From Minisyncoccia bacterium (GTDB taxonomy: Bacteria > Patescibacteriota > Minisyncoccia > Phycocordibacterales > SBAW01): a DNA stretch of 58,777 nucleotides. The stretch covers positions 1 through 58,777 of the forward strand of contig JBEKSG010000006.1 in NCBI GenBank assembly GCA_049997855.1, written 5' to 3'. Shown here in pieces: positions 1 through 58,777 of the stretch. The position numbers and the translations under genes were made by a program. The stretch's first letter is position 1, and each line of letters begins with the position of its first letter. The notes below the pieces were generated by a model. It was given only the letters and a program-made list of their open reading frames with translations, did not search any database and was not told the DNA's origin.

Positions 1-244
1 GGGGTGTCCCAAATCGCTTGAGCAATATATTCGTACGGACGCCCCGCTTTATGCGGAGCGGATTACTGTGAGGCACATGCTGTAGCGGCAAAGAATCGCG
101 CGAGTTTCACAGAGAGTTCGTAAGATTGTCAGCGAAGCGAATGGAAACGATTACTAAAATAAATGATAGATAAATACACTGCAAAACAAATGATACTGGA
201 ATGACACCTGCCTACGACAGGCAGATGTCTACACAATATCAGGG

Positions 245-274
245 AAAAAGCCGCCCCGCAACGTGCGGGGCGGC
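245..274 (-). terminator. Rho-independent terminator downstream of clpP
   Basis: 10-bp GC stem GCCGCCCCGC/GCGGGGCGGC (250-274), followed on the minus strand by a T-run (complement of 245-249). Confidence 0.7.
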
Positions 275-290
275 TTCGTATACAAGGTCC

Positions 291-932
291 CTATTTTTTA
301 AGATTTGTGATGCCTTTTTGGGCAAAAATCTCATCAATCAGGCCGTATTTTTTAGCCTCTTCGGCGGACATAAAGTAGTCGCGCTCGACATCCTTTTCTA
401 TCTTTTTGAGATCCTGGCCGGTTACTTTAGCAAGGATTTTGTTGAGCCGGTCACGGGTGGCAAGGATATGTTTGGCGGTTATCTCGATGTCGGTGGCTTG
501 GCCTTGCGCGCCGCCCCACGGCTGGTGGATCATCACCTCGGCGTTGGGCAACGCAAAACGCTTACCTTTTTGCCCCGCTGCCAAAATAATAGCCGCCGCC
601 GACGCTGCAATGCCGACGCACACCGTGGCCACGTCGGGCTTGATATGATTCATCGTGTCAAGCATGGCGAGGCCCGCGGTTACCGAGCCGCCCGGGGAGT
701 TAATGTATAGATAAATGTCTTTTTTAGGGTCTTCGGACTCCAAAAAGAGGAGCTGGGCAATTACGAGGTTGGCGGTATAGTCCTCAATCTGCCCGCTCAA
801 AAAAATGATGCGCTCTTTGAGCAGGCGCGAGTAAATGTCAAAAGCGCGCTCGCCGAGAGGCGACTTTTCGATAACCATAGGCACGAGCTGGCCCTCTGCG
901 TCAGCGCGCGGGTGTTGTTTGTTGTGTTGCAT
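291..932 (-). CDS. clpP: ATP-dependent Clp protease proteolytic subunit
   Basis: 213-aa ORF with ClpP blocks [38 protein letters not shown]. Confidence 0.95.
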
Positions 933-963
933 GCACGTACTTTACGCCTTTTTTAAGTTCTTT

Positions 964-1881
964 TCAAGTTTTGCCTTCGAGGATTTTGAGGGCTTTCTCG
1001 TTCCTCAGGACTGTTTCTATATGGATTCTCAAGAGCTCTTGGTTAGCTTTGGGAAAGTGCTCTACCGCGTGCTTCATCTCCTTGTCTACCACGTTTTTAT
1101 CGGCGTCGATTTTTTCGTCAGCGGCAAGTTTGTTTAACACGAGTTGAAGTTTTGCGCGCTTTGTTGCCTGATCTTTAAATTCATTGCGAATCGCATCTTC
1201 GCTTTTATTTATTTGTTTAAGATAAATCTCAAACGTCATGCCAAAGCGCGCGACATCTTCGCGCATCTGGCTCATGATTTTATCGAGCTCGCTCTCGACA
1301 AAAATCTTTGGCACTGCCACTTGCGTCTTTTCGAGCAATGCGTCGATTATTTTGCCGCGGCGGATGTCTCGTGCCATATAGTCTCGCGCTTTTTGCTCCT
1401 CTTCCGGCGATGGCGGCGGTTCCGTTTTTGGCAATTCGCCAGTATAAGGTTCAAGCGGAATTTTGCTTGCGATATCCTTCCAATTGTTTGGGATCATCAC
1501 GGTAGGATACACGGCCGTGCGCACGGTAAGCCCTACCGGCTGGCCCGAGGCAAGCTTGGTAATGCGGATATCGGGGCGGCCCACGGCGTCTGTGGCGTGC
1601 TCGGTGATGAGTGCCGGATACAGGTCGCGCATGAGCATCTCCACCGACTCCTCAAGCGCCGCTATCTCGCCAACTTTTTTAAGTGCAATGTCGGCGGGTA
1701 CATGACCTTTACGAAAGCCTGGCAACTCAAGCTCGCTTGCGATGTGCGCGAGCGCTTCGTCTTTGTAGAGCGCCACAACACGGCCGGGAATCTCTCCTAT
1801 AAACTCAACTTCCGACTCGGGGAGCTCTTTGCGCGCAAATGTTTTGCTTATGTCCGGCCAGTTGATCTCCTTTTTTGTCAT
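964..1881 (-). CDS. tig: Trigger factor, short form without the central FKBP/PPIase domain
   Basis: 305-aa ORF. The N-domain ribosome-binding signature GFRKGHVP is followed directly by a helical C-domain. The start overlaps the ppa stop by 1 nt. Confidence 0.8.
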   Translation of the reverse strand: MTKKEINWPDISKTFARKELPESEVEFIGEIPGRVVALYKDEALAHIASELELPGFRKGHVPADIALKKVGEIAALEESVEMLMRDLYPALITEHATDAVGRPDIRITKLASGQPVGLTVRTAVYPTVMIPNNWKDIASKIPLEPYTGELPKTEPPPSPEEEQKARDYMARDIRRGKIIDALLEKTQVAVPKIFVESELDKIMSQMREDVARFGMTFEIYLKQINKSEDAIRNEFKDQATKRAKLQLVLNKLAADEKIDADKNVVDKEMKHAVEHFPKANQELLRIHIETVLRNEKALKILEGKT

Positions 1882-2468
1882 TACTCTGCCAATTGAGGTT
1901 TGTAGTCTTTTGCGTAACGTTCCATGCTCTCGCTCACAATCTTAAGCGCATCTCCCGCACTCACAAACTCGCCGACAACGCCGGTGCCCGGCTTTTTAAG
2001 CGCTTTGTAGTTTTCCCAATAGTACTTGGTTTCTTTTACAAAATACTCGCCCAAGTCCTCAACCGACTTGATATGGTCGACGCGCTTGTCGCTTGCGAGT
2101 ACGCCAATTATTTTATCGTCCACCTCGCCGCCGTCGACAAACTTCATCGCGCCGATGATGCGCACCTCGGCAACCGAGCCCGGAACCAGCGGTTCCGTTA
2201 CTCCCGTGATCATGATGTCGAGCGGATCATTATCGAGATCCCAAGTTTGCGGTATCGCGCCGTAGGTAAACGGATAGGCGAGTGATGAGTAGCCCACGCG
2301 GTCGAGCTTGAGCTGGCCCGACTCGGTGATAAGCTCATATTTATTAATCGAGCCTGCCGAAACTTCCACAATGGTATTAACCACCCCTTTTGCTTCATCC
2401 TCGAACGGCGGGAGCACGTGCAGGAGGTTGAGCATGTATCGACTTGGTTTTTGATTGATGTTTGCCAT
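1881..2468 (-). CDS. ppa: Family I inorganic pyrophosphatase
   Basis: 195-aa ORF; YPFTYGAIPQTW and DNDPLDIMI motifs. Confidence 0.9.
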   Translation of the reverse strand: MANINQKPSRYMLNLLHVLPPFEDEAKGVVNTIVEVSAGSINKYELITESGQLKLDRVGYSSLAYPFTYGAIPQTWDLDNDPLDIMITGVTEPLVPGSVAEVRIIGAMKFVDGGEVDDKIIGVLASDKRVDHIKSVEDLGEYFVKETKYYWENYKALKKPGTGVVGEFVSAGDALKIVSESMERYAKDYKPQLAE

Positions 2469-2500
2469 ACAAGATAGACTACCACAATTATTTTTAATGT

Positions 2501-3628
2501 TTACTCGGCAATCTCTGCTGACTCGGCGACCTTTGCGCCGCCTATCGACTGGATGTCGATGCGCCAGCCGGTAAGTTTGGCGGCGAGGCGCACGTTTTGT
2601 CCGCCGCGGCCGATAGCAAGGCTTTGTTGGTCCTCGGCAACCTTGATATTTGCTTTATGCTCGGCCAGGTCGAGCTCAATTGAGGCGATGCGCGCGGGAG
2701 AAAGCGCCTCCTCGATAAACGACTTGGGGTCGTCACTCCACTCGATGATGTCGATTTTTTCACCGCCGAGTTCGCTCGTGACGGTGGAGACGCGCACGCC
2801 GCGCTGGCCCACCAAAGAGCCGACCGGATCGACGTGCGGGTCGCTCGAAGCAACCGCCACTTTGGAGCGGCTGCCTGCCTCGCGCGCGATTGCCTTAAAA
2901 GTAACCGTGCCATGCGCGACTTCGGGCACTTCCATTTCAAAAAGTTTTGCCAAAAATTGCGGATTGGCGCGCGAGAGGCGCAGATAAATGCCCCGCGGCG
3001 ATTCTTCCACTTGATAGAGAAGTCCGCGGATGCGCTCGCCCTGGCGATAGTGCTCGCCCGGTATTTGCTCGTCGTACGGCAAGATGCCGGTGGCGCGGCC
3101 GAGGTCGATGTACATATTGCCGCGCTCCATGCGCTGTACGGTGCCGCTCACAATCTCGCCCTGGCGTTTGCCAAACTCGGCAACCACCGAGACCTTCTCG
3201 GCTTCGCGGATTTTTTGGATGATCACTTGCTTGGCGGTTTGTGCGGCGATGCGGCCGTAATCCTCTTTAACTTCAAGCGGGAAGACCAGCTCATCGCCCA
3301 CTTTGGCATCGCGCTTGATAAGCTTGGCGTCGGCAAGCACAATGTGCTGCTCGGGATTAAAGCGCGGCAGCTCTCCCTCCTCGGCTTCATCATCTTCGTC
3401 GGCAAAACGCACGGAACTTTCGTCGACCACCTCTTTGATTTGTTGAAACTCGGTGGTGCCGGTGTTGAGGTCGACATGCGCGCGGATAATTTGTCCGCGC
3501 TTGGCGTACTCTTTTTTATAAGCGGTGGCAAGCGCGGCTTCGATGGCCTCGACTACTTTCTCGCGCGGGATGCCGCGCTCCTCCTCGAGTTCGCCGAGTA
3601 CGCTGTTCATTACTTTTAGGTCAAACAT
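2501..3628 (-). CDS. nusA: Transcription termination/antitermination factor NusA
   Basis: 375-aa ORF; N-terminal domain, S1 domain (GEIVSGTVQRMERGNMYIDLG) and two KH domains (GQRGVRV, GRGGQNVRLA). Confidence 0.92.
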   Translation of the reverse strand: MFDLKVMNSVLGELEEERGIPREKVVEAIEAALATAYKKEYAKRGQIIRAHVDLNTGTTEFQQIKEVVDESSVRFADEDDEAEEGELPRFNPEQHIVLADAKLIKRDAKVGDELVFPLEVKEDYGRIAAQTAKQVIIQKIREAEKVSVVAEFGKRQGEIVSGTVQRMERGNMYIDLGRATGILPYDEQIPGEHYRQGERIRGLLYQVEESPRGIYLRLSRANPQFLAKLFEMEVPEVAHGTVTFKAIAREAGSRSKVAVASSDPHVDPVGSLVGQRGVRVSTVTSELGGEKIDIIEWSDDPKSFIEEALSPARIASIELDLAEHKANIKVAEDQQSLAIGRGGQNVRLAAKLTGWRIDIQSIGGAKVAESAEIAE

Positions 3629-3814
3629 GTGTTTGTGTTAAGGCGATTCCTTAGCTTTGGAAGGTTTCGCCTTTGATTTAATTAGTAGTATTTTCGGAAT
3701 ATCCGGTTTATTAACAAAAAACTACCCACGCGGGGCAGTTACCAGATGCTCAAAAGGTACTCTTATAAACCCCAAAAGTCAAGAAAATACAGTTTTGTCA
3801 TATATAATAGAAGG

Positions 3815-5356
3815 ATGCAGAAGGCGGTGGGGTGGTTGGAGACGGAGTTTTTGAGCGATGACGAGATGCGCCGCGCCCGCGCTAAGGCGGCGGGCGTCCC
3901 CTTTGTTGTGCTCCTGCGCGATGACATCGTGCCTGAGGCGCTCATGCTTATCCCCGAGCCGCTCTCGCGCACGCACGGCGTGGTGGCCTATCGCAATCAC
4001 GATGGCACCGTGGAGGTTGCTATGCTCGACATCGCCGCGCTCGAACATCTTGCCTTTTTGCAATCACATATAAAAATACGGCCGCGCCTGACCGATCAAG
4101 CCTCTATCACGCGAGCCTTGCAAATGTATCAAAAGCATTTGAAGGAAAAATTTGGCGGTGAGCTCCAAGCGGGGAGCGCCGAGGCGCTCGTGCTCCACGC
4201 GGCTCTAAGCCGCGCATCCGATGTGCACCTTGATGTTTCGCCCAAGGGCACGCGCGTGCGCTATCGCATACAAGGTGCGCTCCACGAGGCGATGCACCTT
4301 GGTGCCGAGGCAGGTACCGCCCTGGTACAGAGTATTAAATCGGCTGCAAAACTTTTCCCCATAGCTGTTGCTCAGGAGGGCAAATATAAAATCGCACCAT
4401 CAGAACAAGAGGGCGAGACCGTGCTGGTGAGTGTTGCCAATGTTCCGGGAGTCGATGGAGAAAAACTCATATTGCGGCTCTCGAATGAGTATGCCGGACA
4501 GCGCGGGTTTACACTCTCGGCACTCGGCCTCCATGGGGCGGAGCTTGAGCGTGTGCACCGGATGCTCCACGCGCGCTCGGGGCTCGTGCTTATTGCGGGC
4601 AAAAGCGGAAGCGGCAAAACTACGTGCGCTTACACGTTACTTGACCAACTTGAAGAGAGCCGCACATCAATCGTAACAATCGAAGAGGAAATAGAGCATC
4701 GTCTGCCGTATGCGACGCAAACGCGCACGCGCCCCGAGACAGGGTTCACCATGCAAGCGGGTGTGCGCGCGGCACTCCGCACCGACTCGGATGTTGTGAT
4801 GATTAGCGGTATCGACTCGGCCGAGGTTGCACAGTTGGCGCTTGAGGCGGCCAACCGCGGCATGTTGGTGTTTGCGGCAATCGATGCAAAAAATGCTTCG
4901 TATGCGATAGAAACATTATTGTCATTTGATATATCACCGCGGCTCATTGCTGCTAACTTACTTGGTGTTGTGGGCGTGCAGATTGCTCACAAGCTCGGCG
5001 AGGGCAAAGAACCGGGAGAAAAACTTTCGCGCGAGGATGGCGCGCGGCTCGAGCAAAAGGCCGACTTTGGCCGCGTACTCGCCGCGCTTAAAGAGGAGAG
5101 CCAAGTGCACGAGCATTCCGCATGGAAAGACATTGTTTTTTACAAATCGGAAAATGGTAAGGGATACGTTGGTATACAAGAGGTACTCGCCGTGACACCC
5201 GTGCTTAAAGAAATGATTTTACAAAAGGCGGGAGCGGAGGATATAGAGGCTACCGCTCGGGAAGAGGGCATGCTCACCTTTGCCGAAGAAGCCCTATTTA
5301 AAGCCGCACAAGGCTCGATATCTCTCGAAGAAGCCGTCAATCTCGCCAGCGAATGA
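3815..5356 (+). CDS. Type II/IV secretion-system ATPase (GspE/PilB family)
   Basis: T2SSE N-domain and Walker A GKSGSGKTT. The ORF opens at 3746; I prefer the ATG at 3815 (MQKAVGW...). Confidence 0.8.
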   Translation: MQKAVGWLETEFLSDDEMRRARAKAAGVPFVVLLRDDIVPEALMLIPEPLSRTHGVVAYRNHDGTVEVAMLDIAALEHLAFLQSHIKIRPRLTDQASITRALQMYQKHLKEKFGGELQAGSAEALVLHAALSRASDVHLDVSPKGTRVRYRIQGALHEAMHLGAEAGTALVQSIKSAAKLFPIAVAQEGKYKIAPSEQEGETVLVSVANVPGVDGEKLILRLSNEYAGQRGFTLSALGLHGAELERVHRMLHARSGLVLIAGKSGSGKTTCAYTLLDQLEESRTSIVTIEEEIEHRLPYATQTRTRPETGFTMQAGVRAALRTDSDVVMISGIDSAEVAQLALEAANRGMLVFAAIDAKNASYAIETLLSFDISPRLIAANLLGVVGVQIAHKLGEGKEPGEKLSREDGARLEQKADFGRVLAALKEESQVHEHSAWKDIVFYKSENGKGYVGIQEVLAVTPVLKEMILQKAGAEDIEATAREEGMLTFAEEALFKAAQGSISLEEAVNLASE

Positions 5357-5400
5357 CGGGGGATGATATAATTTTAAAATGAGCTTTTTTATTTGCGCTT

Positions 5401-6183
5401 ATGAATAAGCGCCGCCTCATAGTCGCCAACTGGAAGATGTATATCAGCACTCCCGAGGAGGCAAAAAAGTTTGCCACCGCTTTGCGGCGCAAGGCGCGCG
5501 TGTTTGCCGGTGTCGACGCCGTACTCGCACCCTCGTTTACCCTTTTGCCGCTCGTGTCTCTCGCACTTAAAGATTCGTCGATAAAAACGAGCGCGCAGAG
5601 CATCTCGGTGTTTGAAACCGGCGCGCACACCGGCGAGGTTGGCGCAAAGATGGTTAAAAATTTTGGCGCAAGCTACAGCATTGTTGGCCACTCCGAGCGT
5701 CGCGCGCAGGGCGAAACCGACACAATGGTGTGCGCGCAGCTTGGTCATGCGGCAGTGGCAGGCATTACTCCTATTTTGTGCATCGGCGAGAGCGAGCGCG
5801 ATGCCGCAGGCGCCTACTTGGGTGTGGTGGCAGGACAGTTGCGCGAGGCGCTTAAAAGTTTTCCTGCCAGTAAAACAGGGGCTAAAACATCTGCGGTACC
5901 GAAACTGGTTATTGCCTACGAACCGGTGTGGACTATAGGCAAAAGCGCCAATGAGGCAATGAAGCCATCCGACGTACGCGAGATGAGCATTTTTATCAAA
6001 AAAACATTGGCCGAGCATTTTGAGCGCACGGCGGCCCTGCGCGTGCCGATACTCTATGGCGGCTCGGTGGAGCCGAGCAATGTGGCCGCGCTTATTGAAG
6101 AGGGCGACATCAACGGATTTTTGGTCGGGCACGCGAGCATTACCGTCGATTCGTTCGTAGAGATATTACAAGCATGCAAGTGA
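5401..6183 (+). CDS. tpiA: Triosephosphate isomerase
   Basis: 260-aa ORF; VANWKM, IVGHSERR, AYEPVWTIG, YGGSV motifs. Confidence 0.93.
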   Translation: MNKRRLIVANWKMYISTPEEAKKFATALRRKARVFAGVDAVLAPSFTLLPLVSLALKDSSIKTSAQSISVFETGAHTGEVGAKMVKNFGASYSIVGHSERRAQGETDTMVCAQLGHAAVAGITPILCIGESERDAAGAYLGVVAGQLREALKSFPASKTGAKTSAVPKLVIAYEPVWTIGKSANEAMKPSDVREMSIFIKKTLAEHFERTAALRVPILYGGSVEPSNVAALIEEGDINGFLVGHASITVDSFVEILQACK

Positions 6184-7145
6184 AAGGCGTACAAGATGCG
6201 GAGGTGGCAGGCAAACGCGTACTGCTACGTGTCGACTACAACGTGCCGATCGAAAACAGCGTCATCACGAATGACTCGCGCATGCGCGCAACGCTGCCCA
6301 CTATCAACCTTTTGCGCGACAAAGGCGTAGCAAAAATTATGTTGGCGACGCACCTGGGTCGCCCCGGTAGCAAAGTGGTCGAGGAGTTGCGCACGGCGCC
6401 GCTTTTTGCACACTTGCGGACGTTGACCGACACTGCCAACATCGATATGCTCGAAAATCTGCGTTTTAATCCCGGTGAGGAAAGCAATGACCCCGCGTTT
6501 GCGGCAGAGCTTGCCTCCAAAGCGGATATATTTGTCAACGACGCGTTTGCCGCGTCGCACCGGGCACATGCCTCGATAGTCGGCGTTGCAAAATTGTTGC
6601 CCGCATATGCCGGTTTGCTTATGGAGCGGGAAATAGAAAAACTCTCCGCGGCGCTTGCGCCGCAAAAACCCTCGCTTGCCATTGTGAGCGGCGTCAAACT
6701 CGAAACAAAATTGCCGCTTATCGAAGTATTGGCAAAGATATACGACAAACTATTAGTGGGCGGCGCTTTAGCTGATGAGTACAAAGGCGGAGCGGTAAAT
6801 GTGTTGTTACCGGAAGATGGCATTCCCGAACGCGAACATATGTTTGATATCGGACCAAAGACGCGCGCAGTGTGGGCGGCAGAGATACAAAAAGCTGCGT
6901 TTGTATTATGGAATGGTCCTGTAGGTATGTACGAAAAAAGTGAGTACAGTGGTGGCACTAATGCTTTAGCGGCGGCACTCGCAAGCTCCGGAGCGCACGC
7001 AGTAATTGGCGGCGGAGATACTGATGAAGCGCTCGCGAAAGTACATTTCGACCCGGAAAAAGTTTTTATCTCAACCGGCGGGGGCGCCACGCTCGAGTTT
7101 GTAGCGAATGGCACGTTGCCGGGCATTGAAGTGCTCAAAGTCTAA
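6174..7145 (+). CDS. pgk: Phosphoglycerate kinase (short, 323 aa)
   Basis: RVDYNVP, ATHLGRP, NDAFAASHRAH, GGGDT, STGGGA motifs. Overlaps the tpiA end by 10 nt. Confidence 0.88.
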   Translation: MQVKGVQDAEVAGKRVLLRVDYNVPIENSVITNDSRMRATLPTINLLRDKGVAKIMLATHLGRPGSKVVEELRTAPLFAHLRTLTDTANIDMLENLRFNPGEESNDPAFAAELASKADIFVNDAFAASHRAHASIVGVAKLLPAYAGLLMEREIEKLSAALAPQKPSLAIVSGVKLETKLPLIEVLAKIYDKLLVGGALADEYKGGAVNVLLPEDGIPEREHMFDIGPKTRAVWAAEIQKAAFVLWNGPVGMYEKSEYSGGTNALAAALASSGAHAVIGGGDTDEALAKVHFDPEKVFISTGGGATLEFVANGTLPGIEVLKV

Positions 7146-7484
7146 CTATATTTCTTGCCCGTGATCGTTGAGTGTACGCGGAATGAGATGTACGTGCACG
7201 TGCGGCACGTCCTTGCCGACAATCGAGAGATGTATGTAATCGGCGTCGTACTCCTGTTTTAATTGCGGTACCATCTCTTTGACGATAGTGAATAGTTCGT
7301 GATAGAGATCATTAGGCAAATCCTGGAACCACGTGTAGTGTGCCTTTGGAATAAGCACCGTATGTCCGGGAGATTTTGGATGTATGTCCAAAAATGCCAA
7401 AAAACGCTCGTTTCTAAACTTTATCTCCTCGGGTTTTTTTGGTATTTTGCCAGAGGCTATGTTACAAAAAATGCAGTTTTCCAT
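7146..7484 (-). CDS. HIT-family nucleotide hydrolase/transferase
   Basis: 112-aa ORF; CIFC N-terminus and histidine triad HVHVHLIP. Confidence 0.88.
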   Translation of the reverse strand: MENCIFCNIASGKIPKKPEEIKFRNERFLAFLDIHPKSPGHTVLIPKAHYTWFQDLPNDLYHELFTIVKEMVPQLKQEYDADYIHLSIVGKDVPHVHVHLIPRTLNDHGQEI

Positions 7485-7507
7485 ATCTCTCTAGTATACT
7501 GATTTTT

Positions 7508-9238
7508 ATGAAGAAAACGTACCGTCTGCGTAAGCGAGCGCACGAGGATCTACTCCAAGACCTTTTGCTGGAACGCGGCGTTACGAGCATTGAGGCTGCG
7601 GAGCAGTTTTTGTCGCCTGAGTATGAAGGCGGCTCGCATGACCCATTTTTGTTGCCCGACATGGCGCGCGCGGTAGAGCGAATACTTACCGCTCAAAAAA
7701 ACGCCGAGCGCGTGGCGGTGTGGAGCGACTACGACTGCGACGGCATACCGGGCGGTGTCATGCTTGCCGATTTTTTGCGCATACTCGGGCTTGTCGTGAC
7801 GCATTACATACCGCATCGGCATCGCGAGGGTTACGGATTAAACCAAGAGGGTATCGACGAGCTTGAGGAGCAGGGTGTCACACTTGTTATTACCATCGAC
7901 CTCGGTACCACCGAGCACGAACATATTTTATATGCCAAAACAAAAGGTATCGACGTGATTGTTACAGATCATCACATTGTGACAGTTGAAGAATTTTCCG
8001 CGCAAAAGTCCTCGGGTCGCCTACAAGAGCTCAACCAGACTTTTGCACAAAAAATTCTTCATCCTGCGTACGCGTTGATCAATCCAAAACGCCCGGACTC
8101 GCAGTATCCTTTTGATGGCTTGTGCGGTGCGGGTGTTGCCTGGAAGCTCGTGCAAGCTATTCTTTTGAAGAATCGTCCCGAGGGTTTTGCCGAGGGACGT
8201 GAAAAATGGTATTTGGATTTGGTTGGCATAGCAACGCTGTGCGACATGGTGCCTTTGGTAGGAGAAAATCGTATGCTCGCGCACTTTGGTTTGCGTGTCA
8301 TGCGTAAAGGTCGGCGACCCGGCCTCGCGGCGTTGCTCAAACTGCTCCGCATCAAACAAGAGACGCTCACGGAGGACGACATCGGTTTTATGATTGGTCC
8401 GCGCATCAACGCCGCGTCGCGCATGGACAGCCCCGACATAGCGGCGCGCTTGCTTGCCGCGACCGATGCCGAGGAGGCGGGAAAATTGGCATACTCACTC
8501 AACAAAATAAACGACGAGCGCAAAGGAGCGGTTGCTGTCATCATTAAAGAGATCAACAAACGTTTGCTTGGCAGCGACTTGAGCAAGAGCCCGCTTATTG
8601 TGATGGGCAATCCCAACTGGCGCCCGGGCATTTTGGGCCTTGTGGCGAGCTCGCTTGCGGATACGCACGGCAAGGCGGTGTTTTTGTGGGGCAGGGAAGG
8701 CGGCGAGATAATCCGCGGCTCGTGCCGCTCCGACGGCACAATCAACGTGGTCTCGCTCATGCAAACCGCGGGCGATGTTTTTGATCATTTTGGCGGGCAC
8801 TTTGCCTCGGGCGGATTTTCGGTCAGCGAGGAACGCGTACACGAACTTGCCGCGCGCCTCAACGGTGCGTACGCAAGCTGTGAGCGTGCGGATGATGCGG
8901 CAGAAGAAGTTGTAGTAGACAGACAATCGGAATTGGCCGAGCTGCCCTTTGCGCTCAAAAGTTTGGAGCGGCTCGCGCCGTTTGGCGTCGGCAACGAGAA
9001 GCCGCTTTTTATCTTTCAAAACATATCCATTACCAACATACGTGCGTTTGGCAAAGGGAACGACCATCTCGAGCTCTCGCTTGAGCAAAACGGCGCGCAT
9101 AGCGGAGCTATAGCCTTTTTTGCAACACCGGCATCGTTTCAAAAAACATTTTCAACGGGCGACCGCGTTGACACGGTCGGTCACATCGAGCGCGACTGGC
9201 ATGGGCAGCCCCGCATCCGCATCGTCGATATTGTATAA
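7508..9238 (+). CDS. recJ: Single-stranded-DNA-specific exonuclease RecJ
   Basis: DHH motifs (SDYDCDGI, VTDHH) and DHHA1 GGH...GG. The start is moved to the ATG at 7508 because the upstream ORF part overlaps the HIT gene. Confidence 0.88.
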   Translation: MKKTYRLRKRAHEDLLQDLLLERGVTSIEAAEQFLSPEYEGGSHDPFLLPDMARAVERILTAQKNAERVAVWSDYDCDGIPGGVMLADFLRILGLVVTHYIPHRHREGYGLNQEGIDELEEQGVTLVITIDLGTTEHEHILYAKTKGIDVIVTDHHIVTVEEFSAQKSSGRLQELNQTFAQKILHPAYALINPKRPDSQYPFDGLCGAGVAWKLVQAILLKNRPEGFAEGREKWYLDLVGIATLCDMVPLVGENRMLAHFGLRVMRKGRRPGLAALLKLLRIKQETLTEDDIGFMIGPRINAASRMDSPDIAARLLAATDAEEAGKLAYSLNKINDERKGAVAVIIKEINKRLLGSDLSKSPLIVMGNPNWRPGILGLVASSLADTHGKAVFLWGREGGEIIRGSCRSDGTINVVSLMQTAGDVFDHFGGHFASGGFSVSEERVHELAARLNGAYASCERADDAAEEVVVDRQSELAELPFALKSLERLAPFGVGNEKPLFIFQNISITNIRAFGKGNDHLELSLEQNGAHSGAIAFFATPASFQKTFSTGDRVDTVGHIERDWHGQPRIRIVDIV

Positions 9239-9246
9239 CTATATCT

Positions 9247-9972
9247 ATGGGAAAAGATACTGATACGATAATTATTTTTTGTGACGGAGCTGCCAAGGGC
9301 AATCCGGGCCCCGGCGGATGGGGCGCTTTGGTTGCCACGCATGCGCGTGTGCAAGAGCTCGGCGGCAAAGTTGCGCATACCACCAACAATCGCATGGAGC
9401 TCACGGCGGCGGCCGAGGCTCTTACCTATGCGGGCAAATTCTCCGGCAAACAGATTGTGATGCACACCGATTCCTCTTATGTAATCAACGGCATTACCAA
9501 GTGGGTACAGGGATGGAAAAAAAACGGCTGGAAAACAAAAGATAAAAGAGAAGTGTTAAACAAAAATTTGTGGATGCAGCTTAATGCCACCGTGCAAAAC
9601 ATTGCTGGTAGCATCACATGGCGTTATGTCGGCGGGCACGTGGGTGTTCTCGGCAACGAGCGCGTCGACGCTATTGCCTCCGATTTTGCGGAGGGTAAAA
9701 AAGTTAAACTCTATAACGGTCCACGCAGCAAGTATACAATCGACATAACAAACCTCGGGCGCGACGAGAGTTTACATAAAGAAAAATCGGCATCGCGAGA
9801 GCGTTCCAAGGCAAAAGCCTACTCCTATGTAAGTAAAGTCGGCGGGAAAATCGCCACGCACAAAACATGGGGCCAGTGCGAGGCGTGCGTCAAAGGCAAA
9901 GTGGCTCGCTATAAAAAGGCTCTCTCGTCGGAGGACGAAGCGTCCATCATTAAAGAGTTTTCTTCACGCTGA
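9247..9972 (+). CDS. rnhA: Ribonuclease HI with a C-terminal hybrid-binding-like domain
   Basis: RNase H core (FCDGAAKGNPGPGGWG, TNNRMEL, DSSYV, GNERVDAIA). The C-terminal about 50 aa (YSYVSKVGGKIATHKTWGQCEACVKG..ARYKKALSSEDEA) resemble an RNase H1-type HBD. Confidence 0.85.
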   Translation: MGKDTDTIIIFCDGAAKGNPGPGGWGALVATHARVQELGGKVAHTTNNRMELTAAAEALTYAGKFSGKQIVMHTDSSYVINGITKWVQGWKKNGWKTKDKREVLNKNLWMQLNATVQNIAGSITWRYVGGHVGVLGNERVDAIASDFAEGKKVKLYNGPRSKYTIDITNLGRDESLHKEKSASRERSKAKAYSYVSKVGGKIATHKTWGQCEACVKGKVARYKKALSSEDEASIIKEFSSR

Positions 9973-10006
9973 TAGACAAGTAACTTAATTTTGGTACAAC
10001 TGCCGC

Positions 10007-11482
10007 GTGAAAGTTGAGTACTCAGGCGGCGCTTTTTTGTACGTGTTGGCCGCCAGCTTGGCAGGTGGCGTTGCCTGTGCGCTCATTGTTACTATACCCA
10101 CCACCCTGCTTTTGGTGTGCGTAACGATTGCGCTTGCTCTCATGGTAGCAGGAGCTTTTGCGCGCACACGCGTGCTTTTGCTTATCGCAATCGCGCTTGT
10201 GGCATTCATGCTCGGTGTCGTGCGTGGAGATTTGTTTTTATATAAAGAGTCGCAAGAAAATGTTTCTGCATTTTTGGGCAAGGCAACGGTCGTTGGTACG
10301 ATTGTGAGCGACCCGGTGCAAAGTGGCGCGCACGTGCAAGCCGATGTGGCGGTGTCGTCGGTAAACGGCACTCCCGCACGCGGTACGCTCCTCGCATTTT
10401 TGTCGCCGTATGTAACTGCGGCTTACGGGCAGGAGGTGACGCTTGGCGGCACGCTCGAGGCTCCTGCGAGTTTTATCGGCGACAATGGCAACACGTTTGA
10501 TTACCCCAATTATTTGCGCGTACAGGGCGTCTCGATGTTGCTCATGCAAGCTCTGCTTGAGCAGGTCGCACCTGCAAAACTTTCGTTATATGGCGTGTTG
10601 TTTACCATCAAACACGTGTTTGAGGCATCAATTGCACGCACGCTGAGTGCGCCCACAGCGTCGCTCCTTGAAGGTGTTTTGCTTGGCGAACGCCGCGGGT
10701 TGCCGCAAGATATGACCGACGCGTTTGTCGCGGCGGGGCTCATACACATCGTGATACTCTCCGGCTACAGCATGTCGGTAGTGTCGGAGGGGATTTTACG
10801 AGGGCTCGGATTTTTGCCGCGCCGCTTTCAAATGCTGTGTGCCGCGCTTTGCATGATGCTGTTTGTGATCATGACCGGCGCCGCTCCCACCACCGTGCGC
10901 GCGTGCATGATGGCGCTCGTAGCGCTCGTGGCGCGCTATCTGCATCGCACCGCGCTTGCCCTCCGGAGCCTTGCTGCCGTCGCGGTGGCGATGGTGCTGT
11001 GGAATCCGCCGCTCATCCTCGGCGACGCATCATTTTTTACCAGCGTGCTCGCAACGTTTGGGCTCATCGTGTTTGCGCCGAGTATTGAAAAAATGTTGCG
11101 ATTGATACCGCAACGTTTTGAGATGCGCTCAATTATCACTTCTACCATTGCGGTGCAGATTTTTGCACTGCCCGCGCTTTTGTACTTTACGGGCAATCTC
11201 TCGTATCTCTCGGTACCGGCCAATCTTTTGGTGTTGCCGCTTTTGCCGTTAGTAATGATTGCCGGATTTGTGACCGGCATCTGCAGTTTTATCAACACGG
11301 CGCTCGCGTTTGTGCCTGCGCTCATTGTCACTTTGCTGTTGCAATGGATAGTGCTCGTCGCGCATACCGTGCAAACGTTGCCGTTTGGGTTTGCAACATT
11401 TGCCGCGTTCCCGCTCTGGCTTGCGTTGCTAATGTACGTGCCACTAACGGCATCTGCTGTGTATTTGTTAAAGCAGAAATAA
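10007..11482 (+). CDS. comEC: ComEC/Rec2-family competence membrane protein (no MBL domain)
   Basis: 491-aa polytopic ORF; GLIHIVILSGYSMSVV and MTGAAPTTVRA blocks typical of the Competence domain. Confidence 0.8.
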   Translation: MKVEYSGGAFLYVLAASLAGGVACALIVTIPTTLLLVCVTIALALMVAGAFARTRVLLLIAIALVAFMLGVVRGDLFLYKESQENVSAFLGKATVVGTIVSDPVQSGAHVQADVAVSSVNGTPARGTLLAFLSPYVTAAYGQEVTLGGTLEAPASFIGDNGNTFDYPNYLRVQGVSMLLMQALLEQVAPAKLSLYGVLFTIKHVFEASIARTLSAPTASLLEGVLLGERRGLPQDMTDAFVAAGLIHIVILSGYSMSVVSEGILRGLGFLPRRFQMLCAALCMMLFVIMTGAAPTTVRACMMALVALVARYLHRTALALRSLAAVAVAMVLWNPPLILGDASFFTSVLATFGLIVFAPSIEKMLRLIPQRFEMRSIITSTIAVQIFALPALLYFTGNLSYLSVPANLLVLPLLPLVMIAGFVTGICSFINTALAFVPALIVTLLLQWIVLVAHTVQTLPFGFATFAAFPLWLALLMYVPLTASAVYLLKQK

Positions 11483-11565
11483 AAAATAGTTTCTCCGGGT
11501 ACTCAATTTTCTTGCTAGAAAATTGCTCAGTCCTCGCGCCGTCGCGCTGCGGAGCCCCTGCAAAA

Positions 11566-12177
11566 CTATTTCTTTATTTCTGCAAAACGTTGTTCGATAA
11601 CGCCCCAATTAATATTTTTGAAAAACGCGTCGATATATTTGCCTTTGCCCTGGGCGCCGTAGTCGAGTAAAAATGCATGTTCCCACACGTCAAGCGCTAC
11701 AATAATCGGCAGCGTAGCAAAGTGTCCCTGGTGTTGCTCGCCGACAAACCCCATGTGGAACGCGTGCATCTCGGGATTGTAATAAAGGATTGACCACCCC
11801 GGCCCGCGCATCATGCCGGTTTGTCGCATGCGCGCTATTGCCGCATCGGCACTGCCCCAATGTTTTGTGAGTGCCGTTGCGAGCGGGCCGCTTGCGGTGA
11901 TCGGAGTCGAACCATCCTCAAATTGCGAAAAATAAAGTTCATGGAGCTTCATCCCGTCAAACTCAAACGAGTGTCGGCGGCGGAGCTCCGCTATCGCAAG
12001 TGCATTTTTCTCTGCATTCTTTAAAAGATCCTCAATAGCCGCACTAACGGCATTAAAGTTTTTTACATAGCCCTCATACAGGCCGATATGTTGCGTGACG
12101 CTCTCTTTGGAAATGCCGGCGAGCTCCGGCAACTCAAACTTTTTGATTTCGTAATCCATATGCGGTAAGTATAGCAA
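11566..12177 (-). CDS. sodA: Fe/Mn superoxide dismutase
   Basis: FELPEL N-terminus and DVWEHAFLLDY metal-binding motif. The start may be the internal ATG at 12159. Confidence 0.92.
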   Translation of the reverse strand: MLYLPHMDYEIKKFELPELAGISKESVTQHIGLYEGYVKNFNAVSAAIEDLLKNAEKNALAIAELRRRHSFEFDGMKLHELYFSQFEDGSTPITASGPLATALTKHWGSADAAIARMRQTGMMRGPGWSILYYNPEMHAFHMGFVGEQHQGHFATLPIIVALDVWEHAFLLDYGAQGKGKYIDAFFKNINWGVIEQRFAEIKK

Positions 12178-12220
12178 AAAGGCCTATTTTAAGGCTTATC
12201 CACAGTTCTCAAATAACCAC

Positions 12221-12248
12221 TTGACAAGTGTTTGGCTCATGTTATCAT
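12221..12248 (+). promoter_or_regulatory. Sigma-70-like promoter (TTGACA-N16-TATCAT)
   Basis: Consensus -35 hexamer at 12221-12226 and -10 hexamer at 12243-12248, upstream of the 12305 ORF. Confidence 0.45.
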
Positions 12249-12304
12249 TCTTGACAGAAGTATAGCCCAATGGTGGGCTGACCAAAACCCCAAAGGAGGG
12301 GAAG

Positions 12305-12559
12305 ATGAATCTGGGTCGTGCATGTTTCCGGACTGGCGCTGCCACCTTGGCGGTGCTTGCGTTTTTCGGGGCGAACGTGTTGGTTAACACGTTCGCAAAC
12401 GGGACGCTCGTGTGGGGCACCCCGCTGCCGCCCCCGCCGGTGGTGTCGCCTTACGGCGGCCTCGTCGAGTTCAACGTCGACGAACATGCCAGCAACCCGC
12501 TGGCCGATGCTCTCCGGCAAAAGTTCATCAGTCACCTGAGTTTTTTCGCCGCCCTTTGA
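12305..12559 (+). CDS. Small secreted/membrane hypothetical protein
   Basis: 84-aa ORF with a strong SD (AAAGGAGGGG, 5 nt before the ATG), an N-terminal hydrophobic signal-like segment, and a terminator downstream. Confidence 0.6.
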   Translation: MNLGRACFRTGAATLAVLAFFGANVLVNTFANGTLVWGTPLPPPPVVSPYGGLVEFNVDEHASNPLADALRQKFISHLSFFAAL

Positions 12560-12586
12560 TGGGCATGGCGAAACGAAGTATGCAAA

Positions 12587-12626
12587 GGGCGCGGCAGTCA
12601 AACTGTCCGCGCCCTTTTTCTTTTTT
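12587..12626 (+). terminator. Rho-independent terminator
   Basis: GGGCGCGG...CCGCGCCC stem followed by TTTTTCTTTTTT. Confidence 0.7.
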
Positions 12627-12638
12627 ATACATTAAAAA

Positions 12639-12881
12639 TTAAATCAGCCCGGCTTTTTTGAGCGTTTTGTATGCGCCGTTTTTTGCAAGCGTGCGCAATC
12701 CTGCCGTTGAGACAGTGAGTGTTATGGTTTTATTGATTTCCGGCACGAAAATGCGCTTTTTTTGGAGGTTAAGCTGCTTGCGCACCTTGCCCGTGGGGTT
12801 AAATTTGGTCGCGCGGATGCGGTTGCTATATCCGCCGGCAACTTTTGAGCCCTTTCCTGTTATGTCGCAAACTTTAACCAT
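12639..12881 (-). CDS. rpmB: 50S ribosomal protein L28
   Basis: 80-aa ORF; CDITGKG...GYSNRIRATKFNP...N pattern. Confidence 0.9.
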   Translation of the reverse strand: MVKVCDITGKGSKVAGGYSNRIRATKFNPTGKVRKQLNLQKKRIFVPEINKTITLTVSTAGLRTLAKNGAYKTLKKAGLI

Positions 12882-12934
12882 ATCGTTTTTTAGTGCTCGC
12901 CTATGGTACCATACTTTGTAAGCTTCGCAACCAT

Positions 12935-13573
12935 ATGCTGATACTCTCGCTCGTCATCCTTATTGTATCGATTATCCTCCATGAGGTGGCTCACGGTTAC
13001 ATGGCCAACTATCTTGGCGACCCAACCGCACGCCTCGCAGGCAGGCTTACGCTCAACCCGCTCGTGCACATCGACCCTGTCGGCTCGATACTTTTGCCGG
13101 GCTTCCTTCTTTTGACACAGAGCTTTACACACTTTCCATTGCTCATCGGCTACGCCAAGCCGGTGCCTATCAATCCGCACTACCTCACCGGCAAGTACGA
13201 CGAAGCACTCACTGCTTTTGCGGGGCCGGGCGCCAACATCCTCCTCGCACTTGTCTTTGGCCTCGCCATACGCTTTATCGGCGGCCCGGAGACTCCTTTA
13301 ATAGATGCGTTTGCGATGATCGTCTACATCAACATGCTGCTCGCACTCTTTAACCTGATACCGATACCGCCGCTCGACGGCTCACGTGTGCTTGCGGCGC
13401 TGTTGCCGGGCTCCGCAGGGAGGAGTTATGACACTCTGCGCATGGGCATGGAGCGCATGGGCGTGCTCACCAACACGCTCCTTATTATGATTGTGTTTTA
13501 TTATGTGCTTGCACCTTTGTTTAGCGTCATCCTCGGCGCTCTCTTTACACTTTTGACAGGCATGGCTCTATAG
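12935..13573 (+). CDS. Site-2 protease (peptidase M50) family membrane protein
   Basis: HEVAHG zinc motif, LTLNPLVHIDP, LIPIPPLDGS. The ORF opens at 12893 but that lies only 11 nt from the divergent rpmB start. Confidence 0.8.
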   Translation: MLILSLVILIVSIILHEVAHGYMANYLGDPTARLAGRLTLNPLVHIDPVGSILLPGFLLLTQSFTHFPLLIGYAKPVPINPHYLTGKYDEALTAFAGPGANILLALVFGLAIRFIGGPETPLIDAFAMIVYINMLLALFNLIPIPPLDGSRVLAALLPGSAGRSYDTLRMGMERMGVLTNTLLIMIVFYYVLAPLFSVILGALFTLLTGMAL

Positions 13574-13611
13574 CCCCGACGATTAGTCGGAGTCCCGACC
13601 AAAGCATCGGG
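13574..13611 (+). repeat. Double-hairpin CCCGAC repeat, copy 1 (intergenic)
   Basis: CCCCGACgattaGTCGGag TCCCGAccaaagcaTCGGGA; the same architecture occurs at 24579, 34169 and 44269. Confidence 0.8.
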
Positions 13612-13681
13612 AAGATAGTTGCACCATCTTTCTATATGTAGTAGATTACTAGCACTCCCGCGTAGCGGGTTTTTAGTTGAC

Positions 13682-14113
13682 ATGGCACGCATATCACAGC
13701 TCGTCCGCAAAGGACGCACTCAAATGAAGAGCAAAACAAAATCGCCGGCGCTTGCCCGCGGTTTTAACCTGCTCAAAAATCACCCGGTGTTTTATCCGTC
13801 GCCCTTTAAGCGCGGCGTGTGCACCAAAGTGACCACCAAAACGCCCCGCAAACCAAACTCCGCTATCCGCAAAATTGCCCGCGTGCGCCTTACCAACGGA
13901 ATGGAAATTACCGCCTACATCCCCGGCGAGGGTCACAACCTCCAGGAACACTCGGTGGTCTTGGTGCGTGCGGGTCGCGTAAAAGATATCAACGTGCGCT
14001 ACCAGATAGTGCGCGGCAAGCTCGATGCCACGGGGGTGGAGAAGCGCAATGTGTCGCGCAGCCGCTACGGTGTTAAATCCAGCTCCGGTGCCGCAGCCGC
14101 CAAGAAAATATAA
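13682..14113 (+). CDS. rpsL: 30S ribosomal protein S12 (with C-terminal extension)
   Basis: [12 protein letters not shown]..., PKKPNSA-like [11 protein letters not shown], and [10 protein letters not shown] motifs. Confidence 0.95.
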
Positions 14114-14119
14114 CATTGT

Positions 14120-14590
14120 ATGCGTCGACCAGTTAAAAATCGCAATATCCCCGGTGCAGACCTCAAATACAACTCTCTTCGCGTGGAGAAGTTTATTAAC
14201 TCGGTTATGTGGGACGGCAAAAAAAGCACTGCGCGCAAGGTGGTGTACGACGCGTTTGACCTCATTAAAGAAAAAACAAAAACCGAAAATCCGGTTGAGC
14301 TTTTTGAAACAGCCGTCCGCAACGTAGGGCCGGTGATGGAAATCCGCTCGCGCCGCGTGGGCGGCGCCAACTACCAGGTGCCGCGCGAGGTGCGCCCCGA
14401 GCGCAAGCAAGCATTGGCGTTTCGCTGGATACTCGGCGCCGCTCGCGGCGCCAAAGGCAAGCCGATGGCCGAGAAGCTCGCGGCCGAGCTCATTGCCGCA
14501 TCCAACAACGAGGGTCCTGCTATAAAAAAGCGCGACGATACGCTCAAGATGGCCGAGGCCAACAAAGCCTTTGCCCACTTCGCGTGGTAA
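14120..14590 (+). CDS. rpsG: 30S ribosomal protein S7
   Basis: 156-aa ORF; VGGANYQVP and [15 protein letters not shown]-terminus. Confidence 0.95.
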
Positions 14591-14596
14591 AAATGT

Positions 14597-14626
14597 TTGC
14601 ATCTTCGCTTTTCATTTTTATATAAG
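14597..14626 (+). promoter_or_regulatory. Sigma-70-like promoter (TTGCAT-N17/18-ATATAA/TATAAG)
   Basis: Lies immediately after the rpsG stop and upstream of the island gene at 14688. A GTGTGG/CCACAC hairpin sits in the leader. Confidence 0.45.
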
Positions 14627-14687
14627 TGTTCTATAGTCAAGCGCGTGTGGCGTGGAATCCTCCACACACCGAGCCGAGGAGGGCTCA

Positions 14688-15050
14688 ATGAAGAAAGTTC
14701 TTTGTCTTGGTATCGTCGCTATTGCGGCTACGATGATGCTCGCCTCGCCGGCGTTGGCGTGGGGGCAGCGTGGCGGGTTTATCATCCGCCCACCGATGCA
14801 GTTCCACCCGGGCTTGGCTCCGCAGTTCCACCCGCAGTTCCACCCGGGCTTTGCTCCGCGCTTCGACGGCCCTCATTGGGGCGGCGGCTTCTACGGTGGA
14901 GGTGGTGTGATTATCCAGCAGCAGTGGTCTTGCACCAGCTCGTACACCGGCGCCTTGCTCCACGATGGTCCTTGCGACGGTTCCGAACTCGCTTGCTTCG
15001 GTCCCGACGGTGGTTTCCTCTACGATGGTCCTTGCGTGGGCTCCGAATAG
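14688..15050 (+). CDS. Secreted Gly/Pro/His-repeat, Cys-containing small protein
   Basis: Strong SD GAGGAGGG; signal peptide MKKVLCLGIVAIAATMMLASPALA; FHP(G/Q) repeats and a duplicated DGPC(D/V)GSE motif. Confidence 0.65.
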   Translation: MKKVLCLGIVAIAATMMLASPALAWGQRGGFIIRPPMQFHPGLAPQFHPQFHPGFAPRFDGPHWGGGFYGGGGVIIQQQWSCTSSYTGALLHDGPCDGSELACFGPDGGFLYDGPCVGSE

Positions 15051-15102
15051 GTCCAATCGCCGGACAGCGGCGACTGGACGAAACGAGAGTGCTGGTATAT
15101 GT

Positions 15103-15131
15103 ACCGGTCGCCACAAGCGGCCGGTTTTTTT
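15103..15131 (+). terminator. Rho-independent terminator
   Basis: 9-bp stem ACCGGTCGC/GCGGCCGGT followed by a T7 run. Confidence 0.75.
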
Positions 15132-15208
15132 ATTATTGCACCTTATAAGTTGGTGTGGTATATCTTCTGCGGACGTACGCCGAAACTTCTCAATCGAAGG
15201 AGTCTGCC

Positions 15209-15898
15209 ATGTTAACAGCCAAGCGTGTTATAAGTCTTGCTGCAGTCGGAATCGTGTTGGCCCTGATGCCGCTATCGGCACGGGCGGATACCTTTATGCA
15301 GCTACAATCTGCGAGTTTCCGCAAGATTGCCGCAGCGGACGAGTTTACCAGAGCAGCCTGTGATCGTATACCGCCGCCGCAAATCATTGCGTGCAGAGCC
15401 TTATATCAAGATCTCTCTGATGTTGCGACCCAAGTCGCAGTAGCGCTCGACGAGTGGCAAGATGCCTATGTCGTGAACGACAAACCCAAAACGTGGGACT
15501 CGAAACGTCGCTACGCGCAGCTCTTTCTCAAGTTTCGCGAGCTTACCAAAGCTTCTTGGGATACAAACTATTTTCCAAGTGACGTTTGGTCCGTTGCGCG
15601 CAGCGGACCTGTTTCGAGCTTCTTGGTTGGCTATACGGGCGAGCTGACTAATGCGCTCGCCGTACGCAACAACTTCTGCAGCACCCTGCTCGGCGACGCG
15701 TATACCACTTGTAAAAAGGACTGGGACGAATATGCGGACGCCATCAGAGACTTGCTCGCGGTAAGCGAGCAAGTCAACCAAGCTCGGCAAAACAACGACC
15801 GAGATGCATATCTCAGCGCGTTCGTCAAAGAAGCTGAGCTGAGGGTCAAAGTCGTCGACATTGAAGCGGTGATTAAGCCGAAATATCTCGGCCAGTAA
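15209..15898 (+). CDS. Secreted hypothetical protein (helical)
   Basis: SD AAGGAG; signal peptide MLTAKRVISLAAVGIVLALMPLSARA; no recognisable catalytic motif. Confidence 0.6.
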   Translation: MLTAKRVISLAAVGIVLALMPLSARADTFMQLQSASFRKIAAADEFTRAACDRIPPPQIIACRALYQDLSDVATQVAVALDEWQDAYVVNDKPKTWDSKRRYAQLFLKFRELTKASWDTNYFPSDVWSVARSGPVSSFLVGYTGELTNALAVRNNFCSTLLGDAYTTCKKDWDEYADAIRDLLAVSEQVNQARQNNDRDAYLSAFVKEAELRVKVVDIEAVIKPKYLGQ

Positions 15899-15915
15899 CG
15901 CACAGCAAACCGTAC

Positions 15916-15942
15916 ACGCGGCCCTCCGGGCCACGTTTTTTT
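15916..15942 (+). terminator. Rho-independent terminator
   Basis: GGCCC-tcc-GGGCC core stem with flanking pairs, followed by a T7 run. Confidence 0.65.
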
Positions 15943-16009
15943 ATTGGCTACTATTTTTGTCCGAGTGGTGTTATATATACCGGCAAACACGTTCTTTGGG
16001 AGGTAAAAA

Positions 16010-16219
16010 ATGTTGGATAAGAGCCGGATTTGGCCTTACTCATTTGAGGCCACGCCGAGCAACCTACGGCACCGTTATTTCGACGAAAAAGGAAATCCGA
16101 TTTCTGAAGATGAGCTTCTTCGTGTTGAAAATGCTTGGAGAAACTCGACGGCCCACGTTGGAGCTGTGGACTTCCGAAAGTCGCTCGAGCCAAAACCTCG
16201 AGCAAGAGAAGAATTCTAG
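16010..16219 (+). CDS. Small hypothetical protein
   Basis: 69-aa ORF preceded by GGGAGG, 6 nt from the ATG. Confidence 0.45.
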   Translation: MLDKSRIWPYSFEATPSNLRHRYFDEKGNPISEDELLRVENAWRNSTAHVGAVDFRKSLEPKPRAREEF

Positions 16220-16276
16220 ACAACTATACGAATGTCTGTATTATGTAAGAGGAAATCAGTTTAGGAGGGATTTGTC

Positions 16277-16534
16277 ATGATACTGGCTTCTACTATATAC
16301 ATAGCCCGTGAAGAAGTGCGGCGCGATGTACAAATGTTGAATGAGTTGCGTTGGCAGAGTGGGCTATGCATCCGCCAAGATCCGTACATGACGCAGCTTT
16401 GCGATAAGATTCGCGAGGGGCTGTTGCGTCTCAAGACAATCGACACCAACTATGCCCCCATGTATGAAAAGGCAATAGGAATCATCACCGATTATCCAAA
16501 GGCGGAAAAGCCTCGTCTGCACCTTGTCGCCTAA
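16277..16534 (+). CDS. Small hypothetical protein
   Basis: 85-aa ORF preceded by AGGAGGG, 7 nt from the ATG. Confidence 0.45.
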   Translation: MILASTIYIAREEVRRDVQMLNELRWQSGLCIRQDPYMTQLCDKIREGLLRLKTIDTNYAPMYEKAIGIITDYPKAEKPRLHLVA

Positions 16535-16550
16535 TCTATGTCGTACGCAT

Positions 16551-16583
16551 CATCCCTGTCGACTACTTCGGCAGGGCTTTTCT
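16551..16583 (+). terminator. Rho-independent terminator closing the rpsG-fusA island
   Basis: 9-bp stem CCCTGTCGA.../...TCGGCAGGG followed by CTTTTCTTTT. Confidence 0.65.
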
Positions 16584-16637
16584 TTTGCCTCGCTATCTTA
16601 TATAGTGTGGGGCAACGCCTGGGCGCGTTTTTAATTT

Positions 16638-18791
16638 ATGCCAACAAAACGGGATTATCCCTTGGAAAAGGTGCGAAACTTCGGCATCATTGCGCACATC
16701 GATGCGGGCAAAACCACTGTCTCCGAGCGTATTTTGTATTACACCGGCAGCCAGCACAAAATCGGCGAGGTGCACGAGGGCGATACCACCACCGACTGGA
16801 TGGAGCAGGAGCGCGAGCGCGGCATCACGATTACCGCCGCAGCCGTCACCTGTTTTTGGAGCAAGACAAACGAGCCCGATAAAAAAGACGCTTCCAAAAA
16901 ATATCGCTTTAATATTATCGACACTCCCGGACACATCGACTTTACCGTGGAGGTTAAACGCTCGATGCGCGTGCTCGACGGCGCGGTGGTGGTGTTCGAC
17001 GGCGTCGCCGGCGTCGAGCCGCAGTCCGAAACTAATTGGCGTTACGCCGACGAGGCTGCTGTGCCACGCGTGTGCTTTATCAACAAGCTCGACCGCACGG
17101 GTGCCTCCTTTGAAAAATCGTACCAATCCATTTTAGACCGCCTCACCAAATATGCCGTGCGCATGCAGATACCAGTCGGCATCGAGGATAAGTTTGAGGG
17201 CGTTGTCGATCTTCTCACTTTGAAGGCTTACAAATTTGAGGGCGACATGGGCGACCGTGTGGTCGAATACGACGTTCCGGCGGGGCTTGTGGAAGAGGCG
17301 CAAAAATATCGCGCCGAACTGATCGAAAAGATTGTTGAGCATGACGAGGCGTTGATGACCGAATATCTCGACGGCAAAGAACCAAGCCTCGAGCAATTGC
17401 AAGTCACGCTCCGCAAGGCGGTCATCGACAATAAAGTTTTTCCCGTCTATTGCGGTTCCGCGCTCAAAAACAAAGGCGTACAGCTAATCCTTGATGCGGT
17501 TGTCGACTATCTGCCGTCGCCGCTCGATATGCCGCCGGTCAAAGGCATCAATCCTAAAACAGGCGAGGAGGTGGTACGCCACGCCTCTGATGAGGAGCCG
17601 TTTTGTGCGCTCGCGTTTAAACTCCAAGCCGACCCGTTTGTAGGACAGCTCACCTTCTTCCGCGTCTACTCCGGCACCATCGAGGCGGGCTCGTATCTGT
17701 ACAACTCAACCACTGGCTCCAAAGAGCGCCTCGGCCGCATCGTGCGGCTCCAAGCAAACGAGCGCGAGGAGGTTAAAAAAGTGTTTGCCGGCGAAATCGC
17801 CGCGGCGGTAGGGCTTAAAGACACGCGCACCTCGCACACGCTCTGCGATGAGGCACATCCGATACAGCTTGAGCAGATTAAATTCCCCGAGCCGGTTATC
17901 CAGTTGCGCATCGAGCCAAAGACAAAAGCCGACCAGGAAAAAATGGGCATGGCGATGAAAAAGCTTGCAGACGAGGACCCAACCTTTAAGGTTTCCACCG
18001 ATGCCGAAACCATGGAGACACTCATCTCCGGCATGGGGGAGCTTCACCTCGAGATTTTAGTCGACCGCATGAAGCGCGAGTTTGGCGTCGAGGCAAACGT
18101 CGGCAAGCCGCAGGTGGCGTACCGCGAGACTATCACGCAAGCGGCCGAGGCCGAGGGCAAATACATCAAACAAACCGGCGGCAGAGGTCAGTACGGCCAC
18201 GTCAAACTGCGCATTAAGCCGCTCCCGCCGCTCGTTCCCGAAAAGAAAATTGCTAAAAACGTTACCCGCGAAGACCACTTTGAGTTTATCAACAACATCA
18301 AGGGCGGCGTAGTGCCGCAGGAGTTTATCGGGCCTGTTGAAAAAGGAGTGCGCGAAGCTATGGAGCGGGGAATTGTTGCCGGCTTTAGAATGGTCGACAT
18401 CTCATGCGAGCTGTACGACGGTTCCTACCACGATGTGGACTCCTCGGAAATTGCCTTTAAAATAGCTGCATCGATGGCTTTCCAAGAAGCGGCTAAGGCG
18501 GCGCGCCCAGTGCTGCTTGAGCCGATTATGCGCGTCGAAGTAGTGGTGCCCGAGCAATTCATGGGCGAGATTACCGGCAGCCTCTCCGGCAAGCGCGGGC
18601 AAATTGAGGGTACGGAAGAACGCGGCCTCGCGCGCGCCATCAAAGCCAAAGTGCCGCTTTCGGAGATGTTTGGCTACACCACAGCGCTCCGCTCCATGAC
18701 CGAAGGCCGCGCAAGCTTTACTATGGAGTTTGACCACTACGAGGTGGTTCCGCCTAACGTGGCAACAGCTATCATTGCCGCTCGGAAGTAA
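16638..18791 (+). CDS. fusA: Elongation factor G
   Basis: 717-aa ORF; G1 [22 protein letters not shown]. Confidence 0.97.
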
Positions 18792-18904
18792 CAGGAATCC
18801 TGCTCGGGGTTGCGCTTTTACGCGTACTCCTATATATTTCTAGGTAACGCAATAGGGGGTGTTTTCCTATGCTCAATTAATTATTAGTTTAGAAAATCAT
18901 TATC

Positions 18905-20104
18905 ATGGCAAACTTTGATAGGCAGAAGCCGCACCTTAACGTAGGCACCATCGGCCACGTTGACCACGGCAAAACGACGCTTACCGCGGCGATACTCCAT
19001 ACGCTCGACATGGCGAAGGCGCAAGGATACAGCGCCCGCGTCGAGAACGTCGACAAAATCGACAGCGCTCCCGAGGAAAAAGCGCGCGGCATTACCATCG
19101 CGCTCCACCACTCGGAGTACGAAACTCCCAACCGCCACTACGCGCACATCGATGCGCCGGGCCACGCTGATTACATCAAAAACATGATTACCGGCGCCGC
19201 TCAAATGGACGGCGCAATTCTCGTGGTTGCTGCAACCGACGGCGTGATGCCGCAAACCCGCGAGCACATCCTTCTTGCCAGGCAAGTGGGCGTGCCAAAA
19301 GTCATCGTCTTTCTCAACAAGTGCGATATGGTAGACGACAAAGACCTCATCGACCTCGTCGAGGAGGAGGTGCGAGAGCTTCTTACCAAGCAGGGTTTTG
19401 ACGGTGCAAACGCGCCGGTTATCCGCGGCTCGGGCCTCAAAGCGCTCGAGAGCAATGACTTGAGCAACGAGTGGTCGCAAAAAGTACTTGAGCTCGTCAA
19501 CACGCTCGACACCTACATCCCCGAGCCCAAGCGCGAGCTCGACAAACCGTTCCTCATGCCTATTGAAGACATCTTCTCCATCGAAGGCCGCGGCACCGTG
19601 GTGACCGGCCGCATCGAGCGCGGCGTAGTAAAGATAGGCGACGAGGTTGAAATTGTCGGTCTCGAGCCTACCACCAAGACCACCGTTACCGGTATCGAAA
19701 TGTTTAACAAACAGCTCGAGAGCGGCCAAGCGGGCGATAACGCAGGCGTACTCTTACGCGGCACTAAAAAGGAGGATGTCCATCGCGGCCAGGTGCTTGC
19801 CAAGCCGGGTTCGGTAACGCCGCACACCGACTTCGAGGGCGAGGTATACATCCTTACCAAAGAGGAGGGCGGCCGCCATACGCCGTTCTTTAGCGGATAC
19901 AAACCGCAGTTTTATGTCCGCACGACCGATGTGACCGGCGAGGTAACGCTTGCCGCGGGCACCGAGATGGTCATGCCGGGCGACACCGTCACCTTTAAAG
20001 TTAAACTTGTAGCCCCGGTAGCTATGGAGGTCCAAACCCGCTTCGCAGTCCGCGAGGGCGGCAAGACAGTGGGTGCAGGCGTTGTCACCAAAATAATTGC
20101 GTAA
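18905..20104 (+). CDS. tuf: Elongation factor Tu
   Basis: 399-aa ORF; [22 protein letters not shown]. Confidence 0.98.
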
Positions 20105-20184
20105 ACACTCCCTAATTATTAGAGCGTAAGCTAATCGGAGATAGATGGCATCCTGACGGAGGGTGGGAACTAGCTCCAAACAGT

Positions 20185-20595
20185 ATGGCTACCAACAAAA
20201 AAGAAACAACTAAAAAAGCTCTCTCCTCCGCTAAACCTGCCCGTCCGGCAGGCAGGTCGCGCGCCAAAAAGGCCGCGGCTCCTGTCATGGTGCAGCGCCT
20301 GCGCATCAAGGTAAAAGCTTACGAGCACAAGGTGCTCGATGCGAGCGTTAAGCAAATACTCGATACCGCGCTCCGCTACGACGCCACTATCGCGGGGCCG
20401 ATACCGCTTCCGACAGAAATAAAAAAATATACGGTTAACCGCTCAACGTTTATCTACAAAGACGCGCGCGAGCAGTTTGAGATGCGCGTACACAAACGCG
20501 TTATCGACATCCTCGACCCGTCTCCAAAAGTGATCGAAGCGCTCACCAATCTCTCGCTCCCTTCAGGAGTTACCATTGACGTAAAGATGGCGTAA
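20185..20595 (+). CDS. rpsJ: 30S ribosomal protein S10 with a Lys/Ala-rich N-terminal extension of about 34 aa
   Basis: The core [14 protein letters not shown]...HKRVIDI follows the extension. The extension contains a CCTGCC-N5-GGCAGG hairpin (20236-20252). Confidence 0.93.
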
Positions 20596-20602
20596 ATAAA
20601 AA

Positions 20603-20630
20603 ACCCCGCCATGCATGACGGGGTTTTTTT
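20603..20630 (+). terminator. Rho-independent terminator between rpsJ and rplC
   Basis: CCCCG...CGGGG stem followed by a T7 run. Confidence 0.65.
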
Positions 20631-20644
20631 ATATTCGCATAAAG

Positions 20645-20673
20645 TTGCATAAAAATTGGGCTTGATGTATATT
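20645..20673 (+). promoter_or_regulatory. Sigma-70-like promoter (TTGCAT-N17-TATATT) upstream of rplC
   Basis: Hexamers at 20645-20650 and 20668-20673. An 85-nt leader follows, with CTCGAC/GTCGAG and GTTCC-TTCG-GGAAC hairpins. Confidence 0.5.
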
Positions 20674-20761
20674 GCCTGGGACGTTAGAAATCCGCCTTGG
20701 CTCGACGCCGAGTCGAGACAGGTAGCGTTGATCCATGTTCCTTCGGGAACCAATAGACAAC

Positions 20762-21445
20762 ATGAAATTTATCCTTGGCACAAAAGGGAAGATGACCACC
20801 GTATTTACGGAAGACGGCCGCGCTTATGCAGCGACCGTCATTAATGCTACCCCTGCCGTGGTGACTCAAATCAAAACTAAAGAAAAGGAGGGTTACAACG
20901 CGGTGCAGATTGGCGCCATCAATAAAAAAGAGAGCCACACCAACAAAGCTCAGCTTGGTCATGCCAAGGGCAAAGCGTTTGCGCATTTTAAAGAATATAA
21001 GGAGCGCGGCGGTGCATTGCCAGCAGGCGTTGAGGTTGGTGCCACTATCGACGTCACCGCTTTTGTCGAAGGCGAAAAGGTGCAGGTCTCGGCAATCTCC
21101 AAAGGCCGCGGCTTCCAAGGCGTGGTCAAGCGCCACGGCTTCCACGGCGGTCCGCGCTCGCATGGTCAAAAGCACTCCGAGCGTTCGCCGGGTTCTATCG
21201 GCGGCTCGGGCGGCCGTGCGGGGGGTCGCGTTGCAAAGGGTATGCGCATGGCCGGCCGCATGGGTCAGGACCGCGTCACGGTGCGCAACCTTTCGGTGCT
21301 CCAGGTTTTGCCTGCCACTGGCGAGATTGTTATTGCGGGCGCAGTGCCGGGCCGCCGCGGCACGGTGGTTGAGATTCGCGGAAATTCTCAAAGTTCGAAT
21401 CAAGGTTCAACCTTGACTCAAGGCTCTTCAAGGTCGAACCTTTAA
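20762..21445 (+). CDS. rplC: 50S ribosomal protein L3 (C-terminal extension)
   Basis: [12 protein letters not shown]..., [13 protein letters not shown], and GAVPG motifs. The last about 14 codons are encoded by a repeat element. Confidence 0.95.
21402..21442 (+). repeat. AAGGTTNAACCTT repeat element, copy 1 (forms the 3' end of rplC)
   Basis: aaggttcaaccttgactcaaggctcttcaaggtcgaacctt aligns with 25638-25678. Confidence 0.7.
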
Positions 21446-21450
21446 ACACT

Positions 21451-22176
21451 ATGGAAACAAAAATTACCAAAACCAAAAAAGCTTCTGTCGCTAAGCCAAG
21501 CGCGGCTAACCGCATGGAGGCAACGCTTTTTAACGCGCAAGGCGAGCAGGCTGGCACCTTTGTATTGCCGGAAAATCTCTTTGGTTTGCCGTGGAACGCC
21601 GACCTCGTGCATCAGGTGGTGCAAGGCATGCAAGCCAACGCACGCGGAGGCAATGCACACACCAAAGACCGCGGCGAGGTGCGCGGCGGTGGTCGCAAGC
21701 CGTGGCAGCAAAAGGGCACCGGCCGCGCGCGCCAAGGCTCTATCCGCTCGCCCCTTTGGAAGGGAGGCGGCGTGACGCACGGTCCTCGCAACGAAAAGGA
21801 CTACAGCCAAAAAATCAACCGCCAGGCGCGCCAAAAGGCGTTGCTCGTGGTGCTCTCGCGCAAACTCAAAGATGGCGAGGTTATTTTGATAGACAAACTT
21901 AACTTTGCCGAGCCTAAGGCCAAAGAGGCAAAGCGCGTGATAGACGCCTTTGGTAAAATCGGCATGCGCGCATTAAAAAAGAAGAACGCCGCTTTGATGG
22001 CACTCCCTGCAATGCACGCTCCGACCTTTAAGAGCTTTGGCAATTTTGGCAACGTCGAAATGGTTGAGGCACGCAACTTAAACCCGCTTTCGGTGCTCTC
22101 GAGCAAATACCTCGTGTTGGTAGATCCGGCGGCGGTTATCGAGACGCTCTCAAAAAAGCGCGTGGTTAAAAAATAA
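21451..22176 (+). CDS. rplD: 50S ribosomal protein L4
   Basis: 241-aa ORF; RGGGRKPWQQKGTGRARQGSIRSPLW. Confidence 0.95.
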   Translation: METKITKTKKASVAKPSAANRMEATLFNAQGEQAGTFVLPENLFGLPWNADLVHQVVQGMQANARGGNAHTKDRGEVRGGGRKPWQQKGTGRARQGSIRSPLWKGGGVTHGPRNEKDYSQKINRQARQKALLVVLSRKLKDGEVILIDKLNFAEPKAKEAKRVIDAFGKIGMRALKKKNAALMALPAMHAPTFKSFGNFGNVEMVEARNLNPLSVLSSKYLVLVDPAAVIETLSKKRVVKK

Positions 22177-22185
22177 TAATTTTTT

Positions 22186-22473
22186 ATGGAAAAGCATACC
22201 GGAAAAATTTTACACTCGCCACGCATCACCGAAAAAGGCGCATACCTCTCAGGACATGGAGCCTATGTATTTAACGTAGCAAAGAGTGTAAGCAAAAAAG
22301 AGATAGCCAATGCCGTGCAAGCGCTCTACAAAGTGACGCCGCGCAAAATTGCCGTGCTCGCGGTGCCTTCGAGCCGGGTTAAAACGCGCAACACCAACCG
22401 CACGGGTGCCACCGCCAAGGGTCGCAAGGCGTATGTGTATCTTAAAAAGGGCGAAACCATCGAACTCGTATAA
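22186..22473 (+). CDS. rplW: 50S ribosomal protein L23
   Basis: 95-aa ORF; typical L23 pattern and operon position. Confidence 0.9.
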   Translation: MEKHTGKILHSPRITEKGAYLSGHGAYVFNVAKSVSKKEIANAVQALYKVTPRKIAVLAVPSSRVKTRNTNRTGATAKGRKAYVYLKKGETIELV

Positions 22474-22494
22474 TCCTTCGACTACGCTCAGGAT
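22473..22494 (+). repeat. CCTTCGAC-N-GCTCAGG motif, copy 1
   Basis: atCCTTCGACtacGCTCAGGat; related copies at 28723 (+) and 35026 (-). Confidence 0.6.
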
Positions 22495-22512
22495 AAAAAA
22501 TAAGAATTTTTT

Positions 22513-23361
22513 ATGAAACAATATAAACCATACACCAAATCGCGCCGCCACATGACCTCAATCTCCTTTCGCAAGGTGTTGACCGCGGGAGAGCCACACA
22601 AAGCACTCACGTGGGGCGGGAAGCGCGGATTTGGCCGCAACAACGCGGGCCGCATCACCATGCGCCACCAAGGCGGCGGCCACAAACGTCTCCTTCGCGA
22701 TGTCGACTTTGGCTACAAAAAACAGGTGCCTGCCCGCATCGAGACTGTTGAGTACGATCCAAACCGCTCGGGCTTTATCGGTCTTTTGATATATAAAGAC
22801 GGCGAGCGCCGCTATGCGCTTTTGCCCAAGAGCGCCAAGGTGGGCGACACCATCGAGACCTCTGCCACTGCAGCTGTTATGCCGGGTAACCGCATGCCGC
22901 TTGCCAAAGTGCCGGTTGGCGCCTTTGTTTACAATGTTGAAATCAAGCCGGGCAACGGCGGCAAACTTGGCCGCTCTGCCGGCACGCATATCGAGGTTGT
23001 TGCACAGGACAACGGCTACACCGACCTCAAAATGCCTTCAAGCGAGGTGCGCAAAGTGCTCGACACCTGCTGGGCAACTTTGGGCGAGGTCTCCAATGAC
23101 GAGCATCACCTGGTGGTGATAGGCAAGGCAGGCCGCTCGCGCTGGATGGGTATCCGCCCAACGGTGCGCGGTACGGCAATGAATCCGGTTGACCATCCGC
23201 ACGGCGGCGGCGAGGGCAGGCAAGGCCGCGGTTTGCGCCGCGCAAAGAGCGCGTGGGGCAAACCAACAGGCAAAGGCCAAAAAACCCGCACGCCTAAAAA
23301 GTATTCCAACCACCTCATCGTGTCTCGCCGCAAAGTAGGCAAGCGCGGAACACAACAGTAG
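22513..23361 (+). CDS. rplB: 50S ribosomal protein L2
   Basis: 282-aa ORF; GGGHKR and NPVDHPHGGGEG. Confidence 0.97.
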   Translation: MKQYKPYTKSRRHMTSISFRKVLTAGEPHKALTWGGKRGFGRNNAGRITMRHQGGGHKRLLRDVDFGYKKQVPARIETVEYDPNRSGFIGLLIYKDGERRYALLPKSAKVGDTIETSATAAVMPGNRMPLAKVPVGAFVYNVEIKPGNGGKLGRSAGTHIEVVAQDNGYTDLKMPSSEVRKVLDTCWATLGEVSNDEHHLVVIGKAGRSRWMGIRPTVRGTAMNPVDHPHGGGEGRQGRGLRRAKSAWGKPTGKGQKTRTPKKYSNHLIVSRRKVGKRGTQQ

Positions 23362-23374
23362 GTTGGCAAAAAGT

Positions 23375-23403
23375 TTGACTCCAAAGAGGGTTTCCTGTAG
23401 TAT
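23375..23403 (+). promoter_or_regulatory. Sigma-70-like promoter (TTGACT-N17-TAGTAT) between rplB and rpsS
   Basis: Hexamers at 23375-23380 and 23398-23403. Confidence 0.45.
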
Positions 23404-23438
23404 CGTGTCAACTCTGGCTGTTTCCGATCAGGCACCCG

Positions 23439-23462
23439 CCTGCCGGTAGGCAGGGGTTTTTG
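23439..23462 (+). terminator. CCTGCC-GGTA-GGCAGG hairpin plus T-run (terminator/attenuator-like)
   Basis: 6-bp GC stem, followed by GGTTTTTG. Confidence 0.45.
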
Positions 23463-23494
23463 TTTGGACTTCGGTTTGGACTTGGGGCTCGCAG

Positions 23495-23514
23495 GCCTGC
23501 CTGCGCAGGCAGGC
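23495..23514. repeat. Perfect 20-nt palindrome GCCTGCCTGCGCAGGCAGGC (CCTGCC family)
   Basis: Self-complementary, 12 nt upstream of the rpsS ATG. The same core CCTGCCTGCGCAGGCAGG occurs at 30444-30461. Confidence 0.85.
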
Positions 23515-23525
23515 AGAAACACATA

Positions 23526-23882
23526 ATGGCACGATCGCTTAAAAAAGGTCCGTACGTGGACGAGAAGCTCCTCAAGAGGATTGAGGGCAAGAAACCTCAG
23601 ACCACTGAGCCTATTAAAACGTGGGCGCGCCGCTCGCAGATTGCGCCCGAGATGGTCGGCTTTACCTTTGGCGTCCACAACGGCAAGACGCACGTTGCAG
23701 TATTGGTGAGCGAGGACATGGTCGGGCACCGCCTGGGCGAGTTTTCTCCAACCAAAAAGTTCCAGCGCCACGGCGGCAAGATGCAAAAGGAGATGGAGCA
23801 AAAGGCAAAGGAAAGCGAGATTGCATCTGCACAGGCCGCTAAAGCCGCCGCCGATGTCAAGGCTACTGCCGAAAAAAAATAG
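23526..23882 (+). CDS. rpsS: 30S ribosomal protein S19 (C-terminal extension)
   Basis: [12 protein letters not shown]...GHRLGEF core plus a Lys/Ala/Glu-rich tail. Confidence 0.95.
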
Positions 23883-23895
23883 TGTGATGCCAATA

Positions 23896-23922
23896 TACGA
23901 ATGTATGCGAATGATACGAATA
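23896..23922 (+). repeat. Array of three (T/G)(A/G)CGAAT(G/A) boxes with about 10-nt period
   Basis: tacgaatg / tgcgaatg / tacgaata in the rpsS-rplV spacer. Confidence 0.6.
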
Positions 23923-23928
23923 TAAAAA

Positions 23929-24285
23929 ATGACAGATGCAAGCGCAAAACTCAAAAACTATCGCCAGTCGCCCCGCAAGGTGCGCCTCGTTGCCGATTTA
24001 GTCCGCGGCAAAACCGCCGAGCACGCACTCGCGCTCCTCAATACGCTCCCTAAACGCGCGTCCGGGGCGATGATAAAGCTCATACAATCAGCCGTGGCAA
24101 ACGCCAAGCTCCCAGCTAAAGAGCTGAACATCTCCACCATCCAGGTTAACAACGGTATTATATTTAAGCGTGCTATGCCTCGCGCGCGCGGCCGCTCGGC
24201 GCCCATCCGCAAAAAAACGAGCGTCATCACTCTCGGCCTCAGCCGCAGGCTGATAAATAAAAAAGACGCGCCGTCTTTAAAATAA
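23929..24285 (+). CDS. rplV: 50S ribosomal protein L22
   Basis: 118-aa ORF; SPRKVRLVADLVRGK. Confidence 0.95.
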   Translation: MTDASAKLKNYRQSPRKVRLVADLVRGKTAEHALALLNTLPKRASGAMIKLIQSAVANAKLPAKELNISTIQVNNGIIFKRAMPRARGRSAPIRKKTSVITLGLSRRLINKKDAPSLK

Positions 24286-24289
24286 TTTT

Positions 24290-24997
24290 ATGTCTAAAGT
24301 CGTACACCCATTTGCACACCGCATCGGCATCCTCCGCGATTGGAGGCATCGTTGGTTTGCCGTCGGTGCGCAGTATCAGGCTTATCTCAAGGCAGACATT
24401 CTTTTGCGCGAATATTTGCAAAAAGAGATGCGCGGCATGTATGTGGGCGGCATCGACATCGAGCGCGGCGCGGGTACCTTGCGCGTTATCATTAAGACCT
24501 CGCGTCCGGGCGTTATCATCGGCCGCAGCGGCGAGGGCTCAATCAAACTCAAAAATAAAATTGCCGCTTTTCTTCAATCCCGACGCATAGTCGGGACCCC
24601 GACCAAAGCGTCGGGGAACAATCCAGTAGTAATGCCGGAGATAAAACTCGACATCGAAGAAATCCGCTCACCCGAGAGCAATGCGGCTATTGTGGCCTAC
24701 ATGGTCGCCGAGAGTTTGGAAAAGCGCCTGGCGTTTCGCCGCGTGCTCAAGCAAACGATAGAGAAGGTGATGGCCAACCGCGACGTGCTTGGCGTGCGCA
24801 TTCAAATCAGCGGCATGCTCGGCGGCGGTACCATGTCGCGCACCGAGCAGCTCAAAAAAGGCCGCATCCCGCTCCAAACCTTCCGCTCCGACATCGACTT
24901 TGCGCGCGAGAGGGCCAACCTTCCGCTTGGGGTCATCGGCATCAAGGTGTGGATATACAAAGGCGAAATCTTTTCCATTAGTGGAAAAGATAAGTAA
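24290..24997 (+). CDS. rpsC: 30S ribosomal protein S3 (with internal repeat-derived insertion)
   Basis: KVHPFAHRIGI, KH domain (RPGVIIGRSGEG), and C-domain (RTEQLKKGRIPLQTFRSDIDF). Confidence 0.96.
   Translation: MSKVVHPFAHRIGILRDWRHRWFAVGAQYQAYLKADILLREYLQKEMRGMYVGGIDIERGAGTLRVIIKTSRPGVIIGRSGEGSIKLKNKIAAFLQSRRIVGTPTKASGNNPVVMPEIKLDIEEIRSPESNAAIVAYMVAESLEKRLAFRRVLKQTIEKVMANRDVLGVRIQISGMLGGGTMSRTEQLKKGRIPLQTFRSDIDFARERANLPLGVIGIKVWIYKGEIFSISGKDK
24579..24616 (+). repeat. Double-hairpin CCCGAC repeat, copy 2 (in frame inside rpsC)
   Basis: CCCGACgcataGTCGGGa CCCCGACcaaagcGTCGGGG, translated as RRIVGTPTKASG. Confidence 0.8.
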
Positions 24998-25023
24998 AGT
25001 AGATTGCCGCGTAACATAAATGT

Positions 25024-25446
25024 ATGTTGACTCCTAAAAAAGTAAAATATCGCAAGTGGCACACAATGCGCCGTAATGCCAAAAAGGGCAAGGTGGAAAC
25101 GCGCGGCGTGACCGTGGCCTTTGGCTCGCACGGCCTTAAAGCAACCACGCACGCGCGCATACGCTCCAACCAACTCGAGAGCGCCCGTAAAGTGGTGGTG
25201 CGCAGTTTGGGTAAAACGGGCAAAATGTGGACGCGCGTATTTCCCGACAAGCCGTTTACGCAAAAGCCGCCGGAGGTAAAACTCGGCAAGGGCAAGGGCG
25301 ACCCGGTAGGCTACGAAGTTGATGTATGGCCCGGTCGCATCATCTTTGAGGTAGACGGCGTCACCGACCTGCTTGCGATTAAAGCACTCGCCAATGCCGC
25401 CAAAAAACTCCCGCTGCAGGCAAGGGTGGTAGCGCGCCATCAGTAA
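25024..25446 (+). CDS. rplP: 50S ribosomal protein L16
   Basis: 140-aa ORF; MLTPKKVKYRK and typical L16 blocks. Confidence 0.96.
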   Translation: MLTPKKVKYRKWHTMRRNAKKGKVETRGVTVAFGSHGLKATTHARIRSNQLESARKVVVRSLGKTGKMWTRVFPDKPFTQKPPEVKLGKGKGDPVGYEVDVWPGRIIFEVDGVTDLLAIKALANAAKKLPLQARVVARHQ

Positions 25447-25455
25447 AAAAGATAT

Positions 25456-25674
25456 ATGGCAAAGAAAACCAATTTACATAATCACACCGAAGAGGAGCTT
25501 AACACGCTTATTGCCGACAAACGCGAGGAGTTGCGCGTCTTGCGTTTTACCGCTTCCGGGAGTAAAAACAAAAACGTAAAGCTCGGGGCAACGCTCCGCA
25601 AAACAATAGCGCGCGCGCTTACCGCCAAGAACGCCCTAAGGTTAAACCTTAACACCAGGGCTCCAAAGGTTTAA
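25456..25674 (+). CDS. rpmC: 50S ribosomal protein L29 (C-terminal extension)
   Basis: 72-aa ORF; ELRVLRF pattern and operon position. Confidence 0.88.
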   Translation: MAKKTNLHNHTEEELNTLIADKREELRVLRFTASGSKNKNVKLGATLRKTIARALTAKNALRLNLNTRAPKV

Positions 25675-25678
25675 CCTT
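25638..25678 (+). repeat. AAGGTTNAACCTT repeat element, copy 2 (forms the 3' end of rpmC)
   Basis: aaggttaaaccttaacaccagggctccaaaggtttaacctt. The stop codon lies inside the last arm, in a different register from copy 1. Confidence 0.7.
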
Positions 25679-25687
25679 AAAAATTAT

Positions 25688-25951
25688 ATGGGACCGAAAA
25701 ACGCATCCAAAGAAATACATCGCAAGATACTCCGCGGCACGGTGGTGTCCGATAAAATGCAAGAGACTGCAGTGGTGGCTGTCTCGCGCTATGTTAAGCA
25801 CCCCAAGTACAAAAAGTACATGAAGATAACCAAAAAATACCATGCGCACAACCCGGGCAACAAAGCCAAGGAAGGCGAAATAGTAAGCATCCGCTCATGC
25901 CGTCCGCTTTCGAGGACCAAGTCGTTCGAGATACTGTTTGACGTCGCATAA
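25688..25951 (+). CDS. rpsQ: 30S ribosomal protein S17
   Basis: 87-aa ORF; GTVVSDKMQETAVV...HPKYKKY. Confidence 0.93.
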   Translation: MGPKNASKEIHRKILRGTVVSDKMQETAVVAVSRYVKHPKYKKYMKITKKYHAHNPGNKAKEGEIVSIRSCRPLSRTKSFEILFDVA

Positions 25952-25955
25952 TTAT

Positions 25956-26336
25956 ATGATCCAAGATCGCTCACTTGTTGTCATAGCAGATAACTCCGGC
26001 GCAAAAATCGGACGCATCTTTAAAATACCCGGCTCCTCGCGCAAACGCTACGCCGAGATAGGCGAGATGGTGGTGCTCTCGGTGCAAACCGCCGAGCCGC
26101 GCAAGGCCGTTAAGAAAAAAGATGTGCTCAAGGCTGTGGTCGTGCGCCAGCGCAAACCGTTTCGTCGCAAAGACGGCTCATATATCCGCTTTGACGAAAA
26201 CGCTGTGGTCATACTCGACGCCGGCGGCAAAGACAAAAAAGAGCCGAAGGCGGGACGCATCTTTGGTCCGATACCGCGCGAGCTCCAGGAGCTCGGCTAT
26301 CAAACCATCATCTCGCGCGCGCCTGAGGTCGTGTAA
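25956..26336 (+). CDS. rplN: 50S ribosomal protein L14
   Basis: MIQDRSLVVIADNSGAK start and typical L14 blocks. Confidence 0.96.
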   Translation: MIQDRSLVVIADNSGAKIGRIFKIPGSSRKRYAEIGEMVVLSVQTAEPRKAVKKKDVLKAVVVRQRKPFRRKDGSYIRFDENAVVILDAGGKDKKEPKAGRIFGPIPRELQELGYQTIISRAPEVV

Positions 26337-26344
26337 ATAATTTT

Positions 26345-26599
26345 ATGAACACATTGCATATAAAAAAAGGAGACAGCGTTACGGTGCTCTCCGGTAACGA
26401 AAAAGGGAAGAGCGGTAAAGTGCTCAAGGTGTTCCCTAAGCTCAGTATGGTGCTCGTGGAAGGTGTCGGCATGCGCAAAAAGCATCAGCGGGGCCGCCGC
26501 GAGGGCCAAAGGGGCCAAATCATCGACAAGCTTTTTCCTATCCACGCGAGCAATGTTGTCCTCGCGCAAGCGAAGAAACCGAGTAAAAAGAAAAATTAA
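26345..26599 (+). CDS. rplX: 50S ribosomal protein L24
   Basis: 84-aa ORF; KKGDSVTVLSGNEKGKSGKV (KOW motif). Confidence 0.93.
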   Translation: MNTLHIKKGDSVTVLSGNEKGKSGKVLKVFPKLSMVLVEGVGMRKKHQRGRREGQRGQIIDKLFPIHASNVVLAQAKKPSKKKN

Positions 26600-26609
26600 T
26601 AGAAAGAAA

Positions 26610-26654
26610 GCCGCGCCAAAAGGACGATTGCACGGCATGATTTCGACAAAATCA
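26610..26654 (+). repeat. 45-nt two-hairpin leader element, copy 1 (upstream of rplE)
   Basis: gccgcgccaaaaggacgattgcacggcatgatttcgacaaaatca; near-identical copies at 33358 (+) and 37713 (-). Confidence 0.9.
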
Positions 26655-26660
26655 ACTACT

Positions 26661-27215
26661 ATGCCTAAATTAATTCAAGAACAACAGCAAACCGCGTTTG
26701 ACGCGCTCAAGGAACAGTTTAGGTGGACTAACCGCATGCAGGTGCCCAAGCTCCAAAAGGTGGTTATCTCCGTGGGCGTGGGCAAAATGGCCAAAGACAA
26801 AAACAAAGTCGAGTTGGTAGCCGACCGTTTGGCAAAAATCACCGGCCAAAAGCCGGCCGAGCGCGGCGCTAAAAAATCTATCGCTACCTACAAAACGCGC
26901 ATCGGCGACAGGGTGGGCTATCAAATTACGCTCCGCGGTAAGCGCATGCAAGATTTCCTCAATCGTTTGATACACATTGCTCTGCCTCGCACCAAAGATT
27001 TTAAGGGCATCTCACAGAGCGGCATCGATGCGATGGGCAACTACACGCTCGGTATTAAAGAGCACATCGTCTTCCCCGAGACAGCCGACGAGGACATCAA
27101 AGACGTCTTTGGCATGGCCGCAACGGTTGTCACATCAGCCAAAAACCCCAAAGAAGCAAAAGCATATCTAACTCACCTAGGCTTTCCGTTTAAGAAGGAC
27201 GTTTCGCAAAAATAA
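26661..27215 (+). CDS. rplE: 50S ribosomal protein L5
   Basis: The MPKLIQEQ... start is chosen by comparison with typical L5 N-termini; MQVPKLQKVVISVGVG block. The ORF is open from 26463. Confidence 0.93.
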   Translation: MPKLIQEQQQTAFDALKEQFRWTNRMQVPKLQKVVISVGVGKMAKDKNKVELVADRLAKITGQKPAERGAKKSIATYKTRIGDRVGYQITLRGKRMQDFLNRLIHIALPRTKDFKGISQSGIDAMGNYTLGIKEHIVFPETADEDIKDVFGMAATVVTSAKNPKEAKAYLTHLGFPFKKDVSQK

Positions 27216-27252
27216 CGTTATAGATTGGTATATAAGGACATTATTTCTTCCG

Positions 27253-27280
27253 TTGATTTTTTACATAGCGGGTATATCAT
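27253..27280 (+). promoter_or_regulatory. Sigma-70-like promoter (TTGATT-N16-TATCAT)
   Basis: Hexamers at 27253-27258 and 27275-27280, directly after the rplE stop. Confidence 0.45.
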
Positions 27281-27474
27281 AGCTAGGTACACCCGGAAAG
27301 GTTCGGAGAAGCTGCGCTCTTCCTGCAGTTTCTTTTGTAAGTCGCGGGAAAGGAAGGGGCAGTCGGGTCCGTGACTGCATCTGGCGTATTGAGCCTACTC
27401 TGTTACGGGTGTACCTCGGCTGTCCCTTCCTTTCTTACAAACTGGACCCGATAGGACCGGCATAGCGTACACCT
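27281..27474 (+). ncRNA. Highly structured leader/ncRNA of about 190 nt, unclassified (riboswitch-like)
   Basis: Long-range pairings: 27286-27295 with 27406-27415; 27333-27362 with 27420-27441; hairpins at 27307-27333 and 27359-27378. The 7-mer GTACACC recurs at 27467-27473, next to the ATG. Confidence 0.5.
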
Positions 27475-27843
27475 ATGTCTGCACCCCTTGAAACACCCCA
27501 ACGTAAATTAGTTTTTATAGCCCATCCCATCAGAGGGGATGTGGCTGGAAATATGACAAAAGTGTTTGCTATTTGCGAGCAGGTACACAAAGAAGGACAC
27601 ACCCCCATAGCACCCTACCTTATAGTACCTACGCATTCGAATGCCGGAGTAATTGAAAACCGGGAACTTGGAGTGTGGGCGAACCTTACTACTTTTGAGC
27701 GTGGCTATGTTGACGAACTTTGGCTCTATGGCGACGGAATTTCAGAAGGAATGAAAATAGAGGTGACTCTAGCGAAGAAATTAGGAATCCCCGTAGTTGC
27801 AAAATCGGAAGGGACAAAGAGGGACCTCGTAACATTAATCTAA
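27475..27843 (+). CDS. Small protein resembling the DUF4406 / nucleoside 2-deoxyribosyltransferase-like fold
   Basis: 122-aa ORF with the pattern VFIAHPIRGD...DELWLYGDGISEGMKIEVTLAKKLGIPV. Assigned from memory of the family pattern only. Confidence 0.45.
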   Translation: MSAPLETPQRKLVFIAHPIRGDVAGNMTKVFAICEQVHKEGHTPIAPYLIVPTHSNAGVIENRELGVWANLTTFERGYVDELWLYGDGISEGMKIEVTLAKKLGIPVVAKSEGTKRDLVTLI

Positions 27844-27896
27844 TTTTCAGCCACAATATTTATAATCGGTTTTAGATTGTAGAGGAGGAAACTTCG

Positions 27897-28103
27897 ATGC
27901 CCCTAGTTGTTGTTGCACAGAGCGCCCTTGCGGCCCTTATCGCAATGCTTAGTGTCAGGTCCTCGGTTCGAGCGACGGCGAGCCGCTATCTTGACCTGTT
28001 GTACGAAGAACCGCCCGCGGCGGACCCTGCATTCCTCAGAGAGGAATGCAGGAGGCAAGCCAGAGAGCACGCGAAAGAAAGAATGTGGTCACATATCATC
28101 TGA
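27897..28103 (+). CDS. Small hypothetical protein with hydrophobic N-terminus
   Basis: 68-aa ORF preceded by GAGGAGGA, 8 nt from the ATG, and followed by a terminator. Confidence 0.5.
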   Translation: MPLVVVAQSALAALIAMLSVRSSVRATASRYLDLLYEEPPAADPAFLREECRRQAREHAKERMWSHII

Positions 28104-28116
28104 CGCCCCACATTAT

Positions 28117-28150
28117 CCCGACTTTGCAAGTCGGGCTTTTCTTTTTCTTT
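28117..28150 (+). terminator. Rho-independent terminator
   Basis: 8-bp stem CCCGACTT/AAGTCGGG followed by CTTTTCTTTTTC. Confidence 0.7.
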
Positions 28151-28253
28151 CCTCCACTTTGCCGCCACTTCCTCAATTAAAGCCACGCAAACATTGCCCC
28201 GGGTTCGGAGCAGACAAAAAAATGAGGCAGTTGTTACTACCCCGCTCTCGTGT

Positions 28254-28529
28254 TTATAGCCGACAAGGCTGAATGGTGGTGAGGCTTATTCCGCCTCCCA
28301 TAGGCTCACTGCCCAGGTCCCGAACAGCATTTGCCCGAAGATTCTGGTGCAGCACCCGCTCCCTCATCTTCGCGTGCGCCTCACGACGCATCTGGTAAGA
28401 TCCTTCAAAGTGCAAAAATATAATTGAAGGTCCGACAGGCTCGCCTTCATCTTGTCCAACCCATGAGAAGTTCATGGGGCCTTTCCTCTGGTAGATGAGC
28501 AGAAGAAAAATCTTCATTAATCCAACCAT
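28254..28529 (-). CDS. Small hypothetical protein
   Basis: 91-aa ORF preceded on the minus strand by AAGGGAGGA, 8 nt from the ATG. Confidence 0.5.
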   Translation of the reverse strand: MVGLMKIFLLLIYQRKGPMNFSWVGQDEGEPVGPSIIFLHFEGSYQMRREAHAKMRERVLHQNLRANAVRDLGSEPMGGGISLTTIQPCRL

Positions 28530-28722
28530 TAAAGTGTCCTCCCTTACAGACCAACTTCCTATAGAAGTATGTGTCTGAAAGAGAGCCTTGTCAAGAAAAT
28601 GTAATGGTCGTACAGAGGTTTGACTTCTATGGACTAATCGCTTATATTGCTCCTAGCCCCACAGGGCTCCTTTTTTCTGAACGGTGCCGCTTAGTCGCAA
28701 GGCGAGGCATACCATCGGAATC

Positions 28723-28743
28723 ACCCTTCGACAGGCTCAGGGT
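28723..28743 (+). repeat. CCTTCGAC-N-GCTCAGG motif, copy 2
   Basis: aCCCTTCGACagGCTCAGGGt, 50 nt upstream of rpsN. Confidence 0.6.
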
Positions 28744-28793
28744 AAATAACCCGGCTTGATTGGAGGAAAAGGCTATACATCTCTATTCTATCT

Positions 28794-28979
28794 ATGGCAA
28801 AAAAGTCAACAGTTGCACGCTCAAATCGCGCACCCAAGTTTAAATCTCGGGTAGTTAATCGTTGCTTCCGCTGCGGGCGCAAGCGCGCCTTTATGCGCGA
28901 CTTCGGCATGTGCCGCGCCTGCTTTAGGGAGGCGGCCAACGAAGGATTGATTCCCGGTGTGAGAAAGTCCTCTTGGTAA
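28794..28979 (+). CDS. rpsN: 30S ribosomal protein S14, type Z (zinc-binding)
   Basis: 61-aa ORF; CxxC...CxxC (CFRCGR...CRAC), ending in KSSW. Confidence 0.95.
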
Positions 28980-29020
28980 TTCACTAATCCCTACAACCTG
29001 AAACCTAAACCATTATTTAT

Positions 29021-29407
29021 ATGATAACTGACCCTATTGCAGACATGCTGGTACGCATCCAAAACGCCTCGATGGCGGGGAAGGATCGTGTCTCCATGCC
29101 GCGCTCGCAAATGAAGCTCGCCATCGCCGAGATACTCAAGCGCGAGGGCTACGTGAGCGAGATAGATAAAAAATCAAAAAACAACGACCTCTCGCTGGCA
29201 CTTGCCTACAAAAACGGCCGCCCGGCGTTTGGCGGATTTAAGCGTGTCAGCAAACTCTCGCGCCGCATGTACATGGGTGTGCGCGACATCAAACCGATTA
29301 AGCGTGGCCGCGGCCTCTTGGTGCTCTCGACTCCGGCGGGGATACTCACCAGCAAAGAAGCAAGGCAGAAGCGCGTTGGCGGCGAGGTTTTGTTTGAAAT
29401 CTGGTAA
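29021..29407 (+). CDS. rpsH: 30S ribosomal protein S8
   Basis: MITDPIADMLVRIQNA start; 128 aa. Confidence 0.96.
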   Translation: MITDPIADMLVRIQNASMAGKDRVSMPRSQMKLAIAEILKREGYVSEIDKKSKNNDLSLALAYKNGRPAFGGFKRVSKLSRRMYMGVRDIKPIKRGRGLLVLSTPAGILTSKEARQKRVGGEVLFEIW

Positions 29408-29455
29408 CGAATCCTACGAATCTTACGAGTAAATACGAATAGAATAACTGCGAAT
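29406..29455 (+). repeat. Array of five (A/T)(A/G)CGA(A/G)T boxes
   Basis: aacgaat, tacgaat, tacgagt, tacgaat, tgcgaat at 9-15-nt spacing in the rpsH-rplF spacer. Confidence 0.6.
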
Positions 29456-29470
29456 TTAAACAAATTATAT

Positions 29471-30004
29471 ATGTCACAACTTGCTAAACGACCTATTGCA
29501 CTGCCTCCTAAAACTGAGCTGACGTTCAAAGCTAACGAGCTCTCCGTAAAAGGTCCCAAAGGTATGCTCACCAAAGCGGGGCATCGCCTCATTGGTATCG
29601 AGACCGTGCCGGAGGGTGTGCAAGTGTCGACCAAATCCGACACCCTTGAGGCGCGCGCGCTTGTCGGCACCTATGCAAGCCATGTGCGTAACATGCTCGA
29701 GGGCGTTACCAAGGGCTTTGCCAAAAAACTTTTAATCGAAGGCGTGGGCTACAGATGGGAAGTGCAGGGCAAGACGCTCAACCTCGCGCTCGGATTTTCT
29801 CACCCGGTAAAAATAAACATCCCCGACGGGCTCACGGTCAAAGCGGACAAAAACATGCTTACGATAGAGGGATTCGACAAAGAGCTCGTAGGACAATTTA
29901 CCGCCAACGTGCGCGCGTTAAAAAAGCCGGAGCCGTACAAAGGCAAAGGCATCCGTTACGAGGGCGAAGTTATCCGTCGCAAGCAGGGCAAAAAAGCCGC
30001 GTAA
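29471..30004 (+). CDS. rplF: 50S ribosomal protein L6
   Basis: 177-aa ORF; EGVGYRW and KKPEPYKGKGIRYEGE. Confidence 0.96.
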   Translation: MSQLAKRPIALPPKTELTFKANELSVKGPKGMLTKAGHRLIGIETVPEGVQVSTKSDTLEARALVGTYASHVRNMLEGVTKGFAKKLLIEGVGYRWEVQGKTLNLALGFSHPVKINIPDGLTVKADKNMLTIEGFDKELVGQFTANVRALKKPEPYKGKGIRYEGEVIRRKQGKKAA

Positions 30005-30043
30005 AGAGCAATTTCGAGCTTGCGAGAAAGACTATAAAAAGAT

Positions 30044-30406
30044 ATGAAAAAAAGTATTACAAACCAAATAAACCGCGAGCGCCGCCATGCGCGCATCCGT
30101 GCCAAGATTATAGGCACCAGCGAGCGTCCGCGCCTTGCCGTGTATAAATCAAACCGTTATTTGCACGCGCAGATAATCGACGATACGCTGGGCAAGACGC
30201 TCATCTCCGGCAGTACCAAAGAGGTGGGTGCTGCAAAAAAGGGCGTCAAAAAAGTGGATACAGCCAAACTACTCGGTCTCGATTTGGCAAAACGCGCCAA
30301 AGCGGCAGGCATCGAGCAAGTGGTATTTGATCGGGGTGGTTTTCGTTACACCGGGCGCATTACTACATTGGCCGACGCCGCGCGAGAGGGCGGACTCAAA
30401 TTTTAA
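30044..30406 (+). CDS. rplR: 50S ribosomal protein L18
   Basis: 120-aa ORF; RPRLAVYKSNRYLHAQIIDD and FDRGGFRYTGRI. Confidence 0.95.
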   Translation: MKKSITNQINRERRHARIRAKIIGTSERPRLAVYKSNRYLHAQIIDDTLGKTLISGSTKEVGAAKKGVKKVDTAKLLGLDLAKRAKAAGIEQVVFDRGGFRYTGRITTLADAAREGGLKF

Positions 30407-30408
30407 GT

Positions 30409-31047
30409 ATGGATGATATTGAACAAAAAGACGTTATAGCAGACCTGCCTGCGCAGGCAGGGGAGATGCCGGAGGTTGTTGCCGATGTGGTTCTTCCTAT
30501 TATCGACGAAGTAGCGCCGGCTCTCGCCGATGCGCGCCGCACGCGTCCAGACAGGCGCGGTGGTAAGCAAGGTGAGCGTAGTGGCCGCCGCCCCTCAACT
30601 CGCCGCCCCGAGCGCAAGAGCGAGTTTGACCAGCGTATCATCACAATACGCCGCGTGGCCCGCGTGGTCGCCGGCGGCCGCCGCTTCTCGTTTTCTGTTG
30701 CAATCATCATCGGCAATAAAAAAGGCAAAGTGGGCGTAGGTCTCGGCAAAGCAGGGGACACAACGCTCGCCATCGACAAAGCCGTGCGCGACGCAAAGAA
30801 AAACATGATCGCCGTGCCCTTAACTCGCAGTTTCTCGATCACGCATGATGTGTCGGCAAAATACTGCGCATCAATTGTTGTTCTCACGCCGGCGCGCGGT
30901 CGCGGCTTGGTGGCCGGTTCGTCGGTACGTCCGGTGCTTGAGCTTGCCGGTGTTAACGACATCGTCGCCAAGATACACTCGGGCAGTAAAAATGGCCTCA
31001 ACAATGCGCGTGCGGCGATAGAGGCTCTCAAAACCCTTAAGGCGTAA
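30409..31047 (+). CDS. rpsE: 30S ribosomal protein S5 with an N-terminal extension of about 70 aa
   Basis: Core IRRVARVVAGGRRFSFSVAIIIGN. The extension contains the CCTGCCTGCGCAGGCAGG palindrome (30444-30461). Confidence 0.94.
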   Translation: MDDIEQKDVIADLPAQAGEMPEVVADVVLPIIDEVAPALADARRTRPDRRGGKQGERSGRRPSTRRPERKSEFDQRIITIRRVARVVAGGRRFSFSVAIIIGNKKGKVGVGLGKAGDTTLAIDKAVRDAKKNMIAVPLTRSFSITHDVSAKYCASIVVLTPARGRGLVAGSSVRPVLELAGVNDIVAKIHSGSKNGLNNARAAIEALKTLKA

Positions 31048-31056
31048 AAAATTTAT

Positions 31057-31503
31057 ATGCAACTCCACGATCTAAAACGCAAAACCGAAAACAAAGCGCT
31101 TAAGCGCGTCGGTCGCGGCGGCGGTCGCGGTAAGACCTCGGGTCGCGGTACCAAGGGTCAAAAGGCGCGCGCGGGCCATTCACTAATGCCTGCTATCCGC
31201 GAGCAGCTCAAGAAGCTCCCCAAACTGCGCGGTCGCGGCGTGGGCGGGCTCATCACCATCCAAAGCAAGCCATTGGTGGTCAACCTCTCAAGCCTTGAAA
31301 CGGCATTTCTCGCAGGTGATGCAGTTAATCCCCGGACCCTCCTTGAGCGCGGCCTTATCCGCACGCGCAAAGACGCTTCAAAAATTCCGCAGGTTAAAAT
31401 CCTCGGCGGAGGCGAGCTTACCAAAAAGATTACCGTGAGCGGATGTAATGTGTCGGCAAGTGCCAAAGCAAAGATAGAGCAAGCGGGCGGTTCGGTAGCA
31501 TAA
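31057..31503 (+). CDS. rplO: 50S ribosomal protein L15
   Basis: 148-aa ORF; KRVGRGGGRGKTSGRGTKGQKAR. It follows rpsE directly, with no rpmD between them. Confidence 0.95.
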   Translation: MQLHDLKRKTENKALKRVGRGGGRGKTSGRGTKGQKARAGHSLMPAIREQLKKLPKLRGRGVGGLITIQSKPLVVNLSSLETAFLAGDAVNPRTLLERGLIRTRKDASKIPQVKILGGGELTKKITVSGCNVSASAKAKIEQAGGSVA

Positions 31504-31509
31504 CATTGT

Positions 31510-32784
31510 ATGATAAACACCTTTTTCCAAAAATTTGCGTTACTCGTCCGTGACGCGCAATTGCGCAACCGCCTCCTTTTTGTGCTTGGCGCGCTTGCCG
31601 TGTTTCGCGTGCTTGCGGCCATCCCGATTCCTGGCGTCAACGCCGCGCAACTCCAAGTATTTTTTGCTAACAATCAATTTTTCGGCCTGCTCAACCTCTT
31701 TTCCGGCGGCGGTCTTTCGAGCCTCTCGTTGGTGCTCCTTGGCGTCGGCCCCTACATCACCGCCTCGATTATCATGCAACTCCTTACCATCATGGTGCCG
31801 AGCCTCAAACAGCTGTATCAAGAGGAGGGCGAGCTTGGTCGCCAAAAGTTTAGCCAATACTCGCGCCTCATCACGCTTCCAATCGCCGCGCTCCAAGGTT
31901 TTAGCTTTATTTTGATACTCGAGCGCCAGGGCGTTATTGCTTCGCTCTCTCCCTTCCAGCTCGGGGTCAACATCCTCGTGGTGGTTACGGGCTCCATGCT
32001 CCTCATGTGGATAGGCGAGCTCATCTCCGAGTTTGGCCTCGGCAACGGTGTATCTCTTGTCATCTTTGCGGGCATCGTGGCGCGCATTCCGCGCACGGCA
32101 AGCCAGGCGCTCTTTTCATTTAACACTTCGCAGTTGCCGATGTACGTCGCCTTTGCGGTTGCCGCGTGTGCCATCGTGGCGGCCGTGGTGGTGGTCAACG
32201 AAGCCGAACGCCCCGTGCCGGTAACCTACGCCAAGCGTATCAGGGGGATGAAGACCTATGGCGGCCAGTCAACCTATCTGCCATTGCGCCTCAACCAAGC
32301 GGGCGTTATTCCGATTATCTTTGCGCTTTCATTCCTCCTTATCCCGCAAATGTTCGCGACATTCTTCCAGGCTTCCAGCCACGCCTGGCTCGCAGCGGTC
32401 TCCGACTTTATGCTCTCGTGGCTCCAAAATCTCGGATTTTACGGTAGCGTCTATTTTGTACTCGTCATATTGTTTACCTATTTTTACACGGCTGTCACAT
32501 TTGATCCGCATGCCATCGCCGAAAATTTGCAAAAGAACGGCGCGTTTATCCCCGGTGTGCGCCCCGGCGGCTCCACGCAAGAGTACTTGGGCAAAGTGAT
32601 CACCCGCATTACGCTCGTGGGCGCGATATTCCTCGGCGTCATTGCCGTGTTGCCGATTATCATGCAGTCGTTGAGCGGCATCCAGAGTCTCACCATTGGC
32701 GGCACCGCGCTTCTCATTGTCGTTTCGGTCATTCTCGACCTTGCGCGCCGTGTTGACGCGCAAATATCTATACGCGAGTATTAA
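31510..32784 (+). CDS. secY: Preprotein translocase subunit SecY
   Basis: 424-aa polytopic ORF with typical SecY blocks (GVGPYITASIIMQLL, GNGVSL). Confidence 0.96.
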   Translation: MINTFFQKFALLVRDAQLRNRLLFVLGALAVFRVLAAIPIPGVNAAQLQVFFANNQFFGLLNLFSGGGLSSLSLVLLGVGPYITASIIMQLLTIMVPSLKQLYQEEGELGRQKFSQYSRLITLPIAALQGFSFILILERQGVIASLSPFQLGVNILVVVTGSMLLMWIGELISEFGLGNGVSLVIFAGIVARIPRTASQALFSFNTSQLPMYVAFAVAACAIVAAVVVVNEAERPVPVTYAKRIRGMKTYGGQSTYLPLRLNQAGVIPIIFALSFLLIPQMFATFFQASSHAWLAAVSDFMLSWLQNLGFYGSVYFVLVILFTYFYTAVTFDPHAIAENLQKNGAFIPGVRPGGSTQEYLGKVITRITLVGAIFLGVIAVLPIIMQSLSGIQSLTIGGTALLIVVSVILDLARRVDAQISIREY

Positions 32785-32788
32785 GCAC

Positions 32789-33358
32789 ATGGACACGCGC
32801 ACGTTTTTGATGATGGGGCGGCCTGGGTCGGGGAAAGGTACTCAAGCCAAGCTCTTGGCCGACACTATAGACGGCATTGTGTATTCCTCCGGCGCGCGCT
32901 TGCGCGAGATGGCGGCAAGCGGCAGCTACTTTGGCAGCCGCGCAAAAAAAGTCATGGATGCGGGAGATTTGATGCCGACATGGGTGTCGGAATATTTATT
33001 TGAGGAAGCTTTGCTCAAACTCGCGCCGACGGACACTATCGTATTTGAAGGCGCTTGCCGCATTTTGGATGAGACAAAACGCTTTCACGAAGTAGCCGCT
33101 TGGCTGGAGCGTCCCTACCTAGCCATATATCTTGATGCGCCGGAGGCAGCGCTCCGCGAGCGTCTCTTAAAGCGCACGAGCCTCGAGCAGCGCACCGACG
33201 ACAACGCGGCGATATTGCAGGAGCGATTTGATAAATTTACCGAACTCACCACAAAATCACTTGAATATTTTAAAAACGAAGGCACGTTGCTGAACATTAA
33301 CGGCAATCAGAGCGTCGAGCAGGTGCATGCCGATATTGTAAAAATGCTCAAATTATAG
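32789..33358 (+). CDS. adk: Adenylate kinase
   Basis: P-loop GRPGSGKGTQ. The start is set to the ATG at 32789, just after the secY stop. Confidence 0.92.
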   Translation: MDTRTFLMMGRPGSGKGTQAKLLADTIDGIVYSSGARLREMAASGSYFGSRAKKVMDAGDLMPTWVSEYLFEEALLKLAPTDTIVFEGACRILDETKRFHEVAAWLERPYLAIYLDAPEAALRERLLKRTSLEQRTDDNAAILQERFDKFTELTTKSLEYFKNEGTLLNINGNQSVEQVHADIVKMLKL

Positions 33359-33403
33359 CCGCGCCTTAAAGGACGATTGCGCGGCATGATTTCGGCAAAA
33401 TCA
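33358..33403 (+). repeat. 45-nt two-hairpin leader element, copy 2 (upstream of map)
   Basis: gccgcgccttaaaggacgattgcgcggcatgatttcggcaaaatca, ending 1 nt before the map ATG. Confidence 0.9.
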
Positions 33404-33404
33404 C

Positions 33405-34166
33405 ATGATTGCAAAAACCGAACAGGAAATAAACAATTTGCGCCTGGGAGGCAAGCTTCTCTCCCATGCGCTGCGCGAACTTTCTGCACGGGCGGTGCCG
33501 GGCGTTACTACCGCCTCGCTTGATGTTGCTGCGGAGAAAATTATTCGCGAGGGTGGGGGAATGCCGGCATTTTTAAACTATCTGCCCGACGGCGCGGCGT
33601 ATCCTTTCCCCGCAACCCTGTGCGTGTCGATCAACGAGGAAGTGGTGCACGGCATCCCTTCGGCAGAGCGCGTGCTCAAAGGAGGCGACATGGTCTCGCT
33701 CGACCTTGGGCTCTCGTACAACGGCTATTTTGTCGACTCGGCTGTCACCGTGTGCGTGGGCGTGTGCGATGAGGTTGCGTACAAACTTATCAAAGCGACC
33801 AAAGAGGCAATGACGGCTGGCATCAAAGCTGCGCGCATGGGCGCACGCATAGGCGACATCAGTGCGGCCATAGAAGCTGTGGCTCAAAAATATAATTTTG
33901 CAGTGGTAAAAGATCTGGGCGGGCATGCGGTAGGCAAAGCCGTGCACGAAAAACCGTACATCCCCAACGAGGGTACCGCTGGCACGGGCCAGAAGCTGCC
34001 GGAGGGTTTGGTGATAGCAATCGAACCGATGTTCGCCGAAGGCAACGGCGCCATCACACTTATGAAAGACGAGTGGACCTATTGCATGCGCGACAAAAAA
34101 CGCTGTGCACACGTTGAGCATACCATCATTATCACCAACAAAGGTCCTGAGATTTTAACCGAATAG
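33405..34166 (+). CDS. map: Type I methionine aminopeptidase
   Basis: 253-aa ORF; VHGIP, D..D metal ligands, GHAVG, EPM, and HVEHTI motifs. Confidence 0.95.
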   Translation: MIAKTEQEINNLRLGGKLLSHALRELSARAVPGVTTASLDVAAEKIIREGGGMPAFLNYLPDGAAYPFPATLCVSINEEVVHGIPSAERVLKGGDMVSLDLGLSYNGYFVDSAVTVCVGVCDEVAYKLIKATKEAMTAGIKAARMGARIGDISAAIEAVAQKYNFAVVKDLGGHAVGKAVHEKPYIPNEGTAGTGQKLPEGLVIAIEPMFAEGNGAITLMKDEWTYCMRDKKRCAHVEHTIIITNKGPEILTE

Positions 34167-34168
34167 TG

Positions 34169-34207
34169 CCCCGACGCTCTGGTCGGGGAGCCGACCAACG
34201 CGTCGGC
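34169..34207 (+). repeat. Double-hairpin CCCGAC repeat, copy 3 (intergenic)
   Basis: CCCCGACgctctgGTCGGGGa GCCGACcaacgcGTCGGC. Confidence 0.75.
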
Positions 34208-34243
34208 TTTGCAGTATAAGACTTTTTAATGTAGAGTGCGATC

Positions 34244-34828
34244 ATGATAAAACCGAAAGAGGAGATCACCTATGTGATGATAAAACCCGACGGCGTGCGC
34301 AAGGGCCTTATCGGCGAAATTATCAAGCGTATGGAACAACGCGATCTCAAAATAATCGCACTTGAGATGTTCCAGCCTACCCACAAGGAGATGGATAATC
34401 ACTACCCTAAGAGTGAAGCTTGGATCCGTCGTCTTGGCGAAAAGACGATTGCGACCTATCAAAAATACGGCTATGACATTAAGCGCGATTTTGGCACTAC
34501 CGACCTTCTTACCATAGGCAAAGAAGTGCGCGGCTGGGTGATCACCTACATGATTTCGGCGCCGCTTGTCAAAATGGTGGTGCAGGGCGTTCACGCGGTA
34601 GACATGGTGCGTAAGATTGCAGGCCCCACGATGCCGTCTCTCGCCGAGATGGGTACTATCCGGGGCGATTATTCTGTCGATTCAGCAATCAGTGCCAATA
34701 TGGAGCATCGCGCAGTCATGAACCTCGTGCACGCGAGCGAGACGCAGGAGGAGGCCACGCACGAAATCAAACACTGGTTTGGTAAAAAAGGCGTATTTAA
34801 ATACAAAAGGTTTGGGGTTGACGAATAG
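34244..34828 (+). CDS. ndk: Nucleoside diphosphate kinase (long form)
   Basis: MIKPDGV..., GTIRGD, and NLVHASE (active-site His) motifs. Confidence 0.88.
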   Translation: MIKPKEEITYVMIKPDGVRKGLIGEIIKRMEQRDLKIIALEMFQPTHKEMDNHYPKSEAWIRRLGEKTIATYQKYGYDIKRDFGTTDLLTIGKEVRGWVITYMISAPLVKMVVQGVHAVDMVRKIAGPTMPSLAEMGTIRGDYSVDSAISANMEHRAVMNLVHASETQEEATHEIKHWFGKKGVFKYKRFGVDE

Positions 34829-34843
34829 CATCTGCCAGCAGAT

Positions 34844-34870
34844 TTGCAATTTTTTTAGAGAGAGTATAAT
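34844..34870 (+). promoter_or_regulatory. Sigma-70-like promoter (TTGCAA-N15-TATAAT)
   Basis: Perfect -10 hexamer at 34865-34870; the spacer is short. Confidence 0.45.
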
Positions 34871-34876
34871 AGTTGT

Positions 34877-35025
34877 AGGACTGCGGAGGCAAAGTCCTTA
34901 AATATACAATCGGGAGCTTGACGTTGTGCGGCCGTAAAGGCCTCACACAGGGCACCCACCTGGTACTAACTAGGACAAGCTTTCGGAGTCCAAACAAAAA
35001 TCCCTCTTCGGAGGGATTTTTGTTT
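34877..35025 (+). ncRNA. Candidate small RNA of about 150 nt, unclassified
   Basis: Bracketed by the promoter above and a strong terminator AAAAATCCCTC-TTCG-GAGGGATTTTT (34996-35021). Internal stems: GGACT/AGTCC, TCGGGAGCTTG/CAAGCTTTCGG, GGCC-GTAAA-GGCC. Confidence 0.45.
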
Positions 35026-35047
35026 GCCCTGAGCAAAGTCGAAGGGC
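35026..35047 (-). repeat. CCTTCGAC-N-GCTCAGG motif, copy 3 (reverse orientation)
   Basis: The reverse complement reads gCCCTTCGACtttGCTCAGGGc. Confidence 0.6.
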
Positions 35048-35061
35048 TTTTGTTACAATAA

Positions 35062-35146
35062 GAAAGTGCAAATAATACTTTTTTAAAGCGCGCTCCGGGC
35101 CGCTAGGCCAAGTCTAACCCTTTAAAAAAGTATTATTTGCACTTTC
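35062..35146. repeat. Perfect 27-bp inverted repeat with 31-nt spacer, directly upstream of the beta-CASP gene
   Basis: GAAAGTGCAAATAATACTTTTTTAAAG (35062-35088) is the exact reverse complement of 35120-35146. The right arm ends 5 nt before the ATG at 35152. Confidence 0.9.
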
Positions 35147-35151
35147 CCACT

Positions 35152-36519
35152 ATGCAATCAACTGTCTACTTCTATGGCGCGGCGGGCTCGGTAACGGGCT
35201 CTAATTTTTTACTCGATACAGGCGCGAGCAAGATACTCATCGATTGCGGACTCTTCCAAGGCAAAAACGCAGGTGAGGAAAACAATTGGGCTAAGTTCCC
35301 GTTTGATGCTAAAGCAATACCGGTGTTGATAAACACGCACGCGCACATCGACCACATTGGCCGCATCCCACTTTTGGTAAAACGCGGCTTTAAGGGTCGC
35401 ATCATCTCCACCGAGGCAACGCGCGCGATAGCTTTGCCGCTTCTTCTCGACTGCATGAGCCTTCTCAAACACGATGCCGAGATATATGGCAAAGAGCCGC
35501 TGTATGACGAGCGTGACATCGACGCGGCCATGGCGCTGTGGGAGGGCATCCCGTATCATCAAAAAATCGATTTAGATGATAGCGTGCAGGTAGAGTTGTT
35601 AAACTCGGGACACATTTTAGGCTCGGCGATGGCAAAGTTTACTCGGGGGAGTAGCAATCTTGTTTTTACCGGCGATTTGGGTGGCGGCAACTCGCCGCTC
35701 CTGCCCCCGATAGATGATCTGACCGACGCCAACTATCTCGTGATGGAGAGTGTCTACGGCAACACAGTGCGGCCCGAGGAAGAGCAAAAGCACACGCGCG
35801 ACATGCTCGAAAATGTTATTGAAGAGAGCGTTGCGCGCTGCGGCACGCTACTTATACCCGCCTTTTCAACCGAGCGCACACAGGATTTGCTATTTGAAAT
35901 ACGCACCTTAATGGTGGAGCGGCGCGTGCCTTCGGTGCCGGTATACATCGACTCGCCCCTGGCAAAGCAAATGACCGAAGCATTTTTAGCGTACCCACAG
36001 TACTTTAGTGACGAGCTGCAACAACGCATCAAAAACGGCGAAAAAATTTTTGTTTTCCCCGAGATGCACATTGTAGAAGACGAGGATGAGTCGCGGCATC
36101 TGGGGAAAGAGCCCGGCCCTAACATCATTCTTGCCGGCTCGGGTATGAGCAATGGCGGCCGCGTTATAGGCCACGAGCGTCGTATTTTGTCCGACAAAAA
36201 ATCAACGCTCCTTATCGTGGGCTACCAGGCGGCAGGGAGCCTCGGCCGCAGGCTTGTTGAGGGTGCATCGCAGGTGGAAATTCATAAACAAAAAGTGCCC
36301 GTACACTGCCGCGTAGAGGCTATCTACGGCTACTCGGCGCACATGGATGGCGAGCAGCTGGTGGAGTTTGTAAACAAAACGAGGAGCACACTCAAAGAAG
36401 TGTTTGTGGTAATGGGCGAGCCTGTTGCTTCCGCAACACTGGTACAACATCTCCGCGACTACTTGAGCGTTAAAGCCATTGCGCCCGAAGCAGGAGAGAG
36501 CGCCACAATTGAGCTATAA
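35152..36519 (+). CDS. MBL-fold beta-CASP ribonuclease (RNase J/CPSF-like)
   Basis: YFYGAAGSVTGSN and HAHIDHIGRIP (HxHxDH) motifs plus beta-CASP and RNA-specificity regions. Confidence 0.85.
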   Translation: MQSTVYFYGAAGSVTGSNFLLDTGASKILIDCGLFQGKNAGEENNWAKFPFDAKAIPVLINTHAHIDHIGRIPLLVKRGFKGRIISTEATRAIALPLLLDCMSLLKHDAEIYGKEPLYDERDIDAAMALWEGIPYHQKIDLDDSVQVELLNSGHILGSAMAKFTRGSSNLVFTGDLGGGNSPLLPPIDDLTDANYLVMESVYGNTVRPEEEQKHTRDMLENVIEESVARCGTLLIPAFSTERTQDLLFEIRTLMVERRVPSVPVYIDSPLAKQMTEAFLAYPQYFSDELQQRIKNGEKIFVFPEMHIVEDEDESRHLGKEPGPNIILAGSGMSNGGRVIGHERRILSDKKSTLLIVGYQAAGSLGRRLVEGASQVEIHKQKVPVHCRVEAIYGYSAHMDGEQLVEFVNKTRSTLKEVFVVMGEPVASATLVQHLRDYLSVKAIAPEAGESATIEL

Positions 36520-36528
36520 TACATAAAC

Positions 36529-37158
36529 ATGGATCCGATAAATAAAACTTCTACGGTTGACCCAAAAAATCTGCATCTCCACATCAAACTCGGCGTATCC
36601 GGCGCCGCCGAGACCGGCCACTGTGGCGTCGACGCATACGACAAAGGCATCGCGCTTGGCCGAGAGATTGCCGAGCACGGCGCCGTGTGCGTCACCGGCG
36701 CGACTACCGGCTTCCCGCTGTGGGTGGCAATGGGCGCCAAAACGGCAGGCGGATTTGTCATTGGATTTTCTCCCGCAAGTTCCGAAAAAGAGCATATCGA
36801 GCAGTACAATCTGCCGGTGGAGTATCACGACCTTATCGTGTACACCGGCTTTGGCTATCCGGGGCGCGACCTGATTTTTACGCGCTCGGTCGACGGCATG
36901 TTTTTTGGCTGCGGGCGCATCGGCACGATACACGAGTTTACGGTTGCCTTTGAGGACGCCAAGCCGATCGGCGTGTACGAGGGCGGATGGCCCACCGCCG
37001 ATGAAATAAAAAATATTTTAGCCAACGGTCACCGGCCCAATGACCACATACGCTTTGGTGCCGACCCAAAAGTGCTGGTGGAAGAGATACTCGCGCTGGT
37101 AAAAAAAGACCAAATAAATAGAGCCTCGTTTAGATTCGAAAACCCCGCAGAGACTTAA
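36529..37158 (+). CDS. TIGR00725/LOG-like (SLOG Rossmann) family protein
   Basis: 209-aa ORF; GVSGAA and VTGATTGFPLWVAMGAKTAGG..IGFSP pattern. Confidence 0.6.
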   Translation: MDPINKTSTVDPKNLHLHIKLGVSGAAETGHCGVDAYDKGIALGREIAEHGAVCVTGATTGFPLWVAMGAKTAGGFVIGFSPASSEKEHIEQYNLPVEYHDLIVYTGFGYPGRDLIFTRSVDGMFFGCGRIGTIHEFTVAFEDAKPIGVYEGGWPTADEIKNILANGHRPNDHIRFGADPKVLVEEILALVKKDQINRASFRFENPAET

Positions 37159-37508
37159 GAAACTTTGGAGACTACTCTCGCAAAGGTTTCGGGAGATTTT
37201 TGGGCGAGCTCGGCAAGCATTTTGCGATTCAGCAAGACGCCTTTTTTCTTGAGGGCGTCGATAAACTTGCTGTAGGAGAGTGTACCCTCGCCGACATTAT
37301 CGAGGCCGGCATTGATGCGGACGTTCCACAGCTTGCGAAAGTCGTTTTTCTTGTCGCGGCGGTGTGCAAAAGCCGACTTGCCGGCATGAAAGATCGCCTC
37401 TTTTGCGGCGCGCTCCTTTTTGCTGCGCGCAAAGCGATAGCCTTTGACCGTTTTAAGGACATTGTGGCGGCGCTTTAACGAATTAACTCCTCCTTTTACT
37501 CTGGACAT
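37155..37508 (-). CDS. rplT: 50S ribosomal protein L20
   Basis: MSRVKGGVNSLKRRHNVLK... start; 117 aa. Confidence 0.95.
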   Translation of the reverse strand: MSRVKGGVNSLKRRHNVLKTVKGYRFARSKKERAAKEAIFHAGKSAFAHRRDKKNDFRKLWNVRINAGLDNVGEGTLSYSKFIDALKKKGVLLNRKMLAELAQKSPETFARVVSKVS

Positions 37509-37511
37509 AGA

Positions 37512-37712
37512 TTAATTCTTTGACTTTGCAGCCGTTTTAATAAAGCGCTGGGATACTTTGGGTGTCACCGAGTAGCTTTGTGTGCGGTTGGTACCCATTT
37601 GGGTGCGGCGGCTCTCCTTGGCGTTAAAATGGTTTTGGCCGGGATGGCGTGCGGTAAGCTTGCCATTTTTGCTGATTTTGAGGCGCTTGGTAAATGATTT
37701 GTTGGTTTTCAT
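37512..37712 (-). CDS. rpmI: 50S ribosomal protein L35
   Basis: 66-aa basic ORF in the canonical infC-rpmI-rplT order. Confidence 0.9.
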   Translation of the reverse strand: MKTNKSFTKRLKISKNGKLTARHPGQNHFNAKESRRTQMGTNRTQSYSVTPKVSQRFIKTAAKSKN

Positions 37713-37758
37713 GCGATTTTGTCGAAATCGTGCCGCGCAATCGTCCTTTTGGCGCGGC
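37713..37758 (-). repeat. 45-nt two-hairpin leader element, copy 3 (upstream of rpmI)
   Basis: The minus strand reads gccgcgccaaaaggacgattgcgcggcacgatttcgacaaaatcgc, immediately followed by the rpmI ATG. Confidence 0.9.
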
Positions 37759-37767
37759 CTATTAATC

Positions 37768-38289
37768 TTACAATACTTTCTTTCCTGTTTTTTCTATCAC
37801 TGTGCTCAAGCCCTTGGGGCTCTTGCCGATAGGCTCGGCGAGTTTAAACTCCGCCGGGATAAGCTTGAGAAACCGCTCGAGCCGCTCCTTTAAAAAGGCA
37901 AACTCCATGTACTTGTAGCGCCCCCACAAAAAGAGATCTACTTTAACACGATGTCCCTCGACGAGCCATTCCGCGGCCCGCTTTGCCTTAAGCGCCATAT
38001 CGTTGTCGCCGGTGCCTATTTTTACCTGGACGGACTTCGTTTCGGTGGCGTGCGATTTAGCCTTTATTTCACGGCGTTTTTTCTCTTGCTCGTAAGAGAA
38101 TTTACCATATTCCATTATTTTTGCAACCGGCGGAGTAGCATTAGGCGATATCTCAATAAGATCGAGGCCCAGCTCCTCGGCGTGGGCGAGGGCATCAGAG
38201 AGGCTGATGACGCCTATATTTTCCCCCTCGGGGCCTATAACGCGCACCTCGGCGGCGCGTATTTGATGATTGATGCGAGTAGTATCCAA
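37768..38289 (-). CDS. infC: Translation initiation factor IF-3
   Basis: 173-aa ORF; INHQIRAAEVRVIGPEGENIGV, and N- and C-domains recognisable. Confidence 0.93.
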   Translation of the reverse strand: MDTTRINHQIRAAEVRVIGPEGENIGVISLSDALAHAEELGLDLIEISPNATPPVAKIMEYGKFSYEQEKKRREIKAKSHATETKSVQVKIGTGDNDMALKAKRAAEWLVEGHRVKVDLFLWGRYKYMEFAFLKERLERFLKLIPAEFKLAEPIGKSPKGLSTVIEKTGKKVL

Positions 38290-38393
38290 AGCGTGTATGG
38301 ACTTTAGTATAGCACCATTTGGGTTTTTGGGTAAGGTGCCATAAACAAAAATCCGCGCATGATGCGCGGATTTTTGTGCGCCTATTGCGCGCT

Positions 38394-38957
38394 CTATTTT
38401 ATGTTAAGCCCTTGCACGATCGTCTGAATGTCGGCGCGCGCGGCGTTTGCGTATCTTTGAGCCACTTTGAGCTGGTTAAACGACGCCGTAATGGTGGCGC
38501 TGGTTAAGGAAGTTGTGACGTTTTTGGAAGCGGCGCTCGCTTGCGAGGTCATGTTTGAGACCTGCGTCGCGAGATCCTTAAGAGCTGCTTGCAACCCGGC
38601 TACCGATGAGCCTGCGGTTTGCGCGTTGGTGATGCGCGGCCTGAGTTCAACCGCGAGCTTGTTAAAGGTAACTGCCGCCGCGCTTATGTTTGCGGCAATC
38701 GTACCGATTTGCTGCTTCGAAGGCGCGGTACTTGCCGCAATGCCGCTCCCGATAGCTGCAATCTGCATGTCCAGAGTCGCCACGTCCGTTTTGATTATTG
38801 AATCCTGTCCAGCCATGCTGTTTACACTCGTCGTTACCGCCGCCGGCTGTGTTGTCGCCGGTGCCGGTGTGAGAGAACTAAAGACACCGCTGTACCACAA
38901 GGCAAGCAGTATAATAATGATAATGATTATCGCCCAGACCCATTGTTTTGTCGACAT
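38394..38957 (-). CDS. Membrane-anchored Ala/Thr/Ser-rich hypothetical protein
   Basis: 187-aa ORF with one N-terminal TM segment (WAIIIIIIILLALW) and a low-complexity helical ectodomain. Confidence 0.55.
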   Translation of the reverse strand: MSTKQWVWAIIIIIIILLALWYSGVFSSLTPAPATTQPAAVTTSVNSMAGQDSIIKTDVATLDMQIAAIGSGIAASTAPSKQQIGTIAANISAAAVTFNKLAVELRPRITNAQTAGSSVAGLQAALKDLATQVSNMTSQASAASKNVTTSLTSATITASFNQLKVAQRYANAARADIQTIVQGLNIK

Positions 38958-38986
38958 ATGAAATATTTACCTATAATGATAATTAA

Positions 38987-40636
38987 ATGAACCGCACACC
39001 TAGTATACCTCAGATGCACCGAGCGCACCTGGGGGTTGGGGATTACGGGGCGGCGCTCCTCCTTGCAGGAATTTTGGTATTGTGGCTTATAGTTGCTATT
39101 GCCCCTATGGCAGCCGGTGCTCGCACCACAGCGCCCGCTCTCGCACCTCTGCCGGTGGGCCAAGCGTCGTTTGATTACAACCCCTTAACCTCGCTCAAAG
39201 CAAACCCCACCATAACCGGCAGTGCCTCGTCCTCGGTACCGCTCAGCTTTATAGTTACCGACGCAAAGGGAGCCGTGATGTATAACGACCAGAGCCTGTG
39301 GGTCTCGGGCGGCCTCTTTAGCGAGACTATTTATCCACCTATTGCAAACGGTACCTATCTCCTTGGCATACATATGGGCAGCACCACGCTTGCCACCAGT
39401 ACGCTTACAATAGGCTTGCGGACCGAGCCCTCTGTTTCGCTCGACGGCTCACTCCCCTCGTATGACGTAGCCGACGGGCATCTCATGCGCTTTACGATAC
39501 AGGCGCGCGGCACGAGCGGGGTGGGGGTTGGACAGCTTTCTTTTGCTATCGTGCCAAACGCCGCCGCCGTTCAAGATATTTCGCTCTATGGGTATACCGA
39601 CCCAAATTTTACAATCCCAATTATTGCCAGTAGCACGGGCCTTCTTAACAGCACCTCTACCGAGATAAGCGCAACCTCGTCGGTGATTACTATTGTCCCC
39701 GACATACCCATAGAGATACCAGCGGACGATACGTACTACTTTGATTTGGTTGGCACGGTGACGCCGCTCGATGCTGTGTACGATGTTGAGACCACGCTCC
39801 TTAACGACACCAACCCGCACTTTGGCGTGTATAGCGACATTGCTTCGACAAGCAACTTGGTGTGGTCGCCCAATACCTACGGCGTGTCTTCGCCCGACAT
39901 GCATGATTGGATCAACGGCGCCCTTGTGAACGGAGTACCACAGAATGGCTTGATAGAAGTGCGCACCAATCCGCCGCCGACCAATGCGCCCACGTGTACG
40001 CTGGGGGCAAGCACAAGCACCGCCCCGCAAGGTACGCCGGTGACGCTCACGTGGAGTACGACCGATGCAACCAGCGTTGTGTGGGACACGGGCGCGCGGG
40101 ATGCTCTCTTCGGCACTAAAACCTACATGCTCGGCTCAACCACGCATACCTATATTTTGAACGTGTCCGGTCCATACGGACAGAGCAATTGTTTTACCAC
40201 CGTGGTGGTGCCGAGCACAGTGGTTGTAGCAACCACCACCGCCGATGGATTTACCGCATCGCCTACAACAGGCAGTATTCCGCTCTCGGTTACCTTTGCG
40301 GGCTCGGTTAACAACGCCAAGTCGTGCGCGGCGCAAACATTTTCTCTCGGATATGGCGACGGCGCCACGAGCACTATCGCCGTCTCCGCAAACTCGTGCA
40401 AAGCGCAAGCGTTTACTTTTACGCACAGCTACACCAAAGTGGGCACTACCACCGCGGGGTTGTATAAAGGCACGGGCACCTCGACCGCGCAACGCATCCA
40501 AACGCAGGTGATAGTGGCAAAAGCAAAAGTTGCTTTGTTTGGAGGGGGCGTCTCCAATTTAGCCAACGTACTCTTTGCGATAAGTTCCAACATGGTGCAG
40601 ATAATAGAACGATTCTTCGGCATATTTTGGCGATAG
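38987..40636 (+). CDS. Large surface protein with Ig/PKD-like domains
   Basis: 549-aa ORF with an N-terminal TM/signal segment, Thr/Ser-rich beta-type repeats, a PKD-like block (IPLSVTFAGS...FTHSYTKVG) and a hydrophobic C-terminus. Confidence 0.6.
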   Translation: MNRTPSIPQMHRAHLGVGDYGAALLLAGILVLWLIVAIAPMAAGARTTAPALAPLPVGQASFDYNPLTSLKANPTITGSASSSVPLSFIVTDAKGAVMYNDQSLWVSGGLFSETIYPPIANGTYLLGIHMGSTTLATSTLTIGLRTEPSVSLDGSLPSYDVADGHLMRFTIQARGTSGVGVGQLSFAIVPNAAAVQDISLYGYTDPNFTIPIIASSTGLLNSTSTEISATSSVITIVPDIPIEIPADDTYYFDLVGTVTPLDAVYDVETTLLNDTNPHFGVYSDIASTSNLVWSPNTYGVSSPDMHDWINGALVNGVPQNGLIEVRTNPPPTNAPTCTLGASTSTAPQGTPVTLTWSTTDATSVVWDTGARDALFGTKTYMLGSTTHTYILNVSGPYGQSNCFTTVVVPSTVVVATTTADGFTASPTTGSIPLSVTFAGSVNNAKSCAAQTFSLGYGDGATSTIAVSANSCKAQAFTFTHSYTKVGTTTAGLYKGTGTSTAQRIQTQVIVAKAKVALFGGGVSNLANVLFAISSNMVQIIERFFGIFWR

Positions 40637-40655
40637 GAGATAAAGCGATAGACAG

Positions 40656-40901
40656 TTAAAACAAAGAGGGAAGGCCAAACGACAGCAGTATCGTGATAAA
40701 CATAAAAAATAAAAACGTAAGCGCGCCTGTTTGAAAGGCCTGTATAAGTGGCTTTCTCTTTTCCGCATAGTGGCGCGACATCTCCATATAATTAATAAGA
40801 AACGCAACCAACCCCGCGAGGATAGAAAACACCGAGCCCCAGACCAAGAGGAAAGAGAAGAGCATGCCTTTAGTATGGCACACATTGCATGATTTTTTCA
40901 T
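40656..40901 (-). CDS. Small membrane protein with an N-terminal CxxCH motif
   Basis: 81-aa ORF; MKKSCNVCH followed by 2-3 hydrophobic segments. Confidence 0.45.
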   Translation of the reverse strand: MKKSCNVCHTKGMLFSFLLVWGSVFSILAGLVAFLINYMEMSRHYAEKRKPLIQAFQTGALTFLFFMFITILLSFGLPSLF

Positions 40902-40972
40902 GTAATGCTGGTTAAGTTTGCGCTATACTATAAAGGTAAAAATAAGTTCGCATTATTTATTAGGTATAAAAA

Positions 40973-41287
40973 ATGGCAAAAGATATGGACAAAGAGCATG
41001 GCGAGGGGTGCGGGTGTCACGGGGGAGTGTGCGGAAGCATGTGGGGTCATCATCACTGGGGCCACATGCTTATCAAACTGTTTATTGTGTTGTTTATATT
41101 TTGGGCGGGCATGCAGTTTGGCGAACTTAAAGCAACGGTAGACAACATGACAGGCGGCATGGGGCTATATGGGCACACATACTACATGATGAATTCGGGA
41201 GGAAGTATGATGGGCGGCGGATATACCGCTCCAGCGGGCGTTAGCGTACAAATGATGCGCGTCGCCACGGGCACTCCTCGTCAATAA
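40973..41287 (+). CDS. Cys/His-rich, Met/Gly-rich single-pass membrane protein (possible metal binding)
   Basis: 104-aa ORF; HGEGCGCHGGVCGSMWGHHHWGH, one TM segment, then a Met/Gly-rich tail. Confidence 0.5.
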   Translation: MAKDMDKEHGEGCGCHGGVCGSMWGHHHWGHMLIKLFIVLFIFWAGMQFGELKATVDNMTGGMGLYGHTYYMMNSGGSMMGGGYTAPAGVSVQMMRVATGTPRQ

Positions 41288-41307
41288 TTAATTTCGTATA
41301 GTAAAAC

Positions 41308-41339
41308 AAAAAACACCCTTGAGGGGTGTTTTTTGTTTT
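41308..41339 (+). terminator. Rho-independent terminator
   Basis: AAAAAACACCC-ttgag-GGGTGTTTTTT. Confidence 0.75.
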
Positions 41340-41401
41340 GTGCGGCGCCAAAATAAAAATTTCGGCATCCTACAAAATTATAGTCGCTTCGCTTCTTAAT
41401 T

Positions 41402-41776
41402 TGGTGGAGATGGCGCGAGTTGAACGCGCGTGCAATGAAGTGTCGCAGAGAGCTTCTACCAGGTGTAGGACATTTTAATTTTCTTAGGCTCTTATGTTTA
41501 AAATGAGCAAAATCATTTTGAGCCGCAGATTGCAAGTTTCGGCAAATGGTCGAATCAACCCCACTCGCTATATCCTGTTTTATAACATCCTACATCCGCG
41601 ATCAGGCCACGCGGAGAAGATGCGAAGTCCTTAGGCTAATGCGTAAGAGACCTCGTTCGCCGAGAAATACGGCGATGCAACTGACTTTGCAGTTATGGTT
41701 ACCGGATTTTTAAGAAGGTCCGGACTTCTACCTCGCACTCGGTGCAAAGGCTTCATTGTCTAGGCCCGGCATCCCC
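41402..41776 (-). ncRNA. ssrA: Transfer-messenger RNA (tmRNA)
   Basis: The 5' GGGGAUG pairs with the 3' CAUCUCC-ACCA (G3:U pair). T-arm GCGCG-UUCAACU-CGCGC. Tag reading frame GCA AAG UCA GUU GCA UCG CCG UAU UUC UCG GCG AAC GAG GUC UCU UAC GCA UUA GCC UAA (..SYALA*). Lies 4 nt downstream of smpB. Confidence 0.9.
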
Positions 41777-41780
41777 ATAG

Positions 41781-42242
41781 TTATTGATTTTTCAACGTGC
41801 GTTGTATGTCGCGCTTGGCACTGCGCTCTTTTAAGACGGAGCGCTTGTCGTACTTTTTACGACCTTTGGCTATCGCCACGCGCATCTTTACCTTTGAATT
41901 TTTATTGTACACCGTCAAAGGCACTATTGTCAATCCTTTTTGTCCTTCGGCGTCGGCAAGTTTTACCAATTCTTTTTTGGTGAGGAGCAACTTACGCGAG
42001 CGGCTGGAGTCGTACTCCTTTGGCGTGTTTGCCGGCTGGTAGGGAGGGATGTCCATGCCCACAATGTAGGCTTCGAGGCCGCCGCGCCGCCCGCTCGGGC
42101 GCACTATGATATGTGCGCCCTCAAGCTTGCCGTGGCGCGCCCTCAGCGATTTTACCTCATGACCAAGCAGCTCGATACCCGCCTCAAACTCTTCGAGGGT
42201 CTCGTAGTCAAAATGCGCCTTTTTATGCTCAAGCAAATTCAC
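41781..42242 (-). CDS. smpB: SsrA-binding protein SmpB
   Basis: 153-aa ORF; KKAHFDYE, GIELLGHEVKSLR, and RKLLL motifs. Confidence 0.94.
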   Translation of the reverse strand: MNLLEHKKAHFDYETLEEFEAGIELLGHEVKSLRARHGKLEGAHIIVRPSGRRGGLEAYIVGMDIPPYQPANTPKEYDSSRSRKLLLTKKELVKLADAEGQKGLTIVPLTVYNKNSKVKMRVAIAKGRKKYDKRSVLKERSAKRDIQRTLKNQ

Positions 42243-42309
42243 GTACTGACTATATCACTTTTTTATGTTCCTTTGCCAAAACACGTAAAAATGTTATTAT
42301 GCGGTATTC

Positions 42310-44268
42310 ATGCCAAATCCTAACGCTAAACCAGGCAAACCGGGGAAGGGAGGCAAGGGCTCTAAGATGCCGCCGATGCCAAACGGCGACTCCTTTTGGA
42401 TAAACCTCGCCACCTCGGTTGTTCTGCTCCTCCTTTTGGCGGGGGCCTATGCCTACTTCGAAACGAGCAATAAGCCTGCACCCGCCACCATCTCTATCTC
42501 ACAAGTGGCGCAGGATATCGAAGCGGGCAAAGTGTCCGGCATCAGCGTCAACGGCGATGATCTCAATGTGCTCTACAACGATGCGTCTTCGACGCAAAAA
42601 GTTTCCAAAAAAGAGCCCGACACCGCGCTCACGCAAACGCTTTTTAATTACGGCGTTACGGGCGCCGAGCTCAACAAGGTAACCATTACTATCGCAAGCC
42701 AAAGCGGCTGGGAGTTTTGGTTCCAGATGCTCGCGCCGTTTGCCGCACCGCTCCTCCTCATTGCATTTTTTGTCTGGTATCTCTCACGGCAGGTGCGCGG
42801 CGCGGGGATGCAAGCGTTTTCGTTCGGGCAAAGCAAGCCGCGATTGATTGATCCCAACGATGTTGCGTCGCGAGTTACCTTTAAAGATGTGGCGGGCGCC
42901 AAGGAGGCCAAAGAGGAATTGCTCGAAATTGTCGACTTCTTAAAAAATCCCAAAAAGTTCTTGGACATCGGTGCGCGCATACCCAAAGGCATCTTGCTTA
43001 TGGGTGCGCCCGGCACCGGCAAAACTTTACTCGCGCGCGCGGTGGCGGGCGAGGCGGGCGTGCCGTTTTTTAGCATCTCCGGCTCGGAGTTTGTCGAGAT
43101 GTTTGTCGGCGTCGGCGCCAGCCGCGTGCGCGATCTTTTCCTCACCGCTAAAAAAGCCGCACCGGCGATTATTTTTGTCGACGAAATAGACGCGGTGGGT
43201 CGCGTGCGCGGCACCGGCGTCGGCGGCGGCAACGACGAGCGCGAGCAGACCCTCAATCAAATCTTGGTGGAGATGGATGGCTTTGAGCCGAATGAAAAGG
43301 TGATTGTCATGGCGGCCACCAACCGCCCCGACGTTTTGGACCCTGCCTTATTGCGCCCGGGGCGTTTTGACCGGCGCGTAGTGATAGAGCTTCCGGACCG
43401 GGCCGATCGTTTGGAAATTTTAAAAATACACTCGCGCAAAAAGCCGTTTGCCGAGGATGTAAACCTCGAGGTGGTGGCCGAGCGCACGCCGGGCTTCTCC
43501 GGCGCCGATCTCTTTAGCCTTATGAACGAGGGCGCAATCTTGGCCGCGCGCGAAAATCGCAAAACGGTCGCGCAATATGATTTAATCCGCAGCATCGAAA
43601 AGGTCATGCTCGGTCCGGAGCGCAAGAGCCATGTGCTCAACAAAAAAGAAAAAGAGATAACCGCCTACCACGAGGCGGGGCATGCACTCGTAGCATCGCT
43701 TTTGCCGCACGCCGACCCGGTGCACAAGATATCTATCATCAGCCGCGGTCGCGCCGCGGGCTACACGCTCAAATTACCGTTTGAGGATAGGCGTATGCAG
43801 GGCAAAAAAGAATTTTTGGACGACATTGCCATGAGCCTTGGCGGTTATGTGGCCGAAAGAGAGGTGTTTGGCGACGTCACCACCGGCCCGAGCAGCGATT
43901 TGCAAATGCTGACCGCGCTTGCGCGCAACATGGTAACGCGCTGGGGCATGAGCGATAAGATGGGTACCGTTGCGCTCGAAGGCGAGGGCGGTCACGCACT
44001 TTTTGGCGCTGGCGTTGAAGGCAGCCCGTATTCCGAAAAGATTTCCGGCGAGATAGATGGTGAGGTAAAGCGCATCGTCGACGAGGCATACAAAAAAGCA
44101 CTGGACATCATCACGATGCATCGCAAAGCGCTCGACGCGATTGCCAAGCGCCTCATCGCGGTGGAGACACTCGAGCGCGAGGAGTTTGAGCAAATTCTTG
44201 TCGTGCACGGCATAGCGCCAAAAAAGAGACAGGAGATAATAGAAGAGCCTCTCAATGTCAACTTTTAG
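42310..44268 (+). CDS. ftsH: ATP-dependent zinc metalloprotease FtsH
   Basis: 652-aa ORF; two TM segments, Walker A GAPGTGKT, second region of homology, and HEAGHA zinc site. Confidence 0.97.
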
Positions 44269-44288
44269 TCCCGACCAAAGCGTCGGGA
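44269..44288 (+). repeat. CCCGAC hairpin repeat, copy 4
   Basis: TCCCGACcaaagcGTCGGGA, immediately after the ftsH stop. A degenerate second hairpin follows. Confidence 0.7.
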
Positions 44289-44334
44289 TTTTTAAAATAA
44301 AAATCCCCGGCCTTATGGTCGGAGATGCTTTTTG

Positions 44335-45378
44335 TCACGCCACTTTTCGTGCAACAGATATAAACGCCGGCCCTTGATATACGAGCGCGGTAAAGATTTG
44401 TACCAGATCGGCGCCCTCATCAAACACCTCTTTAGTCCGCTTTACGCTGTCGATGCCGCCGACAAACATAAGCGGCAGTTTGGTGCGTTTGCGTGCCTGG
44501 CGGAACTTTGCCAGAGTCAAAGGGTAAAGCGGATTGCCGCTTAAGCCCCCTGCTTCTTTTGCAATCGGCGAATATGAATCCTTGAGCGGTCGGCAAAGCG
44601 TAGTATTGCCGATGATGAAACCGCTTGCACCAGCACTCTCGCACGCACCCATGGTGTCCTCGATCTCGCCTTCGGTGAGGTCCGGCGCGAGCTTGATAAA
44701 CATCGGTTTTTGCTGTTCGCCCGCTTGTTTGGCAAAGCCACGTTCTACTCCAACAATCTCTTGCACAAAGTGTTCGATATACCTTGTGCCTTGGAGCTCC
44801 CGCAGACCCGGCGTGTTAGGCGAACTCACGTTAGCAACTCCATAGACACCGTATGTACGCAGGCACTCCCACACGTGGATATAGTCGCGCGCGGCATCTT
44901 CGTTTAAAGTTTCTCTCATTTTGCCGAGAGATATGCCCATAGGAATCGTGATGCCGCGGTAATGTTGCTCGAGATTGTGAGCGACGGCATCTGCGCCCTT
45001 GCTGTTAAAACCCATCCGGTTGATGATTGCCTGCTCGCTCGGTATCCGAAAGAGGCGCGGGCGCTCGTTGCCTTTTTGAGCCCACGGCAATACAGTCCCC
45101 ACTTCGATAAAGCCAAAGCCGAGCGCTTGCAAGAACGGCAGAATCTCGGCTTCTTTGTCAAAACCGGCGGCAAGCCCGATGCGGTTGGGGAAGATAATAC
45201 CGGCTACCGTTGCGGGTCGGGGGTTATGATGTGCTTGAAACCACCATGCGATAAATCGCAATACACGTGGCTCTCCTTGGGCAAGTTTTGCAGCAAGCAC
45301 CGTAAGGATATGAGCCTTTTCCGCATCGCCTCGTGACAGAGCAAAGAGGATCGGTCGAACGATTCTTTCATACAACAT
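44335..45378 (-). CDS. pyrD: Dihydroorotate dehydrogenase, class 2 (quinone-type)
   Basis: N-terminal MLYERIVRPILF...AEKAH helix; GLAAGFDK, GFIEVGT, and NVSSPNTPGLR motifs. The ORF is open to 45423. Confidence 0.85.
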   Translation of the reverse strand: MLYERIVRPILFALSRGDAEKAHILTVLAAKLAQGEPRVLRFIAWWFQAHHNPRPATVAGIIFPNRIGLAAGFDKEAEILPFLQALGFGFIEVGTVLPWAQKGNERPRLFRIPSEQAIINRMGFNSKGADAVAHNLEQHYRGITIPMGISLGKMRETLNEDAARDYIHVWECLRTYGVYGVANVSSPNTPGLRELQGTRYIEHFVQEIVGVERGFAKQAGEQQKPMFIKLAPDLTEGEIEDTMGACESAGASGFIIGNTTLCRPLKDSYSPIAKEAGGLSGNPLYPLTLAKFRQARKRTKLPLMFVGGIDSVKRTKEVFDEGADLVQIFTALVYQGPAFISVARKVA

Positions 45379-45495
45379 AATGCGCGCCTTTCGTAGTTGC
45401 GACTTACAAAGAAGTTCCGCCAATACCTTACCTTATATTTCTCAGAAAGAAAAACCCGTCCTTGGAAGGGCGGGGGAATGTATGTGGCACTCACG

Positions 45496-46638
45496 TTAGC
45501 GAGTGAATCTTGCCCATGGATTAGGAAGCCCGAAGGCGTCGTAGTCACGGGCGAGATTCTGCGCAACACTGGCACGATCGCTATCGTCAAGTGGCTGCCG
45601 ACGTGCCAGCTTCCACAACACGTTTGTGTCGTAGAAGCGGATGAGCGAGGCGAGCATTTCCAGCTCTCGCACCAGGAGCGGAAGCTTTGGCAACGGCATC
45701 AAGAGGTCATTGGTATTGTCAGTACCAATCCCCACTGGTACACCTGCAACCATGCATTCGCGCACGGGCGCAACGGGCGGATGGAGCGGGTCGCGGTGAT
45801 TCCGCATCTGCCGCATTGAAGCGGCAGCGTGAGGGCAGCACACCACCTCCATTTTGAGCTCTTTAAGATGGCTCACTATTTCCACGCGCTCCGCGTCCTC
45901 TTTGCCGTCAATAAGCATATGCACTGCCGACACGGTCGGCCGCTCTTCGGGCGGCACACGCATAGAGAGCGCGCGTACCACATTGATGAGCCGCTCTGTA
46001 CCGCACTCCTTTGATGTGTTGGTTTGGTCGACATGCACGTGGAGCGGCAAGTGATGTTTGATGGCCAGTTCATATAGCAATGCAGCGTGGCCCTCAAAGC
46101 CGACCAGGTGGTCGCCTCTCTCGTCGCGCTCGGGGAGCGCTACGATAAACTGTGCTTTCGGAGCAAGTTCTTGCAGATGCAACCAGCGAGGTTCTTGCCA
46201 TGTTTTGATTCCGAAAATTGCGTATGCTCCGACGTTGATTGTAATCCTGCTCTTATATTTTTCTCGAAGTTTGAGCGCCGCATAAAACGCCCTTCCATCA
46301 ATGTCGTCGGAGCAGTCAACAACGAAGTACGCCCCCTTCTCTCGAGCGGCTATCTTGAGTTGAGTGACGAACTCCATCCGTTTTGTCAGCTCATCGCTCA
46401 AATAGGCTGGGCCGCGATGAAGCACGCCAATGGCATTTTGCTTTACCCATAGGGGCGCATCAATATAGATATTGAGTCCGCCGCCTTGCTCAAAATTGCC
46501 TTCGACAAAAGTCAAGCCGCGGTCGGGGTGCAGGTGATTATCAACAACACCGTCGGCGTGCATGACCTGTGACCAACGTCTAGCAAACTCGAGTAGCTCG
46601 CGTTTGCTTCCGTGTTTTTGTAAAAGAGCATTTCTCAT
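45496..46638 (-). CDS. Amidohydrolase-superfamily protein (cytosine deaminase/dihydroorotase-like)
   Basis: HLHPD metal motif, HVHVDQ, and GTDN motifs. The start at 46638 is preceded by GAGGAGG, 8 nt upstream; the ORF is open to 46692. Confidence 0.65.
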   Translation of the reverse strand: MRNALLQKHGSKRELLEFARRWSQVMHADGVVDNHLHPDRGLTFVEGNFEQGGGLNIYIDAPLWVKQNAIGVLHRGPAYLSDELTKRMEFVTQLKIAAREKGAYFVVDCSDDIDGRAFYAALKLREKYKSRITINVGAYAIFGIKTWQEPRWLHLQELAPKAQFIVALPERDERGDHLVGFEGHAALLYELAIKHHLPLHVHVDQTNTSKECGTERLINVVRALSMRVPPEERPTVSAVHMLIDGKEDAERVEIVSHLKELKMEVVCCPHAAASMRQMRNHRDPLHPPVAPVRECMVAGVPVGIGTDNTNDLLMPLPKLPLLVRELEMLASLIRFYDTNVLWKLARRQPLDDSDRASVAQNLARDYDAFGLPNPWARFTR

Positions 46639-46724
46639 CCCCGTTTCCTCCTCATGAGTGTGGATGAAGGTAAACTTACGGAAGGGTAGCACGAAGGCGT
46701 TTTTTTGGATAGAGTGATGCAGAC

Positions 46725-46796
46725 GGGCGCGTAGCTCAGCGGTAGAGCAGCCGTCTTATACACGGCCGGTCCCTGGTTCGAGCCCAGGCGCGCCCA
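46725..46796 (+). tRNA. tRNA-Ile with anticodon UAU
   Basis: Perfect cloverleaf: acceptor GGGCGCG/CGCGCCC, D stem GCTC/GAGC, anticodon stem GCCGT/ACGGC with loop CTTATAC, T arm CCTGG-TTCGAGC-CCAGG. No encoded CCA. Confidence 0.85.
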
Positions 46797-46804
46797 CAAA
46801 ACAA

Positions 46805-49012
46805 CTACTCGAAATGCGTTTGGTTGGCTCTGGCAAAAAGTTCGTGCTGGAGCAGGGGATAGTTCAGCAGATTTTCGTCTTTTTGTATCAAGACAAGCGC
46901 TTCTTTGCGCGCGGCCTCCACGAGCTTGAGATTTTTGAGCGCCTCCATACCGATGTCGCTGATGCCCCATTGTTTGCGGCCGGTAAGTTCGCCCGCGCCG
47001 CGCTGGAGTAAGTCTTGCTCGGCGAGCTCAAACCCGTTTTTAGCAGTGACCAATGCCTTAAGCCGCGCCAACGTATGTTCGCCGCGGCTTTCGGGACAGA
47101 CAAAACAATAGGCTTGATGGTTGCTCCGCACCACGCGCCCGCGCAGTTGGTGGAGTTGTGCGAGGCCGAAGCGCTCCGCACCTTCGATAAAAATCATCGT
47201 GGCGTTTGGCACATTGACGCCCACCTCCACGACCGAGGTGGCCACTAATATATCTATCTCATGATTCAAAAACTGCGCCATCGTTTTGTCTTTTTCTTTT
47301 GGCGTCATCTTGCTGTGAAGTATGGCTATTCTCTGGTCGGGAAAAATATCTTTTTTGAGGCGCTTTGCCTCTTCGGTTACCGACTTGGCCATGATGGCAA
47401 ACGCTTTGTCTGGGTCGGGCTCGTCGATACGCGGACAAATCACGTATGCCTGACGGCCTTCGGCCAATTGCTCGCGCATTTTTGCGTACGCCTTCGCGCG
47501 CTCAGCGGGTTTTACGATTTCGGTAATGATAGGTTTGCGACCGGCGGGCATTTGATCGAGCAGCGTTAAGTCGAGGTCACCGTAGACGGTAAGCGCGAGC
47601 GTGCGCGGGATAGGCGTGGCCGTCATCGAGAGCAGATGCGGGACGCGTGCCTCTTTTTTGGCAAGCTTTTTTCGTTGGTTGATGCCAAAACGATGCTGCT
47701 CGTCGATGATAACGAGTGCGAGATGTTTAAACTGTACCGATTTTTCTATCAGCGCATGCGTGCCTATTACCACCGGTATCTCGCCGTTGGCAACCCACTT
47801 TAAAAGTTGCGCGCGCGAGATAGCAGTTGCTTTGCCACGCGCAACTTTGGATGGAAATTTGCAGCAGCCCGAGCCAGTGATGAGCCCAATGTTGATAGGA
47901 AAGTGTTCGAAATATTGTATAAAAGATTCAAAATGCTGTTTGGCTAAGATTTCGGTCGGCGCCATGTAGGCAACCTGTAAAGCGCCAGAAGTTTGCCCTT
48001 CGGGTCGCGTGCGCACGGCGGCAAACGCAGCCGTTGCTGCTACGGCTGTTTTACCGCTGCCCACATCGCCCTCAAGCAGGCGCGACATGGGGTGGCCGCC
48101 TCGCATGTCTTGCAAAATTGCTTCGATTGCGCGATTTTGCGCCGCGGTGGGCATAAAAGGAAAGTGGCTGACAAATTCGGCAACCTCTTGTTGCGGCGCA
48201 TCAACGGTAAAACTCTTTTCGCGCAATTGTTTGTGACGTTCCTGTCCGCGCTCGAGCTGTATCATAAACACCTCCTCAAACGCAAAGCGCTTGCGCGCGG
48301 CCACCGAGTCGGCAAGCTTGTGCGGCGCATGCATCCACACGAGCGCGGTGGCGAGGCTCGGCAAATGATAACGCTTGATAATATCCTGCGGTATCGGGTC
48401 TTCAACATTCTCGAGCGCACCCTCTTTGATTATTTTTGCAACGGCATGTCTAAACCAAAGCGAGGTAACTCCGCGGCTCTCGGGATAGAGGGCGAAGAGC
48501 AGGGGAGCGGAAATTTCCTGCCGTTCACCTTGGCCGCTCGCAGCGTGACCGTCATGAAATTTCCGCTCTCCTTTCTGCCCACCGGCAAACAAACTTTCTT
48601 CAGCGATAGAAACTTTTTGAAGTTGCGGGTTAGCCAAATACAATTTGCCGAGGCTACCGCCCACTTTGCCAACCGCGCGTACACGCGTGCCGTCGATATA
48701 CATCTTTGCGATGTAAGGCTGATTAAACCACCGGCATTTGATGCGGCCGCTCTGGTCGCGCAGGTATCCCTCACTCACGGGGACGCGGCTCTTCCAGCTT
48801 TTTTTGGTCTCCATTTTTTCCAAAACACCAATGATGCTCGCCTCCATGCCGGCGATTAAACCTGCCACGGCAGCCTCGCCTCCCGCCTGCTCGTAGCGGA
48901 AAGGAAAGTGGTAAAGCAAATCGCGCACGGTTTTAATCCCGAGCTTGGAAAGAGCGCTTTTTTGCGCATCCGCGAGGCGAAAACTCGTGGAAAGAGGATC
49001 GGTGATTTGCAT
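46805..49012 (-). CDS. recG: ATP-dependent DNA helicase RecG
   Basis: Wedge domain, Walker A GDVGSGKT, DEQHRFG, and helicase C motifs. The ORF is open to 49042. Confidence 0.93.
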   Translation of the reverse strand: MQITDPLSTSFRLADAQKSALSKLGIKTVRDLLYHFPFRYEQAGGEAAVAGLIAGMEASIIGVLEKMETKKSWKSRVPVSEGYLRDQSGRIKCRWFNQPYIAKMYIDGTRVRAVGKVGGSLGKLYLANPQLQKVSIAEESLFAGGQKGERKFHDGHAASGQGERQEISAPLLFALYPESRGVTSLWFRHAVAKIIKEGALENVEDPIPQDIIKRYHLPSLATALVWMHAPHKLADSVAARKRFAFEEVFMIQLERGQERHKQLREKSFTVDAPQQEVAEFVSHFPFMPTAAQNRAIEAILQDMRGGHPMSRLLEGDVGSGKTAVAATAAFAAVRTRPEGQTSGALQVAYMAPTEILAKQHFESFIQYFEHFPINIGLITGSGCCKFPSKVARGKATAISRAQLLKWVANGEIPVVIGTHALIEKSVQFKHLALVIIDEQHRFGINQRKKLAKKEARVPHLLSMTATPIPRTLALTVYGDLDLTLLDQMPAGRKPIITEIVKPAERAKAYAKMREQLAEGRQAYVICPRIDEPDPDKAFAIMAKSVTEEAKRLKKDIFPDQRIAILHSKMTPKEKDKTMAQFLNHEIDILVATSVVEVGVNVPNATMIFIEGAERFGLAQLHQLRGRVVRSNHQAYCFVCPESRGEHTLARLKALVTAKNGFELAEQDLLQRGAGELTGRKQWGISDIGMEALKNLKLVEAARKEALVLIQKDENLLNYPLLQHELFARANQTHFE

Positions 49013-49060
49013 ACACGCATTATACCTACTTGCCGCTAGCAAAGCGTTGCTTTGCTAGAT

Positions 49061-50170
49061 TTAAAACGTATCGGTCTGCGGAGAACCTAAGCCGGTGACG
49101 TAATCGTAATGCGTACGCGCATCGCAAAAGTATCCGCAGGAGCCGTTGGAGCCGCTTGTAATATCGCGGAAGTATTTGGCGTGCTCGCCGGTGGATTTGT
49201 CGGCATAGAGTTGTGCGTTGGTAATGCCGCTGCCGAGCGCCGCAATAGCAGCCCATTGCGGCGCGCCTGCCGAGGTGCCCCCCACCGTGTGCCACGAGCC
49301 TCTTACATAAATAGGGAAGCCCGTAGCGGGGTTGGCATCGTAGGCTACGTCAGGTATCGCGCGCATACCGCCCGCCTTGGGAATACTATAATTTTTTTGG
49401 AAGGCAGGTTCTTTTTCGTACGCGCTGACGCCGCCTCCACTGCCGCTCCATGCGCTCTCGCTTGCGACTGTACCGCTATTGGTGAGTGCAAGCGTCGTGC
49501 CGCCGACACCAATGACGTTGGGCGATGAGGCGGGCCACGATGCGCCCATGCCGTTGTCGCCGGATGAGGCAAAAAACGGCGCGCCGCTTTTGCTGACAAA
49601 ATGTGAATCCATCGACACCTCCTCGGGAAACTCGGCGCCACCCCAGCTCATCGAGATTGCGGAGGCGCTTTTTACACTTGCGGCATAGTCGACCGCTTTA
49701 AGCAAGTTGGCGCCGCTTGGCGTCGTGGCCTCCACCAGTAAAATATTTGCTTGCGGTGCGATAGCATGCGCCCATTCCACATCGAGCGATGTCTCCATCG
49801 CCCAGCCGCTGTTACTTGCGATGCCGCTACTCATCGCGTGTTTGGTAAAACAGCCGTTCCCGGTTGTGCACGCGGGCAGGTTAAATGTTTTATCAAATGT
49901 GGCAAGGTCGGTCTCAAGAGTCGCATCGTTGTACGCACCGACAATAACAAGCGTGCCGTGGCCGCCGCTCAAGGGCAGGTTGTACGCTTTTTTAATTTGA
50001 CTCGGCGTCATGCCAACGGGCGTTTTGCTGGCGCCGCCAAGCGTATGTATCGGCGGCACGCCTTTGTAGTTGCTAAAATGATACGAAGCGTCTGCGGTGT
50101 TGTAAAAAAGAGCCTCTCCCGCAAACAAACACATGATAAAAAATAGACCCAAGTTTGTTAAATACTTCAT
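49061..50170 (-). CDS. Secreted S53 (sedolisin/kumamolisin-like) serine peptidase
   Basis: Signal peptide, ETSLDVEW, SSGDNG, and GGTSAGAPQWAA motifs. Confidence 0.8.
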   Translation of the reverse strand: MKYLTNLGLFFIMCLFAGEALFYNTADASYHFSNYKGVPPIHTLGGASKTPVGMTPSQIKKAYNLPLSGGHGTLVIVGAYNDATLETDLATFDKTFNLPACTTGNGCFTKHAMSSGIASNSGWAMETSLDVEWAHAIAPQANILLVEATTPSGANLLKAVDYAASVKSASAISMSWGGAEFPEEVSMDSHFVSKSGAPFFASSGDNGMGASWPASSPNVIGVGGTTLALTNSGTVASESAWSGSGGGVSAYEKEPAFQKNYSIPKAGGMRAIPDVAYDANPATGFPIYVRGSWHTVGGTSAGAPQWAAIAALGSGITNAQLYADKSTGEHAKYFRDITSGSNGSCGYFCDARTHYDYVTGLGSPQTDTF

Positions 50171-50293
50171 GCGCGCGAGCTTACCATCTGCCGTGCTATA
50201 TGCAAGACGTTGAACTACGGAGGTTTAACCTTCGTAAGAGCTGTGGTTTTTGGGATAGCGTGCACGGAGATAAAAAGTAGTGTAAGGTAAGCT

Positions 50294-51898
50294 CTAACGG
50301 AGAGGTGCCAGAGCGGTCGAATGGAGCAACCTGCTAAGTTGTTGTCCGGGAAACTGGACCGAGGGTTCGAATCCCTCCCTCTCCGCAATAGGTAGGACAG
50401 GACTAGATATATCAAAATTATTTTGGGCTTCACGCAGTGAAGCCCATTGTGGTTGAGCCACGCCGCGCGCTTCGCGCGTATGTAAGGAAAGGTTGGAGCC
50501 GAAGATTTTTTGGAGGGAGAGTTTTTTGGAGGGGAGGTCGTTCGATTTTTCCGTTTCATTAAGTAATGAAGCGTCCTTTATGAAATCTCGCAGAGGTTGG
50601 AGCCAAAGCGTAGCGTCATGCTCCAGTCGGACGATCTGCTCCTCGGCCGACTTGCGCTCAGACATGAGCGCACGCCTCCGCTCAAGATAGGTGTCGCGGT
50701 CTATGTCCTGCTCGGAATAGAGGTCAACGAAGCGGCTCATCTTGCCGTCCAGTTGAGCAATTTTGGTTCGCAAGTCTTGCACGGCAGTCATAGCAACGGA
50801 TTCGGCTTTCTGCTCGTCTTCGTTAGCCAAACGATATAACTCTTGCGTCCAGTCCGTAGGCATAACGTAGAGCGAAAGCAGGTCGGAGAGTTGAGCACTC
50901 AATACCTCCTCGCGGATATAGGACTGCGAACAGACACCGCGTTTCTTGGTACAGCGATAGTAGACGTAGCGGTGGACGTTCCCGTTCTTCTGATGCTTCG
51001 TGATAACTTCTCCGGTTATCATCCCGCCGCACTCGCCGCAACGCATGATGCCGCACAAGGGCTGCGGCTCGTTCTTGGGCTTATGGCGTTGTCTGCCGCG
51101 CAACTCTAAAACGTCCTGCACTCTGTCGAAAACAGCTTTTGAAATGAGCGGAGTATGCACGCCTTTGTATATCTCTCCGGCATACTCAAAATGGCCGTAG
51201 TAGAAGGAGTTGGTGAGCATCTTCTTGATGCTGTCTTTCTTTAGGGACTTGTCGCCACTGCTGCCGGACTTCTTGATCTGCTTGGTTCTGATACCACGCT
51301 CGTACAGAAAAGCCGATACATCTTCAAAACGGGATTTGTTCTCGGCGTACAGCTCGAAGGCTGCTCGTATAGCCGGAGCTTTGCGGCGATCAACTTCAAC
51401 ACGCTTGGTACGCGGATTATTTATGTAGCCCAACGGAGCAAGCCCCGGATACTCTCCGCGTCTCGCTTTCTCGCGTTGTCCTCGTTTCGTGTTCGCGCTC
51501 AAATCGCGGATGTACTGGTTCGCCATACCTAACTCAACAGACATCATCAATACGTTATCGGCAGGCAGAAAACTGCGGTCGTGGGTTTGTATGTGCTGAA
51601 TGACGCTCTGCTGCAAAAGCCAGCTTATCTGTCCACCGTCTACGGGATTGCGTGCGAGGCGGTCTATCTTCCAACACACAATGCCCTGCGCCTCTCCCGC
51701 GATGATGTGCCGGATCATTTCGTTGAAAACGGGACGGCCCGGCTTCTTGGCTGACTGTTTCTCCACGAACTCGGATACGATCTCCAAACCCTCGCGCTTG
51801 GCGAGGGAGCGCAACTCGGAAAGCTGCGCGTCTATCGAGAGGACTTGCTTGTCCTCGACATCGGTAGATTTGCGGGCGTAGAGGAAGTAGGTAGACAT
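50294..51898 (-). CDS. Large serine recombinase (resolvase/invertase N-domain, recombinase domain, zinc ribbon with coiled coil)
   Basis: YARKSTDVED (catalytic Ser), DRLARN, and CGECGG...YYRC motifs. The last about 80 codons run through IR1-L and then antisense through tRNA-Ser, so the true C-terminus is uncertain. Confidence 0.88.
   Translation of the reverse strand: MSTYFLYARKSTDVEDKQVLSIDAQLSELRSLAKREGLEIVSEFVEKQSAKKPGRPVFNEMIRHIIAGEAQGIVCWKIDRLARNPVDGGQISWLLQQSVIQHIQTHDRSFLPADNVLMMSVELGMANQYIRDLSANTKRGQREKARRGEYPGLAPLGYINNPRTKRVEVDRRKAPAIRAAFELYAENKSRFEDVSAFLYERGIRTKQIKKSGSSGDKSLKKDSIKKMLTNSFYYGHFEYAGEIYKGVHTPLISKAVFDRVQDVLELRGRQRHKPKNEPQPLCGIMRCGECGGMITGEVITKHQKNGNVHRYVYYRCTKKRGVCSQSYIREEVLSAQLSDLLSLYVMPTDWTQELYRLANEDEQKAESVAMTAVQDLRTKIAQLDGKMSRFVDLYSEQDIDRDTYLERRRALMSERKSAEEQIVRLEHDATLWLQPLRDFIKDASLLNETEKSNDLPSKKLSLQKIFGSNLSLHTREARGVAQPQWASLREAQNNFDISSPVLPIAEREGFEPSVQFPGQQLSRLLHSTALAPLR
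50299..50385 (+). tRNA. tRNA-Ser with anticodon GCU
   Basis: Type II tRNA: acceptor GGAGAGG/CCTCTCC, D arm CCA-GAGCGGTCGAA-TGG, anticodon loop CTGCTAA, long variable arm GTCC..GGAC, T arm GAGGG-TTCGAAT-CCCTC. Confidence 0.9.
50384..50540 (+). repeat. Inverted repeat IR1, left copy
   Basis: 157/157 match to the reverse complement of 54456-54612. Contains GGGCTTCAC-gca-GTGAAGCCC and CGCGCG-ctt-CGCGCG hairpins. Confidence 0.95.
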
Positions 51899-51956
51899 AC
51901 GTCTATTATACCATAATAGGTAGTGTATAACAGAATGGCGAGCTATAATGTTTATA

Positions 51957-52163
51957 ATGAAAAGTGAAGCTCAAAAGCTAGGAGAAAACCTTAAACGCAT
52001 TAGGACGGAAAAGGGTATGTCACAAGGCGATATTGTACGAGAACTGGGTATGCCGAGGAGTTTCGTGAGTAGCATAGAAAATGGGCGGACTAATCCGACG
52101 CTTGCGACAATAGCAAAATTAGCAAAAGCGATAGGTGTATCAACTGATGAGTTGTTGAAATAA
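51957..52163 (+). CDS. XRE-family HTH protein (probable R-M controller, C protein)
   Basis: LKRIRTEKGMSQGDIVRELGMPRSFVSSIENGRTNPTLATIAKLAKAIG. Lies immediately upstream of the methyltransferase; an alternative ATG is at 51948. Confidence 0.8.
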   Translation: MKSEAQKLGENLKRIRTEKGMSQGDIVRELGMPRSFVSSIENGRTNPTLATIAKLAKAIGVSTDELLK

Positions 52164-52164
52164 T

Positions 52165-53253
52165 ATGAAAGATATTGATTTAGTCATGCCGCCAAAAGCA
52201 CTGCAAACAAATCTATTTGGAGACAAGATCAAGTCCCACAAGCTTCCAAAGACACAGTATTTGGGGAGTAAGGAGCGTTTAGTAAATTGGATATATGACA
52301 ATGCCCCTAAAGATATTGAGACCGTCTTAGATGCTTTTAGCGGCACATCCGTTGTCGGTTATATTTTTAAGTCGAAAGGCAAAAAAGTTATTGGGAACGA
52401 TTTTCTAAAATTCAATTTCCACATTGGTAAGGCAGTGATTGAAAACAACAATCAGACTCTTGATGAGGATGATCTATCAACTCTCTTTAGGAAAAATAAA
52501 CAAGCGCAGACTTTGATTGAAGATGTTTTTACTGGAGTATTTTTTGAACGTGAACAGGCACAATTTCTAGATAATTTTCGAGCAAATGTGAATTTGCTCC
52601 GAAATGAAATTAAGCAGTCTCTCGCTTTAGCAGTTATGAGCCGCGCACTGACTCGCAAAATTCTGCTAGGTCACTTCGCACATCTAAGTGCATTGAGATA
52701 TAGCAAAGACCCGTTGAGGATAAAAAGAAATCCAACAATTGCTCGACCCTTACAGGATTTATTCTTGGAATTGGTTGGTGAATACAACAATGCTGTTTTC
52801 GACAACGGCAAAAATAACAAATTTTATTGTGAGGACACAATACAACTTGTCTCAAAGCTGAAAGGGATTGATCTGGTATACTTCGATCCACCCTATTGTG
52901 GCTGCCATCCTGATTATCAGGCGTTCTATCACTTCTTGGAGACCTTCGTCGAATATTGGAAAGATAAAGAATTTATCAACGGCACAAAACAATATTTCCC
53001 TAAAAAAGAAAGTGGTTTTGTGCAAAAAACGGAGATTATTGACTCATTTGCAAAATTGTTCGAGGCCAGTGATCATATACCGTATTGGCTAATTTCATAT
53101 AACAGTAAAAGTTATCCGGAAAAGGATACAATGATTGAACTTATAAAAAAACATAAGCAGGTAAAAGTATATGAATACGAATATGAAAATCATTATGGTG
53201 GCAAGGGTTCGAGGAAAGGGACAAAAGAGTATCTTTTCTACTGTTTTAATTAA
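52165..53253 (+). CDS. N6-adenine DNA methyltransferase (D12/Dam-like class)
   Basis: YLGSK N-terminal motif, FSGTS AdoMet motif, and catalytic DPPY. Confidence 0.85.
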   Translation: MKDIDLVMPPKALQTNLFGDKIKSHKLPKTQYLGSKERLVNWIYDNAPKDIETVLDAFSGTSVVGYIFKSKGKKVIGNDFLKFNFHIGKAVIENNNQTLDEDDLSTLFRKNKQAQTLIEDVFTGVFFEREQAQFLDNFRANVNLLRNEIKQSLALAVMSRALTRKILLGHFAHLSALRYSKDPLRIKRNPTIARPLQDLFLELVGEYNNAVFDNGKNNKFYCEDTIQLVSKLKGIDLVYFDPPYCGCHPDYQAFYHFLETFVEYWKDKEFINGTKQYFPKKESGFVQKTEIIDSFAKLFEASDHIPYWLISYNSKSYPEKDTMIELIKKHKQVKVYEYEYENHYGGKGSRKGTKEYLFYCFN

Positions 53254-53259
53254 AAAATT

Positions 53260-54357
53260 ATGAATAAGTTCAAGCAACTGAAACAACTTTATCAAGACAA
53301 TAAATTTGATGTCTTGCTGAAAGACCCTGAGAGTGTCTATTGGCTCAAACTACGCTCAATCTCTCGAAAGGAATTGATGGTTGATTTTTGTATGGAGAAC
53401 GGAATTAGTTGTACAGGGATAAGAGGCGCGGCACTCTTTGAACATATCTACGATTCTAAGCCTGACGAGAAAGTTGTCGATAAGTTCATAGCACAAAAAT
53501 ATTCTGTTGAACGAGCAGCAAGAAAAGCGAATGAGACCAAACTTATCTCGGAGTTGTATAAAATGAAAGTGCTCGATTGGGGAGGACTTTACCAAAACAA
53601 TCTTGAGAGAACGATTGTCGATAATTACATAAAGAAAATTACTGATTTCGACCTTCTCAACGAAAAAATTGAAAAAGAAATCCACGCGAGCATGCGTGGA
53701 TACGTCCAGTCGTCGTGGTTTAATCACTGGACATCAATTTTGATAGAGGATATTGTCAAGGACAACAAAAAAGTCATTCCTACTGTTGGCTTGATTAAGA
53801 AAGTGGACTTCTTCATCTCAAACGTCCCCTTTGATCTGAAAGTCACATATTTCCCAGAAGGTTATATGTTGGCAAGACGTAAAACCTTAGGCCTGCCTAC
53901 TGAAATCAAACTCCTAAAAAGATTTTCGAAAGCTAAGGGTATCCGGTACGACAAAACTCAAAAGGACAAAGCTCTGATGTCGGAATTACTTACGCGTATC
54001 TCGGAAAGAACCGACATAGAATCCAAGAGATTTATTGAGGAATTTAAAGCGGCTAGGTGGAAAATAGTTGAAGATACCATTAAAGATAAGAAATCTCTCA
54101 TCCGGTGGCTTTACGAGGAACAGGGTGAACGTAGATTTGATGCCGCAAATCGACTTTTCTTAGTACTGATCGATAAGGAGAACATGGAGGATAGTTGGAA
54201 AATGAAAAGAAATATCGAGTTGTTGGGCGATGAAGTAAATGCTTATCTCGATAAATTCAATCCTAAGGACACATCGACCCTCGACATTGAATTTGATTGG
54301 ATGGATGGCAAAAAATATAATACTGTTTCTGACGCGATATTTATCGTCAAAAAATAA
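53260..54357 (+). CDS. Probable type II restriction endonuclease
   Basis: 365-aa ORF directly after the methyltransferase. Carries a PD-(D/E)XK-like signature VDFF...FDLKV. No other recognisable domain. Confidence 0.55.
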   Translation: MNKFKQLKQLYQDNKFDVLLKDPESVYWLKLRSISRKELMVDFCMENGISCTGIRGAALFEHIYDSKPDEKVVDKFIAQKYSVERAARKANETKLISELYKMKVLDWGGLYQNNLERTIVDNYIKKITDFDLLNEKIEKEIHASMRGYVQSSWFNHWTSILIEDIVKDNKKVIPTVGLIKKVDFFISNVPFDLKVTYFPEGYMLARRKTLGLPTEIKLLKRFSKAKGIRYDKTQKDKALMSELLTRISERTDIESKRFIEEFKAARWKIVEDTIKDKKSLIRWLYEEQGERRFDAANRLFLVLIDKENMEDSWKMKRNIELLGDEVNAYLDKFNPKDTSTLDIEFDWMDGKKYNTVSDAIFIVKK

Positions 54358-54455
54358 TCTGCATGGGAGTTTCGCCGATCTTCACGGCGAAAAAACAGAC
54401 TGCCTATAACACGCGCACGGGTGGTGTGGGGCAAGTGTTATATCAAAAACGTATT

Positions 54456-54612
54456 CGACCTCCCCTCCAAAAAACTCTCCCTCCAAAAAATCTTCGGCTC
54501 CAACCTTTCCTTACATACGCGCGAAGCGCGCGGCGTGGCTCAACCACAATGGGCTTCACTGCGTGAAGCCCAAAATAATTTTGATATATCTAGTCCTGTC
54601 CTACCTATTGCG
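54456..54612 (-). repeat. Inverted repeat IR1, right copy (duplicates the 3' end of the recombinase gene)
   Basis: Exact reverse complement of 50384-50540. This explains the track ORF 54421..54654. Confidence 0.95.
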
Positions 54613-54775
54613 CAGCTCTACTGCGTTCTTAGAACCCATTTTAGCAGAAAATGAGACTTCTAGGGTAGTCATTCGGGCGTGATCTACCCCTTCATTCACC
54701 CCTTCATTCGACCTACACCGGAATGAAGGGGTAGCTCCTCTCGATATTGGCTTCAACACTCGCTCTTTGCCATAT

Positions 54776-54934
54776 CCTCGCGAAAAAACTCAACCCCTAC
54801 TTCACTCCGCAACACCCCGTGTGTTGCTCCGTGAAGGACGGCCACGGAGTACCGTGTCCGTCCGCCCCCGTTCGAGTCCGGTGGCTCGGCCTTCTCCTTC
54901 CGTCCTGCTGTCTCTTTTTGCTCGTGTGGGGGGG
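54776..54934 (+). repeat. Inverted repeat IR2, left copy
   Basis: Matches the reverse complement of 58618-58777, with 2 substitutions and a G7/C8 homopolymer difference at the inner edge. Contains three consecutive hairpins and a GTTCGAGTCC T-loop-like motif. Confidence 0.9.
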
Positions 54935-55004
54935 TAGAACTGCGAAAAAGGATAGGACGGGAAGGAAGAAGGCCTCGTTCGAGGGGGTCTAAAACAGGTA
55001 TACT

Positions 55005-55880
55005 TTGGATGTGTCTAGTGAACCAAAACCACGTCGTCAAAAGTTCGTTCGAGGTGAAGCCGACCCCCTCAGATTGACGTCCCGCGACACCGCAATTCTT
55101 TCCGATGTGGCCGAGTACCGCTTTTTGAATACGGAACAACTTCTGTCTTTGCACGAAGGGAGCCGCCGCAACATCGTTGAGCGATTGAGCCTTCTCTACC
55201 ATCACCACTTTCTTGATAGGCCAAAGGTGCAAAAAGCGGCAAACCTAGCGTCTGCCCATGTCGTCTATTCTCTCGACCGAAAAGGCGTTGATGTATTAGC
55301 CAAGGACGCGCAGGAGCGGCAAGGAATTTTGCGCCGCGTGCAGGAGGTTAAACACACGTCGCCCCTCATCGCTCACGCTTTGATGATCTCACAATTCCGC
55401 GTTTGCCTTACGCTCGCGCTCAAAAGTCGTCCGAGTGTAAAGCTCATACGCTGGACGCAGGGCAACGATCTAAAAACTCTGTTGCGGCATCGCGGCGAAA
55501 ATCCCGAACTCGTGCCGGATGCCTTTTTCATTCTAGATACGTCCGAGTTTAAGTACCCGTGTTTTCTCGAAGCGGATCGCGGGACGATGACGGAGGAGAG
55601 GTTTGTAAATAAGCTCCGGCTATACTGGCGGCACTACCGCGAGGATCGTTTCAACAAGACGCTCGGCATTTCCCATTTCCGCGTCCTCACCATTACCCCG
55701 AACGAAGCGCGGAGCGCGAACTTGTGCCGCGCCGCCAAAGAAGCCGACGACCGCAAGCAAGGCAGTGGCATGTTTCTATTTATGTCCGAGACAGCATACG
55801 GGACGACGAGGCCGGACGAGCTGTTGAAGGAGGCCTGGAAATGTCCGAAATTCGATACGATGCAGGGTATCATTCATTGA
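55005..55880 (+). CDS. Replication-relaxation family protein (wHTH plus PD-(D/E)XK-like core)
   Basis: 291-aa ORF; LTSRDTAILSDVAEYRFLNTEQL, PDAFFILD, and FLEADRGTM motifs. Confidence 0.65.
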   Translation: MDVSSEPKPRRQKFVRGEADPLRLTSRDTAILSDVAEYRFLNTEQLLSLHEGSRRNIVERLSLLYHHHFLDRPKVQKAANLASAHVVYSLDRKGVDVLAKDAQERQGILRRVQEVKHTSPLIAHALMISQFRVCLTLALKSRPSVKLIRWTQGNDLKTLLRHRGENPELVPDAFFILDTSEFKYPCFLEADRGTMTEERFVNKLRLYWRHYREDRFNKTLGISHFRVLTITPNEARSANLCRAAKEADDRKQGSGMFLFMSETAYGTTRPDELLKEAWKCPKFDTMQGIIH

Positions 55881-56022
55881 CGGCCGACTGGGGCACGAGA
55901 GAAGCCCTGAAAACTCGCTATCGCTCGCGTTCAGAACTAGGACAGTTCTGAAAAACATAAATATAGTCTATGTTTTTACTCGCATCCTTGGAACTGTAAA
56001 ACTACTAGCCTATACTGCGATT

Positions 56023-56871
56023 ATGAGTCATCTTGGAGATATACAGTATGCAGGCGTGGCCGGGATATCGAGAGATTGCGAAGACGCCGTTCTACGGTTC
56101 CTGCAATACGGGGATCGGATAACGAAGGTGCGAATCCTTTCCGCAAACGCAACTCATTGTTTGCTGCTTACCACTAATTCGGGCGATCTTGTTGCGATCA
56201 AAACTGGCTTCGCGTCCGGCTATAACGGCGAGGGGCCGCGGCGCTTTTCGTATGTGCTCGCGATTCTCGATGCCTATGAGATTGAGATAGAGGAGTACGA
56301 CGTGAAAGGGTCGCTCCTAACACGCGTTGATAATTCCGCACTAGAAAAGTCAGATCTTGATGTAATCAAGAATACGCGTCCGGTACGGGGTGCCCGTTGG
56401 CGCGATTACGTTTACCTTGAACACGAAGATCCAAAACAGTGGGATGCACTATGGCAAGAGTTTCCTCCTGCAATTCCGTTCGGTATCATCGACAGCAGGA
56501 TCATTGATCTCGCAATCTCGTTCTGGGAGAATCCAGACGATAAGATTTTTACAGGATACCGCCGTCTTGAAGATATCGTTCGAGAAAGGATTGGTAGCAA
56601 AGAACACGGCGCAGAATTGTTCTCTCGCGCTTTTTTAGGATCGCCCCCTCAGCTTGGATGGAAAGACATTCATAACGGGAGTGAACAGGCGGGTAGAGCG
56701 AATCTATTTAAAGATGCGTATCTTGCATACCGTAATCCTCGTGGGCATAGGGAGCCGAAGCAAGGCCATCAAGCCCGACAAAATCTTAGAGAATTTCTCC
56801 TTCTGAATCATCTCTATACTCTCGAAAAGGAGGCTATTCCGATGGAGGTTGCCGAAAGTAAAACTCTATAA
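56023..56871 (+). CDS. Two-domain protein with a C-terminal TIGR02391/Ymh-type domain
   Basis: The C-terminal pattern LFSRAF...GRANLFKDAYLAYRNPRGHRE...REFLLLNHLY matches my memory of the Ymh family. The N-domain is unknown. Confidence 0.55.
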   Translation: MSHLGDIQYAGVAGISRDCEDAVLRFLQYGDRITKVRILSANATHCLLLTTNSGDLVAIKTGFASGYNGEGPRRFSYVLAILDAYEIEIEEYDVKGSLLTRVDNSALEKSDLDVIKNTRPVRGARWRDYVYLEHEDPKQWDALWQEFPPAIPFGIIDSRIIDLAISFWENPDDKIFTGYRRLEDIVRERIGSKEHGAELFSRAFLGSPPQLGWKDIHNGSEQAGRANLFKDAYLAYRNPRGHREPKQGHQARQNLREFLLLNHLYTLEKEAIPMEVAESKTL

Positions 56872-56916
56872 GTTATCTGCTCTTCAACTTTTGCGAGAAA
56901 GGACTAAAGTGGTAAA

Positions 56917-57111
56917 ATGGCTAATATGAAACAGCAATCTAAGAAAACGAAGACGGCAAAAAAGCTTATAGACCTGTATGAGCAGTATCAGGTATTCAGA
57001 CGTGTTTCTGAAATGGCACCAAAAAGGAAACTACTCCCTTTTACGCTCGATCAGGAAATAGAGAGCATAAATCCCTACTATGTACGAAATGAAAACGTGA
57101 ACTATGGCTAA
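56917..57111 (+). CDS. Small basic hypothetical protein
   Basis: 64-aa ORF overlapping the next gene's start by 8 nt (translational coupling). Confidence 0.45.
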   Translation: MANMKQQSKKTKTAKKLIDLYEQYQVFRRVSEMAPKRKLLPFTLDQEIESINPYYVRNENVNYG

Positions 57112-58138
57112 GAATGAAGACGAAGTGAGAGAGCCGGAGGTCTTGCCTCTACCAGATTCGCAACAGCAACCCAAACAGGTGAGTACATTCGAGGAACCAT
57201 ACTTTATGAGTCTCGAAAGAGACAAGCAGCAAAGTAAAAGGGCTTTTGAAGACAGTAGAAAAAACGCGCGAGTAGAAAGAATAAAGGCGATACAGAATAT
57301 TAGGGGCGGATCTAAGATCGTCGTTTATTATTCGATTGGTACTTTGACCGCAAACGACGCAGAAATTCTTTTCGACCTCCTTCAGAGTGTTGGTAAACAG
57401 AAAAAACTTGATCTGTTTTTACTAAGCCCCGGTGGTTATGTTGACCCCGCTTTTAAAATGGCGAAGATGTGCCGTGACTTCGCTGAAGAAAAATTTGGAA
57501 TAATAATTCCGCACTACGCGAAAAGTGCGGCCACTCTCCTTTCTCTCGGAGGCGACGAACTGGTGATGGGATCTGCATCGGAAATCGGGCCGATAGATCC
57601 ACAAATTGAGATAATGGATGAATATGGTAGAAAATTTAATGTTTCAGCGAACTCTGTCGAGGATGCTCTAGAAGTCATCGAGGAGCACTCGGCTGGCGAT
57701 CCCATAAAGTCTTTGAAGTACATGCCGTTGATAGAAAAAATCAACTTGAACACTCTTGGCCAATATCGAAGGGCGTTGGATAGCTCTAAGCAATATGCGA
57801 AAGATTTATTAAAGACGGGGAAACTTCTCAAGAAGAGAGACGCGAAAACAATAGAATCAGTTGCGAATAAATTAGCAACTTATTATTTTTCGCATGCTTA
57901 TCCAATCAAAACCGATGTTGCGGCAAGGGAACTACATTTTAACGTCGTAGATGCAAGCGCGAATAAACCACTCTGGCAAGCTATGTGGCAGCTCCATAAG
58001 CTTTATGATGCGATGATAAAAGAATCACGCACCGACAAAACGATGATAACTACAATTTTTGAAGCGGAAGAGTTCAGCGTATCAATGACGAAATCTCTAG
58101 TACAAGAGCAAGAACAATATGAGCAAAGAAGAAAATAA
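57104..58138 (+). CDS. SDH-family ClpP-fold serine proteinase
   Basis: LDLFLLSPGGYVDPAFKM, YAKSAATLLSLGGDE, and IGPIDPQ motifs. Confidence 0.7.
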   Translation: MAKNEDEVREPEVLPLPDSQQQPKQVSTFEEPYFMSLERDKQQSKRAFEDSRKNARVERIKAIQNIRGGSKIVVYYSIGTLTANDAEILFDLLQSVGKQKKLDLFLLSPGGYVDPAFKMAKMCRDFAEEKFGIIIPHYAKSAATLLSLGGDELVMGSASEIGPIDPQIEIMDEYGRKFNVSANSVEDALEVIEEHSAGDPIKSLKYMPLIEKINLNTLGQYRRALDSSKQYAKDLLKTGKLLKKRDAKTIESVANKLATYYFSHAYPIKTDVAARELHFNVVDASANKPLWQAMWQLHKLYDAMIKESRTDKTMITTIFEAEEFSVSMTKSLVQEQEQYEQRRK

Positions 58139-58520
58139 AACTGAGCGGCCAATATTGCAGTTCTCTGTCCTATGCGATGGAATCGCCACTCCGAAGGAAA
58201 TGGGGAATAAGCCCGTTTTCATTGGCGTATTCAGTAGTTTATTAAGGCCGATGGCACTGCCTCAGTTTTTTATTGTTAATAGATGGATAAGTGGCCTCGG
58301 CGAGCATACGCAGATAATCAAAATACTTGATCCGGATTTGAAAGAAATAGCAAAAACCCAAGCCCAAAAGTTGGTTCTAACATCAAAGGTGGGTTCTGCC
58401 GATGTAGTTAATGCGTTTGTAAATCTAAATTTCCCTAAGGCGGGAGTATATTGGATAAAAATCGAACTTGATGAAAAAACCGCGATGTCGTATCCGCTTC
58501 CGGTTTTTGAAATGAAGTAA
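58119..58520 (+). CDS. Small hypothetical protein, translationally coupled to the protease gene
   Basis: 133-aa ORF overlapping the preceding gene by 20 nt. Beta-rich composition with no catalytic motif recognised. Confidence 0.5.
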   Translation: MSKEENKTERPILQFSVLCDGIATPKEMGNKPVFIGVFSSLLRPMALPQFFIVNRWISGLGEHTQIIKILDPDLKEIAKTQAQKLVLTSKVGSADVVNAFVNLNFPKAGVYWIKIELDEKTAMSYPLPVFEMK

Positions 58521-58538
58521 GCGCATTAAATTAGTTTC

Positions 58539-58571
58539 GCTCACGGCCATGCGGCCGTGAGCTTTTATTTT
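58539..58571 (+). terminator. Rho-independent terminator
   Basis: 10-bp stem GCTCACGGCC/GGCCGTGAGC followed by TTTTATTTT. Confidence 0.8.
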
Positions 58572-58617
58572 CTTAGCGGTTTGAAAAATATTTCATATTT
58601 TTCAATTTCTATTTATT

Positions 58618-58777
58618 CCCCCCCCACACGAGCAAAAAGAGACAGTAGGACGGAAGGAGAAGGCCGAGCCACCGGACGCGAACGGGGGCGGACGGACACG
58701 GTACTCCGTGGCCGTCCTTCACGGAGCAACACACGGGGTGTTGCGGAGTGAAGTAGGGGTTGAGTTTTTTCGCGAGG
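58618..58777 (-). repeat. Inverted repeat IR2, right copy (truncated by the window end)
   Basis: Its reverse complement aligns base for base with 54776-54934, apart from 2 substitutions. Confidence 0.9.

Follow-up and report, generated by a model that had tools for sequence, protein, structure and literature searches.

A structured RNA element of approximately 45 nt, consisting of two hairpins, occurs in three near-identical copies in the window, i.e., the 58.8-kb stretch of DNA that was analysed, which comes from a Paceibacteria genome (Adlerbacteria-like, CPR) from a peat metagenome. Each copy fills the gap between a stop codon and the ATG of the next gene, before rplE, map and rpmI, respectively. 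Approximately 117 further copies were found in Paceibacteria MAGs and metagenomes by pattern scans and a covariance model, and the element is found right before the start codons of many genes, most of which are highly expressed. It probably has a part in initiating or controlling translation. The reading that we favour, and hold tentatively, is that the element may be a Shine–Dalgarno (SD)-independent, structure-based translation-start leader, i.e., a cis-acting RNA cassette.

Three copies in the window

The original prediction had placed the three copies correctly, and its description of them as lying directly upstream of a start codon, in the orientation of the gene, agrees with ATGs at 26661, 33405 and 37712. 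The features are the following.

26600..26609, + strand: 5′ flank of copy 1, UAGAAAGAAA
26610..26654, + strand: element copy 1, between the rplX stop codon (26597-26599) and the rplE ATG (26661); covariance model 70.6 bits
26610..26636, + strand: hairpin 1 of copy 1, with stem covariation across the family
26610-26616 and 26630-26636, + strand: arms of hairpin 1 of copy 1, 5′ GCCGCGC and 3′ GCACGGC
26617-26629, + strand: loop 1 of copy 1, 13 nt, CAAAAGGACGAUU
26637, + strand: linker A of copy 1
26638..26654, + strand: hairpin 2 of copy 1, with UGAUUU (26638-26643), loop CGACA (26644-26648) and AAAUCA (26649-26654)
26655-26660, + strand: spacer ACUACU of copy 1, preceding the ATG
26661..27215, + strand: rplE (uL5), served by copy 1; NF000585, 214.9 bits
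33358..33403, + strand: element copy 2, between adk and map (ATG 33405); covariance model 68.4 bits
33358-33385, + strand: hairpin 1 of copy 2, with a 14-nt loop (33365-33378), followed by linker A (33386) and hairpin 2 (33387-33403)
33405..34166, + strand: map (type I methionyl aminopeptidase), served by copy 2; TIGR00500, 265 bits
37713..37758, - strand: element copy 3, between the infC stop codon TAA (37770-37768) and the rpmI ATG (37712-37710); 72.7 bits
37758-37732, - strand: hairpin 1 of copy 3, followed by linker A (37731)
37730-37725 paired with 37719-37714, - strand: hairpin 2 of copy 3, CGAUUU with AAAUCG, a compensated C-G variant
37512..37712, - strand: rpmI (bL35), served by copy 3; NCBIfam
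37155-37508, - strand: rplT, next after rpmI; NCBIfam

The flanking genes (rplX/rplE, adk/map and infC/rpmI/rplT) were confirmed with NCBIfam. The adk stop codon, TAG at 33356-33358, overlaps the first G of copy 2, and copy 3 is identical in three further assemblies of the same organism. A repeat search of the window pairs all three copies with one another. When up to three mismatches are allowed, a 44-nt consensus matches two of the copies, the third differing by a 1-nt insertion, and no match is obtained in 100 shuffles. With filters off, the covariance model scores the three copies at 68–73 bits and the next best position in the window at 11.6 bits. The window also contains a second palindromic repeat family, at 13575, 24579, 34158 and 44251.

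Fold, loop and covariation

Hairpin 1 is GC-rich and stable (7–8 bp, about -11 kcal/mol), and it stays so even in AT-rich hosts. Its loop of 13–14 nt has the conserved sequence YWWAAGGACGRUU, with GGACGRUU as core. A single linker nucleotide joins it to hairpin 2, which is weak and AU-rich (6 bp, about -1.4 kcal/mol on average), and of which the 3′ arm, AAAUCA, is the A-rich tract that is found just before the ATG in the ordinary genes of this genome. The sequence and the loop are nearly invariant across genomes with uL5 proteins that are only approximately 60–90% identical. The stems had been proposed as GCCGCGC/GCGCGGC and GATTT/AAATC. The former holds as a stem, but copy 1 has a C·A mismatch at A26632, which is a derived mutation, as the close relative L154 has a G there in the same insertion. 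The latter exists as well, but with 6 bp (UGAUUU/AAAUCA) instead of 5.

Both stems carry compensatory changes, which bears out the earlier claim that conservation is found at the RNA level and not at the peptide level. In stem 1, U-A (64 copies) and C-G (35) alternate at pair 2, and C-G (88) and U-A (10) at pair 7. Hairpin 2 is closed by U-A in 99 copies and by C-G in three; the second pair is G-C in 98 copies, G-U in three and A-U in one. Overall, 98.4% of the stem cells are paired, compared to 16–56% in slid controls. There are 42 double-change cells, against 17.4 ± 2.8 in shuffles (0/500), and double changes with less than 5% non-pairs occur in four of the 13 pairs. The covariation score amounts to 0.131 vs. 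0.084 ± 0.005 in shuffles (0/500) and collapses in the slid controls. The element thus combines compensatory substitutions with strand-specific placement by genes, as is generally seen for structured cis-acting RNAs. The conserved loop and the compensatory stem changes across distant hosts point to purifying selection on the RNA, and the coexistence of differing stem variants within one contig (L143) argues against a DNA operator. A pseudoknot or other long-range pairing was rejected, since mutual information over all column pairs shows just the two stems.

The internal AUG that had been noticed in two of the copies consists of the linker A and the U-G of the 6-bp hairpin 2. The ACG variant is half of a U-A to C-G swap in this hairpin, with the matching A-to-G change in the other arm. 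The internal AUG was ruled out as the start of an upstream ORF, as its frame relative to the gene varies and its U and G are stem nucleotides.

Position of the copies and genes served

The original prediction had left it to a census whether copies follow gene starts and gene orientation, and they do so: in 93 of 108 distinct copies (86%), drawn by sequence patterns in which loop 1 and hairpin 2 are partly fixed, the element is followed at 0–8 nt by a co-oriented ATG-ORF, compared to 4.8% for random positions. The commonest spacing to the ATG is 2 nt after AAAUC, i.e., 1 nt after the 6-bp hairpin 2, and in most copies the AUG lies 0–2 nt past this hairpin. The 5′ side is unconstrained, with the upstream stop codon located from 1 nt to approximately 280 nt before the element and at most 20 nt away in 45 of the 108 copies. 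A few copies are found off gene starts. One lies 8 nt before a putative tRNA-Pro (L145), two are in tandem without an ORF (L101), a degenerate one splits trmD (L124) and three are 24–31 nt from the ATG (L166, L177, and L136). Inverted copy pairs were not seen, save at one duplicated locus (L184). The limits of the family are sharp: a second covariance model, for which 106 copies were used, added no members when 1.15 Mb of related r-protein operon regions were searched. The most divergent member (L051) scores 42 bits. A phage origin was rejected, as no copy was found in IMG/VR contigs.

The downstream genes are enriched in tuf, tsf, groEL, dnaK, secE, nusG and approximately 24 ribosomal-protein genes, and the products served include EF-Tu, EF-Ts, S19, S12, L2, L5, L11, L35, GroEL, SecE and FKBP. 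Many other served genes encode small membrane or secreted proteins, or enzymes without a link to translation. The set is not heat-shock specific. The element sits at the starts of rplE (S8) and rpmI (L20), at rplK (L1) and rpsL/rpsG, and in the vicinity of rpsD, rpsT and tsf, all of which are classical control points elsewhere.

Start context and signals at the DNA level

The genome largely lacks SD sequences, as had been predicted. An SD core at -20 to -4 was found for 0 of 44 window genes, compared to 12.4% expected by chance, and the upstream regions are A/U-rich (70% AT vs. 48% overall). The AAAGGA of loop 1, which the original prediction had singled out as SD-like, loses ground accordingly: it lies in a hairpin loop, 31–37 nt from the ATG instead of about 5–10 nt upstream, and no other window gene uses an SD. 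Moreover, GGA is present in only three of the six copies that were found without a motif-forcing pattern, and the conserved core in these is GAC. In phage T4 gene 38, a split ribosome-binding site, a folded hairpin shortens the distance between SD and AUG. The folded hairpins of the element could likewise shorten the effective distance to the AUG and allow AAAGGA to pair with the 16S anti-SD. AAAGGA or AAGGA occurs in most copies, the loop AAAGGACGAUU resembles, by inspection, the perfect complement of the canonical 16S tail, AAAGGAGGUGAUC, and, facing a U, the A and G variants of GGACG(A/G)UU would be equivalent. Such a canonical SD in the loop is nevertheless very unlikely, given the distance of the motif and the SD-free window genes mentioned above. 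Half of the unforced copies read AGAC, AGAU or UCGAC (L137, L192, and L051), and a search of 185,579 species-representative genomes for a 16S tail with YCGTCCT, using the pattern GTCGTAACAAGGTA-N18-38-YCGTCCT, gave only two unrelated matches, in a Bdellovibrionota and a Firmicutes. Pairing of the loop with a remodelled 16S 3′ tail was therefore rejected as well, although this negative result is a weak one, because MAGs often lack 16S 3′ ends and the fetched loci contained no 16S genes. In approximately half of the Parcubacteria an anti-SD motif is undetected, and helix 26 of the small-subunit rRNA is reported to be unusually conserved in this group (PMC9297842).

A signal at the DNA level, be it a promoter, a palindromic transcription-factor operator or an intrinsic terminator, is the least probable of all readings. 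Stem 1 is indeed a 7-bp inverted repeat, and the sequence before the element is often A/T-rich and -10-like. However, consensus scans at the three copies call no promoter or terminator above chance. The sigma-70 promoter match is at chance level and overlaps copy 1 only. As an intrinsic terminator none of the three copies is called; the loop measures 13–14 nt and the tail that follows stem 1, AUGAUUU, has only three U. A promoter at a fixed distance, with the element as the 5′ end of the transcript, was rejected since no sharp -10 box stands at a fixed position upstream of 105 copies; the sequence there is A/T-rich as a whole, with A at position -6 and triplets resembling UAG/UAA from -4 to -2. 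The G-U pairs and the compensatory changes within one genome, together with the gene-tied orientation, point to RNA instead.

Gain, loss and mobility

The element is dispensable for any given gene. Among 80 related r-protein operon regions only three contain a copy, and the corresponding junctions of close relatives hold plain A/U-rich spacers. In the closest relative, the rplX-rplE spacer is empty and the rplW-rplB spacer is filled, indicating that the element comes and goes in the manner of a portable cassette. Empty orthologous spacers consist of unrelated sequence and do not correspond to the filled site minus the element. The GAAAGAA(A/G) flank of copy 1 recurs in related genomes before the copies of other genes, i.e., grx (L001), tuf (L002, L100, and L195) and nusG (L006). 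Given this common 5′ flank, the duplicated unit reaches beyond hairpin 1 (50–55 nt with the flank). Across copies, A/U-rich sequence makes up the 5′ flank, with ..UAGC or GAAAGAAA as the commonest form and no invariant tetranucleotide of the REP GTAG type.

The gain and loss between close relatives lend some weight to the REP-like idea of the original prediction. On a selfish reading, the element would be a miniature mobile element (REP-, RPE- or MITE-like) that is mobilised in trans and has no host function; its compact fold and its own A-rich tract would make it tolerated before start codons, and other insertions would be purged in these compact genomes. The patchy distribution, with filled and empty sites that vary among close relatives, fits this reading, and so do the 5′ flanks that copies of unrelated genes have in common (GAAAGAAA or AAUUAGC), the tandem copies (L101), the degenerate copy that splits trmD (L124) and the copy before a tRNA (L145). 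The second palindromic repeat family is inserted in frame into rpsC, which suggests that mobile palindromes are active in this genome. That family, however, is scattered, in both orientations, at gene 3′ ends and inside a gene, and the element is not: where REP/BIME-type scatter would be expected, 86% of the 108 copies stand 0–8 nt before a co-oriented ATG-ORF. Target-site duplications, terminal inverted repeats or a conserved target sequence are not visible. No direct repeats were found flanking copy 1 or the L010 copy, and the ends of the element are not mutual inverted repeats as in a MITE. Copies are almost without exception oriented with the gene, and their spacing is tight at the ATG side and loose at the stop-codon side, an asymmetry that selection on neutral insertions leaves unexplained. 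Considering also the purifying selection on the RNA and the viral contigs without copies, a purely selfish element is unlikely.

Transcription, processing and a possible trans partner

In metatranscriptome contigs, the element is joined to both the sequence before it and the gene after it, and the contigs of L143 show transcription and read-through. One RNA run contained only relatives at approximately 85–93% identity, of which the rplX-rplE spacers are empty. Since assembly breaks at repeats, the contig ends cannot be taken for RNA 5′ ends. As a processing or stability module, the element would be preceded by a cut in the polycistronic or long-leader transcript (e.g., by RNase Y), with hairpin 1 forming a 5′ barrier to RNase J-like 5′-to-3′ decay, so that the downstream cistron outlives its neighbours and accumulates, much as in the B. 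subtilis cggR-gapA operon and at chloroplast PPR10 sites. RNase Y is encoded by the organism (L215, 10940-12469), and a beta-CASP RNase lies in the window at 35137-36519. CPR bacteria are reported to keep RNase J, RNase III and PNPase (PMC12641178), which is in favour of this module as well. Also in line with it are the stability of the GC-rich hairpin 1 in AT-rich hosts, the intercistronic location of 45 of the 108 copies, the abundance of the genes served and one RNA contig (depth 10) that starts approximately 13 nt upstream of a copy. A stabiliser, however, needs neither a fixed 0–2 nt spacing to the AUG, nor hairpin 2, nor a conserved loop. In addition, RNA contigs run from the upstream gene through the element (X28 record 16 and X29 record 21), and the contig ends at elements are confounded by the repeat-induced assembly breaks. 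This function is about as improbable as the selfish one.

Somewhat less improbable, although still rather unlikely, is a shared translational operator, in which one regulator, either a protein or a small RNA, would bind loop 1 and stabilise hairpin 2. It would repress or co-regulate a regulon of growth genes (ribosomal proteins, elongation factors, chaperones and secretion components) and stand in for the many gene-specific r-protein autoregulatory leaders of other bacteria. The GGACGRUU loop is near-invariant even in distant genomes, as a binding site should be, and the element occurs at junctions that are classical control points elsewhere. Moreover, the A-rich tract beside the AUG is paired within hairpin 2, which is too weak to block initiation alone (-1.4 kcal/mol) and so has the look of a ligand-stabilised gate. 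On the other hand, no candidate regulator was found (with no CsrA or Hfq homologue in the 1.9 Mb of sequence sampled), the membership shifts between close relatives (rplE in the window, rplB in the closest relative) and many served genes have no link to translation. An antisense partner acting in trans was rejected, as AAYCGTCC, complementary to the loop, is not enriched; it occurs 69 times outside elements compared to approximately 116 expected by chance. CsrA and Hfq appear unlikely as partners, as tblastn gave no match to either, including two CsrA queries, in the same 1.9 Mb, a partial sample of many genomes; furthermore, the element has a single GGA, which varies in the unforced copies. 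Regarding an RNA thermometer, hairpin 2 averages -1.4 kcal/mol and pairs the -8 to -2 tract and not the AUG, the mean accessibility of which is 0.53.

Proposed function

As a translation-start leader, the cassette would be co-transcribed with the downstream gene and act on translation start in a non-SD lineage. Hairpin 1 may serve as a docking anchor for a conserved trans partner, i.e., a protein or the rRNA of the small subunit, or a factor that acts on this subunit. Once hairpin 2 is opened, approximately 20 nt would separate hairpin 1 from the AUG, placing hairpin 1 at the mouth of the mRNA exit channel. Hairpin 2 could then act as a low-energy gate, the opening of which lets the A-rich tract and the AUG enter the ribosome. 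Selected cistrons, for the most part highly expressed and either promoter-proximal or operon-internal, would thereby be initiated efficiently, at a precise position and independently of an SD. Duplication or recombination probably carried the cassette to new gene starts, and it is readily lost, which would make it an optional plug-in and not a part of any one gene.

Several points weigh against such a leader. No candidate for the trans partner emerged and the ribosome contact is putative, a hairpin abutting the AUG normally inhibits initiation and complementarity of the loop to the 16S 3′ tail gave the weak negative result described above. The low occupancy of related r-protein operon regions (3/80) and the few copies away from start codons tell against it as well, and the sample of copies comes from patterns that fix parts of loop 1 and hairpin 2. 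All three roles that had been offered originally, i.e., a shared operator, structure-assisted initiation and a REP-like element, remain live hypotheses. A more specific version of the leader is possible but doubtful: by analogy, the element might be a ribosome-tethering RNA that replaces SD pairing on privileged mRNAs, and at the same time a mobile start cassette that was domesticated before high-output genes. In this version, the tethering would be functionally comparable to viral TURBS or IRES-like elements, in anti-SD-poor, uL1-less Paceibacteria as hosts. In one element-bearing contig, uL1 was not found beside rplK.

The element offers a concrete handle on how the ribosomes of CPR/Patescibacteria choose their start codons. 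The ribosomes of these bacteria are reduced, often lacking uL1, bS21 and the anti-SD motif, and the genomes lack SD sequences. The element is a rare case of a repeated, apparently portable family that is found almost only at one functional position, and possibly a mobile repeat turned expression signal. On the practical side, the covariance model can be used in Paceibacteria MAGs to locate true start codons and to single out genes with high expression, and the family is a candidate addition to Rfam.

Comparison with known systems

A scan of the window and 14 loci with Rfam 15 at gathering thresholds gave tRNA and tmRNA only, and a permissive scan of 26560-26700 gave one chance-level match, to the trpB motif (15 bits vs. 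59 needed, E = 6.3). Known RNA families, including the L20 leader, riboswitches and preQ1-I, were rejected on the basis of these scans, and no paper describing the element was found in the literature.

The leader of E. coli rpsA is reportedly an SD-independent, structured initiation region. Like the element, it has several hairpins in a row before the AUG, with apical loops that contain GGA, and A/U-rich segments near the start; initiation on rpsA is very efficient without a real SD, and the fold is recognised instead of a linear motif. However, the rpsA leader is gene-specific and spans approximately 90 nt with three hairpins, in gamma-proteobacteria that use SDs, whereas the element measures 45 nt, stands before dozens of unrelated genes, abuts the AUG and has no sequence similarity to it. 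Calicivirus TURBS (termination upstream ribosome-binding sites) belong with other tethering or IRES-like elements; in TURBS, a loop pairs with helix 26 of the small-subunit rRNA and holds the ribosome. A feature in common is a stem that presents a short conserved loop motif at a fixed distance before an intercistronic restart AUG. TURBS are eukaryotic/viral, though, and need termination on the upstream ORF, and more than half of the copies of the element are not near an upstream stop codon.

Known 5′ stem-loop stabilisers and intercistronic processing sites are those of B. subtilis cggR-gapA, acting with RNase Y, the ermC and aprE leaders and the chloroplast PPR10 sites. They have in common with the element a stable hairpin at the start of a downstream cistron in an operon, hosts with RNase Y/J-type enzymes and a predicted rise in the output of the cistron. 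Nonetheless, their distance to the AUG is not fixed, they lack both a second hairpin and a conserved loop, and they do not form a repeated family. CsrA/RsmA sites have GGA in hairpin loops over the ribosome-binding site, and resemble the element in that this GGA lies in a short hairpin loop just before the start codon of many mRNAs per genome. CsrA needs a strict GGA, usually in two sites of which one is over the SD; the element has a single GGA that is lost in some copies, and its conserved core is GACGRUU.

REP/BIME, Rickettsia palindromic and Correia elements are, like the element, short, structured and multi-copy, near-identical at unrelated loci, patchy among relatives, gained and lost, and co-transcribed with their neighbours. 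They differ in being scattered, in both orientations, at gene 3′ ends and sometimes inside genes. Some of these families have terminal inverted repeats and target-site duplications, or a GTAG box with a RAYT; the element has neither terminal inverted repeats nor target-site duplications. The second repeat family of the window behaves like these elements, in contrast to the start-codon element.

The start-codon element and its structure

The two-hairpin element preceding the ATG of rplE, map and rpmI is a real and widespread RNA element of the Paceibacteria, backed by covariation and tied to start codons in a background that lacks Shine–Dalgarno (SD) sequences. It matches none of the families of Rfam 15, and no description of the motif was found by full-text search of the literature. 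The three copies in the window were found on re-inspection exactly where the original prediction had placed them, and the neighboring genes were confirmed (NCBIfam):

26610-26654 (+), copy 1, following the rplX stop codon (26597-26599) and preceding the rplE ATG (26661)
33358-33403 (+), copy 2, whose first base is also the last of the adk stop codon (TAG); 1 nt from the map ATG (33405)
37758-37713 (-), copy 3, 9 nt past the infC stop codon and directly abutting the rpmI ATG (37712)

With a covariance model of the element and filters off, these copies score 68–73 bits and the next-best match in the window 11.6 bits, so the window contains exactly three copies and no degenerate ones. The consensus has no matches in shuffled window sequence. 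A 258-kb JGI contig gave access to 10 kb more of this genome, where no extra copy was found.

Hairpin 1 has a GC stem of 7 bp, to which a C-G pair adds an eighth in the 16 copies with a G linker, and a 13–14-nt loop, YWWAAGGACGRUU. It is predicted at about −11 kcal/mol and is in the minimum free energy fold of 79 of the 90 copies folded in context. Hairpin 2 had been predicted as a 5-bp stem (GATTT/AAATC); the hairpin itself stands, but its pairing extends over 6 bp (UGAUUU/AAAUCA) around a 4–5-nt loop, with a predicted stability of only about −1.4 kcal/mol.

Base pairs at four stem positions, counted over 103 distinct sequences
Stem 1, pair 2: U-A 64, C-G 35, others 4
Stem 1, pair 7: C-G 88, U-A 10
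Hairpin 2, closing pair: U-A 99, C-G 3
Hairpin 2, second pair: G-C 98, G-U 3, A-U 1

In the covariation count, 98.4% of the cells are paired, and double changes occupy 42 cells versus 17.4 ± 2.8 in shuffled controls (0/500); when the partners are slid, pairing falls to 16–56%. Differing stem variants even occur together on one contig (L143). The original prediction had placed the conservation at the RNA or DNA level rather than the peptide level, as an ATG inside the element is ACG in copy 3. This is corroborated, the change from ATG to ACG being matched by one from AAAUCA to AAAUCG: the ACG variants (three, including the window rpmI copy) are exactly the three copies with AAAUCG, so the apparent internal AUG is the linker A followed by two stem nucleotides. 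Across the column pairs of the alignment, no covarying pairs that would signal a pseudoknot were found beyond the two stems. The search patterns fixed AGGACG, GAUUUCG and some of stem 1's 3′ arm, which inflates the conservation of these parts. Six copies found as bystanders by the model alone keep the architecture, with GGAC (three copies), AGAC, AGAU or UCGAC in loop 1.

Position relative to start codons

In 185,579 species-representative genomes, two pattern scans located nine further copies, in Paceibacteria/Adlerbacteria metagenome-assembled genomes (MAGs), and a metagenome pattern scan matched at least 120 contigs. The census set holds at least 120 copies scoring at least 31 bits with the covariance model, of which 108 are distinct. 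Directly downstream of 93 of the 108 distinct copies listed (86%), an ATG 0–8 nt past the element starts an ORF that is 40 aa or longer or runs off the contig, versus 4.8% for positions drawn at random from these loci, which extends the predicted placement before start codons far beyond the window. Among the listed copies, spacing after AAAUC, in the 3′ arm of hairpin 2, peaks sharply at 2 nt (49 copies), followed by 1 nt (16), 4 nt (10) and 3 nt (8). The 5′ side is unconstrained, with the nearest same-strand upstream stop codon 1 to about 280 nt before the element; in 45 of the 108 this stop lies within 20 nt, so that the element fills the intercistronic gap. The other 15 listed copies are mostly at contig ends, ahead of very short ORFs, or followed by spacers of 12–31 nt (L130, L166, L177, L136). 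True exceptions are few among the listed copies (L145, L101, L124 and L176), and the atypical copies are:

L145, 1619-1661 (+), 8 nt before a putative tRNA-Pro(CGG)
L101, 10243-10285 and 10315-10358 (-), tandem pair, no ORF
L124, 577-619 (-), degenerate copy dividing trmD into two ORFs
L176, no start nearby
L184, 1854-1896 (-) and 6300-6341 (+), inside a long inverted duplication, an 11-codon ORF after each

Genes served and expression

The downstream genes, read from 87 distinct proteins by Pfam scans and inspection of N-termini, are strongly enriched for abundant products, yet form no single functional class. They encode about 24 ribosomal proteins (S4, S7, S12, S18, S19, S20, L2, L3, L5, L7/L12, L11, L23, L24, L35), translation factors (EF-Tu several times, EF-Ts, ribosome recycling factor) and chaperone, secretion and transcription proteins (GroEL, DnaK, FKBP isomerases, SecE, NusG, KhpA), as well as glutaredoxin, AtpD, GyrB, CarB and many small signal-peptide or pilin-like proteins. 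The element is transcribed within mRNAs, since metatranscriptome contigs for L143, a locus with three copies, run from the upstream gene through the element into the downstream gene (X28 record 16, X29 record 21). Copies from further loci are present in another two RNA contigs. RNA contig ends near elements are uninterpretable, because assemblers break at repeats.

Gain and loss of copies

The nearest uL5 relatives, at 91% and then 75–84% identity, are Candidatus Paceibacterota and Adlerbacteria MAGs; the window DNA is present in peat-metagenome runs. Positions are not conserved among relatives: only three of 80 related ribosomal protein operon regions (1.15 Mb) carry copies (L010, L087, L051). 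In SMAG_U7764, the closest relative (91% identity in uL5), the rplX-rplE spacer is 9 nt long and lacks the element; a copy lies between rplW and rplB, a junction taken up in the window by an unrelated A6/U6 hairpin. Empty rplX-rplE spacers recur in RNA contigs from other relatives. Sites common to several organisms are rpmI (window, L106, L155), tuf (five contigs) and rpsS (four). Copies that precede unrelated genes have 5′ flanks in common, GAAAGAA(A/G) within the window's clade and AAUUAGC within another, and the loop-2 type is clade-specific. The family is sharply bounded, as a second model, based on 106 copies, detected no members more divergent than L051 in the 1.15 Mb. Together, these features point to a portable cassette, apparently gained and lost quickly, yet held nearly constant in sequence across hosts whose uL5 is only about 60–90% identical. 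Neither target-site duplications nor terminal inverted repeats are visible, and no copies were found on viral contigs.

Translation starts of the host

The predicted scarcity of SD sequences is borne out: of 44 confidently placed window starts, none is preceded by GGAG, GAGG or AGGA between −20 and −4, versus 12.4% of random 17-mers. The 20 nt before starts are 70% A+T, versus 48% for the window overall. In many window genes that are preceded by an intergenic region, a TATAAT-like box ends 6–9 nt before the start codon, e.g., those starting at 38987 (+), 51898 (-), 36529 (+), 56023 (+), 7484 (-), 9247 (+) and 42242 (-). Such proximity in several promoter-proximal genes suggests leaderless mRNAs, which are probably this organism's default wherever a gene opens a transcription unit. 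In about half of the Parcubacteria no anti-SD motif is detected; this group overlaps with those lacking uL1, and 16S helix 26 is unusually conserved among Parcubacteria (PMC9297842). Paceibacteria are reported to lack rplA (PMC12641178). On the element-bearing contig L127 (5303-6462), the element is followed by rplK and, in the place of rplA, a 241-aa ORF without Pfam match, a gene order consistent with these uL1-less Paceibacteria.

Possible mechanisms

Tight spacing on the AUG side with a loose upstream side, near-absolute strand bias, mostly abundant served genes, clear covariation at the RNA level and an SD-less host all argue for an RNA acting on the downstream translation start. An SD-independent initiation leader is tentatively favored. 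When hairpin 2 opens, hairpin 1, stable and with an invariant loop, would offer a docking surface about 20 nt before the AUG; hairpin 2 may be a weak gate over its A-rich tract, a sequence similar to the AAAAWWAU-AUG context generic in the window's genome. Only fold, position and gene association are observed; what docks there and which way the effect runs are inferred. The mechanism is directly testable.

A shared operator for a global regulator would fit the invariant loop and weak gate as well, but not the gene-set membership changing between relatives, and is rather unlikely; no CsrA or Hfq homolog was found in the 1.9 Mb of sampled sequence, and no enriched complement of the loop occurs elsewhere in it. 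A processing or stability module using the organism's RNase Y and β-CASP RNase would account for hairpin 1, but leaves the AUG spacing and hairpin 2 unexplained and is considered improbable. Equally doubtful is a purely selfish repeat, which accounts for the patchiness and odd copies, but not for the spacing asymmetry, orientation and purifying selection. That the loop presents an SD sequence is very unlikely; no 16S 3′ tail complementary to it was found in representative genomes, a weak negative as MAGs often lack rRNA ends. A DNA-level signal is the least credible: consensus scans called neither terminator nor promoter on the element, and no −10 box lies at a fixed distance upstream of the copies. 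The start-codon element also differs in behavior from a second repeat family in the same genome, which shows a scattered pattern resembling that of REP or Rickettsia palindromic elements, lying past gene ends and once within a gene.

Other features of the window

This second family consists of two GC-rich hairpins, CCCGAC-N5-GTCGGG followed by CCCCGACCAAAGCGTCGGGG:

13575-13611 (+)
24579-24615, in rpsC (24290-24997)
34158-34195 (-)
44251-44287 (+), partial

The rpsC copy is in frame and adds 13 residues, SRRIVGTPTKASG, absent from about 75 uS3 orthologs; the remaining copies lie just past gene ends in either orientation.

In the window's ribosomal protein operon, hairpins generally tend to sit right before start codons. 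Near-identical spacers, GGWUAAAAAAUAAKAAUUUUUUAUG, with an A6/U6 hairpin abutting the ATG, precede rplW (22164-22198) and rplB (22491-22525), and other GC hairpins lie upstream of rpsC, rpsQ and rplD. Two to three short (A/G)CGAAU motifs per intercistronic spacer occur just before the starts of rplV (23884-23928) and rplF (29430-29470), and also downstream of element copies in the metagenome contigs L176 and L196. The spc-type operon is broken between rplE and the S14 gene (28794-28979) by about 1.5 kb of non-ribosomal DNA (27216-28793), with a DUF7768 ORF (27475-27843), ORFs without family match, and sites resembling promoters and terminators.

CPR bacteria are reported to retain RNase J, RNase III and PNPase (PMC12641178). 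A 460-aa β-CASP/metallo-β-lactamase RNase, RNase J-like, is encoded at 35137-36519 (+) beside the infC-rpmI-rplT cluster, and RNase Y of the same organism just past the window's left end (L215, 10940-12469). A tmRNA gene is located at 41402-41776 (-), and a tRNA-Ile with anticodon UAU, an uncommon bacterial way to read AUA, at 46725-46797.

An integrated mobile element (50294-58777) adjoins tRNA-Ser(GCU) (50299-50386). Proteins encoded on it are a large serine recombinase (50294-51898, -), an HTH protein, a D12 N6-adenine methyltransferase (52165-53253), a Replic_Relax protein (55005-55880), an SDH-type protease and a DUF6941 protein. The element is framed by two pairs of 160-nt, 99%-identical inverted repeats (50381-50540/54456-54615 and 54776-54934/58619-58777). 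The 258-kb contig of this organism appears to stop near window position 54.7 kb.

Follow-up and report, generated by a model that had tools for sequence, protein, structure and literature searches.

What is the noncoding segment that precedes a small nonribosomal gene inside a ribosomal protein operon of a Minisyncoccia bacterium, and does it act as a regulatory RNA? The window that we analyzed, a stretch of 58,777 nucleotides (contig JBEKSG010000006.1 of assembly GCA_049997855.1), carries an S10/spc-type ribosomal protein operon in which an insert of approximately 1.6 kb separates rplE (26463-27215) from rpsN (28794-28979). The insert holds, in this order, a promoter-like site, a leader, and an open reading frame (ORF) of 122 amino acids. 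An initial annotation had described positions 27281 to 27474 as an unclassified riboswitch-like leader with interleaved long-range pairings, and all of the sequences that it quoted were found in the window exactly where it had placed them.

The segment from 27281 to 27474 contains two perfect 11-bp Watson-Crick stems. Among 1,000 dinucleotide shuffles of the sequence, a perfect stem of at least 10 bp arose in 17 and two stems of at least 9 bp arose in 2. Regarding overall stability, the + strand had a folding z score of -3.79 (0 of 200 shuffles folded as well), while the value for the - strand was -1.89. Approximately 10 of the 51 pairs in the conserved helices are G-U, and the fold is thus specific to the + strand. 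We conclude that the element is a strand-specific, structured 5' leader RNA.

Homologues were gathered by contig look-ups for relatives of the protein and by one exact 20-mer pattern scan each of the species-representative genome collection and the JGI metagenome collection. These sources provided nine distinct full-length leaders (i.e., those of the window and of loci L001, L006, L007, L008, L011, L017, L018, and L022). The L001 leader is identical to those of L012 and L015, and a tenth copy (L005) is truncated. All nine copies come from Patescibacteria-type metagenome contigs; L011 belongs to a metagenome-assembled genome (MAG) labeled Candidatus Adlerbacteria, and L012 belongs to one labeled Candidatus Saccharibacteria. 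All of the DNA compared here consists of metagenome assemblies, and the leader set is small and closely related. Matches to the 20-mer in a Rhizobium MAG (L010) and in L014 lay in unrelated sequence and were discarded as chance.

Pairwise identity was 86 to 96% in the leader core, 72 to 92% (nucleotide level) in the attached coding sequence, and 49 to 70% in the 60 nt that precede the RNA. Among the window, L006, and L007, the flanking genes for S8 and L6 were 66 to 74% identical, indicating that the leader is under stronger constraint than the adjoining ribosomal protein genes. The view of the region as a conserved, strand-specific, structured leader that ends at the start codon is supported.

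The leader precedes a DUF7768 gene in eight of the nine full copies, and the ninth (L011) keeps the first codons of that gene. Leader and gene were found together in at least four genomic contexts. Three loci place them in ribosomal operons (the window and L006, between the L5 and S14 genes; L007, upstream of the S14, S8, and L6 genes), while L001, L008, and L022 place them in nonribosomal, unrelated contexts. The -35 hexamer marks the point where the loci begin to resemble one another. Promoter, leader, and gene form a portable unit. In L011, the leader and approximately eight codons are fused to the ORF of a 665-aa sensor histidine kinase; given the retention of these codons, the conserved unit extends through the start codon. 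DUF7768 genes also occur without the leader, including close homologues in L002 to L004 (89% amino acid identity) and several others. Such leaderless genes occupy five further contexts (L002-L004, L019-L021, L023, L024, and L025). The absence of the leader from close homologues indicates that it is dispensable for the gene. An nhmmer search detected no second copy of the leader in the window or in any of the loci.

A sigma-70-like promoter lies directly upstream of the leader (Table 1). Its hexamers and their spacing were kept in nine of nine homologous loci, while the flanks had diverged to 49 to 70% identity. In all nine loci, the gap between the -10 hexamer and GTACA is exactly 6 nt, and leader sequence conservation begins exactly at GTACA. 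On the basis of this fixed spacing and abrupt onset of conservation, we took the G of GTACACCCG, at approximately position 27287, as the transcript start. The leader RNA is thus predicted to have its own promoter. Its 3' limit is the ATG (27475) of the DUF7768 gene. A terminator scan revealed no intrinsic terminator on the + strand within 27281-27474, and the U-rich UUCCUUUCUU is the 3' strand of helix B/B' itself. A terminator attenuator was rejected because this interval has no G+C-rich hairpin with a U-run on the + strand. A small ORF within the leader was also excluded, given the 1- to 2-nt insertions/deletions within the conserved core and the presence of stop codons.

Table 1. Positions of the promoter, leader elements, and gene in the window. 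Helices, segments, and transcript start are predicted.
Feature	Positions	Strand	Description
Sigma-70-like promoter	27253..27280	+	TTGATT, 16-nt spacer, TATCAT (consensus scan)
Segment A, GUACACCCG	27287..27295	+	Predicted 5' end of transcript; complementary to A'
Hairpin P1	27305..27335	+	12 bp; 9- to 11-nt loop; RNAalifold consensus; 99% of cells paired
Long hairpin	27347..27435	+	MFE of all nine leaders and RNAalifold consensus
Long hairpin, lower helix B/B'	27347-27367 with 27415-27435
Local hairpin P3	27359..27378	+	GCAGUC/GACUGC; -9.3 kcal/mol; stem invariant
Long hairpin, upper helix UCCGUGAC/GUUACGGG	27368-27375 with 27402-27409
Long hairpin, apical region	27383-27395		Conserved; GGC/GCC ministem
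Segment A', CGGGUGUACC	27406..27415	+	Invariant in 10 sequences
Long hairpin, UGUAC bulge	27410-27414
Variable linker	27436..27458	+	Joins long and start hairpins; two GGAC motifs
Start-codon hairpin	27459..27479	+	GGCAUAG/CUAUGUC; RNAalifold consensus; 95% of cells paired
DUF7768 gene	27475..27843	+	122 aa; Pfam PF24963, E 6.4e-21

Three hairpins (P1, the long hairpin, and the start-codon hairpin) were agreed on by RNAalifold and by the nine single-sequence folds. The loop of P1 accommodates a 4-nt insertion in L017. The long hairpin alone has an energy of -52.6 kcal/mol, and its lower helix runs on through GCAGUCGGG/CCUCGGCUGU before the bulge. Of the two local hairpins described in the initial annotation (27307-27333 and 27359-27378), both are present; the second (P3) and the middle of the long hairpin are mutually exclusive. 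The closing pair of P3 is broken in L022 (A.C), and the competing pair (alignment columns 81-145) is retained there. The linker is the least conserved part of the leader, with the 3' segment that holds it being 69 to 94% identical among copies. A closing helix proposed by RNAalifold (GGUUC/GGACC) was rejected, having one mismatch in each of four of the nine sequences. The loop of the second local hairpin, GGGTCC (27365-27370), could pair with GGACCC (27444-27449) in the window, as had been noted, but this contact is not conserved: 78% of the cells are paired, one pair is broken in five of the nine leaders, and the contact is absent in L011 and L022.

The start-codon hairpin (-7.0 kcal/mol; pair probabilities, 0.83 to 0.95) fully pairs the AUG (27475-27477) and is duplicated in L011. 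Upstream of the native genes in the window, the sequence is A/U rich and carries no Shine-Dalgarno motifs. The DUF7768 start region has more G+C than these native starts and is base paired. The initial annotation had missed the promoter, the burial of the AUG in a hairpin, and the lack of Shine-Dalgarno sites, all of which change the expression-platform logic that is likely for this leader.

Sequence variation among the nine leaders offers suggestive support for the helices. With the exception of a few cells, variable positions in P1, the long hairpin, and the start hairpin retain pairing. A series of AU, GU, and GC pairs was seen at three pairs (alignment columns), namely, 24-56 in P1 (GC 4, GU 3, AU 1), 72-154 in the long hairpin (AU 3, GU 3, GC 2), and 185-203 in the start hairpin (GU 6, AU 2, GC 1). 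The long hairpin has further variable pairs at 88-138 (GU 4, AU 4, UU 1), 94-127 (UA 5, UG 4), and 81-145 (GU 8, AU 1). In L022, one A is missing from B and is matched by one U missing from B', and L001-type variants combine the weakening of a U-A pair to U.G with an upper helix that is 2 bp longer. Covariation, which had been named as a check on the proposed pairings, was not significant among these nine similar leaders, with shuffles reaching the observed measures 57 to 158 times in 500; there is too little variation among the leaders for significance.

Regarding the long-range pairings, the initial annotation had matched two pairs of complementary segments in the order A-B-A'-B'. A repeat finder recovered the A/A' match (repeat I5; 27285-27298 with 27403-27416; 14 nt, 93% complementary), but the conserved pairing is only 9 bp long (GUACACCCG/CGGGUGUAC; present in nine of nine sequences), and the additional G-C pair that the window offers is located 5' of the predicted start of transcription. 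The B/B' match was also recovered (repeat I3; 27348-27365 with 27417-27434; 18 nt, 89% complementary), except that its TTTTGTAAG/CTTACAAA extension is specific to the window. Segment A is invariant apart from a C-to-U change in L022, where a U-G wobble pair is kept. Given that the bases of A and A' are invariant, their pairing is unproven; P3 likewise shows no informative variation. As an isolated duplex, A/A' has an energy of -15.7 kcal/mol (9 bp) or -21 kcal/mol (the 10 to 11 bp of the window).

Three partners compete for segment A', which could pair with segment A, with GUACACC beside the AUG, or within the upper helix of the long hairpin. The long hairpin takes up the CGGG of A' in its upper helix and the UGUAC of A' as its bulge. 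With CGGG engaged in this way, an A/A' pairing would compete with the upper helix, and this overlap favors alternative folds over a static pseudoknot, which were the two possibilities that the A-B-A'-B' order had suggested. The lower B/B' helix could coexist with either arrangement, and the one with A/A' would itself be pseudoknotted. In the nested ensemble, the probability of A/A' was 0, and forcing it cost approximately 15 kcal/mol in a calculation that leaves B/B' uncounted. Nearest-neighbor energies under this nested model favor the long hairpin.

The third copy of the A core, GTACACC, does lie at 27467-27473 and ends 1 nt short of the ATG; in the RNA, it is located in and beside the loop of the start hairpin. 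Its potential to pair with A' is kept in eight of the nine sequences. However, GTACAC (as well as GTGTACAC) also stands before the ATG in leaderless loci, so that its conservation need not reflect pairing with A'. No conserved pairing linking the core to the start hairpin was found among the nine leaders, and the linker between them is variable.

The gene following the leader had been called DUF4406-like. In our Pfam search, the DUF4406 match of the 122-aa protein fell below the threshold, and the protein was assigned instead to DUF7768 (E 6e-21). It also matched phrog_355, annotated "nucleoside 2-deoxyribosyltransferase" (E 5e-17). The best PDB matches of its AlphaFold model (pLDDT 81) were structures of nucleoside 2'-deoxyribosyltransferase (NDT) and DNPH1 (TM 0.5 to 0.63), and the protein is predicted from this model to have an NDT/DNPH1-like, nucleoside-enzyme-like fold. 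Its N terminus, beginning at ATG 27475, is kept in homologues. With the gene placed in nucleoside metabolism by this likeness, a nucleobase or nucleoside effector would be biologically sensible.

Comparisons with known RNA families agreed with the earlier failure to match the element to any riboswitch class. At gathering thresholds, a scan of the window with Rfam 15 (4,227 covariance models) detected one tmRNA and two tRNAs only. With E values of up to 10, the region 27100-28900 produced only hairpin noise, such as microRNA models at 15 to 20 bits against thresholds of 80 to 100, and a DUF805b match on the wrong strand (16.5 against a threshold of 35.6). Rfam scans of seven homologous loci found no family either. 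Searches of phage and plasmid collections (blastn) revealed nothing related to the leader, and the same was true of IMG/VR in three conserved-block pattern scans and a DUF7768 protein scan. In a separate IMG/VR search, 27 matches to a 17-mer hairpin pattern were local chance similarities. Full-text literature searches on DUF7768, on DUF4406, and on riboswitches with deoxyribosyltransferase or Patescibacteria yielded no description of such an element. The leader RNA is real, narrowly distributed, and uncatalogued until now, and it belongs to no defined class.

Among characterized systems, the leader would appear to work most like translation-controlling riboswitches that have a pseudoknot and a helix closing the 5' end. 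It resembles SAM-II, preQ1-II/III, and 5'-terminal-P1 riboswitches in its location in a 5' untranslated region after a promoter, in its predicted 5'-end helix and crossing or competing pairings, in its paired initiation region, and in its linkage to one enzyme gene. In contrast to SAM-II and preQ1-II/III, the leader has no Rfam match and no Shine-Dalgarno sequence to sequester, its variable linker parts the core from the start codon, and its covariation is nonsignificant. Purine and 2'-deoxyguanosine riboswitches share with it a regulated gene in nucleoside metabolism, as far as the predicted fold indicates, but the leader lacks their three-way junction and any Rfam match and has a long imperfect hairpin and a predicted 5'-end helix. 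Autoregulatory leaders of spc operons are similar in placement, given that the window and L006 have the leader between rplE and rpsN and that L007 has it upstream of rpsN-rpsH-rplF. A ribosomal protein leader was rejected because the element has its own promoter, is followed by a nonribosomal gene, and travels with DUF7768 to L001, L008, and L022.

On this evidence, we conclude with moderate confidence that the element is a cis-acting regulatory leader, most likely one that would operate as a conformational switch, i.e., a candidate riboswitch. In the first of two states (state 1), the long hairpin would keep A' in its upper helix, leaving the 5' end single stranded. In state 2, A' would pair with the 5'-terminal A, P3 would form, and the lower B/B' helix would persist, resulting in a pseudoknot. 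The RNA may toggle between these states, with an effector biasing the choice. Since A and P3 are transcribed before A', state 2 would be kinetically accessible, while state 1 would be thermodynamically favored. The output may be access to the start codon, 5'-end-dependent mRNA decay, or both. Given that the genome lacks Shine-Dalgarno sites and that its starts are normally unstructured and A/U rich, the likely readout would be the paired AUG together with the adjacent A-like copy, which could also pair with A'.

The nature of the effector is a more tentative matter. Among candidates, a small molecule tied to nucleoside or nucleobase salvage would be the likeliest and a protein would be less likely, although we regard a small-molecule effector as possible rather than probable. 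An effector pocket or tertiary contacts may be formed by the apical and bulge nucleotides, which are invariant and formally unpaired. We would propose only tentatively that the leader belongs to an undescribed riboswitch class confined to Patescibacteria, one whose ligand may be a (deoxy)nucleoside, a nucleobase, or a related salvage metabolite and which may control an NDT/DNPH1-like enzyme. For such a class, the switch would lie between the 5'-end-closing helix and the long hairpin, and the readout would be start-codon accessibility or mRNA decay.

Several features of the leader could also be explained in other ways. The leader may be constitutive or operated by a protein instead of sensing a metabolite, serving as a 5'-terminal stabilizer or translation tuner, with its 5' end paired and its AUG enclosed in a hairpin, or as the operator of an RNA-binding protein (e.g., the gene product itself or a CsrA-like protein recognizing the GGA motifs of the linker). 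We consider these possibilities, taken jointly, rather unlikely. The helix strands are near invariant, beyond what base pairing needs, which fits protein recognition or overlapping constraints; the two GGAC motifs recur in most copies; and the 5'-terminal location of A fits protection of the 5' end, as in the ompA and aprE stabilizers, where the extreme 5' end can likewise be sequestered in a helix. However, the conserved unit encodes no RNA-binding protein, the partner ORFs have no family assignment, and the NDT-like fold is not known to have an RNA-binding role. The apical region, which is large, invariant, and formally unpaired, more closely fits a ligand pocket or tertiary contact. Moreover, unlike the simple terminal hairpins of ompA and aprE, the 5' end of the leader has its partner 110 nt away inside a conserved 90-nt hairpin, and approximately 150 nt of near-invariant sequence far exceeds the needs of stabilization. 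Less probable still is an independent trans-acting or catalytic small RNA that merely lies upstream of the gene. Conservation that is abrupt at G27287 (with the sequence upstream free to vary) and higher than that of ribosomal protein genes would suit such an RNA, as would the survival of the L011 copy before an unrelated gene. Nevertheless, a promoter conserved at constant spacing accounts for the sharp 5' boundary, the RNA and the ORF have no terminator between them, and conservation runs on through the start-codon hairpin. The catalytic version of this alternative, a self-cleaving ribozyme cutting just 5' of GUACACCCG, draws on the A...B...P3...A'...B' order, in which A/A' and B/B' cross in the same way as P1 and P2 of hepatitis delta virus (HDV)-like ribozymes, giving a crossing pseudoknot topology. 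Such a ribozyme was rejected: there is no P4 or J4/2 to provide the catalytic C, only UCGG (4 nt) stands between A' and B', a 27-nt insert separates P3 from A' where P3 should abut P1, and the first pair is G-C and not G.U. No ribozyme family, including the HDV, CPEB3, and drz models, scored at E values of up to 10.

Finally, the GTACAC-type motifs may act at the DNA level as protein-binding or recombination sites of a mobile cassette, with the RNA structure being incidental. The unit does occupy different genomic places, the motif is present three times and in both orientations, and GTGTACAC stands before the ATG even where the leader is missing. As for a mobile-element end, which the initial annotation had named as a different identity for the region, tRNA genes adjoin the unit in L008 and L011, and L011 also has a recombinase-like ORF and IS5-like ORFs nearby; on the other hand, no flanking direct or inverted repeats were found, and similarity begins at the promoter instead of at a terminal repeat. 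The approximately 10 G-U pairs, the clearly better fold of the + strand, and the retention of RNA pairing at variable positions argue against a DNA element, as does the lack of matches in phages, plasmids, and viral contigs. We consider this explanation very improbable.

The preferred reading, that of a cis-acting switch, has a limited impact at present, as approximately nine distinct copies are available and covariation among them is not significant. The genomes of Patescibacteria are tiny, with few known regulators and hardly any characterized regulatory RNAs, and these bacteria depend on nucleosides and nucleobases salvaged from their hosts. A leader before a nucleoside-enzyme-like gene offers a testable handle on the regulation of salvage in these bacteria, as well as on the control of translation by structured RNA without a Shine-Dalgarno site. 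If a ligand were found, it would point to the substrate of the uncharacterized DUF7768 family.

The gene call for the DUF7768 ORF in the sequence collection (P0005, 96 aa) starts at an internal methionine, Met27 (window 27553). The homologue alignment and the Pfam domain boundary both support the upstream ATG at 27475, rather than Met27, as the true start; this ATG is the codon buried in the start-codon hairpin.

The 68-aa ORF that follows the DUF7768 gene is preceded, 8 nt upstream, by a strong Shine-Dalgarno motif (GGAGGA). Because motifs of this kind are absent from the window's native genes, its presence suggests that the insert between rplE and rpsN is of foreign origin. A homologous small ORF also lies 3' of DUF7768 in two leaderless loci from other contigs (L002 and L003). 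Furthermore, window positions 27844 to 28600 are homologous to pieces located near DUF7768 in loci L001, L017, L009, and L002/L003, where other genes lie in between. On the basis of these scattered matches, the window insert looks like a condensed form of a larger variable neighbourhood. This remainder of the insert also carries a conserved 91-aa ORF, for which no match was detected in Pfam, NCBIfam, PHROG, or PADLOC.

A second conserved noncoding element (window 28620 to 28793) was observed immediately 5' of rpsN (S14). Its positions 28643 to 28723 share 84% identity with positions 1376 to 1456 of L007, a leader-bearing locus in which the matching segment is likewise directly 5' of rpsN, and the consensus fold of these two sequences contains three compensatory pairs. 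A search of this element against Rfam returned no match; possibly it serves as a leader or an attenuator for S14. At the gathering threshold, the Rfam scan of the whole window yielded nothing beyond one tmRNA gene and two tRNA genes.

Features of the window and tRNA genes of two homologous loci
Feature	Position	Strand	Description
68-aa ORF	window 27897-28103		directly 3' of DUF7768 gene
Terminator-like hairpin	window 28117-28135		3' of 68-aa ORF
91-aa ORF	window 28254-28529	-	conserved; in remainder of insert
Promoter-like site of rpsN-upstream element	within window 28620-28793		TTGACT, 17-nt spacer, TATATT
First hairpin of rpsN-upstream element			AGCCCCACAGGGCU + U-run; 3' of promoter-like site
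Second hairpin of rpsN-upstream element	window ~28688-28733		3' of first hairpin and U-run
tmRNA gene	window 41402-41776	-	Rfam, 87 bits, gathering threshold
tRNA gene	window 46725-46796	+	Rfam, gathering threshold
tRNA gene	window 50299-50385	+	Rfam, gathering threshold
tRNA gene	L008 2520-2591		upstream of leader, nonribosomal context
tRNA gene	L011 535-616		upstream of leader, nonribosomal context

Three of the leader-bearing loci (L006, L008, and L022) come from one metagenome assembly (GCA_009712145.1); each of the three has its own leader variant and its own genomic context, distinct from those of the other two. In L011 (positions 205 to 3822; a Candidatus Adlerbacteria MAG), the leader and approximately eight DUF7768 codons form an in-frame fusion with an ORF of 665 aa for a sensor histidine kinase, and there are two copies of the start-codon hairpin. 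Just 5' of this fusion are a tRNA gene and an ORF resembling serine recombinases, and IS5-like transposase ORFs lie 3' of it. The tRNA genes of L008 and L011 lie ~150 to 170 nt upstream of the leader, a hint from gene order that the promoter-leader-gene unit is located in integration hot spots.

P-loop kinase-like genes also adjoin DUF7768, namely, an AAA_28 gene immediately upstream of the leaderless copy in L023 (1433 to 2348) and an AAA_33/zeta-toxin-like gene downstream of the copy in L005 (1185 to 1706). These neighbors are consistent with DUF7768 functioning in the metabolism of nucleosides or nucleotides.

Follow-up and report, generated by a model that had tools for sequence, protein, structure and literature searches.

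Introduction

Several systems are known in which a recombinase acts on repeats that bracket a DNA segment. Hin, Gin and Cin are small serine recombinases with a C-terminal helix–turn–helix (HTH) domain; they depend on Fis and an enhancer, and their segments commonly occur in both orientations. In P1 the long inverted repeats have the crossover sites at their outer borders. The yeast 2-micron plasmid consists of two unique segments and 599-bp identical inverted repeats which carry the recombinase target, and it flip-flops between two forms. SCC elements insert at a conserved housekeeping gene, at its 3′ end, and can form composite arrays, in which the same short core recurs between modules; these cores are repeated directly, and the elements have short terminal inverted repeats. 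Tn4451 and Tn5397 excise as circles and have direct dinucleotide (GA) ends, with neither long inverted repeats nor a tRNA target.

The locus described here lies in a 58,777-nucleotide stretch from a Minisyncoccia bacterium (contig JBEKSG010000006.1), the whole of which is referred to as the window. An earlier note, made from the letters alone, had described a large serine recombinase (LSR) and a restriction-modification (R-M) cassette enclosed by a perfect inverted repeat beside a tRNA gene, and knew of no described LSR element of this kind. Nor did the literature that could be searched yield this architecture, but it is not unique to the window. The locus belongs to a large and apparently undescribed family of Patescibacteria islands that carry a serine integrase and sit at the 3′ ends of tRNA genes.

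Results

The first inverted repeat and its gene content

The coordinates of all features are collected in Table 1. A repeat search and reading of the letters both confirmed that arms R and R′ are identical at 157/157 positions in inverted orientation; the repeat search also returned slightly longer limits (50381-50540 and 54456-54615, 160 nt, 99% complementary). The tRNA-Ser(gct) gene was placed by ARAGORN, and by Rfam at 50299-50385, so that the left arm opens on the final bases of the tRNA (..CTCTC CG/CAATAGG), as had been proposed. The core CGCAA of site 1 is the reverse complement of TTGCG at 54608-54612.

The repeat was correctly recognised as coding. It encodes the C-terminus of the LSR (DLPSKKLSLQKIFGSNLSLHTREARGV...PIA), whose open reading frame crosses its own arm and then continues antisense into the tRNA, the last 29 residues being antisense tRNA; the copy in R′ is in frame within a 77-aa open reading frame (54421-54654). 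Similarity to relatives in the C-terminal alignment stops near ..PIA, at the core. The LSR has Resolvase, Recombinase and Zn_ribbon_recom domains in Pfam (PF00239, residues 5-149, E = 8.5e-21; PF07508, residues 173-266; PF13408, residues 280-339), the combination of the latter two being that of a serine integrase, and the nucleophile S11 in the YARKSTD motif is invariant in an alignment of 17 sequences. There are 5178 homologues, and those with names come from Patescibacteria.

Table 1. Positions of the features of the locus within the window
Feature	Position	Strand	Description
LSR, 534 aa	50294-51898	-	Pfam; homologues; C-terminal alignment
tRNA-Ser(GCU), B-type arm of attL-like site 1	50299-50386	+	ARAGORN, Rfam
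Core of site 1	50384-50388		CGCAA on + strand, tRNA nt 72-73 plus 3 nt; candidate crossover dinucleotide inside
Arm R (proximal)	50384-50540	-	last 52 codons of LSR; P′-type att arm; nucleotide-level elements
10-bp hairpin inside arm R	50424-50446		codes WASLREAQ; twin at 54550-54572
Inner end of arm R	50506-50543		direct TTTTTTGGAGGG x2 (CCTCCAAAAAA in LSR sense) plus TCTTCGGCTC; twin at 54456-54490
XRE-family HTH protein	51948-52163	+	divergent from LSR; Pfam
Low-GC cargo	52165-54357	+	D12-class N6-adenine methyltransferase (52165-53253) and 365-aa protein (53260-54357)
Hairpin just inside R′	54405-54442		stem TATAACAC/GTGTTATA; near-invariant G-rich 22-nt loop GCGCACGGGTGGTGTGGGGCAA
Arm R′ (distal)	54456-54612	+	perfect inverted copy of R
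Arm D	54613-54934	+	P-type att arm and first arm of second inverted repeat; T-arm mimic GAAC at 54632-54635
Operator-like 12-mers in arm D	54686-54732		tandem ACCCCTTCATTC x2 plus inverted GAATGAAGGGGT
Module Y cargo	55005-58520	+	Replic_Relax, Hypoth_Ymh, 64-aa ORF, SDH-type ClpP-like protease, DUF6941
Arm D′	58619-58777	-	inverted copy of D, cut by window end

The segment between R and R′, with the LSR gene, is referred to as module X. Its methyltransferase, like the LSR, was identified as had been suggested (PF02086). The PD-(D/E)XK-like nuclease of the earlier note was not recovered, the 365-aa protein having no match in Pfam, NCBIfam or PDB; it is presumed to be the restriction enzyme partner of the methyltransferase. 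Both genes are absent from all 82 other loci, and the presumed R-M pair is low-GC cargo found at this locus alone among 83. The XRE protein had been regarded as its controller. However, in at least 35 loci which have neither the methyltransferase nor the presumed restriction enzyme of the window, tblastn searches placed an XRE gene upstream of the LSR and in divergent orientation to it. The XRE protein is therefore no R-M controller; it goes with the LSR module as a conserved partner, where it may serve as a regulator or accessory factor. The high AT content that had been ascribed to the whole interior applies to the part from the XRE gene to the 365-aa gene (GC 0.33-0.43), but not to the LSR gene (GC 0.51-0.55), which resembles the flanks.

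The public JGI contig that carries the locus (Ga0427918_0000070, 258 kb) stops 121 nt beyond the right arm, and the following 4.2 kb is a separate contig with a 127-nt overlap, shorter than the 157-nt repeat. The window therefore represents two contigs joined across a repeat. The orientation of the 3.9-kb interior depends on how the assembler resolved repeats; the existence of both arms and of the four junctions does not.

The second inverted repeat and the attachment sites

Arm R′ is followed by arm D, which opens a second inverted repeat: 54776-54934 matches the reverse complement of 58619-58777 at 157/159 positions. Because R′ is followed by D, and D opens a second bracketed module that leaves the window, the 4.2-kb unit is not the whole element, contrary to one of the two original readings, and is probably no autonomous cassette. 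The locus is therefore an island of the order tRNA, X (LSR, XRE, R-M) and Y, the genes of the latter being defence-like. Module Y has no conserved replication function. The module Y of the window was also assembled separately as contigs L127 and L128.

In relatives D and D′ are long and near-identical, reaching 473 nt at 100% identity in L003 and at least 160-266 nt at 97-100% in L035, L051, L057, L065, L078 and L082. Many contigs (e.g. the k141 series) begin about 100-140 nt into D, as is expected because the exact D/D′ repeats exceed k.

The tRNA and arm D carry the same motif at different distances from the core. The T-loop GAAC of tRNA-Ser (50365-50368) starts at offset 15 (0-based) from the repeat end, read in the LSR sense, and the GAAC of D at offset 19. 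Offset 15 was found in the tRNA arms of 21 of 36 loci and offset 19 in the D arms of 22 of 36; the same motif statistics showed no recognisable copy of GAAC in the P′ arm. The GAAC of D, being 4 nt further from the core, reads as P-type against B-type spacing. The shift measured here is 4 nt, compared with a published shift of 5 bp for the zinc-ribbon-domain motif between attB and attP half-sites (PMC3783163).

Conservation of the architecture among related loci

The last ~110-170 bp of the LSR gene are repeated, inverted, upstream of the gene in 57 of 83 related loci, among them one on the complete chromosome OY969413.1; the complete chromosomes of L003, L056 and L078 have the same architecture. 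This recurrence, together with the perfect match, rules out chance for the 157-mer. The repeat-bearing loci adjoin at least 13 different tRNA species, arm R lying against nt 72-76 of a tRNA across the family, as in an attL site. Identity between R and R′ has a median of 93% within a locus (at least 98% in 19 of 52 pairs) against a median of 57% between loci, and in many loci the two differ by 0-3 bases, apart from a conserved ~10-nt insertion in R′, which is present in about 25 relatives and absent from the R′ of the window. The two arms co-evolve. The family survey and these arms bear out the view that the repeat is recombinase-site DNA.

Wherever the repeat extends as far as the core, R′ is adjoined by the conserved arm D. 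One and the same R end with TGGTG was found joined to at least eight different tRNAs, and in several relatives a core of 3-6 nt is common to sites 1 and 2 and to the outer end of D′. TTGCG is common to all three sites in the close relative L003, a short core (e.g. TGGTGA) is shared by site 2 and the outer end of D′ in several other loci such as L051 and L035, and hairpin-plus-T-run terminators follow the D′ core in L003, L051 and L057. [quoted passage not shown] In relatives the element-host junctions share the core in direct orientation, since the inverted repeats alternate and leave sites 1 and 3 direct; the attR-like site 3 of the window is predicted ~160 nt past the window end. In most members the core contains no palindromic dinucleotide; an example is TGGTG, the tRNA end CACCA read on the opposite strand. 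The suggestion that a palindromic CG permits both inversion and excision could thus apply at most to the tRNA-Ser lineage (TTGCG).

In about 90% or more of ~100 loci the 3′ end of the LSR gene points towards the tRNA. The only unambiguous flipped locus found is L121, where tRNA-Ala adjoins R′ and the LSR reads through R and the core into D. The arm beside its tRNA has diverged strongly (47% at the protein level) from the one attached to the LSR; the state of the locus is therefore locked, not switching. L121 is a chain of tRNA, X, Y and a further LSR module, which has a 98-nt repeat of its own. Minimal X modules hold the LSR alone (cargo 124-175 nt). No unoccupied attB was recovered among the related loci and no recombination directionality factor was identified. 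Contigs reading LSR-R-core-D (L097-L099, L103) may be circles or mis-joins via identical outer R/R′ sequence, which measures 114 nt in L118, and cannot be counted as evidence for a circle.

Nucleotide-level elements in the arms

The 10-bp hairpin of arm R is terminator-like on both strands, and its stem covaries: across 41 loci it showed 75 double-change cells compared with 33 in shuffles. At the inner end of R the top-codon fraction is 0.85-0.92, against 0.5-0.64 elsewhere in the LSR gene, and the distant syntenic relative L002 keeps this inner end (38 nt) as the sole shared part. By these figures, synonymous sites in the arm are constrained at the nucleotide level. The hairpin just inside R′ is present in at least 33 of 45 loci, where it is 94.6% paired and shows compensatory changes in 5/5 pairs. 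The triplet of operator-like 12-mers in arm D recurs in the same layout, with different 12-mers, in L003, L099 and L056.

Discussion

We interpret the 157-bp repeat as the P′ arm pair of a composite LSR island at the 3′ terminus of tRNA-Ser(GCU), with a three-site anatomy, and give this reading a probability of roughly 0.55. It draws on the anatomy of the locus and its conservation in the family, on arm co-evolution and nucleotide-level constraint, and on the common core, the 4-nt motif shift and the one flipped locus. Site 1 (tRNA/R, 50384) would be attL-like, and here the LSR gene reaches the crossover core by crossing the P′ arm that belongs to it. Site 2 (R′/D, 54612/54613) would be an intact, inverted attP-like site within the island, built from the second P′ arm copy, the same core and an arm D that mimics the tRNA T-arm. 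Site 3 (D′/chromosome), just outside the window, would be attR-like and direct relative to site 1. Modules X and Y would each be bracketed by inverted copies of one att arm.

We infer that the LSR acts at the core. Recombination between sites 1 and 3 would then release a circle in which two inverted attP-like sites separate X and Y, and either site could serve for re-integration. Either module may also flip by the LSR or by homologous recombination, which would leave the junctions and the LSR frame up to the core unchanged. Two equivalent attP-like sites should make both orientations common, and one dominates, which is a point against the model. The long arms would be complex att arms with accessory-site repeats and hairpins, and the hairpins probably also terminate tRNA read-through and cargo transcripts. 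Canonical serine integrases require neither accessory sites nor long arms (PMC3783163), so some of what the arms do may have nothing to do with recombination.

A further, more tentative proposal is that these islands form a new class, consisting of chains of cassettes, each between long, co-evolving inverted att arms and linked to the next by a 5-nt tRNA 3′-end core; through the internal inverted attP-like sites the integrase would flip, exchange or capture cassettes. If true, this would be an integron-like or 2-micron-like system driven by an LSR with accessory-site-dependent complex att arms.

It seems unlikely that the locus is a dedicated inversion switch, in which X (and Y) undergo phase variation, flipped by the LSR or, across the identical arms, by RecA, with a change in the transcription from the tRNA or D into the module and in the LSR tail. 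The sites that bracket X are inverted, with the same core and identical P′ arms, and inversion is their only conservative outcome; moreover the arms are maintained identical, their hairpins could terminate transcription from either side and L121 is one flipped locus, in line with the invertible segment considered in the earlier note. However, the LSR faces the tRNA nearly everywhere, the outer arms of L121 have diverged into a locked state, flipping leaves the coding sequence unchanged up to the core and no outward promoter was identified. The enzyme is a 534-aa LSR, not a small serine recombinase with a C-terminal HTH, and serine integrases reportedly recombine attP x attB, or attL x attR when a directionality factor is present, and no other pairing of sites (PMC3783163).

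It is less probable still that X is an autonomous 4.2-kb cassette with giant terminal inverted repeats and a 2-bp crossover beside T-arm-like sequences, inserted here between the tRNA and a resident element Y, with Y-type modules as non-autonomous passengers. The chaining of modules across the same core in L121, the minimal X modules and the palindromic GC and CG of the TTGCG core, which would remove polarity, are all compatible with such a cassette. It would be expected to leave X-only circles (..cctattgCGcaatagg..) and tRNA/D empty sites; yet among the loci examined X was never found without D beside R′, nor a tRNA/D junction without X. The cores at the X ends are inverted, not direct as the dinucleotide ends of Tn4451 are, and most lineages (TGGTG, TTGAG) have no palindromic dinucleotide, therefore X alone can invert but cannot excise or insert conservatively. 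A palindromic-dinucleotide route for Tn4451-like excision is available at most to the TTGCG core of this window.

It is very improbable that an older element left the right arm behind as what remains of another, decayed recombinase gene. The divergent arms of L121 and the 38 nt shared with L002 would suit decay, but arms are far more alike within loci than between them, contradicting the remnant that the earlier note thought related genomes might reveal. The distal arm also ends at the same inner boundary every time, is always flanked by the conserved hairpin and D, often carries the ~10-nt insertion and has no more LSR-gene remnants beyond it. A fold-back or repeat-induced assembly artefact, likewise raised before, can be dismissed in spite of the join of two contigs across a repeat and of a 157-nt repeat longer than their overlap, as dozens of independent assemblies agree, including the three complete chromosomes and loci whose arms differ enough for unambiguous assembly.

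Among known systems, the large serine integrases of phages and ICEs (phiC31, Bxb1, A118/LI, SPbeta SprA) share with the island enzyme the Resolvase, Recombinase and zinc ribbon domains, a short core common to the hybrid junctions and a recognition motif whose distance from the centre is about 4-5 bp greater in the arm carried by the element than in the host arm (PMC3783163). The island differs in that it targets the very 3′ end of tRNA genes, its integrase reading frame crosses its own P′ arm into the tRNA, its arms measure 150-470 bp and contain hairpins and repeat motifs that are constrained at the nucleotide level, the integrated island would keep an intact inverted attP-like site inside, and inverted arms enclose each of its two cargo modules. 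With SCCmec and other SCC elements (CcrAB/CcrC) the link is through weak NCBIfam matches of the LSR to CcrB and CcrA; the cores of the island alternate in orientation, however, its arms are long and near-identical and its target is a tRNA, not rlmH. Tn4451 and Tn5397 (TnpX, TndX) likewise have an LSR at the end of a mobile element. Hin, Gin, Cin and the P1 C segment (0.6-kb inverted repeats) likewise combine a recombinase gene with a segment flanked by inverted repeats, whereas the island has an LSR and one dominant orientation. The predicted excised circle of the island would have the same topology as the 2-micron plasmid (FLP/FRT), but FLP is a tyrosine recombinase on a eukaryotic plasmid replicon, while module Y carries no conserved replication function.

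Recombinase gene and inverted repeat

A perfect inverted repeat (157/157 positions), recognized by hand in an earlier note, was recovered beside tRNA-Ser(GCU), and it reaches 160 nt in the window if one mismatch is allowed. The tRNA-proximal arm is termed R and the distal arm R'. Reading of the large serine recombinase (LSR) ORF likewise agreed with the description of a gene that runs through the left arm and then antisense into the tRNA. Exact-protein look-ups of the LSR and the REase gave no alternative junctions.

Besides the LSR, the arms enclose an XRE-family gene and genes for a D12-class adenine methyltransferase and for a 365-aa protein that matches nothing in Pfam, NCBIfam or PDB. The interior had been described as AT-rich; this held for the stretch comprising these three genes (GC 0.33–0.43), and not for the LSR gene, the GC of which equals that of the flanks. 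The proposal that the XRE protein is the R-M controller was abandoned. At least 35 loci have an XRE gene upstream of the LSR and divergent from it, and the methyltransferase and 365-aa genes occur in the window only; on this gene content XRE belongs to the recombinase module, and the R-M pair is low-GC cargo of recent acquisition.

On JGI contig Ga0427918_0000070 (L130) no gene was called over the LSR ORF, neighbouring genes being called, and the exact 534-aa product is absent from protein records. The 77-aa ORF given by the distal arm and its counterparts stand in protein databases as 'hypothetical protein' (P0134–P0153); the repeat probably gives rise to them as annotation artefacts. Both a tRNA-Ile and a tmRNA lie upstream, and the order tRNA-Ile(TAT)-RecG-tRNA-Ser is syntenic between the window and L002, a distant relative.

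Positions of features in the window and in related LSR loci
Feature	Sequence	Positions	Description
tmRNA	window	41402–41776	tag AKSVASPYFSANEVSYALA
tRNA-Ile	window	46725–46797	anticodon TAT
tRNA-Ser(GCU)	window	50299–50386	tRNA prediction and Rfam
LSR, 534 aa	window	51898..50294	Resolvase, Recombinase and Zn_ribbon_recom domains
LSR ORF, JGI contig	L130	2787–4563	equals window 50294–51898
R	window	50384–50540	reverse complement of R'
R'	window	54456–54612	reverse complement of R
Within-arm hairpin	window	50424–50446; 54550–54572	one in each arm
G-loop hairpin	window	54405–54442	just inside R'
77-aa ORF	window	54421–54654	distal arm
D	window	54613–54934	adjoins R'
12-mer triplets	window	54686–54732	two tandem, one inverted
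D/D' repeat	window	54776–54934; 58619–58777	reverse complements, 2 mismatches
Site 1			tRNA-core-R; attL-like
Site 2			R'-core-D, inverted; attP-like
Site 3			D'-core-chromosome; attR-like
Second LSR	L121	8600–10202	oriented copy
Non-tRNA flank	L006	3461–3520	common to three loci
Non-tRNA flank	L087	4297–4360	common to three loci
Perfect repeat, 138 nt	L027	9435–9572; 11382–11519	crosses core into D
tRNA-Glu arrangement	L003	11743–11979; 5496–5657	
Group I intron	L082	17314–17552	Rfam gathering threshold
LOOT RNA	L087	10702–10820	Rfam gathering threshold

Distribution of the repeat in the LSR family

The LSR search returned 5178 homologues at E ≤ 0.001, and all matches with a named source came from Patescibacteria. 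Many of the closest homologues terminate in G[FLIV]EP, the antisense translation of a tRNA T-arm. Loci were fetched by exact protein look-up (2), from species-representative genomes (80) and from metagenomes (43). In 57 of 83 loci (the first two sets plus the window), one of them on the complete Kaiserbacteria chromosome OY969413.1 (L003), the last ∼110–170 bp of the LSR gene were repeated in inverted orientation 1.5–10 kb upstream; the repeat was missing from only eight loci having at least 4 kb of upstream sequence. The proximal arm met the 3' ends of tRNAs for Ser, Val, Arg, Leu, Glu, Trp, Tyr, Asn, Gln, Ile, Ala, Gly and Thr and of suppressor-type tRNAs.

Within a locus R and R' were alike (median identity 93%; at least 98% in 19 of 52 pairs), whereas R arms compared across loci had a median identity of 57%. 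In ∼25 loci R' differed from R essentially by a conserved insertion of ∼9–11 nt at one fixed position, which is missing in the window. Because the repeat is family-wide, its arms are alike within loci and the R' insertion is fixed in position, the repeat cannot be explained by chance, by folding-back of the assembly or by the distal arm being a second recombinase gene in decay. An IMG/VR search found no relatives, and a distal-arm peptide search for full-length LSRs with a D-type tail was uninformative, returning only 20 small ORFs.

Nucleotide-level elements in the arms

At conserved amino-acid columns of the LSR body the commonest codon was used in 50–64% of genes; at residues 448–471 (DLPSKKxSLQKIFGSNL) this rose to 85–92%. 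These residues correspond to the inner arm end, which contains two CCTCCAAAAAA repeats and is the only part of the repeat kept in L002. A hairpin within each arm was supported by covariation over 41 loci, as judged by pair counting for the specified structure; RNAalifold on the whole-arm alignment did not predict it. It scored as terminator-like on both strands and may stand in for the tRNA terminator displaced by integration. The hairpin just inside R', with a near-invariant G-rich loop of 22 nt, occurs in at least 33 of 45 loci, and its stem was 94.6% paired with compensatory changes in all five pairs. Arm D, which adjoins R', holds triplets of 12-mers whose architecture is conserved and whose sequences are lineage-specific. 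Rfam gave no family match for the arms, for the inner hairpin or for the unusual non-tRNA flanks. Canonical serine integrases normally work without auxiliary DNA (PMC3783163), whereas this family has long arms with hairpins and repeats, a complexity not expected for such enzymes. A group I intron near the L082 locus and a LOOT RNA near the L087 locus are unrelated to the repeat.

Arm D, the second inverted repeat and the core

Read in the LSR sense, the proximal arm leads into the antisense tRNA and the distal arm into conserved D (consensus a.ttTaTACgacca.gttcGAACtTtTTTcA) at every informative locus. Counted from the repeat end, a T-loop-like GAAC lies in D at offset 19 in 22 of 36 loci, and the T-loop GAAC of the tRNA arm at offset 15 in 21 of 36. 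Half-sites of attB carry the zinc-ribbon-domain motif 5 bp nearer the centre than those of attP do (Rutherford et al., PMC3783163), and on this comparison the 4-nt shift fits D as a putative element-borne P-type arm and the tRNA as a B-type arm.

D also takes part in a second inverted repeat, D/D', as its first arm; this repeat encloses a cargo module (Y) as R/R' encloses the recombinase module (X). In L003 the D/D' arms are 473 nt long, 100% identical and 373 nt apart; in L035, L051, L057, L065, L078 and L082 they span 160–266 nt (97–100%) and enclose 3.3–5.4 kb. The window end cuts its own copy, to which L127, a separate contig carrying Y, adds 20 matching bases. In several relatives the outer D' end and the two remaining junctions have a core of 3–6 nt in common (TTGCG in L003, TGGTGA in L051, GCTC in L035), and in L003, L051 and L057 the D' end is followed by a hairpin and T-run resembling the tRNA's own terminator. 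A common core, TGGTG, matches the tRNA end C72-A73-CCA in reverse complement, and in the metagenome set an identical R end plus TGGTG was joined to at least eight different tRNA sequences.

Conservation of D, the D/D' repeat and the common core together lead us to read the island as tRNA / X / Y with three core-containing sites, 1 and 3 direct and 2 inverted. An autonomous cassette with terminal inverted repeats, a less well supported rival, would be bounded by R and R', outside which D and its repeat lie. Fusion of X and Y as two circles at palindromic sites was rejected, the cores alternating in orientation and being mostly asymmetric. A crossover in the T-loop had been suggested by tails such as GFE/QNIN in close LSR variants and by a tRNA-Ser 3' fragment beside repeated sequence in L003. 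It was rejected as the main junction: LSRs 91% identical adjoin tRNAs with different, internally compensated T-stems, and the repeat end always falls at nt 72–76. Also in L003, tRNA-Glu is followed by a palindromic hairpin, its own 3' end inverted and a ∼100-nt sequence, of which a 94%-identical inverted copy lies at the island's far end, beside the tRNA-Ser 3' fragment; this looks like scars of T-loop-type recombination by another element.

In the window Y encodes a Replic_Relax protein, a Hypoth_Ymh protein, an SDH-type protease and a DUF6941 protein. Its content differs among relatives (GmrSD, an Mrr-helicase fusion, M23 peptidase, multicopper oxidase and others), and no conserved replication gene was found among the Y modules compared.

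Orientation states and assembly

The orientation data bear on another less well supported rival, a dedicated inversion switch. Among the genome loci nearly all had a tRNA next to the LSR 3' end; among the metagenome loci the flank of the LSR-side arm was a tRNA in 26 cases, D-type in six and a third, non-tRNA type in two. Contig L121 is an unambiguous flip, in which tRNA-Ala adjoins R' and the G-loop hairpin, and the LSR reads R-TGGTG-D and then Y. Directly after Y this contig carries a second LSR (35% identical), enclosed by its own 98-nt perfect inverted repeat, the repeat opening at the CACCA core and closing with TGGTG at the contig end, which suggests chains of inverted-repeat-bracketed cassettes.

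The X modules of contigs L099 and L118 are 100% identical across 2771 nt, with D after the LSR-attached arm in L099 and a tRNA-like flank there in L118. As proof that site-specific exchange takes place, this pair was downgraded: R and R' of this element have an identical outer 114 nt, so that homologous recombination or a mis-join is possible, and L099 may represent a circle, a mis-join or an inversion. The remaining D-type contigs are short and share the ambiguity.

Variant junctions were also observed. Three close LSR relatives (L006, L107 and L087; 87–91% identical) adjoin a common non-tRNA flank (GTGTGTCTCGGTCTAGAACTTTCC.. / GTGAGGCTCGGTTGTGAACC..) with a GAAC-like motif at tRNA-type spacing and no Rfam family match; this flank could represent a pseudo-attB or an unknown type of RNA gene. 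In locus L027 the perfect repeat crosses the core and 27 nt of D, to CTCGAACTC, in both copies, and the LSR-side copy lies 57 nt away from tRNA-Leu.

The JGI contig with the window locus terminates 121 nt into D, and Y is a separate 4.2-kb contig starting exactly at the core; because of these breaks it is more certain that X and Y are present in the window than which way they face. Many MAG contigs begin ∼k−1 nt into D, as exact D/D' repeats longer than k would give. In practice, paired exact repeats explain assembly breaks at such loci, and the distal arms the small 'hypothetical proteins'.

Discussion

The best-supported reading, to which we assign odds slightly better than even (about 0.55), is that a composite LSR island has integrated into tRNA-Ser at nt 72–76. 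Confidence stays moderate partly because orientation is strongly biased. In the composite island the 157-bp repeat would supply two P' arms, the first belonging to attL and the second to an inverted attP-like site in the interior. The sequence past the window end is predicted to read ..CTCTCCGCAA, followed by the flank that tRNA-Ser(GCU) has in related genomes lacking the island, and the R / R' junction of a circle of X only would read ..cctattgCGcaatagg...

No description of such elements was found in the searchable literature. Serine integrases are prized as they are thought to need only sites of ∼50 bp and no accessory DNA. The present data point to an abundant LSR family that targets the universal 3' end of tRNAs, that has part of its own att arm within the LSR gene, under both coding and nucleotide-level constraint, that has a partner arm imitating the tRNA T-arm, and that retains an inverted attP-like site within the integrated island. 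If the inferred mechanism holds, organisms with tiny genomes would have a new way to organize and reshuffle their defence cargo, the half-site spacing rule for directionality would find a natural test here, and the family would be a source of tRNA-end-specific integrases.

Excision via sites 1 and 3 would produce a circle with two inverted attP-like sites, and such a two-site circle would account for both the two observed orientations and the co-evolution of the arms. In its topology this predicted circle would resemble the 2-micron plasmid.

Follow-up and report, generated by a model that had tools for sequence, protein, structure and literature searches.

The window (the whole stretch of 58,777 nucleotides that was analysed) carries, towards its right end, a tRNA gene followed by two gene cassettes, each between inverted repeats. 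The 3' end (..CTCTCCG|CA) of the tRNA-Ser(GCT) gene, the integration target (50299..50386, plus strand; ARAGORN, Rfam tRNA at 55 bits), joins the outer arm of a first repeat, IR1 (50381..50540; 160 nt at 99%, 157 nt perfect). This arm, here called q, contains the last ~50 codons of a gene for a large serine recombinase (LSR) and a terminator-like hairpin (50424-50446), and junction comparison places its end at the recombination core CGCA (about 50384-50387). The open reading frame of the LSR (534 aa; 50294..51898, minus strand; Pfam Resolvase, Recombinase and Zn_ribbon_recom) reads through IR1 and the core and on into the tRNA in antisense, and its homologues in related elements always have the 3' end against a tRNA. 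The internal IR1 arm, found by repeat search at 54456..54615, repeats the LSR 3' end in inverted orientation and sits in a 77-aa ORF (54421-54654); in five elements the inner boundary of IR1 corresponds to LSR residues ~445-459. Just inside this copy lies a hairpin motif, TATAACAC-N22-GTGTTATAGGC (54402..54442, minus strand), which is conserved in position in the relatives L010, L021, L022, L027 and L028; L010 shows a compensatory change. The cargo of cassette 1 (51948..54357, plus strand; Pfam) comprises an XRE-type HTH protein (51948-52163), a D12-class N6-adenine DNA methyltransferase (52165-53253) and a 365-aa protein (53260-54357), with a G+C content of 0.37-0.39 versus about 0.52 elsewhere. 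It is probably a restriction-modification module, in which the 365-aa protein, judged from its position, would be the restriction enzyme.

Cassette 2 begins with a Replic_Relax protein (55005..55880, plus strand; Pfam PF13814, E = 2.9e-24). Its AF2 model (pLDDT 88.5) matches FokI, N.BspD6I, Bse634I, BamHI and MarR-family proteins in Foldseek, and residues D172, E189, D191 and K203 are invariant. PF13814 is the MOBC relaxase family (PMC5357655), and the model indicates a MOBC-type relaxase in which a MarR-like wHTH at the N-terminus is joined to a PD-(D/E)XK (restriction-endonuclease-fold) nuclease domain at the C-terminus; plasmid-borne members are no more than ~24-32% identical to it in sequence. 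Pfam revealed no recombinase gene in the interior of this cassette, and a preliminary description of the locus was correct in noting a nuclease-like core and no recombinase. The cargo (56023..58520, plus strand; Pfam) consists of a Hypoth_Ymh/HEPN-like protein (56023-56871; weak HEPN-type matches in PADLOC), a 64-aa ORF (56917-57111), an SDH-type ClpP-like serine protease (57104-58138) and a DUF6941 protein (58119-58520), and it varies from relative to relative.

The IR2 repeat and a putative origin of transfer

The second repeat, IR2, was recovered by repeat search as two arms of 159 nt (54776-54934 and 58619-58777), 99% complementary and 3684 nt apart. These are the only copies within the window, and by our own estimate such a repeat has a chance expectation of ~1e-81 in 58.8 kb. 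The copies differ by two substitutions (A/C at 54875, G/A at 54907) and a run of G7 versus G8 at the inner edge, much as first described. An identical cassette (100%), both copy-specific differences included, is present in two independent assemblies, namely JGI 3300037843 contig Ga0427918_0037017 (L001, 4191 nt) and Logan SRR12951267_289682 (L002, 3800 nt). The suspicion that the repeat might outrun the window was borne out by L001, which reaches 20 nt beyond the window end; those 20 nt prolong IR2 to at least 179 nt (54756-54934).

Homology to relatives predicts a still longer arm of ~327 nt (~54608-54934). The segment 54616-54775, formerly taken for a 163-bp spacer between the cassettes, is homologous to the outer part of 285-325-nt repeats in related elements, and a JGI contig break at 54607-54733 (127-nt overlap) coincides with the predicted outer end. 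On this comparison the former spacer would belong to IR2, whose relaxase-proximal copy (54608..54934, plus strand) would directly abut IR1 (54456-54615) and have TGCG in common with it. The distal copy (58619..58777, minus strand) is cut by the window end, runs at least 20 nt further, and is predicted to end at ~58945, with the core and then the chromosomal flank beyond it; full-length distal copies are present in L010, L018, L021, L023, L028 and L031. In 12 elements the inner boundary is the same homologous nucleotide, after the G-run at a hairpin apex (54928-54934 in the window). Identity between IR2 copies is 94-100% within an element and 75-92% between elements; the two copies of one element evolve in concert.

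From its outer arm, p, which carries TAGAACCC, IR2 contains two iterons ACCCCTTCATTC (54686-54709) with an inverted copy (54721-54732), an invariant ACTTCACTCCGC..GCTCCGTGAAG hairpin (54800-54836), a clade-specific hairpin (54836-54863) and the 5' arm of a long stem (54888-54905). The covarying 3' arm of this stem, GGACGGGAAGGAAGAAGGCC (54955..54974, plus strand; RNAalifold covariation, alignment and DNA fold), falls outside IR2 and occurs only beside the relaxase gene; 3' of it is a conserved box resembling TATAAT, which reads TATACT in the window. The preliminary description had drawn three consecutive hairpins and suggested a tRNA-derived or otherwise structured end. Hairpins 1 and 2 do form in the DNA fold (z = -5.0 for 54680-54985), hairpin 2 being an insertion restricted to a subclade in the alignment of relatives; the third, "T-arm-like" hairpin pairs weakly and without conservation, and is not in the alignment consensus structure. 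The tRNA derivation did not hold: ARAGORN found no tRNA in IR2, Rfam found no tRNA or other RNA family, and the tRNA-like TTCGAGT is peculiar to the left copy, where a substitution has altered the TTCGCGT of the right copy and the relatives.

By analogy, IR2 is most likely the oriT, the cis-acting site, of the adjacent MOBC-type relaxase. Its iterons co-vary with the relaxase protein, one of its hairpin regions is invariant, and its inner end coincides with the apex of the long hairpin. The published MOBC oriT layout has direct repeats 70-120 bp from nic, and nic inside a large inverted repeat (PMC12857230), which resembles the order of iterons (54686-54732) and hairpins (54800-54974) found here. 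By this analogy nic would probably lie inside the invariant hairpin region. The covariation should be interpreted with some caution, insofar as protein-binding palindromes fit the changes in iterons and stems as well as hairpins do.

Related elements and shared junction cores

The same layout recurs in about 15 related Patescibacteria elements, long chromosomal contigs included: a flank, the Replic_Relax cassette between its IR2 arms, the cargo and LSR between the IR1 arms, and a tRNA. In L021, IR2 (9625-9912 and 14288-14576) is followed by IR1 (14572-14687 and 18734-18849), with the LSR at 17385-18875 and tRNA-Asn at 18846-18919, and in L031, an 868-kb contig, an IR2 of 315 nt and an IR1 of 148 nt accompany an LSR and tRNA-Gly. 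The arrangement of IR2 cassette, IR1 cassette and tRNA is found in these two and in part in L010, L018, L022, L027, L028 and L007, in all six of which the internal IR1 copy or its flanking motif directly follows the second IR2 arm. IR2 pairs of 285-313 nt lie within contigs of 61-236 kb in L010, L018, L023 and L028. The LSR-side arm adjoins tRNA-Asn (L021), tRNA-Gly (L031) or tRNA-Ala (L012b). This recurrence supports the earlier proposal that both cassettes form a composite element.

The junctions share a short core. In the window, the tRNA-side and internal junctions both carry ...CCTACCTAT-TGCG and then diverge; in L021 (TGCTC) and L031 (TGGAG) a core of 4-6 bp is identical at the flank|IR2, IR2'|IR1 and IR1'|tRNA junctions. 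The third junction of the window's own element, at the far-end flank, would by analogy with these relatives follow the last ~170 nt of IR2, which lie beyond the window. The internal core (TGCG, 54609..54612, from junction comparison) is inverted and thus not a target-site duplication; we read its sequence as a probable intact inverted attP. The picture of two separately enclosed cassettes 163 bp apart gives way, since the arms abut and have a 4-6 bp recombination core in common. A better reading takes IR1 and IR2 together as one inverted duplication of an attP-oriT region, each being half of it and one copy having been split by integration.

Elements lacking the repeats point in the same direction. 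Their LSR 3' end lies against tRNA-Val, -Thr or -Leu (L009, L012, L014, L017), and in L012, L014, L017 and L033 an oriT-like region, relaxase, LSR and tRNA follow one another as one unit, an order that shows p and q to be the ends of one and the same element. The relaxase gene lies beside the internal IR2 copy in the window but beside the outer copy in L006/7, L010, L018, L021, L022 and L031. The window's relaxase cassette is hence opposite in orientation to those relatives and an inversion across IR2 has occurred, which the preliminary description had considered possible.

A probable single mobilizable element and its alternatives

We consider it probable that the region from 50381 to a point past 58777 forms one integrative mobilizable element, in which a segment X is duplicated in inverted orientation and IR2 serves as oriT. 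The element, of ~8.6 kb and in a Patescibacteria-type host, would have been inserted at the tRNA-Ser 3' end by its own LSR. X would extend from about LSR codon 450, via the attP core, to the apex of the long hairpin upstream of the relaxase gene, and would exist in two copies inverted relative to each other. In the integrated state the internal copy (54456-54934) would be intact and the other split at the attP core, its LSR half (the IR1 outer arm) against the tRNA and its other half (the IR2 distal arm) at the far end, so that the element looks like two cassettes, each with its own inverted repeat; the long hairpin would be complete only at the copy that borders the relaxase gene. Excision by attL x attR recombination would yield a circle in which two inverted X copies of about 480 bp separate the LSR and restriction-modification genes from the relaxase and cargo. 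The circular junction would equal the internal junction in sequence. Recombination between the X copies, whether driven by the LSR, the relaxase or RecA, would flip segments and keep the copies nearly identical. A circular form, an excision product and an empty site were searched for and none was found, and our literature search found no description of this duplicated-inverted architecture.

Some observations count against this reading. Equally usable attP copies, or free flipping of the LSR cassette, should in some elements give an LSR on the internal side, where it occurs in 0 of about 8. Moreover, neither attP and attP nor attP and attL are pairs that canonical LSRs are known to recombine.

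The cassettes could instead be two autonomous modules, each a small mobile unit with terminal inverted repeats and a circular form with a palindromic attP (arm-core-arm), inserted side by side by the LSR in either orientation. Each cassette is indeed bounded exactly by its own repeat, cassette-sized contigs exist (L001, L002, L007, L008), the relaxase cassette is found in both orientations, and in L012 an LSR-only cassette lies between 124-nt repeats adjoining tRNA-Ala. We nevertheless regard this as unlikely. An IR2-type arm follows the L012 cassette, which is thus not a solo unit, and an assembler breaking at repeats also yields cassette-sized contigs. A 300-nt perfect palindromic attP would be unstable and needs a self-complementary crossover dinucleotide, of which the L031 core TGGAG contains none. 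Furthermore, the LSR cassette was never found in the other orientation, and relaxase and LSR form one unit in the repeat-less relatives.

Long flanking inverted repeats, an adjacent serine recombinase and the occurrence of both orientations across the family would also suit a programmed invertible segment, that is a Hin/Gin/Cin-type or shufflon-type phase-variation switch flipped by the neighbouring recombinase to alter expression. This is quite improbable: the arms are identical, so that inversion recreates identical junctions and swaps no promoter or ORF, and the relaxase promoter and the second hairpin arm travel with the cassette. The recombinase is no small invertase but an integrase-type LSR of 534 aa, located at the junction with a tRNA, where att-like cores occur, and the cargo varies among relatives.

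Very improbable, in our judgment, is that IR2 acts as a structured non-coding RNA, tRNA-derived or a regulatory leader, and not as a DNA site. Its strong predicted structure (z = -5), the compensatory changes that RNAalifold detects in two stems and a conservation exceeding that of the adjoining protein-coding sequence are what an RNA would display. However, neither a tRNA nor an Rfam family was matched, the T-loop-like motif arose by a substitution private to one copy, the promoter scan found none, and IR2 is not the leader of the relaxase gene, whose conserved -10 box is downstream of it. In addition, the first iteron co-varies with the hairpin despite lying outside it, which points to protein binding.

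An assembly artefact or dispersed multi-copy repeat, with the right copy from elsewhere or a strand chimera, has next to no probability and is already largely refuted: the window and the JGI contigs do end in or at the repeat, but independent contigs place the right copy adjacent, three assemblies, one from a different read set (SRR12951267), agree on the cassette and its copy-specific mismatches, just two IR2 copies occur in the window, and unrelated studies provide complete homologous pairs, internal to contigs of 61-868 kb, with complete copies in relatives' contigs of 112-868 kb that likewise speak against a chimera.

Comparison with known systems

Streptococcal IMEs with a serine-recombinase integrase and their own relaxase and oriT have been surveyed (PMC5357655, PMC5704250). 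As in these, the integrase gene lies at one end against the target, insertion is site-specific with a short common core, the relaxase gene has an adjacent putative oriT, the cargo is variable, and the window's element is without mating-pore genes. Unlike them, it contains a ~480-bp inverted duplicate of the LSR-3'-end/attP/oriT segment and belongs to a Patescibacteria host.

With MOBC relaxases, such as TraX/oriT2 of Enterococcus faecalis pAD1 and MobC of CloDF13, the protein shares PF13814, the MarR-like wHTH and the PD-(D/E)XK nuclease fold, and its site resembles MOBC oriTs in having, inside a large inverted repeat, direct repeats that are separated by about 100 nt from a region rich in hairpins. 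TraX has been reported to recombine oriT copies (PMC5714925, PMC12857230). The window's element, known here from sequence, differs in duplicating the whole oriT-side segment, inverted, up to the hairpin apex. ICEclc of Pseudomonas, in the summary given in PMC5714925, has two origins of transfer and one relaxase; two relaxase sites, putative here, would likewise occur in one integrated element, whereas the distal copy in the present elements is without the second arm of the long hairpin.

The yeast 2-micron plasmid uses FLP, a tyrosine recombinase, instead of a serine integrase, and differs further in that our element was found integrated, its circle being only deduced, that no replication initiator was identified in it, and that its LSR segment was never seen flipped. 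Like that plasmid and plastid genomes, the deduced circle would consist of two long identical inverted repeats and two unique segments, and like the 2-micron plasmid it would combine a recombinase target inside each repeat with concerted evolution of the repeats and orientation isomers.

Repeats, ends and junctions of the element

A repeat search of the window places the arms of IR2, the inverted repeat around the relaxase cassette (cassette 2), at 54776-54934 and 58619-58777 (159 nt, 99% complementary, 3684 nt between them), where the preliminary description had located them. The two substitutions (54875 A/C and 54907 G/A) and the unequal G-run (G7/G8) that it had reported between the copies are also present. 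The neighbouring repeat IR1 (50381-50540 / 54456-54615; 157 nt, perfect) contains the recombinase cassette (cassette 1). The gap of 163 bp described between the two cassettes is better read as part of IR2: 54616-54775 can be aligned to the outer portion of this repeat in relatives, and by this homology the full IR2 arm is predicted to extend over approximately 54608-54934.

Self-comparison of the genomic contexts of homologues of the Replic_Relax protein reveals, as a rule within their clade (nearly all from Patescibacteria/Parcubacteria), long and near-perfect inverted repeats on either side of the cassette encoding it. A second, inverted copy of IR2 is present in 15 elements, several of them within contigs of 61-868 kb. 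Among the related loci, the repeat measures 306 nt in L010 (100%), 325 nt in L006/L007 (100%), 313 nt in L018, 289 nt in L021, 285 nt in L023 (100%), 300 nt in L028 and 315 nt in L031, and it is truncated by the contig end in L019, L022 and L026. Distant homologues from other phyla (∼30% identity) are without such repeats, barring unrelated-looking cases. In a gammaproteobacterial MAG (L077) a 262-nt, 98.9% inverted repeat (6649-6910 / 10966-11227) encloses a distant (33%) Replic_Relax homologue.

The suggestion that both cassettes form one composite element is borne out by a joint layout that recurs in L021 and L031. In L021 the order is flank, IR2 (9625-9912), relaxase cassette, second IR2 copy (14288-14576), IR1 (14572-14687), cargo, a helix-turn-helix (HTH) gene, the large serine recombinase (LSR) gene (17385-18875), second IR1 copy (18734-18849) and tRNA-Asn; L031 is arranged likewise at a tRNA-Gly, and the window is the mirror image of this layout, with tRNA-Ser. 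Past the distal IR2 copy in L007, L018, L010, L022, L027 and L028 there follows a C-terminal fragment of the LSR and/or the conserved hairpin motif known from the side of the internal IR1 copy. Where relatives lack the repeats (L012, L014, L017, L033 and L009, which is decaying), an oriT-like region, relaxase, LSR and tRNA constitute one compact unit, confirming that a single integrating element is bounded by the outer end of IR2 and the 3' end of the LSR gene. L012 carries two elements back to back at 10001-15159, one consisting of relaxase and LSR at a tRNA-Val, the other of a divergent LSR (36% identity) within 124-nt perfect inverted repeats at a tRNA-Ala, after which the start of an IR2-type arm is met at the contig end.

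A common core is found at all three junctions of L021 (TGCTC) and of L031 (TGGAG), and the core TGCG is found at the two junctions visible in the window (tRNA-side and internal), the far junction lying past the window end. At the internal junction the core is inverted, which speaks against a target-site duplication. This junction has the sequence expected from joining the two outer ends and is read here as an intact, inverted attP, and the predicted circular junction is identical to it in sequence. Close to the core, conserved motifs occur in both arms: CTGACCTAAGTTTT in the arm of the LSR side and TCGAAC in that of IR2. The distance of TCGAAC from the core exceeds that of the T-loop TTCGAACC in the target tRNA by 3-4 nt, an offset that we take, as a lead only, to be of the kind described for attP versus attB half-sites of serine integrases. 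A search of species-representative genomes for the reconstructed empty attB sites of L021 and L031 gave no match. A transposon with terminal inverted repeats (IS/Tn or casposon-like) was rejected, as Pfam revealed no transposase family and the flanks of L010, L021, L031, L023 and L028 display an inverted shared core and no direct duplication.

An identical map would be obtained if the cassettes were two autonomous modules, each with a palindromic attP site. We regard this as unlikely, since it requires unstable palindromes of 300 nt and a self-complementary crossover, and the latter is absent from L031. The fixed orientation of the LSR and the compact relatives without repeats also contradict it, and the reading favored here is that of a single element with two ends.

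Gene content and orientation of the cassettes

The LSR gene (50294-51898, minus strand) encodes 534 aa with Pfam matches to Resolvase (E = 8.5e-21), Recombinase (3.5e-13) and the zinc-ribbon (1.1e-10). Its reading frame crosses the IR1 arm into tRNA-Ser(GCT) (50299-50386; ARAGORN, Rfam) in antisense. This part of the frame (50294-50386) spans the att core, and the last ∼30 residues, which read …EREGFEPSVQ… when integrated, would differ in the excised form and read …AQLYCVLRTHFSRK. Besides the LSR, cassette 1 encodes an XRE-type HTH protein, a D12-class adenine methyltransferase (Pfam) and a 365-aa protein for which Pfam gave no match. The block of these three genes (52000-54400) has a G+C content of 0.37-0.39 versus ∼0.52 in the rest of the window, and it is probably restriction-modification-like cargo that was acquired recently.

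Directly inside the internal IR1 copy lies a conserved hairpin motif, TATAACAC-N22-GTGTTATAGGC (54402-54442, minus strand). It occupies the equivalent place in L010, L021, L022, L027 and L028, with compensatory A>C / T>G changes in L010, and may act as an operator, as a terminator or as an accessory site for recombination. An ORF of 77 aa (54421-54654, plus strand) starts 35 nt ahead of the same IR1 copy and encodes once more the C-terminal ∼50 residues of the LSR; it is also a JGI gene call (76 aa), and a comparable ORF in L021 opens with a peptide of similar sequence, WGKCY(I/N)KN. The ORF may provide the C-terminal part of the recombinase as a free fragment, or be a mere by-product of the duplication.

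In cassette 2, Pfam identifies a Replic_Relax protein (PF13814), a Hypoth_Ymh/HEPN-like protein, an SDH-type ClpP-like protease and DUF6941, and the cassette also holds an ORF of 64 aa. The cargo at 56023-58520 (Hypoth_Ymh/HEPN-like protein, protease and DUF6941) is defence-like in appearance, and PADLOC returned only weak HEPN-type matches for it. The SDH protease is also found in the cargo of L021 (12611-13396) and L025 (2392-2904), and a tRNA-Arg(TCT) travels as cargo inside the relaxase cassette of L018 (16003-16076) and L020 (3131-3203). The sequence directly interior to the distal IR2 copy (58560-58618) is conserved between elements as well, reading AATAAAT.G.GATTGAAAAATA with a GC-rich terminator hairpin behind it. 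This motif recurs at equivalent positions in L011, L018, L023 and L028, which indicates that the cargo slot has fixed border motifs at both ends. The chromosomal part of the window holds a tRNA-Ile with anticodon TAT (46725-46797) and a tmRNA gene (41402-41776), both unrelated to the repeats.

The relaxase gene adjoins the internal IR2 copy in the window versus the outer copy in L006/7, L010, L018, L021, L022 and L031, and L020 may share the orientation of the window; thus the cassette was inverted during the history of the family, be it by the LSR at the cores, by the relaxase at nic or by homologous recombination. The LSR, by contrast, is located beside the tRNA in every one of ∼8 loci, which argues against free flipping of the LSR half, or equal use of both attP copies. 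IR2 copies are 94-100% identical within an element versus 75-92% between elements, and the repeat boundaries are conserved although the relaxases of the family are just 52-95% identical. It follows that the duplication is old, and that exchange between its copies keeps them homogeneous.

In a phase-variation switch of the Hin, Gin, Cin or shufflon type, both orientations would be expected; here they are seen in a comparison across family members (the window versus L021, L031, L010 and others). We consider such a switch very unlikely, because inversion would change neither expression nor gene structure: the arms are identical, the promoter and the hairpin partner travel with the cassette, and the junctions are unchanged.

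The relaxase and its candidate oriT

The Replic_Relax profile scores 86.7 bits against the window protein (55005..55880, plus strand), versus a Pfam cut-off of 25.3. PF13814 is the family of MOBC relaxases (PMC5357655, Table 1), which are PD-(D/E)XK enzymes (PMC3424549, PMC5714925). TraX of pAD1, a studied member, has a winged-helix N-terminal domain and binds direct repeats 70-120 bp from nic, no covalent DNA intermediate having been observed (PMC12857230), and it is able to recombine oriT copies (PMC5714925). The AF2 model of the window protein (pLDDT 88.5) combines an N-terminal MarR-like winged helix with a C-terminal PD-(D/E)XK nuclease fold, and Foldseek matched it to FokI (E = 3e-4), the nicking endonuclease N.BspD6I, Bse634I, BamHI and MarR-type repressors. 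Across 27 homologues, the acidic residues D172, E189 and D191 and the lysine K203 do not vary. The protein of replication-relaxation type with a nuclease-like core proposed in the preliminary description is accordingly upheld by Pfam, by the model and by the restriction-enzyme matches, and profile and modelled fold assign the protein to the MOBC relaxases of the TraX/MobC type. Its homologues number in the hundreds, almost all from MAGs of Patescibacteria/Parcubacteria and mainly on short contigs. In a plasmid collection the relaxase had no near homologue (32% identity at best), and IR2 had no match. An exact look-up of the 291-aa ORF returned no record, as gene callers had used other start codons.

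The organization of IR2 was derived from an alignment of 21-23 elements. A variable terminus, the att arm, is followed by the motif GAAC..ATTTTAGCAGAAAA, by iteron-like repeats (54686-54732; two direct 12-mers and one inverted 12-mer, changing in concert between elements), by an invariant block, ACTTCACTCCGC…GCTCCGTGAA, around a variable hairpin, by an optional hairpin (the second one of the preliminary description) and by a long stem with many compensatory changes. Covariation analysis of the alignment, a check that description had proposed, found double changes in 14 of the 23 predicted pairs, and the DNA fold of 54680-54985 has a z of -5.0. IR2 does not include the 3' arm of the long stem (54955-54974), which precedes a conserved TATAAT-like box and then the relaxase gene; the box is visible in the alignment only, a consensus promoter scan of 54400-55100 having found no promoter. 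In each of the 12 elements examined, the inner boundary of IR2 falls in the apical loop, immediately past the G-run, and these positions are homologous. The complete site therefore exists only next to the relaxase gene, and the distal copy ends at the hairpin apex. Iterons at 54686-54732 and hairpins at 54800-54974 form a layout compatible with a MOBC oriT (direct repeats plus a large inverted repeat). From this analysis we infer that IR2 is the putative oriT of the relaxase, which would bind the iterons and nick either within the invariant hairpin or at the apex.

That IR2 is an RNA gene is very unlikely as well; positive support for it was not obtained, and it contains no tRNA or Rfam family. 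The tRNA-derived end suggested earlier finds no support from ARAGORN, which detects no tRNA in IR2, or from Rfam, where no tRNA matches at E <= 1 and only sub-threshold chance matches occur. In the supposed T-arm-like hairpin, TTCGAGT arose by a private substitution (TTCGCGT in the right copy and in relatives), and the consensus TTCGCGT is without a complementary stem.

Cassette 2 is present at 100% identity, copy-specific differences included, in two independent public assemblies, L001 (Ga0427918_0037017, JGI 3300037843) and L002 (Logan SRR12951267_289682). L001 passes the window end by 20 nt that are still repeat, so that IR2, suspected earlier to be longer, reaches at least 179 nt. A 258-kb JGI contig matching the window stops at 54733, and its 127-nt overlap with L001 (54607-54733) is an assembly-graph junction that starts exactly at the predicted outer end of the IR2 arm; this left break fits the predicted boundary, and the right end of L001 is not accounted for by simple k-mer logic. 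A right copy belonging to another locus, a strand chimera or any other assembly artefact is extremely unlikely in view of the independent assemblies and the long contigs of relatives. Owing to the inverted duplication, short-read assemblies of these elements break into cassette-sized contigs. Exact-pattern scans for the window's spacer in a genome-contig collection and for the outer IR2 in a metagenome-contig collection, both without the source sample, gave no match, and a second metagenome scan, limited to the iteron region, yielded L006 and L007 again and nothing else. Flank recovery via a small ORF in the spacer was dropped, as the C-terminus of this ORF would differ past the core.

Comparison with known mobile elements

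To our knowledge, the mobile elements of Patescibacteria/CPR are nearly undescribed. The work presented here defines a family of tRNA-integrating mobilizable elements with their ends and crossover cores, and with two cargo slots holding restriction-modification and defence-like genes. MOBC is the commonest relaxase class in Patescibacteria/CPR genomes (58/109), according to a survey that did not cover element structure (10.1101/2025.01.22.634366). Our results supply a candidate oriT for this relaxase family, whose mechanism is still unclear because no covalent intermediate is known, and they offer recombinase- or relaxase-driven flipping and a nic at the repeat boundary as hypotheses.

The element is of the IME type (LSR, MOBC relaxase and candidate oriT) and as such of a known kind; what is added is the conserved inverted duplication of the attP-oriT segment. 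Literature searches yielded no described equivalent in such an element, and the IMEs and ICEs described so far are not known to have a conserved, concertedly evolving inverted duplication of the integration and transfer region.

Given the integrated structure, attL x attR excision would produce a circle with two unique segments and two inverted copies of ∼480 bp, each comprising the LSR 3' end, the attP core and IR2 up to the hairpin apex. We consider it possible, if rather doubtful, that this duplicate is a working device and not a passive duplication. After excision, the two halves of the circle would be flipped either by the serine recombinase of the element, acting on the pair of inverted attP cores, or by the MOBC relaxase, acting at nic sites exactly on the inner boundaries of IR2. 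Such flipping would homogenize the repeats, and might help to amplify the copy number or, with a relaxase that makes no covalent link to DNA, to close the transferred strand into a circle again. The geometry of the circle, deduced here from the integrated form, resembles that of the yeast 2-micron plasmid, which has two inverted repeats with a recombinase target in each. If the duplicate is indeed a working device, a system of this kind would be new both to integrative elements and to Patescibacteria.
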